From Akkermansia muciniphila ATCC BAA-835 (GTDB taxonomy: Bacteria; Verrucomicrobiota; Verrucomicrobiia; Verrucomicrobiales; Akkermansiaceae): a stretch of 32,000 nt of DNA. Below, piece after piece: positions 1-32,000 of the stretch. Position numbers and translations under genes: made by a program. The notes beneath the pieces are model-generated. The model was not told the DNA's origin and did not search any database. It was given only the letters and a program-made list of their open reading frames with translations. The stretch spans positions 2,010,001 through 2,042,000 of the forward strand of contig NC_010655.1 of NCBI RefSeq assembly GCF_000020225.1. Reading direction: 5' to 3'. Each line of letters starts with the position of its first letter. Within the stretch, counting starts at the first letter, position 1.

Positions 1-88
1 GGGAGGAAGCAAGTTCGGTGCGGGAAACTTTGTTCTCTTCTAACCACCTTCCCAACGTCTGAATATCCAGCGGGCGTTTCTCGTCCAT
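1..88 (-). CDS. Hypothetical protein, N-terminal fragment only (gene runs off the left edge)
   Basis: ATG at 88..86 on the minus strand, open to the window edge (MDEKRPLDIQTLGRWLEENKVSRTELASS...). A GGAGA lies about 11 nt upstream. The fragment is too short for any domain call. Confidence 0.25.
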   Translation of the reverse strand, partial: MDEKRPLDIQTLGRWLEENKVSRTELASS

Positions 89-180
89 GCGGATAATTTT
101 CTCCTATCAGGAGGGCAAATGGAAGAATCCGGGTTATTTATGATTGACAAAATCCTATTAGGATAATAATAGCTCTTTTA

Positions 181-210
181 TTGGACAATATTACATCTCA
201 TTAGGATAAT
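181..210 (+). promoter_or_regulatory. Putative sigma70-like promoter for the OMP gene (TTGGAC, 18 nt spacer, GATAAT)
   Basis: The hexamers sit at 181-186 and 205-210, about 40 nt upstream of ATG 250. The -10 element lies inside the second copy of the repeated 11-mer ATTAGGATAAT. Confidence 0.3.
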
Positions 211-249
211 TCTTTGTCCTCTCTAAGGAATCCAAAACCTAAAAACATC

Positions 250-873
250 ATGAACACGAAAACCATCATCACCAGTTTGGGGCTTATGGGCCTCTCATGT
301 ACCGCACAGGCCGCCTCTAGTGACCCTTGGAACTATTATAGAATGGGAGGGAATTATAGTTCCGCATATTCAACACGGTATGATTCCAATTTTGGAATGA
401 GCATTAGAGGAATGTACGGATTCCATTCGGGGAATGATTATGGAATAGATATGCCAGACCTGTACGGTGCCCAATTAGGACTTCACGCTAACATTCCAGC
501 GGGTTCTGTTTTCCATGAATTATCTTTCAATCTCGGCGCGCTTACAGGTTCTAAAACCTACGAAGGGGAGTTGAAATGGAAACAACAGGTATTCCCATTT
601 ACCGCTGGATATTCTTTTAATGTCCCCTTATCTGATTCTGCCACTTTCTATTTAGGCGGCAAAATAGGCCTTCATTATTATAAACAGGAACTCTCTGGAG
701 GTGGAGGAAAAGTATCTGAGTCTGATTCTAGTGGAACTTACTCGGCATTAATCGGTTTCAAATTTGCTGTTGCAGAAAAAACAGACATCGTTATTGGATA
801 TGAAATAACGAAATACTGGTCAGATGTTGACCCATACCACTTTATCACAGTTGGCTTTAGCTGGTCATTCTAA
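250..873 (+). CDS. Small outer-membrane beta-barrel protein (porin/OmpW-like size class) with signal peptide
   Basis: Signal peptide MNTKTIITSLGLMGLSCTAQA. The sequence has alternating Gly/Tyr/aromatic-rich strands and ends in GFSWSF, the C-terminal Phe signature of beta-barrel OMPs. The TTG at 214 is less likely than ATG 250. The gene is visibly AT-richer than most of the window. Confidence 0.75.
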   Translation: MNTKTIITSLGLMGLSCTAQAASSDPWNYYRMGGNYSSAYSTRYDSNFGMSIRGMYGFHSGNDYGIDMPDLYGAQLGLHANIPAGSVFHELSFNLGALTGSKTYEGELKWKQQVFPFTAGYSFNVPLSDSATFYLGGKIGLHYYKQELSGGGGKVSESDSSGTYSALIGFKFAVAEKTDIVIGYEITKYWSDVDPYHFITVGFSWSF

Positions 874-894
874 CTTTCGGCGGTGAATTAACTG

Positions 895-934
895 GCCTCC
901 TTCCTTTCGGGGAAGGGGGCGATTCTTTGATTTG
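895..934 (+). terminator. Rho-independent terminator after the OMP gene
   Basis: GCCTCCTTCC-TTTCGG-GGAAGGGGGC forms a 10-bp stem with one G.U pair, followed by the T-rich GATTCTTTGATTTG. Confidence 0.6.
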
Positions 935-936
935 CA

Positions 937-1973
937 TGACTTAGGCCGTCGCCTTGCTCGCAAGGTGGCGGTCAATTCTTCAATTCGGCGTAAGTAATTC
1001 TCGTCGAAAATGCTTTAGCCATAAGAGAATCCAATCTTACCCATGTGTGGATTTTCACATTTCCCTCATTCAACCGATACGCAAATTCATCTACATATCT
1101 CTGTAAATGTTTTGTGCTGAATGAATGGTAGATTCCATAGAATCCTCTCTTCAAAACCGCCCATACGCTCTCGATGCCGTTAGTATGGGCCATTCCGTCA
1201 ACATACTGCTTGGCACTATGATTCACCACCTGATGATTGAACTGTGATTCTTTGTAAGAAGCATGTTCATCAGTAACCAGAACGGAATCCCGGCTCAAAT
1301 ACTTATTCAAAACTTGGTGAACTGTATCTCTTGAAGTGTCGGGAATAACCCTTGCTAAAACCTTTCCTGCTCTGGCTCTCATTCCTAAAACCGCTGTCTT
1401 TCCAACAATTCCGCGCCCAGCCTTCAATTTCTGAGATTCGTGCTTATTGGATTCCTTGCCTCCAATATACACCCCATCAGCTTCAACAATTCCAGATAGA
1501 AAGCCGTTATTGTCATCGTCATCATGGTTGGAATTGCATGCTTCCCTAATCCTTTGAAGCATGAACCACGCCGTTTTTTGCGTAACCCCAATTTCCTTGG
1601 AAAGTTGCATGGAGCTAATACCCTTTCTGGAAGTCACTACTAAATAGAAGGCAAAAATCCATTTATGAAGTGGAACATGGCTTCTCTCAAAAATAGTTCC
1701 AGTCCTCACAGTATAAACTTTCCCGCACTCCCCGCATTCAAAATACCCCTCAACCCCGTTCCTCTTTACTCTATACTGTTTTTCGCTTTTCCCGCAGAAC
1801 GGGCAAACTACCTTATCGCCCCACCGCTTTTCCTCTAAATACTTTTTAGCTGATTCCTCATTGGGGAATTTTTCAAAAAGCTCAAAAAGTGAAATAGTTA
1901 AGCGGTCGTTCATGGGTGCCTCCTTAGTATGGCTAATTAATAGCATACGGAGAAACCGAAGTCAAGTATATAA

Positions 1974-1975
<2 letters not shown>
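937..1975. mobile_element. IS1595-family insertion sequence (ends approximate)
   Basis: A single transposase ORF is flanked by weak candidate terminal inverted repeats sharing TGACTTNGG (937-945, and the reverse complement at 1956-1964). The right end abuts the reading frame of a truncated GH2 gene. No target-site duplication is visible. The ends are uncertain by tens of bp. Confidence 0.65.
972..1913 (-). CDS. IS1595-family (ISXO2-like) DDE transposase with N-terminal zinc-ribbon
   Basis: Cys-pair zinc ribbon CPFCGK...CGECGK followed by a DDE-type core (VEADGVYIGG ... VLVTDEHASY ... NGIESVWAVLKRG), which is typical of IS1595/ISXO2 transposases. ATG at 1913 is preceded by AGGAGG. The upstream ATG at 1946 lacks an RBS. 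Confidence 0.9.
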   Translation of the reverse strand: MNDRLTISLFELFEKFPNEESAKKYLEEKRWGDKVVCPFCGKSEKQYRVKRNGVEGYFECGECGKVYTVRTGTIFERSHVPLHKWIFAFYLVVTSRKGISSMQLSKEIGVTQKTAWFMLQRIREACNSNHDDDDNNGFLSGIVEADGVYIGGKESNKHESQKLKAGRGIVGKTAVLGMRARAGKVLARVIPDTSRDTVHQVLNKYLSRDSVLVTDEHASYKESQFNHQVVNHSAKQYVDGMAHTNGIESVWAVLKRGFYGIYHSFSTKHLQRYVDEFAYRLNEGNVKIHTWVRLDSLMAKAFSTRITYAELKN

Positions 1976-7599
<5,624 letters not shown>

Positions 7600-7646
7600 C
7601 GGAGCGGCAGGCGTTTTGCACTGCTTCCCGGATGGAGAAGTTTTCC

Positions 7647-7684
7647 AGCCGTGCGCCCTTTCCGGGGTGCACGGCTTGTTGTTG
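7647..7684 (+). terminator. Strong hairpin downstream of the LacZ-like GH2 gene (probable terminator or attenuator)
   Basis: AGCCGTGCGCCC-TTTCCG-GGGGTGCACGGCT forms a 12-bp stem with one G.U pair, followed by TGTTGTTG. The GTG at 7651 used by the ORF track lies inside this stem. Confidence 0.5.
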
Positions 7685-7716
7685 CGGGCTTTTCAGGGTG
7701 CGGAAATGTTTTTTTA

Positions 7717-10329
7717 ATGAAAGAAAGAACATGGCGGAATGGTAACATACGCATGCGCAAGATGATGGCCTGCATGCTGGGCGCTGCCCTGTGTTTTTCC
7801 ATGGCCGGAGCGGAAACAGGCGTTTCCTCTGCGGAAAAAGCTTCACCCCTGTTCGGGAGGATGATCTGGAATCGCGGCTGGGAGTTCCGGCTTGAGGACG
7901 AGCCCGGAAAGAGCGGCTGGCAGACGGTTCATCTGCCCCATACGTTCAGTCTGCCCTACTTTATGTCCGATTCCTTTTACACGGGGTTCGGCTCCTACCG
8001 CAAGAAGCTTGTCATGCCGGAGGAATGGCAGGGGAAGAAGGTGTTTCTGGATTGCGGCGCAGCTTTCCAGGTGGCGGAGGTGAAGGTGAATGGGAAGACT
8101 GCGGGAAGGCATGAAGGGGGGTATACGGCCTTCCGGTCGGATTTGACGCCTTTCCTGAAGCCCGGCGAGAACTGGGTGGAGGTACGGGTGGATAACCGCT
8201 GGAGCCCCCGCATTGCGCCTCGGGCGGGGGAGCATACTTTTTCCGGAGGACTGTACCGGAACGTGCATCTGCACGTGTGTTCTCCCGTGTATTTGCCCGC
8301 GCACGGAGTATGGGTTCAGACGCCGGAGGTGACGGCGGCCCGCGGGAAGGTCCGGATTTTGACGGAAGTGAAGAATGATACCGGGACAGTGAGGAAAGTG
8401 ACGGTGCGGCATACTGTGCGGGATGAGCAAAGCGGCTGCGTGGTGCTGCGGGGAGAGAAGGGCGCGGAACTGGGGGCCGGGGAAGATTCTCGCGTACAGG
8501 CTGACCTGCCTCCTCTGGCTTCTCCCAGGTTGTGGAGCCCTGCGGCCCCCAATATGTACCGTGTGACGACGGAATTGTTGGACGAGAAGGGGAAGGTGCT
8601 GGACCGGGCTGAAAATCCCCTGGGTTTCCGTACTCTGGAGCTGACGGCGGACCAGGGTATGCTGATTAACGGGAAACCTGTTTATCTGCAGGGGGCCAAT
8701 GTGCACCAGGACCACGCCGGGTGGGGGGATGCCGTGACGGATGCCGGGGCCCGCCGTGATGTACGGCTGATGAAGAACGCCGGGTTTAATTTCATCCGCG
8801 GCTCCCATTACCCTCATTCCCAGGCTTTTCTGGATGCTTGCGACCGGGAGGGCATGTGCATGCTGAATGAAGGCATTTTCTGGGGAATGGGCGGGTTCAA
8901 GGAGCATGACAGATACTGGAATTGCGATGCCTATCCTGCGGAAAAGAAGGATCGTATTGCGTTTGAGGAAAGCTGCATGCGCCAGGTGAGGGAGATGGTG
9001 CTTCAATTCCGCAATCATCCTTCCATCGTCATCTGGAGCATCAGCAATGAACCGTTTTTTACCAGGCATGCGCCGGAGGCCAGGGCTTTGTGCAACAGGC
9101 TCATTACCTTGGTGAAGGAGTTGGACCCGACGCGCCCCGTGTGCGCCGGGGGCGGGCAGCGCGGAAATTTTGACAAGCTGGGGGACATGGCCGCCTTGAA
9201 CGGGGACGGTTCCCATGTGAAGACGCCCGGCAGGCCCAGCATGGTGACGGAGTATGGTTCCGTGAGCTGCCGGAGGCCGGGGGCGTATGCGCCGGGCTGG
9301 GGGGATATGAAGAAGGATAAGGAAGCGGGGATTCGCTATCCCTGGCGCGTGGGAGAGGCGGTCTGGTGCGGCTTTGACCACGGCAGCATCTGGCCTTCCG
9401 GAGGGCGCATGGGCATTGTGGATTACTTCCGCATTCCCAAGCGGGCCTGGTACTGGTACAGGAATGCGTTGAGGAATATTCCTCCTCCGGAGTGGCCTGT
9501 AGAGGGGACTCCGGCACAGGTGAAACTGTCCGCGGACAAGAAGGTTATCAGCCCGGCGGACGGCACGGACGATGTGCATGTGACCGTGAAAGTGGCGGAC
9601 GCCGCCGGAAGGCAGATATCCAATGCCGTGCCGGTGACGCTTACGGTGGTATCGGGTCCCGGGGAGTTCCCTACCGGCAAAAGCATTACGTTCACGCCCG
9701 GAACGGATATTGATTTAATTGACGGCTGTGCGGCGATTGAGTTTCGGTCTTATTATGCCGGGAAGACAGTGATCAGGGCGTCTTCTCCCGGATTGAAGGG
9801 GGATAGCCTCCAAATCGTTTGCCGGAATGCTCCGGCTTACGTAGCGGGCAGGAGCGCGGAAACGCGGGAAAGGCCCTACAAGCGTTTTAGCGCAAAGGAG
9901 AGGGATATCCAGCTGGCGCGGTACGGACGGCCCGAATCCGGAGAGAAAGCCAATTTGGCTGTATTGAGGCCCTGTTCCGCTTCCTCCGGATTTCAGGAGA
10001 CGATGAAGGCTTCCGACGGTGACGATGTTTCTGCATGGCATCCGTCCGTGGAAGACAAAGCGCCGTGGTGGCAGCTGGACATGGAGTTTGAATTCCGCCT
10101 GGACCGGGTGGAGGTGAAGGCAGCCGGAAGCTGGAAGGGGCCGGCTCCCTCGGTTCAGGTCAGCAGGGACGGAAATAGCTGGAAGGACATTAAAGCCGTT
10201 TTGCGCAAGGATGGGACGGAGCTGACCGCAATGTGTCCGGAAGGGACCGGCGCCAGGTACGTACGCATCCGCCTGTCTCCGGGGCAGGGAATTGCGGAAG
10301 TGGCCGTATGGCCGGCGGATGCGTCATGA
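7717..10329 (+). CDS. Secreted GH2 family glycosidase with C-terminal discoidin-like domain
   Basis: Start is ATG 7717, or ATG 7753 which gives the signal peptide MRKMMACMLGAALCFSMAGA. GH2 motifs are GSHYPHS, acid/base WSISNEPF and nucleophile VTEYGS. The C-terminal segment SDGDDVSAWHP...PWWQLDM...IAEVAVW is F5/8 type C-like. Confidence 0.9.
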   Translation: MKERTWRNGNIRMRKMMACMLGAALCFSMAGAETGVSSAEKASPLFGRMIWNRGWEFRLEDEPGKSGWQTVHLPHTFSLPYFMSDSFYTGFGSYRKKLVMPEEWQGKKVFLDCGAAFQVAEVKVNGKTAGRHEGGYTAFRSDLTPFLKPGENWVEVRVDNRWSPRIAPRAGEHTFSGGLYRNVHLHVCSPVYLPAHGVWVQTPEVTAARGKVRILTEVKNDTGTVRKVTVRHTVRDEQSGCVVLRGEKGAELGAGEDSRVQADLPPLASPRLWSPAAPNMYRVTTELLDEKGKVLDRAENPLGFRTLELTADQGMLINGKPVYLQGANVHQDHAGWGDAVTDAGARRDVRLMKNAGFNFIRGSHYPHSQAFLDACDREGMCMLNEGIFWGMGGFKEHDRYWNCDAYPAEKKDRIAFEESCMRQVREMVLQFRNHPSIVIWSISNEPFFTRHAPEARALCNRLITLVKELDPTRPVCAGGGQRGNFDKLGDMAALNGDGSHVKTPGRPSMVTEYGSVSCRRPGAYAPGWGDMKKDKEAGIRYPWRVGEAVWCGFDHGSIWPSGGRMGIVDYFRIPKRAWYWYRNALRNIPPPEWPVEGTPAQVKLSADKKVISPADGTDDVHVTVKVADAAGRQISNAVPVTLTVVSGPGEFPTGKSITFTPGTDIDLIDGCAAIEFRSYYAGKTVIRASSPGLKGDSLQIVCRNAPAYVAGRSAETRERPYKRFSAKERDIQLARYGRPESGEKANLAVLRPCSASSGFQETMKASDGDDVSAWHPSVEDKAPWWQLDMEFEFRLDRVEVKAAGSWKGPAPSVQVSRDGNSWKDIKAVLRKDGTELTAMCPEGTGARYVRIRLSPGQGIAEVAVWPADAS

Positions 10330-11703
10330 GGGATCCCGTTTTTCCGGAACAGGAGGCTTTTTTCTGTTACTGCGCGTACCGGAGTTTCCGGCGTCCTCTT
10401 CCGCCCGCTGGCGGCGCAGTTTGTCCCAATAGGCCAGGCGTTTGTTGATTTCCCGTTCAAAACCCCGTTCCGGCGGCCTGTAGAACTGGCGGCGGGGCAT
10501 GTTGTCCGGAAAGTAGTTTTGCCCGGAGAAAGCGTCCGGCGCGTCATGATCGTATGCGTAATTCTTTCCATAGCCCAGTTCCTTCATTAGTTTGGTGGGC
10601 GCGTTGAGGATGTGTGCCGGGGGCATCAGGGACCCGTATTCCCGTGCCGCTTTCCGTGCCGCTCCCCACGCGGTGTAGGCACTGTTGGATTTGGGGGCGC
10701 AGCCCAGGTAGATAATCAGTTCAGCAATCGCCAGCTCTCCTTCCGGAGAGCCCAGGCGTTCATAGGCGTCCCACGCGGCAATGGCCATTTGAAGTGCGGC
10801 AGGGTCCGCCAGACTGATATCCTCCATGGCGAAGCGGGTCAGGCGGCGCAGGAGGTAGAGAGGATCCTCCCCGCCCTCGAGCATGCGTGCGGCCCAGTAC
10901 AGGGCTGCGTCCGTATCCGACCCCCGCAGGGATTTATGCAGGGCGCTGATGAGATTGTAATGGCCTTCCCGGTCCTTGTCGTAAACCGGGGCTCGCTGCT
11001 GGACAATTTTCAGCAGTGCGTCCGTGCCCAGCATTTCATCGGGCTTGCAGAGGTCAAAGACGCTTTCCATCAGGTTAATGAGGTAGCGGCCGTCTCCGTC
11101 TGCCAGTTCTATCAGGGTGGCGCGCGCTTCCGGCGCGAGCGGCAGTTCACGCTGAAGAAGGGTTTCCGCCCGTTCAATGATGCTTTCCAGAGCCGGGGCG
11201 TCCAGGGAGTGCATGACGAAGACTTTGCAGCGGGAGAGGAGGGCGCTGTTCAGTTCAAAGGAGGGGTTTTCCGTAGTGGCCCCCACCAGCGTAACGGTTC
11301 CGTTTTCCACATATGGCAGAAAACCGTCCTGCTGGGCGCGGTTGAACCGATGTATTTCATCCACGAACAGGAGGGTCCCATGGCCGTATTCCCTGCGCCT
11401 GGCCGCTTCGTCAAAGGCTTTTCTCAAATCCGCCATGCCGGAGAAGACGGCGGAGAGAGCTGCGAAATGCATGGATGTGCGCGTCGCCAGAATGCGCGCC
11501 AGCGTGGTTTTCCCGCAGCCGGGCGGCCCCCATAGGATAAAGCTGGTCATCTTGCCGGAGTCCGCCATGAGCCGGAGAGGTCCTCCTTCCCCCAGCAGAT
11601 GATCCTGGCCCATGATGTCTTCCAGTGCGGACGGCCTCAGGCGGTCCGCCAGAGGGCGGTCCGCCAAGGCGGAGAACAGGCCCGGGATGTCGTCTTTTTT
11701 CAT
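10324..11703 (-). CDS. rarA: Replication-associated recombination protein A (AAA+ ATPase, MgsA/RarA)
   Basis: Walker A GPPGCGKTTLA, Walker B LLFVDEIHRFN, and an MgsA C-terminal domain (YDKDREGHYNLISALHKSLRGSD). ATG at 11703 (MKKDDIPGLF) is preferred over 11739. Confidence 0.92.
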   Translation of the reverse strand: MKKDDIPGLFSALADRPLADRLRPSALEDIMGQDHLLGEGGPLRLMADSGKMTSFILWGPPGCGKTTLARILATRTSMHFAALSAVFSGMADLRKAFDEAARRREYGHGTLLFVDEIHRFNRAQQDGFLPYVENGTVTLVGATTENPSFELNSALLSRCKVFVMHSLDAPALESIIERAETLLQRELPLAPEARATLIELADGDGRYLINLMESVFDLCKPDEMLGTDALLKIVQQRAPVYDKDREGHYNLISALHKSLRGSDTDAALYWAARMLEGGEDPLYLLRRLTRFAMEDISLADPAALQMAIAAWDAYERLGSPEGELAIAELIIYLGCAPKSNSAYTAWGAARKAAREYGSLMPPAHILNAPTKLMKELGYGKNYAYDHDAPDAFSGQNYFPDNMPRRQFYRPPERGFEREINKRLAYWDKLRRQRAEEDAGNSGTRSNRKKPPVPEKRDPS

Positions 11704-11875
11704 GATGCCCATCATACGCCGCCGGTAAAAGGAAGGCAAGGGGAGCCTGCTGGCATTTCAGGCGGCCCGGCACGACGGCACTTCGTGGAGAGGATGTTGC
11801 ACCCCGGTTTTGACGGGTGGAAGAGAAACTGGGGAGAAAAGGAAAGATTCCTGGGAAAAACAGTGTATATTGAAC

Positions 11876-13519
11876 ATGATGTTCAGACATGTTTCCCATG
11901 TGTTTCTTTTTCTGTTTTCCGGCTTATGCGGCACGGCCGTGAATGCTCAGGATCAGATAATACCCCGGCCCGTGTCCGTGAAGGTAGAGGCCAAGGGGGC
12001 GGCAACGCCCGTGAAGCTGGGTGAAGGAATGCGCATTATATGCAAGGAGAAGGACGGGGAGTTCCGGCGCCAGGCTCACTTGTTGCAGCAGTTTTTGTCA
12101 CGCGGAACCGGATTGGCTCTGGACGGGGCTGGCGGTACGGGAATAATCCGCGTTGTGAAGGACGCTGCCCTGAAGCAGTACGGGCCGGAGGCATACCGTT
12201 TGGAAGCGGCTCCCGGAAATATCGTCATCAGCGCCGCGACTCCCAAAGGAGTTTATTATGCGGGGCAAAGTCTGGCGCAGATGCTGCCTGCCGCCTTTTT
12301 CAACAATGATGCGGACAAAAAGAGCGTAAGTTGGAATGTAGCGGAGAAGCCTTTTTCCATATTGGATTATCCCCGTTTTGCCTGGCGAGCCTTCATGCTG
12401 GATGAAGCACGGCATTTTTTTGGAGAGGAGGAGGTGAAGAGGCTGATTGACCAAATGGGGCTCCTGAAAATGAATGTCCTGCACTGGCATTTGTCGGATG
12501 ATGCCGGATGGCGCATCCAGATTAAAAAATATCCCAAACTGACATCCGTGGGAGGCAAGAGGAGAGATACGGAGATAGAGACGTGGGGAAGCGGCAAGTA
12601 TGAAGGCAGGCCCCATGAAGGCTTTTATACGCAGGAACAGGTCAGGCGCATTGTCCGGTATGCGGCCGACAGGAATATAACGATTGTTCCTGAAATAGAT
12701 ATTCCGGGCCATTCCGCCGCCGCCATCGTTTCCTATCCGGAGTTGAAATTGTCCGCCAGGCCTTTCGCGGAAGTGCCCGTGAGTTTCAATGACGGAGCGG
12801 CGTTTGATCCCACCAGCGAACGTACCTACCAGTTCCTGGGAGACATCATGACAGAGCTGGCTTCCCTCTTTCCCGGAGGTATCATTCACATCGGCGGTGA
12901 CGAGGTGCGGTACAAAAAGTACTGGGAAGGCGTGCCCCACATTGAGGCGTTCATGAAGAAAAAAGGCATTAAGACTTTTCCCGACCTTCAAATCATGTTT
13001 ACGAATCGGATTTCCGGCATGCTGGCTGGGATGGGGCGCCGGATGATGGGGTGGAATGAAATACTGGGGTCCGACGTGCACAATGACGGCGGCCGGGGAG
13101 CTGCGCTCGGCAAGCTGGATGCAAATGCTATCATTCATTTCTGGTATGGGTCCGATAAAATTGCCGCCAAGGCGATCAGGGAAGGCCGCCAGGTGGTGAA
13201 TTCCACTTCCCACATGACTTACATTAACAAAGGATATGACAAGCTCCCTCTGTCCAGGTCCTATTCTTTTGAGCCCGTTTTTGCGGGATTGAACCCGGAG
13301 CAGCAGAAGAATGTCATCGGGCTGGGCTGCCAGGTCTGGACGGAATGGATTGCGGACGTGGAGAAACTGCACCGTCATGTATTTCCCCGTATTGCCGCTT
13401 ATGCGGAGACGGGGTGGACCCGGAAGGAGGATAAGAATTTTCAGGATTTCCAGAGGCGTTTGACGGGGTATGAAAAAATTTTGGATGCCCAGGGCATCCG
13501 GCACGGTGAAAAGGAGTAG
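11876..13519 (+). CDS. Secreted GH20 beta-N-acetylhexosaminidase
   Basis: Signal peptide MMFRHVSHVFLFLFSGLCGTAVNA. GH20 motifs are NVLHWHLSDDAGWR and IHIGGDEV (catalytic Asp-Glu pair). The ORF-track start at 11810 is a non-ATG upstream extension. Confidence 0.92.
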   Translation: MMFRHVSHVFLFLFSGLCGTAVNAQDQIIPRPVSVKVEAKGAATPVKLGEGMRIICKEKDGEFRRQAHLLQQFLSRGTGLALDGAGGTGIIRVVKDAALKQYGPEAYRLEAAPGNIVISAATPKGVYYAGQSLAQMLPAAFFNNDADKKSVSWNVAEKPFSILDYPRFAWRAFMLDEARHFFGEEEVKRLIDQMGLLKMNVLHWHLSDDAGWRIQIKKYPKLTSVGGKRRDTEIETWGSGKYEGRPHEGFYTQEQVRRIVRYAADRNITIVPEIDIPGHSAAAIVSYPELKLSARPFAEVPVSFNDGAAFDPTSERTYQFLGDIMTELASLFPGGIIHIGGDEVRYKKYWEGVPHIEAFMKKKGIKTFPDLQIMFTNRISGMLAGMGRRMMGWNEILGSDVHNDGGRGAALGKLDANAIIHFWYGSDKIAAKAIREGRQVVNSTSHMTYINKGYDKLPLSRSYSFEPVFAGLNPEQQKNVIGLGCQVWTEWIADVEKLHRHVFPRIAAYAETGWTRKEDKNFQDFQRRLTGYEKILDAQGIRHGEKE

Positions 13520-13578
13520 TTGAAAAATTCGCCGCCGGGGATGAAGCGTCCTGGCTGAGTCAACAGTAAACCCGCTTG

Positions 13579-14619
13579 TTACTTGGTTAAGGATTCGGGA
13601 GAGTTCCTGTCAATGGCTTCTTTGAGGCGTTCCGCCCGCTCCTGCATGTTTTCCAGAATTTTCAGAATATAAGAACGCGTTGTAGCCGAGTGTTCCGCTC
13701 CGCGTACGAAGGAAAGCCCCCGGTACAGTCCTACCGTTTCCAGGCGGAGATTCATATCTTCTCCGGACAGGTCTTCACTGGAGGGAGGAGGATAATTGGA
13801 AGCGGGGCCGTTCAGGGACTTCATCTGCATGGTATCCATATTAAGCAGGCAGCTTTGTATTCCGTTAGTGAAAATCAGGCTGCCCTGACGATGCTTGTCC
13901 TCCGGCCACAGCCTGTAAATGGTAACGGCGCTTCTCCCCCCGGGATTGATCAAAATGGCGGGGAAAACGTGTTTGCCGCCACCCTTTTTCCGGACGGTCG
14001 CGTCAAAATCGCATTCTCCGGAAAACCTGGTCGTGACACGGGAGGAGATGCATACTTCAAAAGGTACTTCCGGCGGCAGGGGAATCATGGTGGCGGCAGA
14101 CAGGGGTGACCCCGGAGGGAGTTCCGGAATCGGGAAGGGAAGCGTAATGATGTCAATGGCGCAGCTGATGATGCCGATGATGGCGAACAGCAGGATGCCT
14201 TTGTTCCGGAGCTGGGCTGACATCATTTTTCCATATTCCTCCGGATAATGCCTGCCTGCGGATGGTTCCTGCTGCAGGTAATAGCCGGTCAGGCGTGAAA
14301 TAACGGCCAGAGCGGCAGCCATGGCTGCCAGCCAAGCCAGGGCAAAAGCCAGATTTTCCGCTATGGGAATTGTGGTGAAAAAGCCGAATGTTCCAATAAT
14401 GACCGCCGTCAGCAGGAGAAAGACGGCCAGGAAGGTTATGCAACCTAAAGGGGCCGTGGAGACGGGAATCCAGAAACTGCTGCGTTTGCCGAGGGCTCTC
14501 AGAATCAGGATGGCAATGCAAAAAGAGAAGATGGCCAGCGTTGAATAAAAATGTTGAAACAGATAATCGAGCATGGCATGCGGGAAAAACTTGGATAGGC
14601 AAGCGGGGAGCGATTCCAT
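13579..14619 (-). CDS. Hypothetical multi-pass membrane protein with C-terminal soluble domain
   Basis: About four hydrophobic helices (e.g. LAIFSFCIAILILRAL, CITFLAVFLLLTAVIIGTFGFF, FALAWLAAMAAALAVI, ILLFAIIGIISCAIDII) are followed by a ~180-aa non-hydrophobic tail. I recognise no family motif. The start is uncertain: ATG 14619, ATG 14574 or TTG 14649. Confidence 0.55.
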   Translation of the reverse strand: MESLPACLSKFFPHAMLDYLFQHFYSTLAIFSFCIAILILRALGKRSSFWIPVSTAPLGCITFLAVFLLLTAVIIGTFGFFTTIPIAENLAFALAWLAAMAAALAVISRLTGYYLQQEPSAGRHYPEEYGKMMSAQLRNKGILLFAIIGIISCAIDIITLPFPIPELPPGSPLSAATMIPLPPEVPFEVCISSRVTTRFSGECDFDATVRKKGGGKHVFPAILINPGGRSAVTIYRLWPEDKHRQGSLIFTNGIQSCLLNMDTMQMKSLNGPASNYPPPSSEDLSGEDMNLRLETVGLYRGLSFVRGAEHSATTRSYILKILENMQERAERLKEAIDRNSPESLTK

Positions 14620-15087
14620 GCCGGTTTCCTGAAAAATATCCGGAAGCAAGCAGTTTTGCGCCGCGAAACGATAGAAGCCGAATGTTGAACTCCTTTATTA
14701 TTTTAGCCTTTTTCCATCCTTGCCTGCAAGATTTTTTGTTTACCTGTTTCTTTCTATTTGTTTTTGATATGTTTAAAAAGCATTGTCCCATAAGAAAATA
14801 TGGGAAAAAACCGACTCCATTTTCATTCAGTGAAAAAGATGCGGTTTTCTATAAGCGGAGGATTCCGAAATGGTAAAACTGTGTGTTATGGATAAGGGAA
14901 AAAGAGTATTCCTGCCATGGAAATGTTTTTTCCCGTTTATGAATGAAACCGCTGCGCCGTCTTTCCCTTCATCCTTTTCAAGAGACCGGGCGGGGAGAAG
15001 AGCCCCAGCCGGATGTTTACCTGCAAGAGCGTGGGGCAGACAGATCCGGCCGGGTTGATGAGGAAAAACGCTTCCCTGAAGAAACTG

Positions 15088-16332
15088 CTACCGCTGTTCC
15101 GGCTTTGCCGGCACTTTCCTGAGTTTCGCGAAGCGGGGCAGGGAACATTCCTTTTGCATGGCCGTTTCTCCCTGGATCAGGGGAAGAACGTAATCAATGA
15201 ACGGCTGTTCCACGCCATTGCCGCGGGCGTTGATCCATTCGCGGGGAACAAGTTTTTCCACATTGGCCACTTCTTCCAGACCTATCAATTTAGTCTTGCA
15301 GGAATAAATGCCGTTCTCCGTGATTCGTTCAAAGGCTACCATTTTATCCGTCTGGCCGGAAACGGCGGCTTCCACGGCGGCTTTTCCCGCCATATACGCT
15401 TCATCGATATCCGTCTTGGAGGCTACATGGGAGGCGCAGCGCTGGAGGAGTGAGAGTTCAATGCTTCTGACTTTGGCCCCGGTTTGTCGCTTGACGGATT
15501 CCGCAAGCATGGCTCCCAGGCCTCCCAGCTGCGTATGGCCGAAGACGTCCCTGTCTCCGGATTCCGCAACAAAGCGGCCGTCTGCATACTGCACGCCTTC
15601 CGAGACGGCGACCATGCAGCTGCCGTTCTGCCTGTAAATCCGGTCCACATCCTGCCAGAATTCCTCCATGCGGAAGGGAACTTCCGGCAGGTAAACCAGG
15701 TCCGGACCTGCTCCCGCATACGTGGCCAGGGCTGCGGATCCGGCCAGCCAGCCGGCGTGGCGGCCCATGATTTCCACAATGGTGACGCGTCCCTTGTCGT
15801 ACACGCGGAGGTCCTGGTGAACTTCCATGCAGGAGGTAGCGATAAATTTGGCGGCAGAGCCGAAGCCGGGGCAGTGGTCCGTGCCGTGAAGGTCATTGTC
15901 AATGGTCTTGGGAATTCCGATGACGCGGCATTCGTAACCGGACTGCTGCATGAATTTGGATATCTTGTTACAGGTATCCATGGAATCGTTGCCTCCGTTG
16001 TAGAAAAAGTAGCGTACGTCGTATTTTCTGAAAATTTCCAGCAGACGGCGGTAATCCGTATCATCCACGGACGGGGCTGCCATCTTGTAGCGGCAGGAAC
16101 CCAGGGCAGATGCTGGGGTATATTTGAGCAATTCCAATTCTCCGGGGTCTTCCCGGGCCATATCGAACAGGCGTTCTTTGAGCACTCCCTCAATCCCGTT
16201 GGCGGCTCCCAGCACGCGCGTGACCTGTTCGCTTTGCAGGGCGGACTGAATGGCTCCCAGTGCGCTGGCGTTGATGACGGCGGTGGGGCCGCCGGACTGG
16301 CCGATGATGCATGCTCCTTTCAATGGGTTCAT
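15088..16332 (-). CDS. 6-phosphofructokinase family enzyme, probably PPi-dependent (Pfp-type)
   Basis: PFK motifs are QSGGPTAVINAS, YNGGNDSMDT, GIPKTIDNDL and MGRHAGWLA. GGNDS replaces the GGDGS of ATP-dependent PfkA. ATG at 16332 (MNPLKGACII) is preferred over 16374. Confidence 0.92.
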   Translation of the reverse strand: MNPLKGACIIGQSGGPTAVINASALGAIQSALQSEQVTRVLGAANGIEGVLKERLFDMAREDPGELELLKYTPASALGSCRYKMAAPSVDDTDYRRLLEIFRKYDVRYFFYNGGNDSMDTCNKISKFMQQSGYECRVIGIPKTIDNDLHGTDHCPGFGSAAKFIATSCMEVHQDLRVYDKGRVTIVEIMGRHAGWLAGSAALATYAGAGPDLVYLPEVPFRMEEFWQDVDRIYRQNGSCMVAVSEGVQYADGRFVAESGDRDVFGHTQLGGLGAMLAESVKRQTGAKVRSIELSLLQRCASHVASKTDIDEAYMAGKAAVEAAVSGQTDKMVAFERITENGIYSCKTKLIGLEEVANVEKLVPREWINARGNGVEQPFIDYVLPLIQGETAMQKECSLPRFAKLRKVPAKPEQR

Positions 16333-16504
16333 GGGCAATAATGGATGAGAGAGTTGTGTTGCGCCCCCTTTCAACGGCGTTGGAGGCAGGGAATGAAATG
16401 ATAGTCAAACCTATCCGCAGCCCGGAGGGATGTCAAACATTATTGGTTTTCCGGATGGGGCTGCCGGGGCTGGAGAAAGTGGGGAAGAAAAAAGAGCAGG
16501 GGTG

Positions 16505-17416
16505 TCAGTTTTTTTGTCCCCAGAGCTTTTCCAATGCGGAGGCAAAGCGTTCTCCCAGGACTAGAACTCCATGCGTGCCCAGATGGACGGTATCCGTGGG
16601 ATAGGGGGTGCGGAAGTCCATGCTGCGCAGCTGGAGATCATCTGCGGGGACATAAACCGCATTGTTGACGGAGAGGGAGGTACGGGATTCTTCCGCCACA
16701 TCCTTTTGCCCCTGCCGCACTTTTTCCCTGCCCGGAAAACGGGCCAGAGCGGGCACGGGAAGAACGCTGCCGTAGATAAAGGCCAGACCGGGGGCTTCCA
16801 GATCCGCTCTGATGCGTTTAATCAGGTTGTTCAGGTTGGCGCCGTAAGACAGAGCGTTTTTGATGCCGGCAATGTCCCTTGCGTCTCCTTCCCCCTGTTG
16901 CCACACCATGGCTTTCAGGACAGGAGCATGTCCCTGCTTTTTCAGGGCTTCCATTCCGTTGCGGACGGTACGGAGCAATTTGACGTATTCTTCCCCCTGC
17001 TTATCCTGAGAAGTTTTTCCTGGGTTCCATTGCCGGAAAAGGTTGCTTCCGCTCCGGGCGTGCTTGATGATGGCCCATTTTTTTTGCGGGAATTTTTTCT
17101 GCAACGCTGTTCCCAGGCTTAGTTCCACGCCAAAACGGTCGGGGGATTCGGATGCCGGGCTCAAGGGAACAAGCTGTTCTGCCGGTTCTGTCCCTTTGAG
17201 GGAGCCGGAATAGTACAGAAGAATCCGTTTATCCGTTTTGAAGCAGGGAGGAATGTTGTTGACGTACCCTTGCCCTGTGGCGTTTGACTGTCCGCCGATA
17301 AGGATGACGTTGACTTCATCCGCATGCAGGGGTGGCGCCGGAAAGACCGTCAGGGAGCAAAGCAGCCATGAAAAGAGGAAAAAACGTGCAGAGCGTGGAA
17401 GTACGGAAACAATCAT
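16505..17416 (-). CDS. Sialate O-acetylesterase-like SGNH hydrolase (SASA/DUF303 type), secreted
   Basis: GGQSNATGQG carries the nucleophile Ser, and the C-terminal DTVHLG carries Asp/His. ATG 17416 gives the signal peptide MIVSVLPRSARFFLFSWLLCSLTVFPAPPLHA. An alternative ATG at 17551 overlaps the upstream stop (TAATG) but would place 45 residues ahead of the signal peptide. Confidence 0.85.
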   Translation of the reverse strand: MIVSVLPRSARFFLFSWLLCSLTVFPAPPLHADEVNVILIGGQSNATGQGYVNNIPPCFKTDKRILLYYSGSLKGTEPAEQLVPLSPASESPDRFGVELSLGTALQKKFPQKKWAIIKHARSGSNLFRQWNPGKTSQDKQGEEYVKLLRTVRNGMEALKKQGHAPVLKAMVWQQGEGDARDIAGIKNALSYGANLNNLIKRIRADLEAPGLAFIYGSVLPVPALARFPGREKVRQGQKDVAEESRTSLSVNNAVYVPADDLQLRSMDFRTPYPTDTVHLGTHGVLVLGERFASALEKLWGQKN

Positions 17417-17550
17417 GGCGGGGATATCCCTGATACGTTTCCCGAAAGAAGATTCTGTCTTCTGCAGGAATTCTTCTTTGCCTGCTGCCAGGATATTTGA
17501 CTGTTGATGTTTTCCTGTTCCCTTGATTCTTTCCTTTCCGGAAAAAGGCA

Positions 17551-18651
17551 TTATGCGGAAGGTGCGTGCAGGGAAACGGATTGGCCGGGGTATATTTCCG
17601 GAATGACGGAAATGCTCTTGATATTTTTTCCGGCTGTCAGGGAGCGGAGCATCCGTATGAGCTTGTGAACCGTTTTTGTCTGGTTCTCTTCATAATAGGT
17701 GATCGTGGGCAGCAGGCGTTCCATGAAGGGTTCATACGTCAGGCTGACCAGGCTGAGCTGATCCGGAATGCTCAGCGAACGGGCTTCCACCCAGGAAAGG
17801 ATGGGAACGATCTGGTTGCCCCGTGTGGCTACCAGGGCGGACATATCCGGATGTTCTTTAAACGCTTTGGCCAGGTATTCAAAGAAGAGAGGCGTTTCAA
17901 ACGGGGTGGGAACCAGGATGGGATTCCATCCCTGTTCCGCAAAGCTGAAAAAACCTTTTTGCATGAGCTGGTGGCCCTTCAACGGATCAGGAGGCAGGCA
18001 CAGGCCTACCGTTCGGTGCCCCTTGTTCCAAAGGTGCTGCGCCGCATGATGCGTGGTGGCCGCCCAGTGGCGGTCCAGATAGGGAAGGTTGCTGCTCTGG
18101 TAGGAGGTGCCGCGCACAATGCAGGGGATGCGGTGCGTCTTGAACCAGAGCTGGGTTTGCTCCGAGGAACGGTGAAGTATCCAGCAGACGCATTCGGATT
18201 TGGTAACAAGCTTGGCAAGCCTCTTGTCCGGGTTATTGCCTAAGATCCAGGGAGCTTCAAAGATACGGACGCTGATGCCGTCTTCCTCCAGAATTTTGGA
18301 GATGGTATATATCTCCGCCAATACGCTTTGAGCCAGCCTTTTGAGGGGCTGGGGCGTCAGAAATCCGAGAATTTCTTTTTTTTCCTGAACCGGATGGCAG
18401 AAGATATTTTTAACCGTTTCTTCTTCCGTAGTTTTCAGGATGCGCCTCGGAACCTTGATGCGTGGGGGGGCAATCCATGCATCCCTTTCCAGAAGGGTCA
18501 GGGCCTTTCTGATGGTTTCCCTGCCTACGGATAACCTGTGCCCGAGTTCTCTTTCTCCGGGCAGGATATTGACCAGGCTACCGCTGAGAATCATCTGTTT
18601 GATTTTATTGGCTACTGTTTCAACCAATGAAGAAGCTGGCAACGAAGTCAT
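17551..18651 (-). CDS. GntR-family transcriptional regulator, AraR-like (GntR wHTH plus LacI/PBP type-1 sugar-binding domain)
   Basis: The N-terminal GntR HTH is LPGERELGHRLSVGRETIRKALTLLERDAWI. The remaining ~300 aa have a LacI/GalR-type effector-domain layout. ATG 18651 (MTSLPASS) is preferred over TTG 18723. Confidence 0.85.
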   Translation of the reverse strand: MTSLPASSLVETVANKIKQMILSGSLVNILPGERELGHRLSVGRETIRKALTLLERDAWIAPPRIKVPRRILKTTEEETVKNIFCHPVQEKKEILGFLTPQPLKRLAQSVLAEIYTISKILEEDGISVRIFEAPWILGNNPDKRLAKLVTKSECVCWILHRSSEQTQLWFKTHRIPCIVRGTSYQSSNLPYLDRHWAATTHHAAQHLWNKGHRTVGLCLPPDPLKGHQLMQKGFFSFAEQGWNPILVPTPFETPLFFEYLAKAFKEHPDMSALVATRGNQIVPILSWVEARSLSIPDQLSLVSLTYEPFMERLLPTITYYEENQTKTVHKLIRMLRSLTAGKNIKSISVIPEIYPGQSVSLHAPSA

Positions 18652-19048
18652 ACTCTTGTATATACGTATCGCATTGCGTGAATTCGAGCCAATTGTAGGG
18701 ATTGCCTGCCCCGCAGAATCCAAAAGGAGAGCTGGTGTTGTTGCAAGTTGTTGATATTCTGTAAATCGTTTTAGGATTTAAGCTACTGGTCTTTTTTGAT
18801 GAGGTAAAGTGGGCGGATAATGTATAAATGATATGGTGTTATCAATGCATTACATTCCTGAGCGGTACGGCTGCAGGTGGTTTGTAATTATTTCTTAATT
18901 CATTTAAGATAAATATTTTATTGCGTATTTTGTTGGGCGGAGCCATTTCTTATTCTCCATTTTCTCACTTTCCCCCAATTTCCGCCAGGAAATGTGCACG
19001 TATCGGCATGGATGACTTTTCTCCCGTTTCCGGCACTAAATCTGCTTG

Positions 19049-19333
19049 ATGAAAGTGAATACCATACCGGGCGCATCCTATGCGCTGACTTGTACGGCTG
19101 CGTGTACTATCCATGCGCTTCTTAGCGACGCTTCTTCTCTGGTTATCCTGGAAACGGAAAACCCCGGACAATATTTTTTTATAGCTCCCACTGATACAAT
19201 AGAGGTATCAGACGAACACGCCCTGGTGACACAAACTTTTAAAGCAGCCGCTCCGGGATTGTCTGCCCGCAGCGGCATAAGGCCGGGAGTAAATGCTGAT
19301 TTAAAAAATCCGACGGTGGAAAAAGCGGTATGA
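19049..19333 (+). CDS. Hypothetical small protein (94 aa)
   Basis: An ATG-initiated ORF in an AT-rich intergenic patch, with no recognisable motif. Competing antisense ORFs (18965..19171, 19078..19338) look less protein-like. Coding status is uncertain. Confidence 0.35.
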   Translation: MKVNTIPGASYALTCTAACTIHALLSDASSLVILETENPGQYFFIAPTDTIEVSDEHALVTQTFKAAAPGLSARSGIRPGVNADLKNPTVEKAV

Positions 19334-19552
19334 ACCATTTCTTTTTTCTGATTGCCCGCGATTAAGCGCAGCGCTCATGAGCAATCCGGTCAAAAGGTTG
19401 TTTGTCCATGGTTTTTCGAACCTTTACGGGGAGCGGGACTTCACCGCCAGATCATTGTCTGACGCGGACTGGGTGCGGAAGTCCGTCTCATTCCTTCCTG
19501 AAATTACTACGGGGAAGTCTCTTTGAGAAATGAAGCGTTATCGACTGATAAT

Positions 19553-19589
19553 AGAAAACCCTGGGAGCGTTTAGCTCCCAGGGTTTATT
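19553..19589. terminator. Bidirectional rho-independent terminator
   Basis: A perfect 10-bp stem CCCTGGGAGC/GCTCCCAGGG (19559-19568 and 19574-19583) with loop GTTTA. It is flanked by AAAA on one side and TTTATT on the other, so a U-tract follows the stem on either strand. It sits immediately 3' of tRNA-Leu. Confidence 0.7.
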
Positions 19590-19592
19590 GAT

Positions 19593-19675
19593 TGGTACCG
19601 CCGGTGGGACTCGAACCCACACTCTTTTGGAACTCGATTTTGAGTCGAGCGCGTCTACCATTCCGCCACGACGGC
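19593..19675 (-). tRNA. tRNA-Leu (anticodon CAA), type II with long variable arm, CCA encoded
   Basis: The minus-strand sequence GCCGTCGTGGCGGAATGGTAGACGCGCTCGACTCAAAATCGAGTTCCAAAAGAGTGTGGGTTCGAGTCCCACCGGCGGTACCA folds by hand as follows. The acceptor stem is 7 bp with two G.U pairs. The anticodon stem is CTCGA/TCGAG with loop CTCAAAA. The T-arm is GTGGG-TTCGAGT-CCCAC. Confidence 0.9.
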
Positions 19676-19749
19676 ACGTGAAGCGAAAGAATTAAGAGGC
19701 AAGAGGGCTGGAGAGTCAAGAATTTCCTGTGGAATATGGTGAGCTGCTG

Positions 19750-19785
19750 AAAAAACGGAGGGATTTTCCTGCGGATTCCCTCCGT
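19750..19785 (-). terminator. Rho-independent terminator downstream of the integrase gene
   Basis: On the minus strand, a 9-bp stem ACGGAGGGA/TCCCTCCGT (19777-19785 pairing with 19755-19763) is followed by TTTTTT (complement of 19750-19755). It lies between the int stop (19859) and the tRNA 5' end. Confidence 0.6.
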
Positions 19786-19858
19786 CATGTTTCCGGATGG
19801 AAATAAGTGTTTGGAATGAGCAGTGCACGGCCGCGTTAACGCTTTTTTGCGTCTCTTC

Positions 19859-20890
19859 TCACGCCGCCAACTCCCAAAATGCTCGCACCTCGCATCCTCG
19901 AATCCCCTGCGTATGCACATAGCGCGTCTGCAACAGCGTCCCGTCCCGATGCCCCATCGCCGCCTGCAAACGCCCCCAATCGTGAAACATCTTCGCATGA
20001 TACGACGCAAAGGTATGCCGCAGGACGTCCTGACGCCATGTCTGAAAACCCGCTGCCGAGCGCAAAGCGCGCCACCGCCTGTTCCAATCTGGCGGACAGA
20101 TGAAAACCGACTCCCTCTCTGCCCCCTGCGGATAATAACTCCTCAACCATGCCAACACGGAGCGAGACAGCGGCACCTGCCGACCGCCGCCCGTCTTGCT
20201 CTGCCTCGGGCGAATCCGCACCTCCCCCTCCTCCCAATCCACATCGCCCCAGGTCAAACGCCGCACCTCATACGGACGAATCCCGCCGTAGAGCATCATC
20301 ACCACGCCCGCCGCACAGGGGGAAAACTCCTCCCTCTCTGCCGTCCGCAGCAGGCGGCGCACTTCCTCGATACGGAGGGGGACGATCTCCCGCTCCGTCA
20401 CGCGCGGCACATCCACCAGCCGCACGGGATTATGCGCACACCAGCCTTTCTTCCACGCCACCGTGAACACTCCCGAGAGAATCGCCCGCGCATGACGACG
20501 TTGCGAGGGTGAAAGAAAGACTTTCTCCAACACAGCCGCACAGTCCGCCGTCGTCATCGAGCGCATGGGACGCGCCGCCAGATCGGGCACATCTCGCATC
20601 ATCCTCTGCGTGAAGGAGCGGATATCGCGCAGGGTGAGCGCCGAACGGTCGGCCTTGACGCGCAGGGTTTCTGCCACGGCTTTGGAGAAGGAGACCGTTT
20701 GCGTGGCGAGATGCTCGGCTTCGCACCCCAAGGCGATGACGCGGCGGCAGTGAAGGAGCAGAGCTTCTTTCTTTCTTACGGAAGAGCCTCCGCTTCCTTC
20801 GACCAGCTCCAGCATGAGACGAGCAACATCGGTGAGGGAGAAGGGGAGAGAGGCGAGGAGGGCAAGGGCGGTGCTAGCGTCGGTGTTCAT
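19859..20890 (-). CDS. Tyrosine-type site-specific recombinase (phage-type integrase)
   Basis: Catalytic boxes GGIRPYEVRRLTWGDV (Arg I) and VLRHTFASY...AMGHRDGTLLQTRYVH (R, H, Y). The start is uncertain: ATG 20890 (MNTDAS) is favoured because 20891-20950 is AT-rich and promoter-like. Alternatives are ATG 20917 and 20950. Confidence 0.9.
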   Translation of the reverse strand: MNTDASTALALLASLPFSLTDVARLMLELVEGSGGSSVRKKEALLLHCRRVIALGCEAEHLATQTVSFSKAVAETLRVKADRSALTLRDIRSFTQRMMRDVPDLAARPMRSMTTADCAAVLEKVFLSPSQRRHARAILSGVFTVAWKKGWCAHNPVRLVDVPRVTEREIVPLRIEEVRRLLRTAEREEFSPCAAGVVMMLYGGIRPYEVRRLTWGDVDWEEGEVRIRPRQSKTGGGRQVPLSRSVLAWLRSYYPQGAERESVFICPPDWNRRWRALRSAAGFQTWRQDVLRHTFASYHAKMFHDWGRLQAAMGHRDGTLLQTRYVHTQGIRGCEVRAFWELAA

Positions 20891-20978
20891 GGCAACAGGA
20901 TAAATAATACTCTTCATCAAGCCCAAAATAACGAAACTTGTCAAAAACATGGAATGGAACGGTAGTTATGCCTGTATG

Positions 20979-21053
20979 ACAAGAAAAAAATGAGAAGAAT
21001 TTTCTTCCTTTTTTCTTGTTTCTTTGTCTGGCTCAATAATATAATATATTGAG
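20979..21053. promoter_or_regulatory. AT-rich divergent control region with two palindromes (candidate operators) between int and the methyltransferase gene
   Basis: An imperfect 41-bp palindrome spans 20979-21019: ACAAGAAAAAA ... TTTTTTCTTGT, with an inner GAAGAA-TT-TTCTTC. A second palindrome, CTCAATA-N8-TATTGAG, spans 21032-21053. A possible TTGTTT-18-TATAAT promoter lies at 21016-21045 on the plus strand. Confidence 0.3.
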
Positions 21054-21101
21054 AATCAAAACATTGAAGTTAAGAGCATTATTTATACTCTACTTCCCTC
21101 G

Positions 21102-23099
21102 ATGAAACATCGAGGGAATGAGGCTTCGGGAGAGACGCAACTCGATGCCTCCCTTGTGGCTATTCTCCTCGCCGACCGTTCGAGCGGCGCTTTCATCCGC
21201 TGGGCCTGCAACGCCTACACTACCCACGGCGAGTCCTATGCGGCGGATCAAGAGATCTACCCCCATCAGGTGCATCTGATTCAGGAGCGCACCCGCAAGA
21301 CGCAGGAAGAACAGCGCGACCGCACCAAAAAATCCGCCGAAGTCTTTACCCCTGCTTGGCTGTGCAACGCCATGATCAACGCCCGCGATGCCGTTTACTT
21401 CGGGCGGGAGGAGGTCTTTAACCGCATGGAGGCTCCATCGTGGACGCCGACGCGCAAGACGATTGACTTTCCGACGACAGCATCTGGCCGCCGTCTCGCG
21501 TGGGAGCGTTACATCGATGCCCGCTGTCTGGAAATCACCTGCGGCGAAGCCCCCTTTCTCGTCTCGCGCTACGATGCCGTCGATGGTCGCCCCATCTCCT
21601 TGGCAGAGCGCATCGGCATCCTCGACCGCAAGCTGCGTATCATCGGCGAGCATACCTGCACCGCAGAGGACTGGTTTCACTGGGCAAAACGCGCCCTCGA
21701 AAGCGCCTACGCTTACGAATACCAGGGCGACAGCCTCTTTCTCGCCCGTCTCAATCTTTTTCTGAGCATTAGCGAGTACCACCGTCACCTGTGGAAACGC
21801 CCCCTCAACCGACACCAACAAGAGGAAGTTGCCCGCATCCTCTCGTGGAATCTCTGGCAGATGGACGGCCTGACGGCGACGACTCCCTTTGCCACGGAAC
21901 AGGGGAAGCCCGAGGATTCCTTATTTGATTTTTACGCCATCACAGCCGAAAGGCGCCCCCTCCGTAGCCTCATCCGCGACTGGCGCGGCAAAAAAACGAT
22001 TCGATTCTCTGAACTCAACCTATCCACCACCATGAAATTTGATTTTGTCATCGGCAATCCGCCGTATCAGCTGGAAACCGCCAATAAATCCCTTTCCAAC
22101 GGACAATTGCCAAGTAAAAGCATTTTTCATCATTTTCAGCTGAGCGCGGATCAGATTTCCTCCGGTCTTACCGTCTTGATTTATCCTGGAGGGCGATGGA
22201 TTCAGCGTTCTGGAAAAGGAATGGCGGATTTCGGCTTACAACAAATCAATGACAGCCGTTTACAAACCTTGTATTATTACCCCGACAGTACCGATCTCTT
22301 CCCTGCACAAGTTGCCGAAATTGCGGACGGCATCTCCATTGTGGTCAAAAATGCCCACAAGACGACCCCAAGCTTCCGCTACTTCTATATGCGGCGCGGA
22401 GAAAAAACAGGTGTCGAGCTGGAGCCTCCCGGCGAAAATATCCTTCCTCTAGACCCACGCGACGGAGCCGTTGTCAGGAAAATCGAGGATTTTGTTCAAA
22501 GAAACAAGTTGCCTTATTTGAACGATAATGTGCACTCAAGAAATCTATTTGGAATTGAGAGTAATTTTGTCGAAAAAAATCGAGATCAGGTTCGCCTCTA
22601 TCAAGAAGGGGATGCGGTAGATTGCGAGACGGAGATCAAGCTATATGCTAATGACCGAGCCGGGAAAGCTGGCAGAACGACATGGTTTGTTGCACCAAGA
22701 AGCATTATTCAGACGAATGAGGCTTACATCTCCAAATGGAAGGTTGTTGTTTCCAGTGCAAACGCCGGGGGACAAAAGAGAGATTGGCAGTTGGAAATCA
22801 TCGACAATCAATCGGCATTCGGTCGTTCGAGGGTTGCTCTTTCTTCTTTTGAAACGAAGCAGGAAGCGGAGAATTTTTACCACTATGTGAAGAGCTATAT
22901 TATTCGCTATGCCTTCCTGATGACGGATGAAGCTCTGACAACTTTGGCGCTGAAAGTGCCGGATATGTCAGATTATACTTCTGACAACAAGTTAATCGAC
23001 TGGTCGCAGGATATTGATAGTCAGTTGCAGAAGCTCATGTCCCTCAGTGATGCTGAGTTTGAATACATCAAAAACACGGTGCAGAGTGTACGAGCCTAA
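21102..23099 (+). CDS. N6-adenine DNA methyltransferase, gamma-class (Eco57I/TaqI-like order X-I-IV-TRD) with C-terminal target-recognition region
   Basis: Motif X is AEVFTP (residues ~79-84) and the motif I-like segment is LEITCGEAPFL (~143-153). Motif IV is DFVIGNPPY, with NPPY at nt 22056-22067. The ~340-aa C-terminal half has TRD-like features (SSFETKQEAENFYHYVKSYIIRYAF). No nuclease domain is evident. Confidence 0.85.
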   Translation: MKHRGNEASGETQLDASLVAILLADRSSGAFIRWACNAYTTHGESYAADQEIYPHQVHLIQERTRKTQEEQRDRTKKSAEVFTPAWLCNAMINARDAVYFGREEVFNRMEAPSWTPTRKTIDFPTTASGRRLAWERYIDARCLEITCGEAPFLVSRYDAVDGRPISLAERIGILDRKLRIIGEHTCTAEDWFHWAKRALESAYAYEYQGDSLFLARLNLFLSISEYHRHLWKRPLNRHQQEEVARILSWNLWQMDGLTATTPFATEQGKPEDSLFDFYAITAERRPLRSLIRDWRGKKTIRFSELNLSTTMKFDFVIGNPPYQLETANKSLSNGQLPSKSIFHHFQLSADQISSGLTVLIYPGGRWIQRSGKGMADFGLQQINDSRLQTLYYYPDSTDLFPAQVAEIADGISIVVKNAHKTTPSFRYFYMRRGEKTGVELEPPGENILPLDPRDGAVVRKIEDFVQRNKLPYLNDNVHSRNLFGIESNFVEKNRDQVRLYQEGDAVDCETEIKLYANDRAGKAGRTTWFVAPRSIIQTNEAYISKWKVVVSSANAGGQKRDWQLEIIDNQSAFGRSRVALSSFETKQEAENFYHYVKSYIIRYAFLMTDEALTTLALKVPDMSDYTSDNKLIDWSQDIDSQLQKLMSLSDAEFEYIKNTVQSVRA

Positions 23100-23114
23100 A
23101 AGGAGAATCCATCC

Positions 23115-26100
23115 ATGAACACCATCAACATCCGAAGCACGAAGAAGGTTGAGCCGAAGTGTTACGCCTACACGACTCCAGAGGTGCAGCGGCACGAGGG
23201 CTGGACGAAGATTGGCTACACCGAGCAGGATGATGTCGAGGTGCGCATCCGCCAGCAGACGCAGACGGTGGATGTGCGCTATTGCCTGGAATGGCACGAG
23301 TCGGCGCGTTTTGCCGACGGGACGGTGTTTCACGATAAGGCGTTTCATCGTTACTTGGGCAAGAAGGAGGTGGAACGCGAGGGGAATTCGGAGTGGTTTC
23401 ATCTTGTGCCCGAGGTGGCGCATGGTCATTTTCGGGAGTTTACCCGCAATCGCGGGGTGTTGCAGACGCCGGGTGCGGTGCCTTATGTGTTGCGGGCGGA
23501 GCAGGCGGAGGCGGTCGAGCGGACGCGGCTCTATATGGCGAGCCACGCGGGGCAAAGCCCGGAGTTTTTGTGGAATGCCAAGCCGCGTTTCGGCAAGACT
23601 TTGGCGGCGTATGATTTGTGCAAGCAGATGGGTGCGCGGACGGTGTTGATTGTGACGAATCGTCCGGCGATTGCTCATTCGTGGTACGATGATTATGTGC
23701 GTTTTATGGGGACGGAGTCGGGGTATTATTTCATCAGTGGGGCGGATGCTCTGCGGGGCTTGCCCCATGTGCTGGAGCGCGCGCAGTTGCCGAGTGATGC
23801 CGAGGGGTATATCGAGTTTGTGTCTCTGCAGGATTTGAAGGGTTCTCTGTATTTCGGCGGGGAGTTCGATAAGTTGGAGCATGTGCAAAAGTTGACCTGG
23901 GATCTGCTGATTGTGGATGAGGCGCACGAGGGGGTGGATACGTACAGGGCGGATGTGGCGTTCGAGCAGATTGCGCGTCGGGCGACGCTGCATCTGTCGG
24001 GGACGCCTTTTAAGGCTTTGGCAAATGAAAAGTTCGAGGAGAAGGCGATTTTCAACTGGACCTATGCCGATGAACAGCGCGCCAAGAGGGAGTGGCAGGA
24101 GGAGGCGGAGGAGGAAAATCCCTATGCCGCCTTGCCGCAGTTGGACCTTTATACGTACCGGATGTCTGAGGTAGTGCGCGATCGCCTGAAGCAGGGGGCT
24201 GATTTTGACGATGACGGCGAAAATGAGGCCTATGCTTTTGACTTGAATGAGTTTTTTGCCACGAAGAGTGACGGTTCGTTTAAGTATGATGAGGCGGTGG
24301 AGAGGTTTTTGGAGGCTTTGGCAGGGCAGGAGAAGTTTCCCTTTTCGACGGAGGCTTTGCGCCGCGAGGTGAAGCATAGTTTCTGGCTGTTGGACCGCGT
24401 GGACAGTGCCAAGGCGTTGGCGAAGAAGTTGAAGGCGCATCCCGTCTTCCGCGAGTACGAGGTGGTGGTGGCGGCTGGCGATGGCAAGACGGATGCGGAG
24501 GAGGAGGCGACATCGACGCTCAAGTCCTTGGATAAGGTGCGCACGGCGATTCGCGCCCACGAGAGGACGATTACGCTTTCCGTCGGGCAGTTGACGACGG
24601 GGGTGACGGTGCCGGAGTGGACGGCGGTCTTGATGCTGAGCAATGTGAAGAGTCCGTCGCTGTATATGCAGGCGGCGTTCCGGGCGCAGAATCCCTGCCT
24701 GTTCGTGGAGGGGGACGAGTTGCGGCGCAAGGAGAATGCGTATGTGTTTGATTTTGAACCGGCGCGGACGCTGGTGATTTTTGAGCAGTTCGCCAATGAC
24801 CTGTGTTCGGCGACGGTGAGTGGCGGAGGCGATGGGGAGACGCGCAAAAGGCAGGTGCGCGAGTTGCTGAATTTTTTCCCCGTCTATGGGGAGGATGAGG
24901 AGGGGGAGATGGTGGCTCTGGATGCGGAGAAGGTGTTGTCCGTGCCGCGCAAGATTCATGCCGTCGAGGTGGTGCGCCGTGGGTTCATGAGCAATTTCCT
25001 GTTCCAGAATATCGGGAATATTTTCTCGGCGCCGCGTCAGGTGGCGGATATCCTCGGGCAACTGCCGACGGTGAAGGAGCAGAAGCCGTCCAAGGCGAAG
25101 GAGGGCGGTCAGGGAGAGGGCGGTTTGTTGGACGGCGCCGCGGATTTGCCCCTGAATGAAAAGGGTGAAGTGGTGTTGCCCTTGGATGAATTGACCCGTA
25201 AGACAGGGGAGCTTTTCGGGGATAAGATATACAGCGACAATGTTGTGACGCAAACGAAGATCGATGAGGTCTCGACGAGTAACGCGCCGGATAAGAAGGC
25301 CGCACAAAATTTAGTGACGATATTGGTGGATACTGTGGTGAACCCCACCCTGCAGGATGCCAAGACGCACTATGGCGATGAGATGAGTAGAGCGTCTGAA
25401 CATCGTCTCAAAAAGCAGTTGCAGAATCAGGCGACGGTCGCGGTCGGCAAGGCAGCGACGACGCACAAGAAGAATCGCCACGAGACGGAGAAGGCAAAGA
25501 AAAGGGCTCTCGACGAGGCGCATGCCAAGGGGCAGAGTGAGGCCGAGGTTCAGGCGATTCAGGATCGTTTTGATGCCGAGCAGAGGGAGAATGAGCGTCG
25601 GTATCGAGAGGAGTTGAAGGAGGCAGCGGCAGAGATTGAGAAGAAGGCCAAACAGGCTGTGGTGGATACGGTGGAAACCGAGAAGGTTACCAGGAAGAAG
25701 GAGGCGATTGAAGAGGATATTCGCGGTCATTTGCGTGGCTTTGCGCGGACGATCCCCGCCTTTTTGATGGCGTATGGCGACGAGAATACCTGTCTGGATA
25801 ATTTCGATACGATTCTTCCCGATGAGGTCTTTAGAGAGGTGACGGGGATTTCTTTAGAGCAGTTCCGCATCTTGCGCGATGGGTGCGATTACGAAGATGA
25901 GGGTGTCCGGAAGCATTTTGACGGTCATTGTTTTGATCCGATTGTTTTTGATGATGCCGTTCAGGAGTTCTTGGCGTTGAAGAAGAAATTAGGCAATTAT
26001 TTTGATGAGTCGCAGTCGGAGGATATTTTCGATTATATTCCGCCGCAAAAGACGAATCAGATTTTCACGCCCAAGCATCTTGTCATGAAGATGGTCGATA

Positions 26101-26447
26101 TGTTGGAGGAGGAGTCTCCGGGCTGTTTCGATGACCCCGACAAGACGTTTATCGACCTCTACATGAAGTCGGGTCTATATGTGGCGGAGATTGTCAAACG
26201 CCTTTTCCGCAGCGAGGCGATGAAGGCGCGTTTCCCGCAGGCGGAGGAGCGTTTACGGCATATTTTCGCGCATCAGGTGTATGGCTTGGCGCCGACGGAG
26301 ATTATTTACCGCATTGCCTGTGCCTTTGTCCTGGGCTTCGACGAGGAGCTGCGCATCGAGCGGCATCATCTCGCGCGCTTCGATGCCTTGCCGGCGGTCA
26401 AAGACGGCACGCTGGAGGAGGCTCTGGACAAGATTTGGGAGAGGTGA
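23115..26447 (+). CDS. Fusion protein: N-terminal GIY-YIG superfamily (T5orf172-like) domain, SF2 DEAH helicase/translocase, charged coiled-coil, C-terminal methyltransferase-like (motif X/I only) tail
   Basis: - AAGGAG RBS 8 nt upstream; the gene starts 15 nt after the methyltransferase stop.
- GIY-YIG-like pattern: CYAYT...WTKIGYT...VRIRQQ...FHDKAFHRYL...GNSEWF (residues ~15-100).
- Helicase motif I NAKPRFGKT, motif II LLIVDEAHEG, motif III HLSGTPF, motifs V/VI SVGQLTTGVTVPEW and QAAFRAQNP.
- Lys/Glu-rich helical stretch around nt 25450-25730.
- Tail from nt 26061: IFTPKHLVMKMVDML...FIDLYMKSGLYVAEI...QVYGLAPTEI, with no NPPY-type motif IV. Confidence 0.85.
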   Translation: MNTINIRSTKKVEPKCYAYTTPEVQRHEGWTKIGYTEQDDVEVRIRQQTQTVDVRYCLEWHESARFADGTVFHDKAFHRYLGKKEVEREGNSEWFHLVPEVAHGHFREFTRNRGVLQTPGAVPYVLRAEQAEAVERTRLYMASHAGQSPEFLWNAKPRFGKTLAAYDLCKQMGARTVLIVTNRPAIAHSWYDDYVRFMGTESGYYFISGADALRGLPHVLERAQLPSDAEGYIEFVSLQDLKGSLYFGGEFDKLEHVQKLTWDLLIVDEAHEGVDTYRADVAFEQIARRATLHLSGTPFKALANEKFEEKAIFNWTYADEQRAKREWQEEAEEENPYAALPQLDLYTYRMSEVVRDRLKQGADFDDDGENEAYAFDLNEFFATKSDGSFKYDEAVERFLEALAGQEKFPFSTEALRREVKHSFWLLDRVDSAKALAKKLKAHPVFREYEVVVAAGDGKTDAEEEATSTLKSLDKVRTAIRAHERTITLSVGQLTTGVTVPEWTAVLMLSNVKSPSLYMQAAFRAQNPCLFVEGDELRRKENAYVFDFEPARTLVIFEQFANDLCSATVSGGGDGETRKRQVRELLNFFPVYGEDEEGEMVALDAEKVLSVPRKIHAVEVVRRGFMSNFLFQNIGNIFSAPRQVADILGQLPTVKEQKPSKAKEGGQGEGGLLDGAADLPLNEKGEVVLPLDELTRKTGELFGDKIYSDNVVTQTKIDEVSTSNAPDKKAAQNLVTILVDTVVNPTLQDAKTHYGDEMSRASEHRLKKQLQNQATVAVGKAATTHKKNRHETEKAKKRALDEAHAKGQSEAEVQAIQDRFDAEQRENERRYREELKEAAAEIEKKAKQAVVDTVETEKVTRKKEAIEEDIRGHLRGFARTIPAFLMAYGDENTCLDNFDTILPDEVFREVTGISLEQFRILRDGCDYEDEGVRKHFDGHCFDPIVFDDAVQEFLALKKKLGNYFDESQSEDIFDYIPPQKTNQIFTPKHLVMKMVDMLEEESPGCFDDPDKTFIDLYMKSGLYVAEIVKRLFRSEAMKARFPQAEERLRHIFAHQVYGLAPTEIIYRIACAFVLGFDEELRIERHHLARFDALPAVKDGTLEEALDKIWER

Positions 26448-26579
26448 CCGTGATGACGGCCTGGCTTGGGAGGCTTCATGTCTTGCGCCGCTCCCGTTGA
26501 ATGAGTGGCGCGGCTTAATTTCCGGCATGTTTCTTTGTGTTTCATGTGCGCAAGCCGATGAAAATTCATGGTTGGCGTT

Positions 26580-27170
26580 TCAGCCTTTTTTCACGGTCAG
26601 GGGTAGTCCCGCCACCATGAAGTAGACTTCATCCGCGCTTTTGGCAAGGAGTTGGTTGGCAATGCCCAGCCCGTCGCAGTAGTGGCGCGTTTCCGCATCT
26701 GACTGGCTGATGCCCATGCCGGTTTCAGAAGAAACAAGCACCCATGGCACAGGGGATTGGCGGATGAGCTTTTTCAAAGCTTCTATTTCCTCAATCAGCG
26801 CTTCCTGGAACGGCTCGTAGTCCGTGGGGTCCTTCTGGGCGTACAGGGTATTGGAGGAGAGCAGGGTGACGCATTCCAGAATGACGCCGTCCACCTGGTC
26901 CAGCAAGCCGGATTCCCCGACGGCAGAAGCTACATGACGGGGACATTCCAGCGTGAGCCAGCTTTTAGGACGGCGTTCCTGGTGCTTGCGCACGCGGTAT
27001 TCCATGGAGCCGGCTCCGGGCCAGACTTCCGCCGTGGCGACGTACAGGATTTTTTTCCCGAATCCGGCGGCTATTTGTTCAGCGTATTGGCTTTTGCCGC
27101 TTCTGATGCCGCCCAGGACGAGCGTCATGCGTGCGGTATTGGCGTCAGTGTTTGGTGATGTAGCGTTCAT
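26580..27170 (-). CDS. cobU: Bifunctional adenosylcobinamide kinase / adenosylcobinamide-phosphate guanylyltransferase
   Basis: P-loop LVLGGIRSGKSQYAE, then HQERRPKSWLTLE, VLVSSETGMGI and a C-terminal MVAGLPLTVK. The start is ATG 27170 (26-nt overlap with cbiR) or ATG 27128. Confidence 0.9.
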   Translation of the reverse strand: MNATSPNTDANTARMTLVLGGIRSGKSQYAEQIAAGFGKKILYVATAEVWPGAGSMEYRVRKHQERRPKSWLTLECPRHVASAVGESGLLDQVDGVILECVTLLSSNTLYAQKDPTDYEPFQEALIEEIEALKKLIRQSPVPWVLVSSETGMGISQSDAETRHYCDGLGIANQLLAKSADEVYFMVAGLPLTVKKG

Positions 27171-27960
27171 GGGATTCCAGCATGGCCTGGTGGGAGTTCA
27201 GGAAGTCATCCAGGCTGAAGACTTCCAGCGTAATAAGGGGGGAGAAATGAAGGTCCCACATGGGGTGCAGAATGGCGTCCAGCGTAGCGGCAGGCATGTG
27301 GTGCAGGGATTTGTGGTCCCGTTTTTCCAGCCCGTGCAGGTGGCACATGCGTATGTCCGGCAGCCAGAGCGGCAGAAGTTTTTCCGGCCGCAGGCCTTCT
27401 TTCCAGACATGGCCTATGTCAAAGCAACGTGAATGGGGTGTAGCGGCTACCAGTTTATCCAGATAGTCGGTCGGATGGCGTTCCAAATTTTCCAGGGCCA
27501 GGCATTCCGGTGCGGGGAGGTGGGGCGTGATTTGTTCCAGACTCCGGAGGATTCGTTCCGTTTCGCGTTCCGTAAGATGGGGGCGCATATCAGGACCGGG
27601 GATATGGTCCGTGACCACATGCATGACCCAGGTGTGGGGCTCCAGTTCCCGTGTCAGGTCAATGGCGCGAATGATGTTTTCCGTATAACGGCGGCTTGAT
27701 TCTTCCGTGGCGAAGCTGCCGTCCGTAGGCAGGTGGACGTTCCAGGTAACCCCGGCATCTGCAGCGATTCCGGCCAGTTCCCGTATTTCCGCAGGGGTAA
27801 TGAGTTCCTTTCCGCATTCTCCGGCTTCCAGCAGGAGCAGAGCGACATCATCCGCGTAATGGACGCATTCCCTGATGGCGGGCACGTAGTAGTCCGGGAT
27901 GATGAAGGAGGTGCATCCGATGTTGAGGCCTGGAACGCGGCATTTGTGTGGAGTTTTCAT
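27145..27960 (-). CDS. cbiR: Xylose-isomerase-like TIM-barrel (AP endonuclease 2 superfamily) protein embedded in the cob operon; matches what is described as cobamide-remodelling phosphodiesterase CbiR
   Basis: The start ATG at 27960 overlaps the cobS stop (ATGA). Metal-ligand-like motifs typical of the fold are WNVHLP, ALENLE, FDIGHVW and CHLHGLE. The gene sits between cobS and cobU. The 105-codon N-terminal extension in the ORF track overlaps cobS and is an artefact. Confidence 0.8.
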   Translation of the reverse strand: MKTPHKCRVPGLNIGCTSFIIPDYYVPAIRECVHYADDVALLLLEAGECGKELITPAEIRELAGIAADAGVTWNVHLPTDGSFATEESSRRYTENIIRAIDLTRELEPHTWVMHVVTDHIPGPDMRPHLTERETERILRSLEQITPHLPAPECLALENLERHPTDYLDKLVAATPHSRCFDIGHVWKEGLRPEKLLPLWLPDIRMCHLHGLEKRDHKSLHHMPAATLDAILHPMWDLHFSPLITLEVFSLDDFLNSHQAMLESHERYITKH

Positions 27961-28697
27961 AAAGTGCAGAAGGTGAGCAGGACAAGCCATTCCGTACATT
28001 CCACGGTACAGCCGAATACATCCCCGGTAACGCCGCCCAGGCGGCGGCGCGCGTATAGAAGCAGGCCCATGGAGCCGGCCAGGGCGGAGAGCAGGGCGTA
28101 CAGCCCGTTCCATCCTGCCAGAGCGCAGGCAGCCAGGGTGACGGCTGCGGCAGCCAGGGCGTGCCCGGGGCGCGTTCCCTGCTTGAACGCTTCCCCCATG
28201 CCTCCATGCCGTGCGCCCGGAAAGCGCATGGCGATGAATATCTGGCTGCGGGCAAGCAATCCTGCCAGAGCGCACGCCGTGAGCAGAAGTTCCCAGGAGC
28301 CGTGGGCCGCCAGAGTCGCCAGGGCGGCTCCCTTGAACGCCAGGTTGAAAAACAGGGCCGTGCCGCCGAAGGTCCCCAGGCGGGAGTCTTTCATGATTTC
28401 CAGCCTGCGTTCCCGGGATACTTCAATGGGAAGCCCGTCTCCGCAGTCCGCTACTCCGTCCAGGTGCAGGCCGCCCGTGACGGCTACCCAGCAGGCACAG
28501 CCGATAACGCCGCAGACCAGGGGGGGGAAGAGCAGGGTTGTCGTCCAGGTCAGGCCGCCCGCAAGCCCCCCCACTACCAGGCCAACCAGCGGTAGCCAGG
28601 CGGAAATTCCGTTCAGGTCATTTTGCAGCGGCCACGGCCCTACGGGCAGCCGGGTCAGGAAGCCGAAGGCGGAGCGGATGGTGGTGATGACAGCCAT
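27957..28697 (-). CDS. cobS: Adenosylcobinamide-GDP ribazoletransferase (cobalamin 5'-phosphate synthase)
   Basis: The N-terminus is AFGFLTRLPV. The conserved segment HLDGVADCGDGL is present, and the protein is polytopic and hydrophobic throughout. Confidence 0.92.
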   Translation of the reverse strand: MAVITTIRSAFGFLTRLPVGPWPLQNDLNGISAWLPLVGLVVGGLAGGLTWTTTLLFPPLVCGVIGCACWVAVTGGLHLDGVADCGDGLPIEVSRERRLEIMKDSRLGTFGGTALFFNLAFKGAALATLAAHGSWELLLTACALAGLLARSQIFIAMRFPGARHGGMGEAFKQGTRPGHALAAAAVTLAACALAGWNGLYALLSALAGSMGLLLYARRRLGGVTGDVFGCTVECTEWLVLLTFCTL

Positions 28698-28716
28698 GGA
28701 TACAGGGAAGAAAGGG

Positions 28717-29757
28717 TCAGCGCGGAACGGTGATGTCCAGTTCCGGCAGGGTTTTCATTTCAGAAAGTACGCGCGTGGCGGCGTCCAGCAGGGGAAAGAA
28801 CAGGGCCGCTCCCGTGCCTTCCCCCAGGCAGAGGCCCAGGTCCATGTACATGGTGACGCCGATGTGGTCCATAATGAGCTTATGCCCCGGTTCCGCGGAG
28901 TTGTGGGAGCCGATGAAGTATTGCGCCGCTTCCGGGCGAATGCCCTGGGCGATGGCCGCGGCCGCCCCGGCAATGAAGCCGTCAATGACGATGGGAACGC
29001 GCAGGGAGGCCGCCCCCAGCATCAGTCCGGCCATGGCTCCTATTTCCGGTCCTCCCACCTTCGCCAGCACGTCAATGGCATCGGAAGGGTCTGGCTTGTT
29101 CAGGGCGATTCCCTGTTCGATGAGTTTTATTTTTTTGCGGATGACTTCTCCTCTGACGCCGGAACCGCGTCCCGTCACGGTTTCCACAGGGGTGCCCGTG
29201 AGCACGGCGACGATGGCGGAAGAGGGGGTGGTGTTGCCAATGCCCATTTCTCCGGCGGCCACAATGTCCAGCCCTTTGTTTTTTTCTTCACGGGCCATGT
29301 CAATGCCCACTTGCAGGCATTTCAGGGCCTGTTCCCGCGTCATGGCCGGCCCCCTGCTGAAGTCGTTGGCGCCGTGCATGACTTTTCTTTTGACCAGCCC
29401 CGGCAGGTCGCCGAAGTCGTAATTGACGCCTACGTCCACTACGGAAAGGCGTGCTCCCGCGTTGCGTGTAAAGGCGTTGATCGTGCCTCCGCCCTGAAGG
29501 AAGTTGCGGGTCTGGATGTAGGTAACGTCCGTGGATGTCAGGCTGAGGCCGTGGTCGGCGATGTGGTGGTCCGCGGCGAACAGGACTATGGCTTTGTCCT
29601 TCAGGCGCGGCGCGGGATTGCCGGTCATGCCGGCAATACGGATGGCCACGGGTTCCAGTTTTCCCAGGGCAAGGGGAGGCTTGGCCAGAATTTTCTGATG
29701 TTCCAGGGCCGCTTTTGCGGCCTGTTCGTCCAACGGGGGGATATGCAGTTTGTTCAT
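28717..29757 (-). CDS. cobT: Nicotinate-nucleotide--dimethylbenzimidazole phosphoribosyltransferase
   Basis: Motifs are LAKPPLALGKLE, FAADHHIADHG and AGEMGIGNTTPSSA. The start ATG 29757 overlaps the cbiB stop (ATGA). The longer ORF-track start at 30078 overlaps cbiB and is an artefact. Confidence 0.92.
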   Translation of the reverse strand: MNKLHIPPLDEQAAKAALEHQKILAKPPLALGKLEPVAIRIAGMTGNPAPRLKDKAIVLFAADHHIADHGLSLTSTDVTYIQTRNFLQGGGTINAFTRNAGARLSVVDVGVNYDFGDLPGLVKRKVMHGANDFSRGPAMTREQALKCLQVGIDMAREEKNKGLDIVAAGEMGIGNTTPSSAIVAVLTGTPVETVTGRGSGVRGEVIRKKIKLIEQGIALNKPDPSDAIDVLAKVGGPEIGAMAGLMLGAASLRVPIVIDGFIAGAAAAIAQGIRPEAAQYFIGSHNSAEPGHKLIMDHIGVTMYMDLGLCLGEGTGAALFFPLLDAATRVLSEMKTLPELDITVPR

Positions 29758-30746
29758 GATGTCCAGAAGTGGGGGGTGAAGAGAAGAAGGAGAGTGAACG
29801 CCAGCGTACCCGTGGCGGCAGTCGTCCACATGAGCCGAATGGCCAGGGCCAGGTCGCTGGCGGAGGCTTTGGTTCGCCCTGTTCCTATCCAGGGGTAGTT
29901 TGCAGGAATTCCCTTGTAAGAGACCGGGCCCCCGAGACGGAGGCCCAGCGCTCCAGCGAAGGCCGCTTCGCTCCATGCGGAATTGGGGCTGGCGTGGGCG
30001 TTCCGGAAGGCCCATCCCATGGTGAGCGCCCTCCGGGCGGAGGTTCCTTCCACCATCAGGGCGGAAAAGGAAATACACGGTAAAATAAGGCGTGCGGGGA
30101 TGAAGTTGAGCGCGTCATCCGTGCGTGCGGCAAAGGTGCCGAAGTGTCTGTACCGGTCATTTTTTTTCCCCCACATGGCATCCAGGATGTTGAAAACACG
30201 ATGCGCCAGCGCGGCGGAAGCCGCCCCGGAGGCACCTCCTGCCAGGCAGCCTGCTGAGGCCCAGAACAGGGTGGAAAAAACGCCATCCGTCAAGTTCTCC
30301 GCCACGCTTTCAATGGCCGCTCTGGCGATGCCGTAGACGTCCATCCGTTCCGTATCCCGTCCCACGATCATGGAGACGGAGTGCCGGGCCTCTCCGGCGT
30401 TCCCGCTGCGCAGGGCGTTTTCCACCTTCCGGGCATGCTCGGCCAGGCTGCGCGGGGCCATGCAGATGTAAATGACCAGAACGGACGGAATCCAGGGTGC
30501 CCAGGGGGAGGGTAACAGGGAAAAGGGAAGGAAGAGCGCCGCGCAGCCGAACCATGCGGCAATGCAGGTTGCCAGCGCGGCCGCCATTCCCGCATGAAAA
30601 GTTCCTCCCCACCTTTGCCTCGCCAGTGTTTCCATGCGGAGCGCGCACCGGCCGATCAGACAGACGGGATGAAACCTGTTGGGCGGTTCTCCCGCCAGAA
30701 TATCCAGCAGGAAGGCCGCAGGCAGGATGAACGGGCACGGGAACAT
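29754..30746 (-). CDS. cbiB: Adenosylcobinamide-phosphate synthase
   Basis: The N-terminus DILAGEPPNRFHPVCLIGR is typical of CbiB/CobD. This is a hydrophobic membrane protein, and its start lies 3 nt after the cobQ stop. Confidence 0.92.
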   Translation of the reverse strand: MFPCPFILPAAFLLDILAGEPPNRFHPVCLIGRCALRMETLARQRWGGTFHAGMAAALATCIAAWFGCAALFLPFSLLPSPWAPWIPSVLVIYICMAPRSLAEHARKVENALRSGNAGEARHSVSMIVGRDTERMDVYGIARAAIESVAENLTDGVFSTLFWASAGCLAGGASGAASAALAHRVFNILDAMWGKKNDRYRHFGTFAARTDDALNFIPARLILPCISFSALMVEGTSARRALTMGWAFRNAHASPNSAWSEAAFAGALGLRLGGPVSYKGIPANYPWIGTGRTKASASDLALAIRLMWTTAATGTLAFTLLLLFTPHFWTS

Positions 30747-30749
30747 GGG

Positions 30750-32000
30750 TCAGCGTTTTAGTTGGAGAGCTCGGTAAATGGTTTTCAGGTCCAGATGTTT
30801 CCGGACCACGTCCGCCAGGCGGTCCAGCGCTCCGTCCAGGTCATAGGCGGTGTGCAGGGCTGGGTTGGCTTTCAGCCCTGAATCTTTCCTGACCATGTTG
30901 ATGAATGCGCGGCGGAATTGGTCTCCGTCCAGCATGCCGTGCAGATACGTGGCCCAGATACGGCCTTTGCCGTAGCCGCAGGGGGAGCCGTCTTCCCGGA
31001 ACATGACGGGGGGGCTGGATTCTTGATGGCTGGTGACGCCATGGTGGATTTCATAACCTGCGGCGGGAACAGGCAGCGGCGTGCTTGCCCGGCGCACGTT
31101 GATCAGGGTTTTGGCTGAAGAGAAGGTGGTGGAAAGTTCCAGCAGCCCCAGTCCTGGCGTGCGCTCCTCCGGGGATTCCATGTGCAGCGGGTCCAGAATG
31201 TCCGTCCCCAGCATTTGCAGCCCTCCGCAGACGCCCAGAAGCCACTTTCCCTTTTCGGCATGACGGCGGATGGGTTCTTCCAGCCCGGCGGAACGGAGAG
31301 AAGCCAGGTCCGCAGCCACGCTTTTAGTGCCGGGCAGAATGACCAGGTCCGGATTTCCCCATTCCTCCCGTGTCCGCACCTGGCGGAGCCGGACGTCCGG
31401 CTCCGCCGCCAGAGGGGCGAAGTCCGTGAAGTTGGAGACGTGGGCGGGCATGACTACGGCCACATCCAGGCAATCCGCATGTTTCCCGTGCTCCCCGTGG
31501 CCAGGGGGCAGCGTGGCGCGGTCTTCTTCCGGAATGTTGATGTCCCGCATCATCGGGATGACGCCCAGCACAGGCTTGCCCGTACGATTCCGCATGTAGC
31601 TGTGCGCCGGGGCCAGCAGATCCGGATCTCCTCGAAATTTGTTGACCACGAACCCCGCCAGCAGTTCTTTTTCCCACGGGGCGAATGTCATCCACGTTCC
31701 CAGAAAGGAGGCGTACACTCCGCCACGGTCAATGTCCCCGGCGAGCAGGACTCTGGCACGCGCGTAGCGGGCCATGTTCATGTTGACCACGTCTGCTGAT
31801 TTCAGATTGATTTCTCCGGGGCTTCCGGCCCCTTCCAGGCAGAGGAGTTCATATTCGTCCGCCAGGGAATCGTATGCTTTGCATACGTCCGGCCAGAAGC
31901 GCCTTTTAGCCGTGAAGTATTCCCGCGCGTCCATGCGGCCTACGGGGCGCCCCATCACGATCACCTGGGAGCCGGTATTGGAATGGGGCTTGAGAAGAAT
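30750..32000 (-). CDS. cobQ: Cobyric acid synthase (partial; N-terminus beyond the right edge)
   Basis: The frame stays open to nt 32000 (ILLKPHSNTGSQVIVMGRP...), so the GTG at 31964 in the track is internal. Motifs are CLEGAGSPGEINL and the glutamine amidotransferase domain with GVCGGLQMLG. Confidence 0.9.
   Translation of the reverse strand: MLLKPHSNTGSQVIVMGRPVGRMDAREYFTAKRRFWPDVCKAYDSLADEYELLCLEGAGSPGEINLKSADVVNMNMARYARARVLLAGDIDRGGVYASFLGTWMTFAPWEKELLAGFVVNKFRGDPDLLAPAHSYMRNRTGKPVLGVIPMMRDINIPEEDRATLPPGHGEHGKHADCLDVAVVMPAHVSNFTDFAPLAAEPDVRLRQVRTREEWGNPDLVILPGTKSVAADLASLRSAGLEEPIRRHAEKGKWLLGVCGGLQMLGTDILDPLHMESPEERTPGLGLLELSTTFSSAKTLINVRRASTPLPVPAAGYEIHHGVTSHQESSPPVMFREDGSPCGYGKGRIWATYLHGMLDGDQFRRAFINMVRKDSGLKANPALHTAYDLDGALDRLADVVRKHLDLKTIYRALQLKR

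Follow-up and report, generated by a model that had tools for sequence, protein, structure and literature searches.

The window, a 32,000-nucleotide stretch of the Akkermansia muciniphila ATCC BAA-835 genome, contains two adjacent genes that start with ATG in the ORF list and encode proteins of 665 and 1110 amino acids (Table 1). As the initial annotation had described, the two are co-directional, lie 15 nt apart (aaggagaatccatcc) and have an AAGGAG ribosome-binding site before gene 2; the coordinates and the gap sequence agree on this. Pfam matches were Eco57I for gene 1 and T5orf172 and ResIII for gene 2. On their upstream side lie an invertible segment, a tyrosine recombinase gene and a tRNA gene. 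The pair is currently annotated only as "Eco57I methylase" and "DEAD/DEAH helicase".

Table 1. Features of the locus, with positions in the window.
Feature	Position	Strand	Basis
tRNA-Leu(CAA), left neighbour of the locus	19593..19675	-	ARAGORN; Rfam tRNA, 59.3 bits
Tyrosine recombinase, 343 aa from ATG at 20890	19859..20890	-	Pfam Phage_integrase, 2.2e-20
Invertible segment (inverton), 187 bp	20900..21086	.	15-bp inverted repeats ATAAATAATACTCTT (20900-20914) and AAGAGCATTATTTAT (21072-21086)
Gene 1	21102..23099	+	ORF list
Gene 1 NA half (aa 1-305), AdoMet-binding N-lobe	21102..22016	+	PADLOC MTase_II PDLC03390, 260 bits, residues 12-303
Gene 1 CL half (aa 306-665), catalytic lobe and target-recognition region	22017..23099	+	Pfam Eco57I; PADLOC PDLC03375 (REBASE-derived MTase profile), residues 309-661
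Exchanged cassette	22071..23114	+	Codon after NPPYQ to base before gene 2 ATG
Gene 2 ribosome-binding site, AAGGAG	23100..23105	+	9 nt ahead of gene 2 ATG
Gene 2	23115..26447	+	ORF list
Gene 2 T5orf172 domain (aa 10-115), GIY-YIG clan, predicted nuclease	23142..23459	+	Pfam; invariant columns; AF2; BFVD
Gene 2 SF2 helicase-like motor (aa 125-650)	23487..25064	+	Pfam ResIII; invariant motifs; Foldseek
Gene 2 long charged helices (aa 726-877), coiled-coil arm or coupler	25290..25745	+	AF2 secondary structure; conservation
Gene 2 NB tail (aa 975-1110), second methylase N-lobe	26037..26447	+	AF2; Pfam Eco57I in fused relatives

Domain composition of the two proteins

Eco57I was the sole significant Pfam match of gene 1 (54.9 bits against a cutoff of 25.3, residues 206-400). 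The NA half carries motif X (EVFTP, aa 80-84, with FTP at 82-84) and motif I (LEITCGEAPFL, aa 143-153), then motifs II and III, and the CL half contributes NPPY (aa 319-322; 22056-22067), which together give the gamma order. We found no nuclease domain in gene 1 and no MmeI_* Pfam domain in the methylase at E≤0.1. The Pfam score, the NPPY motif, the X-I-...-IV order and a variable region after the catalytic lobe place gene 1 among the gamma-class N6-adenine methylases of the Eco57I family and, with the profile match of the C-terminal half, bear out the earlier description of a complete enzyme without a nuclease and with a TRD-like C-terminal half. The middle of CL is hypervariable across the whole family, with the lowest conservation in the core at aa 426-545 (22377-22736) of the conservation profile, and CL aligns with residues 1104-1444 of an Enterococcus fusion protein, while NA is a separate gene of about 320 aa in about half of loci.

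Gene 2 matched the Pfam T5orf172 model over residues 18-102 (20.9 bits, cutoff 20), as did eight of ten diverse members (best E 1e-6), and two of the ten matched MUG113. Ten residues of this domain are invariant (Y17, Y19, K32, G34, T36, R44, H78, E93, W94 and F95); among them, Y17, Y19, R44, H78 and E93 are unchanged in 40/40 sequences and, judged by motif order, likely correspond to the catalytic positions of GIY-YIG/T5orf172 nucleases. The AF2 model of the domain (pLDDT 87.8) had 41 matches in BFVD at E≤1e-3, headed by T5 Orf172, MUG113 and BRO proteins and including two GIY-YIG-annotated endonucleases (E 7e-4). On the other hand, Foldseek run against the PDB returned no GIY-YIG entry (I-TevI, UvrC, Eco29kI and others), and its best match had an E of 0.65. 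The proposed GIY-YIG/T5orf172-like domain is therefore T5orf172-like by profile and predicted-structure comparison, but its likeness does not extend to a significant match with a solved GIY-YIG structure. Purified ICP1 Odn, a T5orf172 nuclease, cuts DNA, and its conserved-Glu mutant E180A is dead (PMC8263062). Many annotations also name T5orf172 a DNA-binding domain.

The motor matched ResIII over residues 125-299 and contains GKT (K161, 23595-23597), DEAH (268-271), SGTP (295-298) and QAAFRAQNP (519-527), with the Walker A GKT and DEAH invariant across 40 relatives. Its Foldseek matches were Snf2/Ino80/Chd1 and LlaBIII, and the modeled motor resembles Snf2-type dsDNA translocases. The NCBIfam HsdR model scored 14.6 bits against a cutoff of 729, and the PADLOC IIG profile matched weakly (47.7 bits), in the helicase part only. 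A disordered linker (aa 655-709) precedes the charged helices, and a conserved helical module (aa 870-960) follows them. In the tail, motif X (QIFTPK) and a motif I-like DLYMKSG sit in a beta1-alpha-beta2-alpha-beta3 fold that stops where motif IV would start; AlphaFold2 models residues 985-1108 as beta-alpha-beta-alpha-beta with a pLDDT of 87-90, and the full-length model is moderate (pLDDT 69, pTM 0.39). In fused relatives, the Pfam Eco57I model (profile 1-171) extends over NB plus CL. The four-part architecture first proposed for gene 2 thus holds for the T5orf172 domain, the SF2 DEAH motor and the coiled coil, whereas its methyltransferase-like tail is an N-lobe only (motifs X, I, II and III) and not a whole methylase.

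Screened with PADLOC 2.0 profiles, the pair matched R-M methylase profiles and the one weak IIG profile and nothing else, with no signature-protein match to BREX, DISARM or other named defense systems. Sequence and profile searches returned no solved relative.

Family distribution and module arrangements

The family is very widespread and horizontally spread. Its members occur in at least 585 species genomes and form 778 clusters at 50% identity, and the gene order is kept in about 80 loci that represent many phyla and include one archaeon. Hosts include A. muciniphila, Faecalibacterium prausnitzii, Collinsella aerofaciens and Ruminococcus albus from the gut, as well as Listeria, and some members lie on Enterococcus plasmids beside optrA. 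The modules occur as NA-CL + T5-Hel-NB (the arrangement here), NA + CL + T5-Hel-NB, NA + T5-Hel-NB-CL, or T5-Hel-NB-CL alone. The methylase is thus fused as in the window, split at motif III/IV, or has its NPPY and TRD half fused after NB. In the last case the result is one chain laid out like a Type ISP enzyme; such relatives, 1430-1560 aa long, combine the nuclease and motor with the coiled coil, MTase and TRD.

Across relatives 43-89% identical, the catalytic motifs are intact and invariant, namely R44/H78/E93 in the T5orf172 domain; GKT, DEAH and motifs III and VI in the motor; and NPPY in the methylase. The 1100-aa gene 2 protein keeps 54-61% identity across phyla, a level that implies strong purifying selection along the entire motor-nuclease. 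In other taxa, the neighborhoods of the pair are defense islands or mobile elements, with Hachiman, PIN and MNT/HEPN cassettes, relaxases, resolvases and resistance plasmids nearby, and members were found on plasmids, ICE-like elements and at least one phage genome.

Exchanged cassette and invertible segment in A. muciniphila

The catalytic/TRD half of the A. muciniphila methylase is a swapped cassette with exact breakpoints. Between flanks that are 98-99% identical, the cassette and the common A. muciniphila allele show no nucleotide similarity; the GC content of the cassette is 45.8% compared to about 56%. At the protein level, the window CL is 29% identical to the common-allele CL and 55-65% identical to CLs joined to foreign NA halves. 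By these sequence comparisons, CL behaves like an R-M specificity cassette.

The segment upstream of gene 1 has the features of an inverton, with inverted repeats, both orientations in natural sequences and an adjoining recombinase. Seven loci carry it in the window-like orientation and one in the inverted orientation; in L005, the interior is inverted between identical flanks, and a polymorphic repeat base moves along with the interior. In the window orientation, a perfect TATAAT at 21040-21045 points toward gene 1, and a consensus promoter scan gave no full promoter. With both orientations observed, expression of the A. muciniphila pair is probably phase-variable via this segment. In the window orientation, the recombinase ORF reaches 20950, within the segment. 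The enzyme, which had only weak Xer-like matches in NCBIfam and was not seen as a recurrent neighbor of the pair outside Akkermansia, is a candidate invertase and/or former integrase.

Interpretation and comparison with known systems

We consider it probable that the pair is a heteromeric ATP-dependent R-M enzyme of the Type ISP / Type I-III functional kind. The single-chain relatives, collinearity with LlaBIII, the cassette behavior of CL and the defense and mobile neighborhoods elsewhere all favor, in silico, the split Type ISP-like or Mod/Res-like system with a GIY-YIG-superfamily nuclease that the initial annotation envisaged. Gene 1 (NA-CL) would be the adenine methylase that marks host DNA, a role supported as far as domain identity. 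Since the NPPY catalytic loop and the target-recognition region both lie in CL, this half would set DNA specificity and host marking, and replacement of the CL cassette would change the specificity. Gene 2 would supply a dsDNA translocase motor, the T5orf172 nuclease and a docking module, made up of the coiled coil and the half-methylase NB, which may tie the motor-nuclease to the methylase/TRD module; fusions in relatives suggest, as a Rosetta-stone linkage, that the two products associate physically. By analogy with Type ISP enzymes, an unmethylated target would trigger ATP hydrolysis, translocation and a nick or cut by the T5orf172 domain, and cleavage may occur away from the site, possibly on collision.

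One point against this simple R-M model is that it does not explain what a second N-lobe is for. It is possible, though unlikely, that CL is a shared, exchangeable half-enzyme that completes the Rossmann fold with either N-lobe, forming a free modification methylase with NA and a restriction complex with NB. Such sharing would account for CL being free, NA-fused or NB-fused and for the retention of both N-lobes. If so, a single cassette would reprogram modification and restriction together, the choice of partner would set their balance, and the shared CL would represent a split-fold subunit sharing that is not known from any R-M type. A further point that weighs against R-M concerns a probiotic strain of A. 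muciniphila whose reported methylation motifs, RAATTY and AACN6TAC, include no obvious short asymmetric motif, although that strain may or may not carry or express the locus (PMC11741434). Also counting against R-M are the missing match to a solved GIY-YIG nuclease or any other solved relative, the DNA-binding annotation of T5orf172, the moderate full-length model and the absence of protection by the analogous B. subtilis cluster described below.

The invertible segment in front of the operon also fits a mainly epigenetic system or a relic, in which gene 1 would be a phase-variable regulatory methylase (phasevarion) and gene 2 an inactive or weakly active restriction partner, as has been proposed for B. 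subtilis DnmA-YeeB-YeeC. We judge this distinctly unlikely. In its favor, the locus appears fixed in the species and not patchy, the analogous B. subtilis DnmA-YeeB-YeeC showed no defense phenotype, with no protection against phage or transformation (PMC9973331), and gene 2 has been knocked out independently twice in some A. muciniphila strains with the methylase intact. Such methylase-sparing losses are also expected if gene 2 is a costly restriction subunit. However, gene 2 is full-length with all catalytic motifs intact in the window and in 100%-identical complete genomes, its conservation across phyla implies selection on the motor-nuclease, and specificity cassette exchange is more typical of defense than of regulation, though seen in both.

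We regard as improbable a non-cutting defense, in which T5orf172 would be a DNA-binding domain or sensor and the motor would act in a BREX-like way by obstructing or remodeling foreign DNA, or a mobile-element role such as anti-restriction or transfer DNA processing. The frequent DNA-binding annotation, the lack of a match to a solved nuclease, the members on mobile elements and a motor closest to Snf2 remodelers speak for it; the invariance of the catalytic-type Arg and Glu of GIY-YIG/T5orf172 nucleases argues against it, as do the existence of a proven T5orf172 nuclease, the absence of BREX, DISARM or other defense-system profile matches and the strict pairing with a hypervariable-TRD methylase, which is a signature of self/non-self marking. 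It is very improbable that a small integrative island targeting the tRNA carries the pair as its cargo, with the recombinase as integrase and the inversion incidental. A tyrosine recombinase and tRNA-Leu do adjoin horizontally transferred cargo, and other members lie within integrative or conjugative elements, but no direct (att) repeats flank the region, the island is located 5' of the tRNA, not 3', and GC content equals that of the flanks except in the CL cassette. The locus appears fixed in Akkermansia, being present in every Akkermansia contig examined, with no empty site in look-ups from either flank, and the recombinase start abuts the inverted-repeat-flanked segment found in both orientations. 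Hence, the integrase and tRNA noted initially are present, but because no att repeats were found, the locus appears fixed and the recombinase sits beside an inverton and is not recurrent elsewhere, they are a weak argument for a defense island here.

Altogether, the gene pair is most likely an uncharacterized, very widespread ATP-driven R-M system with a Type ISP-like build, a T5orf172 nuclease and a cassette-exchanged specificity half. If active, it would make up a major, unrecognized class of ATP-dependent restriction enzymes that occurs in hundreds of gut species. It would then help to determine how phages and plasmids move through the gut and would pose a practical obstacle to the genetic manipulation of Akkermansia and other next-generation probiotics. 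The family is also a natural experiment in modular enzyme evolution, with a methylase fold split at one fixed point and one lobe moving between partners, a mobility that could serve specificity engineering.

Several known systems share parts of this build. Like Type III (Mod/Res) and Type I (HsdMSR) systems, the pair has a separate methylase and an ATP-dependent helicase-nuclease subunit, with Pfam ResIII matching the motor, and its exchangeable specificity recalls Type I hsdS. Unlike them, it lacks both a PD-(D/E)xK nuclease and a separate HsdS with two TRDs, and none of the ORFs resembles HsdS. Type III Mod methylases are beta-class, whereas the motif order here is gamma (X, I, then IV). With Type IIG, the pair shares a methylase of the Eco57I Pfam family, and REBASE-derived PADLOC profiles call both methylase halves Type II methylases, but it has an ATP motor, lacks a fused PD-(D/E)xK nuclease, and matched the IIG profile only in the limited way noted above.

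DnmA(YeeA)-YeeB-YeeC has the same component set: one operon encodes an SF2 helicase, a T5orf172 domain and a nuclease-free adenine methylase with its own TRD. Its methylase is MmeI-like, whereas the one here has no MmeI-family Pfam domains; here T5orf172 is fused to the helicase at the N terminus, a coiled coil and half-methylase tail are added, and the methylase is split or permuted. Vibrio homologues of DnmA-YeeB-YeeC are reported to protect against some phages (work cited in PMC9973331). Morgan 2009 proposed the MTase, helicase and GIY-YIG/T5orf172 proteins YeeA/B/C as an ATP-dependent R-M system (PMC2731913), so the general concept is already anticipated.

Type ISP enzymes (LlaGI, LlaBIII) differ from the pair in having a Mrr/PD-(D/E)xK nuclease instead of T5orf172 of the GIY-YIG clan, one polypeptide instead of two genes, and a compact coupler in place of the long coiled coil; here, the NPPY and TRD lobe is joined to another N-lobe (NA), and an orphan N-lobe (NB) stays on the motor protein. 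Searches of PDB sequences with phmmer and a family profile gave no homology to LlaGI/LlaBIII at E≤0.1. On the other hand, the module order of nuclease, SF2 motor, coupler, gamma N6A methylase and TRD is the same, in one chain in the fused relatives, and the gene 2 model is collinear with LlaBIII 4xqk (Foldseek E 4e-6, 1152 columns, with a low TM-score). Moreover, just like the two A. muciniphila alleles, the near-identical LlaGI and LlaBIII differ only in their specificity part, and relatives of this sort were foreseen by the authors of the Type ISP work (PMC3553950).

Domain composition of the gene pair

We confirmed the two open reading frames of the initial annotation, a methylase gene (gene 1) and the gene downstream of it (gene 2), with their coordinates, their 15-nt spacing, and the AAGGAG at the start of that gap all borne out. 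The Pfam families expected of the pair were also found: gene 1 matches Eco57I (54.9 bits against a cutoff of 25.3), and gene 2 matches ResIII at residues 125-299 and T5orf172 at residues 18-102, the latter barely over threshold. The methylase motifs of gene 1 follow the gamma-class order (FTP at residues 82-84, LEITCGEAPFL at 143-153, and NPPY at 319-322), and PADLOC profiles derived from REBASE match the protein as two adjoining methylase segments, one at residues 12-303 (260 bits), the other at 309-661. We refer to the N-lobe half (aa 1-305) as NA and to the half with the catalytic NPPY and target recognition domain (TRD; aa 306-665) as CL. Sequence and profile searches with both genes found no relative of solved structure. 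Gene 2 also contains an antisense ORF in a stretch of strongly positive GC skew (0.27-0.30), which is most likely a by-product of a purine-rich coding strand and not a gene.

In an AlphaFold2 model of the gene 2 protein, built from a 40-sequence alignment, a confident alpha/beta domain at the N-terminus is followed by two RecA-like lobes, a disordered linker (residues 655-709), a set of very long helices (726-877), and a tail (985-1108) forming a confident beta-alpha-beta-alpha-beta unit. The tail had been called methyltransferase-like, which holds for its type but not for a complete fold: since QIFTPK forms a motif X in it, DLYMKSG resembles motif I, and the chain stops where motif IV would be expected, it is a half methylase fold, a second N-lobe that we call NB. 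In the motor, GKT (K161), DEAH, SGTP, and the QxxFR of motif VI are invariant. Foldseek placed Snf2-type double-stranded DNA translocases nearest to the model (Ino80, Chd1, and SsoRad54; E about 1e-6), while the Type ISP enzyme LlaBIII ranked fourth (E 4e-6; 1152 aligned columns). The gene 2 model and LlaBIII are collinear over nearly the whole protein, with the low TM-scores that are expected of flexible multi-domain models.

For the N-terminal domain, the T5orf172 model matches 8 of 10 diverse family members (best E 1e-6) and MUG113 matches 2 of 10. Across 40 sequences with identities as low as 43%, Y17, Y19, K32, G34, T36, R44, H78, E93, W94, and F95 never vary. When modeled separately, residues 1-122 gave a confident structure (pLDDT 87.8, pTM 0.79), which had no significant match in the PDB (best E 0.65). 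Compared with predicted viral structures, the same model returned 41 matches at E≤1e-3, mostly T5 Orf172, MUG113, and BRO C-terminal domains, together with two annotated GIY-YIG endonucleases. Since no PDB structure matches, we class the modeled domain as T5orf172 only; of the initial "GIY-YIG/T5orf172-like" label, the second half is upheld by profiles and predicted structures, whereas a canonical GIY-YIG fold finds no support among PDB structures. Full-length members of the gene 2 family almost always start aligning at residues 2-16, so the family has this T5orf172 N-terminus as a constant feature. T5orf172 belongs to the GIY-YIG clan of Pfam. The purified T5orf172 nuclease Odn of ICP1 cuts DNA, and an E180A substitution abolishes the activity (PMC8263062). 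Brotaphodocola catenula carries an extra stand-alone T5orf172/GIY-YIG-like ORF between its CL and helicase genes and keeps the fused domain as well.

Coordinates of features in the window and in compared loci from other contigs (L-numbers)
Feature	Location	Strand	Description
Gene 1	window 21102-23099	+	665-aa ORF
Gene 2	window 23115-26447	+	1110-aa ORF
Antisense ORF	window 22992-25307	-	771 aa
Inverton	window 20900-21086		187 bp, between divergent tyrosine recombinase start and gene 1
Inverton inverted repeats	window 20900-20914; 21072-21086		15 bp each
Reversed inverton	L005 5150-5340		Akkermansia metagenomic contig
IS1595-family transposase	window 972-1946	-	
Gene 1 indel	L108 (CP072050.1) 5619-5639		1 bp
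Stand-alone T5orf172/GIY-YIG-like ORF	L070 5303-5986		228 aa, B. catenula
NA-CL gap insertion	L075 3336-4101		Clostridia
NA-CL gap insertion	L081 1489-2278		Clostridia
NA-CL gap insertion	L030 3434-4680		Clostridia
NA-CL gap insertion	L035		Clostridia
NA-CL gap insertion	L057		Clostridia
Tandem CL genes	L052 4961-5998; 6096-7136		Anaerococcus sp.
Extended helicase protein	L099 2239-6384		P0361
Fused form	L001 3375-5342; 6262-11338		E. faecium plasmid pAT02-a
Three-gene copy	L083 4022-9318		Methanocorpusculum sp. MAG
Split relative	L098 6010-10466		gut phage NatCom_35866

Module arrangement and spread of the family

We cut the window proteins into the modules NA, CL, T5, HEL, MID, and NB, the last four from gene 2, and mapped them on 88 loci, where the order NA, CL, T5-HEL-MID-NB is near-universal. 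About half of these loci, the window included, have NA and CL fused; in other loci they are separate genes (NA ~320 aa, CL ~345 aa), and the break falls precisely at the motif III/IV boundary. A further arrangement, seen in Bacilli and elsewhere, has CL attached to the C-terminus of the helicase protein, directly after NB. In a 1445-aa Enterococcus faecium plasmid protein of this kind, residues 1-1099 align with gene 2 residues 1-1108 (45% identity) and residues 1104-1444 with gene 1 residues 311-663, while the N-terminal half of gene 1 aligns weakly with a small ORF upstream of the fusion gene. In fused relatives, the Pfam Eco57I model matches over its full length (profile 1-171) across the junction of NB and CL, so the two together constitute a bona fide methylase domain. 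The fusions of CL to gene 2 are strong evidence that the two gene products act together physically, and they show that true single-chain enzymes exist in the family, with the order nuclease-motor-coupler-methylase-TRD; at least one fused locus lacks an NA gene.

The covalent partner of CL is either NA or NB, and the orphan lobe is kept in most loci, but not in all. Recent duplication does not account for the two N-lobes, as the hhalign alignment of the two was confined to the motif X region (22 columns, probability 27%). An attractive though improbable possibility is that CL serves both lobes as a shared half-enzyme, which would join NA to carry out modification and NB to carry out restriction. 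Two N-lobes for one catalytic lobe are an intriguing design that the restriction-modification (R-M) model does not explain.

Several Clostridia carry small cassettes between the NA and CL genes, consisting of nucleotidyltransferase/HEPN-like pairs and XRE-type HTH genes, with a DUF559-like ORF in L078. An Anaerococcus sp. has two tandem, near-identical CL genes between NA and the helicase gene that differ mostly near the C-terminus; this may reflect a duplicated specificity module or an error of assembly. In L099, the NA-CL gene is normal and the helicase protein extends ~280 aa beyond NB; this extension has no Pfam match. The fused form on Enterococcus plasmid pAT02-a lies ~1 kb from the oxazolidinone/phenicol resistance gene optrA and could help to stabilise or protect such plasmids.

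Relatives of gene 2 number in the thousands, with more than 8000 clusters at 90% identity among the matches listed, 778 clusters at 50% identity in an exhaustive search (E≤1e-30), and at least 585 species in a scan of one genome per species. Identities of 54-61% are found in Alphaproteobacteria, Melainabacteria, Clostridia (including Faecalibacterium prausnitzii ATCC 27768 and Ruminococcus albus 8), Collinsella, Bifidobacterium, Bacteroidota, Spirochaetes, Kiritimatiellae, Opitutales, and a Methanocorpusculum archaeon. Since this level persists across such distant taxa, the family seems to have spread by intense horizontal transfer, mostly between gut organisms. The copy in a Methanocorpusculum sp. 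MAG is complete (55% identity), and a gut phage carries a distant split relative (33% identity). Our literature search found no paper naming or characterising the gene 2 family, and a GBS paper on a "novel RM" proved unrelated. The system is extremely widespread and uncharacterised.

Exchange, loss, and inversion at the Akkermansia locus

Region 19800-26599 is 100% identical in several complete genomes, including CP174100.1, CP071807.1, and CP042830.1. Compared with P0139, the allele found most often (3615 indexed blocks), the window DNA is 98-99% identical at 14001-22070 and 23115-32000 and has zero similarity across 22071-23114, a cassette whose counterpart in the A. muciniphila allele of L089 is 9970-10967. 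The gene 1 protein correspondingly shares ~99% identity with that of P0139 through NPPYQ and ~29% beyond, and the cassette ends fall on the conserved NPPYQ codons and on the gene 2 start codon. The window CL is 55-65% identical to CLs whose attached NA halves are just 43-50% identical, and GC content is 45.8% in the cassette versus about 56%; given this closer kinship to CLs on divergent NA halves and the lower GC, the window CL is an imported cassette. Family-wide, CL conservation is lowest at gene 1 residues 426-545, the presumed TRD core.

Some Akkermansia strains have a broken gene 2, either by Q360* (CAG to TAG) or by a 1-bp deletion 8 nt off (L096 at about 5950, L095, and L097; window equivalent about 24185-24195). 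L096 and L097 keep an intact methylase gene; in L095 it is split too. The two lesions are independent inactivations in different strains. Specificity swapping and repeated loss of the motor-nuclease are classic in restriction systems. L108, a complete genome, has an indel near the NA/CL junction that cuts gene 1 into ORFs of 303 aa and 355 aa; it may be a genuine mutation or an error of sequencing.

The short segment upstream of gene 1 is reversed in one Akkermansia metagenomic contig with otherwise identical flanks, and a single polymorphic repeat base travels with the inversion; seven other loci have the window orientation. In that orientation, a perfect TATAAT (21040-21045) points at gene 1; a consensus promoter scan of the segment reported no promoter. 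The simplest reading is that this inverton is a candidate phase-variable promoter driving the operon. Its invertase would probably be the neighbouring tyrosine recombinase, which may formerly have served as an integrase. The published case of Akkermansia epigenetic phase variation is a different locus, a Type I shufflon (PMC11741434).

The recombinase, gene 1, and gene 2 lie between tRNA-Leu and cobU in all Akkermansia contigs inspected, and their flanks in the window carry genes for GH2/GH20 glycosidases and a sialate esterase along with cobalamin genes. An integrase next to a tRNA had initially been taken as the mark of a defence island, and this cue is weak here: direct and inverted repeat searches of 18700-27300 gave no convincing att-like repeats, look-ups from the CobU and GntR flanks gave island-bearing contigs only and no empty integration site, and the recombinase is absent from almost all loci in other taxa. 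Its near-absence outside Akkermansia also rules it out as a conserved component of the system. At the window's left end, a low-GC stretch (42%; 1-2000) holds an IS1595-family transposase that adjoins an OMP beta-barrel gene and directly precedes a GH2 gene (ORF start 1980). Sequence around the transposase may have been disrupted or displaced by it.

Predicted function and comparison with known systems

What we observed, namely conserved motifs, domain identities, module fusions, synteny, exchange of the cassette, and inversion, is the basis for describing the pair as a Type ISP-like, ATP-dependent R-M system in which the nuclease is T5orf172 and the methylase is split and permuted. The first reading, an ISP-like or Mod/Res-like system with a GIY-YIG swap, was largely right and is amended in its fold, tail, and island points. 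We propose that NA-CL would methylate a specific adenine and supply target recognition, and that the gene 2 protein would dock onto NA-CL through NB and the coiled coil. At unmodified sites, by analogy with Type ISP, it would translocate with ATP and cut via the T5orf172 domain. ATP-dependent restriction-modification is a predicted function, and one that we consider likely.

Tested against Type I, Type III, Type IIG, BREX, and DISARM, the pair belonged to none of them. DnmA(YeeA)-YeeB-YeeC, predicted in 2009 to be an ATP-dependent R-M system (PMC2731913), has the same component set. The B. subtilis cluster showed no defence, and Vibrio homologues are reported to be protective (cited in PMC9973331). 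No MmeI-family domain occurs in gene 1 and the architecture is different, so we treat DnmA-YeeB-YeeC as an analogue rather than as the same family. Type ISP is the closest working model: the module order is common to both, and Type ISP, like the A. muciniphila alleles, includes near-identical enzymes differing in specificity alone. Membership fails on nuclease type, on sequence homology, and, for the window, on the single chain. The authors of the Type ISP work expressly anticipated that relatives with GIY-YIG nucleases and helicase subunits would exist (PMC3553950).

Follow-up and report, generated by a model that had tools for sequence, protein, structure and literature searches.

The 32,000-nt window analysed here (positions 2,010,001 to 2,042,000 of contig NC_010655.1, Akkermansia muciniphila ATCC BAA-835) contains two adjacent genes on the forward strand, the first encoding a methyltransferase and the second a large protein referred to below as R (Table 1). 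Judged by its sequence, this pair belongs to the DrdVI family of REBASE, in which a "split methylase" (M1 and M2) is combined with R. The placement of an AAGGAG ribosome-binding site between the methyltransferase stop and the R start indicates operon-like coupling of the two genes. The arrangement of an integrase next to the restriction-modification (RM) pair recurs in other Akkermansia-type genomes, and the integrase probably marks a mobile island. We found no convincing att direct repeats flanking the integrase and the RM pair. Since the adjoining tRNA-Leu gene presents its 5′ end, not its 3′ end, to the island, tRNA-targeted integration is not established.

Table 1. Features of the RM locus and its flank, in window positions.
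Feature	Position	Strand	Description and evidence
tRNA-Leu(CAA)	19593..19675	-	adjoins the integrase gene; ARAGORN
Tyrosine recombinase (phage-integrase family)	19859..20950	-	directly upstream of the RM pair; Pfam Phage_integrase, E = 2.2e-20
Module A, M1.DrdVI-like half of the methyltransferase ORF	21102..22010	+	residues 1-303; M1.DrdVI, E = 8e-7
Module B, NPPY catalytic half and presumed target-recognition region	22026..23099	+	residues 309-665; Pfam Eco57I match
AAGGAG ribosome-binding site	23100..23105	+	follows the stop codon of the methyltransferase ORF (23097-23099) without a gap; 9 nt separate it from the start codon of R
R gene, 1110 aa	23115..26447	+	nuclease domain, SF2 translocase, coiled coil and C-terminal half-methyltransferase domain; ORF translation
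T5orf172/MUG113 (GIY-YIG clan) nuclease-type domain	23157..23444	+	R residues 15-110; Pfam, conservation, AF2, Foldseek BFVD
SF2 helicase/translocase core	23490..25034	+	R residues 126-640; Pfam ResIII, E = 2.7e-11
Long helical, coiled-coil-like linker	25290..25745	+	R residues 726-877; three long helices, AF2 model
M2.DrdVI N-terminal-half homologue	26010..26318	+	R residues 966-1068; BLASTP versus M2.DrdVI 13-119, E = 2e-15

A first-pass annotation had read residues ~15 to 110 of R as a T5orf172-flavoured GIY-YIG domain on the N-terminus of an SF2 translocase beside a methyltransferase. Every motif quoted for this reading is present in R, namely CYAYT (16-20), WTKIGYT (30-36), VRIRQQ (43-48), FHDKAFHRYL (72-81) and SEWF (92-95), and the Walker A motif (PRFGKT, 157-162) indeed follows soon after, about 50 residues past residue 110. 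One might dismiss the pattern as fortuitous, the helicase simply having an N-terminal extension that is unstructured; the sole argument for this is the weak score of the domain in a whole-protein Pfam scan (E = 5.4e-4). When scanned alone, however, residues 1-135 match MUG113 (PF13455; E = 8.7e-8, 33.1 bits) and T5orf172 (PF10544; E = 7.3e-6, 26.9 bits), exceeding the respective cut-offs of 22.3 and 20 bits. Diverged homologous N-domains likewise match T5orf172 (39/47) and MUG113 (37/47), and the AF2 model of residues 1-140 is a confident alpha/beta domain (pLDDT 93.2) with the order beta-beta-alpha-beta-alpha-beta-alpha. Together with the strong column conservation described below, these results refute a chance resemblance, to which we attach practically no probability, and confirm the flagged stretch as a T5orf172/GIY-YIG-type domain at the front of a restriction translocase. 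A BFVD Foldseek search with the N-domain model returned 23 matches at E ≤ 1e-3; of those that carry a name, nearly all are T5orf172, MUG113, Bro or endonuclease proteins, and one is annotated as "G-I-Y Y-I-G endonuclease".

We also compared this domain with the canonical GIY-YIG enzymes. Its secondary-structure order in the AF2 model is compatible with the GIY-YIG fold, and among the hallmarks known from I-TevI, UvrC, Eco29kI and Hpy188I, the GIY Tyr, the helix-1 Arg and the metal-binding Glu are present; the YIG Tyr and the conserved Asn following the Glu are missing. A PDB Foldseek search with the domain model gave nothing at E ≤ 1e-3, with no GIY-YIG structure among the top 50, and a profile search of PDB sequences retrieved no GIY-YIG chain, its sole match (Mfa2) being spurious. 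When the N-domain family was aligned by HHalign to an I-TevI-like profile (nine sequences from phage records, the I-TevI sequence being confirmed at 100% identity), the probability was 0.2%, though the register was as expected; the best local alignment, itself not significant, pairs K32 with Y17 of I-TevI. The structural comparison suggested by the first-pass annotation thus came out divided, with family matches to T5orf172 and the topology on the positive side and no significant match to solved canonical enzymes on the negative. Because the canonical comparisons are not significant, the superfamily link rests on the T5orf172 family assignment.

Conservation was assessed in 95 homologues, each representing a 50%-identity cluster. 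The Tyr, Arg and Glu positions by which the GIY-YIG proposal was to be judged are retained in nearly all of them (Y17 99%, R44 98%, E93 99%), as are K32 (100%), G34 (100%), D74 (100%) and H78 (95%). According to the AF2 model, the GIY-type tyrosine Y17 sits on strand 15-20, R44 on helix 41-50, and E93 just ahead of strand 94-96. Two of the original residue assignments have to be revised. Y35, the tyrosine of "IGY" that had been taken for the YIG tyrosine, is kept in just 59% of the homologues; the second motif is K-I-G-x-T, in which the invariant K32 occupies the canonical YIG tyrosine position, two residues before G34. Similarly, N91, proposed as the Asn element, is not conserved, and residues 96-125 hold no conserved Asn after E93 in this set. 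We consider Y17, K32, R44, D74, H78 and E93 candidate catalytic residues of the N-domain.

Most likely, the N-domain serves an ATP-dependent restriction enzyme as its catalytic endonuclease. Arg and Glu are catalytic in GIY-YIG enzymes, and their conservation here, like that of Y17, D74 and H78, extends to very diverged homologues. Searches of the R and methyltransferase proteins with Pfam, NCBIfam and PADLOC detected no other nuclease domain, and the NEB authors regard R.DrdVI as an REase. A precedent is Odn (Gp88) of phage ICP1, which, like the T5orf172 homing endonucleases, belongs to the same Pfam domain family and retains the catalytic Arg and Glu; Odn cleaves DNA, and a mutant of the conserved Glu, E180A, is catalytically null (PMC8263062). 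It differs in that its T5orf172 domain is joined not to a motor but to a domain that binds DNA sequence-specifically, and in standing outside any RM system. These points make it improbable that the N-domain is a non-catalytic DNA-binding or regulatory module which loads or anchors the translocase, with cleavage being absent or done by something else. Such a reading would accord with the history of T5orf172, first described as a DNA-binding domain and still so named in many records, and with the example of PLE CapR, a domesticated T5orf172 protein that binds DNA and does not cut. It would also accommodate the Lys in place of the YIG tyrosine and the lack of significant similarity to solved GIY-YIG nucleases.

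Behind the N-domain, the helicase core of R carries DEAH (268-271), SGTP (295-298) and QAAFRAQN (519-526) in addition to Walker A, all motif residues being invariant or nearly so in 41 homologues. PADLOC assigned a weak "REase_MTase_IIG" match to the helicase part, an NCBIfam search gave no useful match, and no relevant PDB chain came up in sequence searches with R or the methylase protein. With the full-length AF2 model (pLDDT 84.8), the best PDB match found by Foldseek was the Type ISP enzyme LlaBIII (4xqk, E = 4e-11), aligned over about 1100 columns. The C-terminal domain of R is homologous to the N-terminal half of M2.DrdVI and displays QIFTP (982-986) as motif X, DLYMKSG (1014-1020) as a degenerate form of motif I, and YGLAPTE (1056-1062) as an element resembling motif II. 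It lacks NPPY, and its model comprises just beta1-alphaA-beta2-alphaB-beta3 of the Rossmann fold.

The counterpart of this half-domain resides in the methyltransferase gene. Module B has its NPPY at residues 319-322 and aligns with residues 192-536 of M2.DrdVI (E = 2e-20). It is low in GC content and hypervariable between species (19-60% identity across loci); set against the conserved module A and R, such variability is what a specificity module should show. Module A contains the motifs EVFTP (80-84), EITCGEAPF (144-152) and YEYQGD (205-210), and in the alignment with M1.DrdVI, LEITCGEAPFLV stands opposite LEPACGSGNFLV. It also matches the generic PADLOC model MTase_II (E = 6.4e-78) and the upstream protein of L. 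plantarum (E = 9e-37). A close paralogy of module A with the C-terminal domain of R was considered and rejected, as the alignment between them is confined to the motif X helix (BLASTP E = 0.036; HHalign E = 2e-4). That both are half-methylases becomes apparent only via M1.DrdVI and M2.DrdVI. In the Akkermansia methylome literature, we found no motif attributable to the methylase encoded here.

DrdVI itself stems from plasmid pDrdVI of Deinococcus wulumuqiensis NEB 479 and is listed by REBASE under Type IIG, with MaeIV and Btr188ORF1790/1760 as relatives. R.DrdVI shares 34% identity with residues 11-635 of R (BLASTP E = 4e-88), a region spanning both the nuclease-type domain and the translocase, and in both systems the M1 and M2 homologues adjoin on the same strand, followed by R. 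What differs is the distribution of the parts. DrdVI consists of M1, M2 and an R of 851 aa, whereas the Akkermansia locus joins M1 to the C-terminal half of M2 and extends R by a coiled coil and the N-terminal half of M2; in addition, R.DrdVI has an Arg at the position of H78. A Bibersteinia relative also has the fusion of an N-terminal M1 with a C-terminal M2 part, and its R contains a GIY-YIG domain. In E. coli, cloned M1-2.DrdVI confers m6A methylation of GCAGCC (PMC6430315), and M1-2.MaeIV has been published to methylate GCACY. In the literature searched, we found no published cleavage data for DrdVI or its family and no biochemical data for the Akkermansia R protein.

The Type ISP enzymes LlaGI and LlaBIII share the overall design: they too have a nuclease at the N-terminus, along with an SF2 translocase, a coupler, and a methyltransferase of the gamma class (N6-adenine) with a TRD. 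Yet their nuclease is of the Mrr-type PD-(D/E)xK kind rather than T5orf172/GIY-YIG, and they are single polypeptides; here the functions are shared by two genes, with a split methyltransferase and, invariably, an additional M1 half-methylase. At the sequence level, there is no detectable similarity to LlaBIII. In Lactobacillales plasmid relatives, R and the catalytic half of the methyltransferase form one chain of ~1400 aa, with the M1 gene still separate. As for Type III (Mod/Res) enzymes, Res is an SF2 helicase that carries a C-terminal PD-(D/E)xK nuclease; R has a nuclease-type domain of another fold at its N-terminus and a half-methyltransferase at its C-terminus. A classification as split Type ISP or as Type III-like was therefore rejected: the locus departs from these systems in the defining nuclease family and polypeptide organisation.

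We consider it likely, with a probability of roughly 70%, that positions 21102-26447 encode a two-gene, ATP-dependent RM system of the DrdVI family, located on a small integrase-associated island and using the T5orf172/GIY-YIG domain as its nuclease. In such a system, the upstream protein, comprising M1 and the NPPY/TRD half of M2, would recognise a short site and generate N6-methyladenine. R carries the only nuclease candidate of the system ahead of an SF2 dsDNA translocase, and its degenerate M2 half most likely docks it onto this methyltransferase and recognition protein. Taking Type ISP enzymes as the model, we propose that the complex binds an unmethylated site, that the ATP-driven motor pulls DNA through, and that the nuclease of R, with its single active site, nicks it. 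Within this site, R44 may stabilise the transition state and E93 may hold the metal, with Y17, K32 and H78 surrounding the scissile phosphate. Converging or stalled complexes could then nick both strands and thus produce double-strand breaks. The earlier suggestion that such an enzyme would differ in chemistry and products from PD-(D/E)xK-based ones was overstated: both nuclease types leave 5′-phosphate and 3′-OH ends, and Type ISP enzymes already work with a nicking nuclease that has one active site and sits on a translocase.

Regarding distribution, relatives occur in at least 579 of the representative species genomes scanned, there are 778 clusters at E ≤ 1e-30, and the order A, B, R on one strand is kept in 61/61 complete loci from many phyla. 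Sister genomes carry independent nonsense and frameshift mutations in R, near window position 24190, while retaining a full-length methylase ORF, which is the usual course of RM decay, and Bibersteinia strains have truncated R as well. Repeated truncation would fit a locus that no longer worked in restriction and consisted of an orphan-like epigenetic methylase plus a relic or differently used helicase-nuclease. A non-restriction role of this kind has been proposed for DnmA(YeeA)-YeeB-YeeC of B. subtilis, a three-gene analogue for which a 2009 prediction (PMC2731913) had envisaged a restriction system made up of a helicase and a GIY-YIG protein, and which gave no phage protection (PMC9973331). 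By its described parts, an MmeI-like methylase, an SF2 helicase and a T5orf172/GIY-YIG protein, that cluster resembles the Akkermansia locus; it differs in having nuclease and helicase on separate proteins, and in its methylase, which is a complete enzyme of the MmeI type. For the locus studied here, however, we think a non-restriction role rather unlikely: R has its full length and every motif in working order, an identical protein turns up in 633 blocks of the assembly collection, the linkage of the three modules is tight across phyla, and related V. crassostreae homologues do affect phage sensitivity.

The division of one methyltransferase fold between two proteins permits a bolder proposal, which we put forward tentatively and would not yet favour. 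If the two M2 halves have to come together again, like those of the single M2.DrdVI chain, R and M would form an obligate holoenzyme by fragment complementation. In that case the restriction subunit might be needed for recognising the site or for methylating it, and the motor would drive a single-site GIY-YIG-type nickase to collision-dependent breaks. Should this be true, the subfamily would represent an uncharacterised branch of ATP-dependent restriction with a mechanism of its own.

To our knowledge, PD-(D/E)xK nucleases do the cutting in every ATP-dependent restriction enzyme studied to date, be it of Type I, III or ISP; the DrdVI family has a T5orf172/GIY-YIG-type domain in their place. 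The design of a nuclease domain on a translocase has already been recorded for this family by the REBASE/NEB authors; in this respect our finding is confirmatory, and the Akkermansia locus is one more, rearranged, DrdVI-family member. Its four modules (M1, the M2 N-half, the M2 C-half and R) have been reshuffled over polypeptide boundaries, providing a clean natural domain permutation in RM evolution. The DrdVI-type family is very widespread in gut bacteria. Since the RM system is a probable barrier to genetic manipulation of Akkermansia, knowing its site and methylase would aid tool-building for this organism.

The N-terminal part of R, the 1110-aa probable restriction-subunit protein of the window, is firmly a member of the T5orf172/MUG113 family. 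Scanned alone against Pfam, residues 1 to 135 (the N-domain) matched MUG113 (E=8.7e-8, 33.1 bits against a cut-off of 22.3) and T5orf172 (E=7.3e-6, 26.9 bits against a cut-off of 20), with a ResIII match in the remainder of the protein. The same two models were matched by 37 and 39, respectively, of 47 diverged homologous N-domains, and the classical PF01541 model by none of the 47. All motifs quoted by the first-pass annotation are present in the translation of R, with the Walker A motif downstream (see table), and a chance resemblance is excluded as the source of this pattern.

The family of R is large, with more than 8000 matches in 90%-identity clusters, many of them full length at ∼60% identity. 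At the 50%-identity level, 2956 cluster representatives reach E<=1e-3 and 778 reach E<=1e-30. Across an N-domain alignment, the candidate catalytic residues are conserved, including the tyrosine, arginine and glutamate singled out from the sequence. The first-pass interpretation, a T5orf172-type domain on a translocase, was thus essentially right, but its motif assignment needed correction: the tyrosine it took for that of YIG, Y35, is conserved in just 59%, and its asparagine, N91, is not conserved. Because K32 is invariant, we read the second motif as K-I-G-x-T, with lysine in the canonical slot of the YIG tyrosine.

Features of the window and of R. Conservation refers to an alignment of the N-domains of 94 representatives (50%-identity clusters) plus the query.
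Feature	Window position	Strand	Residues	Remarks
IS1595-family transposase	972-1946	-		DDE_Tnp_IS1595 plus zinc ribbon
95-aa ORF	19046-19333	+		No family match
tRNA-Leu	19593-19675			Upstream of methylase
Tyrosine recombinase	19859-20950	-		Upstream of methylase
Eco57I-type N6-adenine methyltransferase	21102-23099		NPPY 319-322	665 aa; directly upstream of R; Pfam
Module B	22026-23099			GC 0.45-0.47; surroundings 0.55-0.60
Ribosome-binding site AAGGAG				Directly after methylase stop codon; ends 9 nt before R start codon
R ORF	23115-26447	+	1-1110	ORF and translation
First-pass N-domain stretch	23157-23444	+	R 15-110
CYAYT			R 16-20	Y17 99%; Y19 87%, otherwise W or F
G29			R 29	93%
WTKIGYT			R 30-36	K32 100%; G34 100%; T36 96%
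VRIRQQ			R 43-48	R44 98%; Q48 91%
FHDKAFHRYL			R 72-81	D74 100%; H78 95%
SEWF			R 92-95	E93 99%; W94 and F95 >90%
Walker A PRFGKT			R 157-162
Inactivation site in sister genomes	24185-24195		R ∼357-360
C-terminal half-methylase region of R	25752-26444		R 880-1110
721-aa ORF	27733-29898	+		No family match

An AF2 model of residues 1 to 140, computed from a 47-sequence alignment, reached a mean pLDDT of 93.2, with the elements b15-20, b30-36, a41-50, b57-63, a74-83, b94-96 and a99-112. Among predicted viral structures, Foldseek returned 23 matches at E<=1e-3; the named matches are nearly all T5orf172, MUG113 or Bro proteins, and the one at rank 30 is annotated as "G-I-Y Y-I-G endonuclease" (TM 0.68 on target, rmsd 3.3, 92 columns). 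Against the PDB, no match of the model reached E<=1e-3 and the top 50 contained no GIY-YIG structure, and a search of PDB sequences with the family profile found no GIY-YIG chain. HHalign against an I-TevI-like profile, assembled from phage records once the I-TevI sequence had been confirmed at 100% identity, was likewise not significant (probability 0.2%), its best local alignment placing K32, G34 and R44 on I-TevI Y17, G19 and R27. The topology is compatible with the GIY-YIG module proposed at first, but these searches gave no significant match to solved or canonical GIY-YIG enzymes. Membership in the wider superfamily rests on the compatible topology together with the Pfam-clan and published assignment of the T5orf172 family (e.g. 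PMC8263062).

The motor of R is intact: GKT (160-162), DEAH (268-271), SGTP (295-298) and QxxFRxQN (519-526) are invariant or nearly so in 41 homologues. In the full-length AF2 model (pLDDT 84.8, pTM 0.77), two RecA-like lobes are followed by three long helices (726-877) and a C-terminal domain, of which the last part, residues 1012 to 1088, forms beta1-alphaA-beta2-alphaB-beta3 only and so equals the first half of a methyltransferase Rossmann fold. Compared with the PDB, the whole model matches LlaBIII, a Type ISP enzyme, best (4xqk, E=4e-11, ∼1100 aligned columns), followed by Snf2-type remodellers, ZorD and SauUSI.

tblastn against plasmids found relatives annotated as "GIY-YIG nuclease family protein" and, in addition, one on the 15.5-kb pDrdVI of Deinococcus wulumuqiensis NEB 479, which carries M1.DrdVI (212 aa) and M2.DrdVI (539 aa) beside an 851-aa helicase-type protein. 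Pairwise tests confirmed homology to DrdVI for all parts: R 11-635 with R.DrdVI, nuclease-type domain included (E=4e-88, 34% identity); methylase 70-258 with M1.DrdVI (E=8e-7, LEITCGEAPFLV aligned to LEPACGSGNFLV); methylase 301-665 with M2.DrdVI 192-536 (E=2e-20); and R 966-1068 with M2.DrdVI 13-119 (E=2e-15). The C terminus of R is thus homologous to M2.DrdVI over the N-terminal half of the latter and has a degenerate motif I (DLYMKSG), while the NPPY/TRD half is fused to the M1 part in the methylase, spreading one methyltransferase fold over two proteins. Separate PADLOC "MTase_II" profiles match methylase residues 12-303 (E=6.4e-78) and 309-661 (E=1.3e-17). The methylase of DrdVI is experimentally active: when expressed from a clone in E. 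coli, M1-2.DrdVI, a listed Type IIG enzyme, methylates GCAGCC (m6A) (PMC6430315). A DrdVI relative has a partner whose N terminus resembles M1.DrdVI and whose C terminus resembles M2.DrdVI (PMC4996451), and restriction by a helicase plus GIY-YIG was predicted earlier for YeeA/YeeB/YeeC (PMC2731913) and in a remark (PMC3553950). Because this architecture is on record for the family, the window system is a further DrdVI-type restriction-modification system, with permuted modules.

Four modules can be distinguished: A (M1), Cct and B (the N-terminal half of M2 and its C-terminal half with NPPY and presumed TRD) and R (nuclease plus translocase). Their distribution over polypeptides differs between lineages, with four or more arrangements seen, among them [A][Cct-B][R] in DrdVI and a Rhizobium plasmid, [A][R-Cct-B] in Lactobacillales plasmids and [A-B][R-Cct] in the window. 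A scan of genome contigs confirmed at least 579 relatives among the 600 pattern matches listed; the 80 loci retrieved come from Firmicutes, Actinobacteria, Alphaproteobacteria, Bacteroidota, Verrucomicrobia, Planctomycetes, Spirochaetes, Gastranaerophilales and Methanocorpusculum. The linkage of methylase to R is obligatory, the order A, B, R on one strand being found in all 61 complete loci; 28 of these have A and B fused, and the other 33 have them as separate proteins. Module B is hypervariable between species (19-60% identity, loci L010-L089), whereas identity is ∼37-45% in module A and reaches 62-72% in R over its helicase core, as fits a specificity module; together with its lower GC, this suggests that specificity modules are exchanged.

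In 10/61 loci (L034, L035, L055, L068, L070, L072, L081, L084, L085 and L089), an insert of 0.3-1.9 kb fills the A-B gap. What they encode varies: XRE-type HTH proteins in the reverse orientation, possibly controller proteins, a nucleotidyltransferase/HEPN-like pair, a DUF559-like protein or extra truncated copies of the NPPY half. A related but distinct design is seen on Lactococcus lactis CV56 plasmid pCV56A (L002, 2824-7876), where a 230-aa half-methylase gene precedes a 1452-aa protein in which an N-terminal DUF4145 replaces the T5orf172 domain and is followed first by ResIII and then by an Eco57I methylase domain that is complete.

At 52-60% identity, R proteins are spread over at least eight phyla of bacteria and are also present in a methanogenic archaeon (Methanocorpusculum MAG, L074; L010-L089). 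Their named sources are mostly gut, faecal or rumen samples, which suggests that horizontal transfer in this habitat is extensive. The identical R protein is found in the same context in human-gut genomes of 2.66 Mb (633 blocks of the assembly collection). Housekeeping genes (glycoside hydrolases, sialate esterase, cobalamin genes) flank the region. Elsewhere in the window, the IS1595 transposase adjoins an outer-membrane beta-barrel gene and a GH2/GH20 glycosidase gene block; the 95-aa ORF, between a GntR-type regulator and tRNA-Leu, is likewise predicted to be a gene in sister genomes; and the 721-aa ORF, antisense to cobalamin genes, is probably not a real gene.

In three loci from other Akkermansia-type genomes (L098, L099 and L100), R was inactivated independently at almost one spot: one has a CAG-to-TAG nonsense change, and the other two have lost 1 bp at a site 7 bp upstream. 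Two of these loci have a full-length methylase ORF, that of L098 being split (90 + 563 aa); further truncated calls are P0003, P0004 and P0006. For some strains the system may be a non-functional relic, as proposed for DnmA-YeeB-YeeC of B. subtilis, a reading against which, for the window, stands the intact and widely conserved R gene. Loss of R where a full-length methylase ORF is kept, as when restriction is costly, supports an endonuclease role of the T5orf172 domain.

We infer that, within an ATP-dependent restriction complex, the T5orf172 domain acts as the endonuclease, because the system has no other nuclease candidate and because nuclease activity is proven for Odn, also a T5orf172 protein, and depends there on the equivalent glutamate (PMC8263062). 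The non-catalytic, DNA-binding role also considered in the first-pass annotation is possible and has a precedent in CapR, a domesticated T5orf172 protein, but the residue conservation pattern of the N-domain speaks against it. As an endonuclease with a single active site carried on a translocase, the domain would, by analogy with LlaBIII, nick DNA, and converging enzymes would produce breaks; the C-terminal half-methylase would most likely dock R onto the recognition/methylase protein. The one-metal chemistry of GIY-YIG enzymes does differ, as anticipated, but the ends they leave are still 5′-phosphate and 3′-OH, so the expectation of different cleavage products was not well founded. The more interesting points are the cleavage mechanism of DrdVI-type R proteins and the methyltransferase fold split between R and M.

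Follow-up and report, generated by a model that had tools for sequence, protein, structure and literature searches.

Why should a restriction protein that carries a nuclease and a helicase end in what looks like the beginning of a DNA methylase? The question is raised by P0001, which is encoded in a 32,000-nucleotide stretch of Akkermansia muciniphila ATCC BAA-835 (contig NC_010655.1, positions 2,010,001 to 2,042,000), here termed the window. The initial annotation recognized in the protein's last ~128 residues a motif X-like string, a variant of the SAM-binding motif I and a motif II/III-like string, with no (N/D)PPY motif before the stop codon. Two explanations were offered: a degenerate methylase-like lobe that docks onto or senses the separate methylase encoded nearby, or the remnant of a longer nuclease-helicase-methylase fusion, truncated at the right edge of a genomic island.

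The gene and its domains are arranged as follows (window positions):

23115..26447, + strand: R gene P0001, 1110 aa, a single ORF by translation, with a GIY-YIG/T5orf172 nuclease, an SF2 helicase, a charged linker, a coupler and a KSG-type methylase front half
23166..23420, + strand: GIY-YIG-type (T5orf172) nuclease domain, residues 18-102 (Pfam PF10544, E 5e-4, 20.9 bits against a cut-off of 20)
23487..25034, + strand: SF2 helicase/translocase core, residues ~125-640 (Pfam ResIII at 125-299, E 2.7e-11)
25722..25994, + strand: helical "coupler", residues ~870-960 (own profile match at 872-965, E 1e-45)
26019..26444, + strand: KSG-type methylase front half, residues 969-1110, which includes the flagged stretch 983-1110 (KSGhalf profile, E 2e-59; BLASTP to NPPY-bearing relatives)
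26445..26447, + strand: natural stop codon, ~12 residues short of the MKFDxVIGNPPY position in fused relatives

P0001 is the last gene of an integrase-bearing island adjoining tRNA-Leu; a comparison of the tRNA-Leu region with the right island end yielded no direct repeats of at least 10 nt. The protein belongs to a family that is known only as the DrdVI/MaeIV "split methylase" type and is widespread and barely studied. The DrdVI restriction-modification (R-M) system of Deinococcus wulumuqiensis NEB 479 (plasmid pDrdVI, NZ_CP031164) consists of M1.DrdVI, M2.DrdVI and DrdVI, and together with M1/M2.MaeIV its components have been called "split methylase/RM genes" (PMC6430315, PMC4996451, PMC10113651). 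P0001 is 34% identical to R.DrdVI over residues 11-635 (BLASTP, E 4e-88), and its coupler aligns with residues 713-800, which form the C-terminus of R.DrdVI. The T5orf172 domain is also called in relatives, and our own profiles place Rhel, coupler and KSGhalf on the protein. The coupler is invariably N-terminal to the KSG half, and the conserved unit exceeds the flagged stretch: it starts around residue 870 with the coupler and continues with EDIFDYIPPQKTNQ.

All three strings quoted earlier are present in the tail, and window position 26061 is the codon for I983. The following elements can be distinguished:

26061..26105, + strand: motif X, IFTPKHLVMKMVDML (983-997), with FTP at 984-986
26148..26192, + strand: motif I variant by alignment, FIDLYMKSGLYVAEI (1012-1026), with Lys for the first Gly; contains DLYMKSG
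26274..26303, + strand: motif II-like strand, QVYGLAPTEI (1054-1063), with Ala-Pro at the place of the ribose-binding acid of gamma methylases
26370..26390, + strand: motif III-like strand, LARFDAL (1086-1092), with RFDAL at 1088-1092

The methylase-like reading of this tail is borne out by three comparisons. The last 151 residues match the stretch directly before NPPY in NPPY-bearing proteins (BLASTP, E 1e-35 to 1e-47), where NPPY follows 12-16 residues past the end of the alignment. Residues 967-1068 match the N-part of M2.DrdVI (14-119, E 4e-12). Finally, comparison of a profile of tails with one of M1-type front halves gives a match over 117 columns, motif X through motif III (92.7% probability, E 4e-7), and the KSG and M1 halves are paralogues. 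In relatives of 1360-1560 aa and in stand-alone methylases the tail runs on into NPPY, and the Pfam families N6_Mtase and Eco57I cross the junction; in the fused relative P0187, N6_Mtase covers residues 1039-1193, that is, the KSG half plus NPPY. P0001 itself yields no N6_Mtase or Eco57I match in Pfam at E <= 1; Pfam and NCBIfam searches gave no methylase match for the tail, and phmmer against the PDB with P0001, the tail or the tail profile returned nothing useful. The missing (N/D)PPY motif is confirmed across the whole protein: a scan for (N/D/S)PP(Y/F/W) over all of P0001 found none, so the motif IV catalytic loop is absent. Motif X (F/Y-x-T-P) is present, and the Rossmann strands beta1-beta3 are predicted in the usual order from a 50%-identical half described below. 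The tail alone departs from the G-x-G loop of motif I and from the motif II acid, with K1018-S-G and A1059-P instead, each 92-100% conserved. The tail is genuinely homologous to the part of Eco57I/TaqI-type gamma adenine methylases that runs from motif X to motif III (beta1-beta3), their front half, and its end coincides exactly with the half-domain boundary.

Conservation was computed over 206 terminal and 154 NPPY-linked KSG halves, and paired percentages are given in this order. In motif X, T985 and P986 are kept at 98-100%. The motif I variant, which aligns with LEPxAGxGxF of M1 halves, retains D1014 (100/98%), K1018 (98/100%), S1019 (98/99%) and G1020 (100/100%). In the motif II-like strand Q1054 is 100% and A1059-P1060 92-100% conserved, and D1090 of the motif III-like strand is found in 98/94%. 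KSG residues are therefore kept equally well with or without NPPY in the same chain. Since K-S-G is 98-100% conserved, NPPY-bearing relatives included, Lys for Gly is not decay, and the word "degenerate" in the first of the two explanations was wrong. M.TaqI likewise lacks the first Gly of motif I.

The separate methylase P0002 lies immediately upstream:

21102..23099, + strand: M gene P0002, 665 aa, an M1-type front half fused to an NPPY/TRD back half (Pfam Eco57I, E 1.5e-14)
21309..22001, + strand: M1-type front half of P0002, residues ~70-300, with EVFTP, LEITCGEAPF, AYEYQGD and WQMDGL (M1half profile, E 2e-93)
22032..23096, + strand: back half of P0002, residues 311-665, starting with MKFDFVIGNPPYQ, with NPPY at 22056-22067 and on into a TRD-like part (NPPYhalf profile, E 2e-125)

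Residues 70-258 of P0002 match M1.DrdVI 5-137 (E 8e-7), and residues 301-665 match M2.DrdVI 192-536 (E 2e-20); a search with the M protein returned more than 5200 homologues. F82, T83, P84, E144, G148, E206 and D255 of the M1 half are invariant or nearly so in 41 sequences, and M1 halves retain the G-x-G/A loop, the motif II Glu (at the position of the KSG Ala-Pro) and the motif III Asp. In other genomes the back-half unit of P0002 is a separate gene that begins exactly at MKFD; in P0002, the conserved Met311 has no Shine-Dalgarno sequence upstream that would mark an internal translation start. PADLOC matches the two halves of P0002 to two separate MTase_II models and files R weakly under a Type IIG model.

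Judging from their sequences, the systems of this family each comprise four modules: the R unit, which joins GIY-YIG nuclease, helicase and coupler; a front half of the KSG (Lys-x-Gly) type; its paralogue, the M1 front half, in which the SAM-binding residues are canonical; and a single NPPY/target-recognition back half. In Akkermansia, P0002 combines M1 and back half, and P0001 combines R, coupler and KSG half. Of 80 KSG-based loci, 66 include an M1-half gene, and the other 14 all have a flank shorter than 1.2 kb on one side or both; where at least 1.2 kb is available on both sides, the M1 half is found in 51 of 51 loci, with all four modules together in many phyla. Conversely, in 25 of 28 M1-based loci from Verrucomicrobiota (13 by profile, 8 of the other 12 checked by eye), R either bears a front half of KSG or divergent Lys-x-Gly type or is joined to the back half in a long fusion of the KSG-holding type; the three exceptions are cut by a contig end. 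The KSG profile missed a divergent sister family, which was recognized by eye in 8 of 12 such loci, and its failure to find a KSG half is therefore not a reliable sign of absence. At least six module permutations exist, with cuts and fusions at module borders; some genes are cleanly divided precisely at MKFD, where a Shine-Dalgarno sequence and a TAATG overlap are seen. The commonest covalent arrangement is KSG-NPPY (139 of 396 proteins), which is basal in a rough tree, and helicase-methylase relatives of ~1400 aa are still accompanied by a separate M1 gene. Family members occur in gut Akkermansia, lactobacilli, enterococcal plasmids, CPR bacteria and others. The KSG tail of P0001 is a fixed part, kept by selection, of probably ATP-dependent R-M systems of the DrdVI ("split methylase") type, and not a remnant.

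AlphaFold models were made of P0002 alone and of P0202, a natural all-in-one relative with the order coupler-KSG-M1-back half, and were read through alignment ranges. The KSG half of P0202, which is 50% identical to the P0001 tail, is modelled as beta1-alphaA-beta2-alphaB-beta3-alphaC (pLDDT ~90), and the same fold is predicted for the tail. Structural alignments of the P0202 model with M.TaqI and EcoKI M start 2 residues before the KSG FTP, those with METTL5 and KsgA 10-15 residues before it, and the coupler equivalent matches helical domains at the N-terminus of HsdM-type, DrdV and LlaGI structures. The model scores Z 19.5 against CamA, 18.1 against LlaGI and 17.5 against LlaBIII (residues 825-1200, 245 aligned). 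Its M1 lobe is flanked by two low-confidence linkers, and KSG, not the adjacent M1, is paired with the back half; this pairing may be biased by the modelling alignment, in which ten KSG-NPPY rows stand against only seven rows covering M1. A different alignment, which set motifs X and I of the M1-only rows on the KSG half, was discarded. In the P0002 model it is the M1 lobe that completes the methylase fold (CamA, Z 22.3 over 430 aligned residues; M.TaqI residues 20-413 aligned), and linker 266-284 has a pLDDT below 50. In either model, residue 150 of EcoKI M falls 2 residues ahead of FTP. Either front half is thus predicted to take the N-lobe position of the methylase fold.

The best explanation, to which we give a probability of about 0.55, is that the selected KSG module joins the nuclease-translocase to the shared back half, most likely at the N-lobe position and in place of the SAM-binding M1 lobe. 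P0002 alone would be a complete methylase that marks host DNA. R would lack a DNA-reading part and acquire one by binding P0002 through its coupler and KSG tail, the KSG lobe most likely coming to lie at the N-lobe position beside beta4 of the back half and displacing the M1 lobe, which would hang on the long linker that is predicted to be disordered. The complex of R and P0002 would read the same site, transfer methyl groups poorly or not at all, and license translocation and cutting of unmodified DNA. The docking lobe proposed earlier comes close to this explanation, with the amendment that the lobe belongs to a pair of paralogous front halves, both of which always accompany a single back half. 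As a tentative extension, the exchange of lobes might be a modification/restriction switch: with the M1 lobe the back half would be a methylase, and with the Lys-x-Gly lobe on the nuclease-translocase a non-methylating site reader that licenses cutting. The invariant Lys might occupy the cofactor site and contribute to testing the flipped adenine for the absence of a methyl group, and the ratio of front halves might set the balance between self-protection and attack.

Since P0002 is predicted to be complete on its own, as modelled, the tail may instead dock elsewhere. The M1 lobe and back half of P0002 would then stay intact, and KSG would bind another surface of P0002 or DNA, as a rigid adaptor or a pseudo-second subunit comparable to the non-catalytic Mod protomer of Type III enzymes or METTL14. 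That M1 keeps the G-x-G/A loop, motif II Glu and motif III Asp, and KSG is without the acid and the first Gly, is consistent with such a division of labour. Yet most relatives have the KSG half 12-16 residues before NPPY, which is the normal alphaC-beta4 spacing, the all-in-one P0202 is modelled with KSG in the N-lobe position, and conservation of 94-100% in motif X, the Asp of the loop and that of motif III is more than a plain adaptor would be expected to show. We regard docking at another site as rather doubtful.

A catalytic domain split in trans is less probable still. KSG would then form the genuine N-half of the active methylase throughout the family, methylation in Akkermansia would need the R tail, and M1 would be a regulatory or SAM-sensing accessory. 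Both the frequency and basal position of KSG-NPPY and its pairing in the P0202 model speak for this arrangement, but in KSG the motif II acid is missing and Lys sits in the glycine loop, M1 keeps a strongly conserved SAM-binding set, and P0002 is modelled as complete without KSG. Moreover, where subunits are separate, a methylase that depends on its nuclease would be unusual, whereas in single-chain Type ISP and IIG enzymes such dependence is the rule.

The truncation at the island edge put forward by the initial annotation, by which a longer nuclease-helicase-methylase gene was cut to leave a pseudogene, could appeal to the longer fused relatives and to the location of P0001 at the end of the island beside tRNA-Leu, but it is refuted and keeps a negligible probability, because the homologues share a common end point and a conserved tail, the adjacent P0002 encodes a complete back half, and hmmsearch of the DNA 3' of P0001 found no back-half remnant. 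The tail search yielded more than 7400 homologues; among the matches listed, full-length ones are ~1100 aa long, end 0-13 residues from the end point of P0001 and are 66-71% identical to it in the tail versus 56-61% for the whole protein, no other part being as well conserved as the tail. Extension into NPPY, proposed as a check, is seen in the longer fused relatives and not in these ~1100-aa homologues. In agreement with the initial annotation, the 130 bp past the stop encode nothing methylase-like (hmmsearch with the NPPY-half profile, all filters off). Since longer nuclease-helicase-methylase fusions exist and branch basally in a rough tree, descent of P0001 and its tail from such a fusion is plausible as an old, non-local event.

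Translocating R-M enzymes (Types I, III and ISP) share the problem that a single DNA-reading module serves a methylase and a nuclease motor. The DrdVI-type family seems to share its specificity module by splitting the methylase fold and keeping two alternative front halves. If confirmed, this would be a new principle of R-M assembly and a natural case of functional half-domain complementation. Present labels of family parts include "DEAD/DEAH helicase", "hypothetical protein" and, on an M1 half, "restriction endonuclease". Correct annotation matters for methylome assignment and for the genetic tractability of host organisms.

All four modules are homologous between the Akkermansia and DrdVI systems: the N-half of P0002 corresponds to M1, its C-half to the C-part of M2 and the P0001 tail to the N-part of M2. 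However, the layout differs, being M1 / KSG-back half / tail-less R in DrdVI and M1-back half / R-KSG in Akkermansia. M1 and M2 of DrdVI and MaeIV, cloned in E. coli, gave one-strand m6A at the asymmetric sites GCAGCC and GCACY, and R is not named among the cloned genes (PMC6430315, PMC10113651); each cloned set contained all three methylase modules. In the DrdVI/MaeIV papers, M1/M2 figure as a split methylase and R as a fusion of GIY-YIG and translocase, and a second front half, or its constant presence, is not mentioned (PMC6430315, PMC4996451, PMC10113651). Nor was the two-front-half design found in literature on T5orf172 plus Eco57I, "split methylase" and Akkermansia methylomes, REBASE and most subscription journals lying outside the scope of that search.

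The Type ISP enzymes LlaGI and LlaBIII (PDB 5ffj, 4xqk; PMC3553950, PMC2790908) share the order nuclease, SF2 translocase, coupler, gamma methylase and TRD. In them, one polypeptide bears an Mrr/PD-(D/E)xK nuclease and a single, whole methylase domain, whereas the Akkermansia system has two genes and a GIY-YIG-type nuclease, divides the methylase fold ahead of motif IV and adds a paralogous second front half. The ~1400-aa relatives with their separate M1 gene approach the single-chain layout. Structurally, the P0002 and P0202 models best match the stand-alone Eco57I/TaqI-type enzymes CamA (7lt5), M.TaqI (2np6/1g38) and M.BseCI (7qw5), with which the tail shares motif X and the order beta1-beta3. 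Unlike stand-alone gamma methylases, the tail has neither motifs IV-VIII nor a TRD, K-S-G for G-x-G, and Ala-Pro for the motif II acid. In METTL3-METTL14, DNMT3A-DNMT3L and Type III Mod2Res1, a catalytically dead methylase-like unit is retained for assembly or substrate handling. The METTL14, DNMT3L and Mod partners are whole folds, whereas the KSG tail is half a fold that appears able to complete the fold of another protein.

The stretch at 26061-26447 is the end of P0001, the R gene product, whose gene directly follows that of the methylase P0002:

21102-23099, + strand: P0002, 665 aa, ORF ending 15 bases upstream of P0001; Eco57I methylase match (Pfam)
23115-26447, + strand: P0001, 1110 aa, single ORF
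P0001 residues 18-102: T5orf172 (GIY-YIG type), Pfam
P0001 residues 125-299: ResIII, Pfam
26061-26447, + strand: P0001 residues 983-1110, methylase-like tail

The last 250 residues of P0001 give no Pfam match. All strings quoted in the initial annotation are present in residues 983-1110 (IFTPKHLVMKMVDML, FIDLYMKSGLYVAEI and QVYGLAPTEI), and the tail also holds a motif-III-like strand, RFDAL. As the annotation had stated, the tail is devoid of an (N/D)PPY motif, no NPPY-type motif being found anywhere in P0001, and the 130 bp past the P0001 stop show no vestige of a back half. Upstream, a tRNA-Leu(CAA) (19593-19675, minus strand) and a long minus-strand ORF (19859-20950) precede the M/R gene pair; no direct repeats of at least 10 nt were found between the tRNA-Leu region and the right island end (26448-26579).

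With P0001 860-1110 as query, more than 7400 proteins were matched. The full-length relatives among the matches listed comprise 1091-1124 aa, at a query coverage of 96-100%, and share 66-71% identity in the tail versus 56-61% over the whole protein, which implies that the tail is constrained at least as strongly as the motor. The alignment with full-length homologues that had been suggested yields two kinds of relatives: those of about 1100 aa stop like P0001, and others run into NPPY. By BLASTP against all fetched proteins, chains of the former, "terminal" class end 0-13 residues past the alignment end. This common end point and the conserved tail contradict the earlier proposal that the protein was truncated at the island edge. 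Rather than a truncation product, the P0001 tail is half of a methylase, kept as a conserved module in a DrdVI-type system.

The tail corresponds to the front half (motifs X-III, beta1-beta3) of a gamma adenine methylase. An exhaustive HMMER search with P0001 870-1110 matched 827 cluster representatives, including many proteins of 1360-1560 aa with the tail internal and some of 600-1000 aa with the tail near the N-terminus. In these longer or NPPY-bearing relatives the tail homologue leads directly into a Pfam Eco57I domain, and in the relative P0187 an N6_Mtase match (1039-1193) spans the tail's FTP to NPPY. The FTP-to-NPPY spacing in relatives is about 135-145 residues, with NPPY lying 12-16 residues beyond the point where P0001 stops. 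The initial annotation noted a Gly-to-Lys change in the SAM-binding loop and offered a degenerate lobe as one of two options. The change is indeed seen, but the loop F-x-D-L-Y-x-K-S-G-x-Y is common to terminal and NPPY-bearing forms, and the Lys is thus a family trait of this "KSG" half rather than decay. Another protein from the HMMER search, P0132 (1381 aa), consists of R, coupler (the helical segment before the KSG half) and KSG half plus 284 further residues, in which neither NPPY nor a match to our own profiles was found.

P0002 carries a front half of its own, of M1 type. In a MAFFT alignment the M1 motifs X and I fell onto the KSG half unprompted (FFDPYMKSGLYIAEIVKRL versus ILEPTAGDGIFLVGILERKL), and hhalign of the tail profile against the M1 profile gave 92.7% probability (E 4e-7, 117 columns). 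In the M1 halves the G-x-G/A loop is retained, along with Glu in motif II and Asp or Asn in motif III; in the KSG half, Ala-Pro replaces the motif II acid. Judged by sequence, the two halves are paralogues under different constraints. The same KSG residues are fixed in about 210 terminal and 154 NPPY-linked halves (back half continuing in the same chain), and hence selection on KSG is independent of a beta4 in the same chain.

Conservation of KSG residues (P0001 numbering; terminal, NPPY-linked)
T985: 99%, 100%
P986: 99%, 98%
D1014: 100%, 98%
K1018: 98%, 100%
S1019: 98%, 99%
G1020: 100%, 100%
Q1054: 100%, 100%
A1059: 96%, 92%
P1060: 97%, 100%
D1090: 98%, 94%

Our own profiles of R helicase, coupler, KSG half, M1 half and back half (NPPY plus target-recognition domain, TRD) were mapped onto 80 loci, one genome per species, from Bacteroidota, Bacillota, Saccharibacteria, Chloroflexota, Planctomycetota, Moraxella and others. 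An M1-half gene is present in 66 of the 80 loci; all 14 others have a flank of less than 1.2 kb on at least one side, and where both flanks reach at least 1.2 kb the gene is found in 51 of 51. Its start or stop often overlaps the adjacent gene. The modules occur in various arrangements. A plasmid of L. plantarum LP2025_7 encodes M1 (annotated "hypothetical") and a 1417-aa R-coupler-KSG-back half; the L. plantarum A8 plasmid encodes M1 (annotated "restriction endonuclease"), R-coupler-KSG and a back half, the gene for the latter beginning precisely at MKFDVVVGNPPYQ, where it overlaps by TAATG and has AAGGAG as its Shine-Dalgarno sequence. Loci L082-L084 have the order M1, back half, R-coupler-KSG, and six proteins combine R-coupler-KSG-M1-back half in one chain. 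The reverse search from the M1 side covered 401 Verrucomicrobiota genomes, from which 28 regions were fetched: 13 harbour a KSG half by profile, 12 encode a 1310-1460-aa R-to-back-half fusion that the profile missed, and the remaining three are cut by contig ends. Eight of the 12 fusions were read; they show ETVLTPW...ILEINSKSGLYP or IVTP...LDIASKQGEF at the KSG position and retain Lys-x-Gly. Co-occurrence from both sides makes both front halves look obligatory: a single back half always comes with the two paralogues.

Several further observations concern these loci. In public records, M1-type front halves bear these annotations:

L004:1-888: M1-type front half, "restriction endonuclease"
L003:1784-2704: M1-type front half, "hypothetical protein"

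PADLOC has separate MTase_II models for M1 half and back half. A divergent sister family (Verrucomicrobiota L120, L124-L135, L137, L138) pairs an M1 gene with a 1310-1460-aa R-to-back-half fusion, the middle of which our coupler and KSG profiles miss; in the eight fusions read, motif X and a Lys-x-Gly loop persist there. In L131, from the genus of the window, two back-half-only ORFs (NPPY plus TRD; 14199-15263, 355 aa, and 18350-19471, 374 aa) are located downstream of a system with the layout M1, R-back half, and may provide spare or alternative specificities. Between IS256 and IS1216 copies on plasmid pTEF3 of E. faecalis V583 lies an orphan gene for coupler-KSG-back half (L002:5053-6891); neither an R nor an M1 gene occurs in the 12.8 kb read, and the system looks decayed. 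Back-half genes of split systems begin exactly at MKFD (L004:4187; L082:6474), and this Met is kept inside most fused genes aligned, with Val or Leu in some. Its counterpart in P0002, Met311 (22032-22034), is preceded by no Shine-Dalgarno sequence in the window, and thus nothing points to an internal start here. Assemblies of Akkermansia muciniphila very commonly encode P0002-type methylases at about 60% identity (one cluster on at least 1000 contigs); several alleles of the system appear to exist in the species.

AlphaFold models were obtained for P0002 and for P0202, a natural 815-aa coupler-KSG-M1-back half chain whose KSG half, 50% identical, represents the P0001 tail. The P0202 model (mean pLDDT 78, pTM 0.65) derives from an alignment in which KSG-NPPY rows outnumber M1 rows. 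Its KSG half is predicted with a pLDDT of about 90:

198-211: helix after FTP
222-225, 232-243: beta1, alphaA
245-250, 254-265: short helices
266-270, 273-284: beta2, alphaB
295-297, 300-317: beta3, alphaC

The M1 lobe (339-458) likewise has three strands and is flanked by low-confidence linkers (319-335, 453-470). The P0002-alone model (mean pLDDT 79, pTM 0.74), from an alignment devoid of KSG-bearing rows, has its fold completed by the M1 lobe, with linker 266-284 below pLDDT 50.

Structural alignments, read through first and last aligned residues only
M.TaqI 20..409: P0202 193..775
EcoKI M 150..469: P0202 193..585
METTL5: P0202 180..573 (184 aligned, rmsd 3.3)
KsgA: P0202 185..573
CamA: P0202, Z 19.5
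LlaBIII 825..1200: P0202 161..582
M.TaqI 20..413: P0002 80..626
EcoKI M 150..470: P0002 80..453
CamA: P0002, Z 22.3 (430 residues aligned)

Compact methylases align to P0202 from the KSG FTP (residue 195) or just before, and HsdM-type structures from the coupler. In both models, residue 150 of EcoKI M falls 2 residues ahead of the FTP, be it that of KSG or that of M1, indicating that AlphaFold accepts either front half as N-lobe.

Since the models let either lobe complete the fold and the M1 linker is long and floppy, the place beside beta4 is probably taken by the KSG lobe instead of M1. This would link R, itself lacking a DNA-reading domain, to the back half via coupler and KSG half, and the resulting complex would read the site without methylating it. 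Docking of the KSG lobe elsewhere than at the beta4 position is a less likely alternative. That KSG is the true catalytic N-half of the methylase seems rather improbable. Local truncation of a longer nuclease-helicase-methylase gene can be practically dismissed, as the full-length homologues listed end alike with a conserved tail.

A FastTree phylogeny of coupler plus KSG from 118 representatives, with M2.DrdVI as the root, places NPPY-linked forms at the base. Most terminal forms, P0001 among them, group in one large clade with all-in-one forms nested inside, and further fissions are scattered; with moderate deep supports (0.37-0.9) the tree is suggestive only.

The closest described counterparts are DrdVI and MaeIV, named "split methylase/RM genes", whose M1+M2 clones produce m6A at GCAGCC and GCACY (PMC6430315, PMC10113651). 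We translated the three genes of pDrdVI (NZ_CP031164). M1.DrdVI (212 aa) contains EVFTP, LEPACGSGNF, YGIEL and HGDAL and no NPPY; M2.DrdVI (539 aa) opens with EVFTP...FLDPCTKSGVF, followed by NPPY and TRD; R.DrdVI (851 aa) ends in the coupler, with no methylase-like tail behind it.

Matches to DrdVI proteins
P0002 70-258: M1.DrdVI 5-137, E 8e-7
P0002 301-665: M2.DrdVI 192-536, E 2e-20
P0001 967-1068: M2.DrdVI 14-119, E 4e-12
P0001 11-635 and 836-920: R.DrdVI, 34% identity

The Akkermansia and DrdVI systems are therefore built from the same four modules but divide them at different points: in DrdVI the KSG half resides on M2, whereas in Akkermansia it resides on R, with M1 and the back half fused in one protein. 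The layout of P0002 is also that of a Bibersteinia gene (PMC4996451) whose product resembles M1 at the N-terminus and M2 at the C-terminus.
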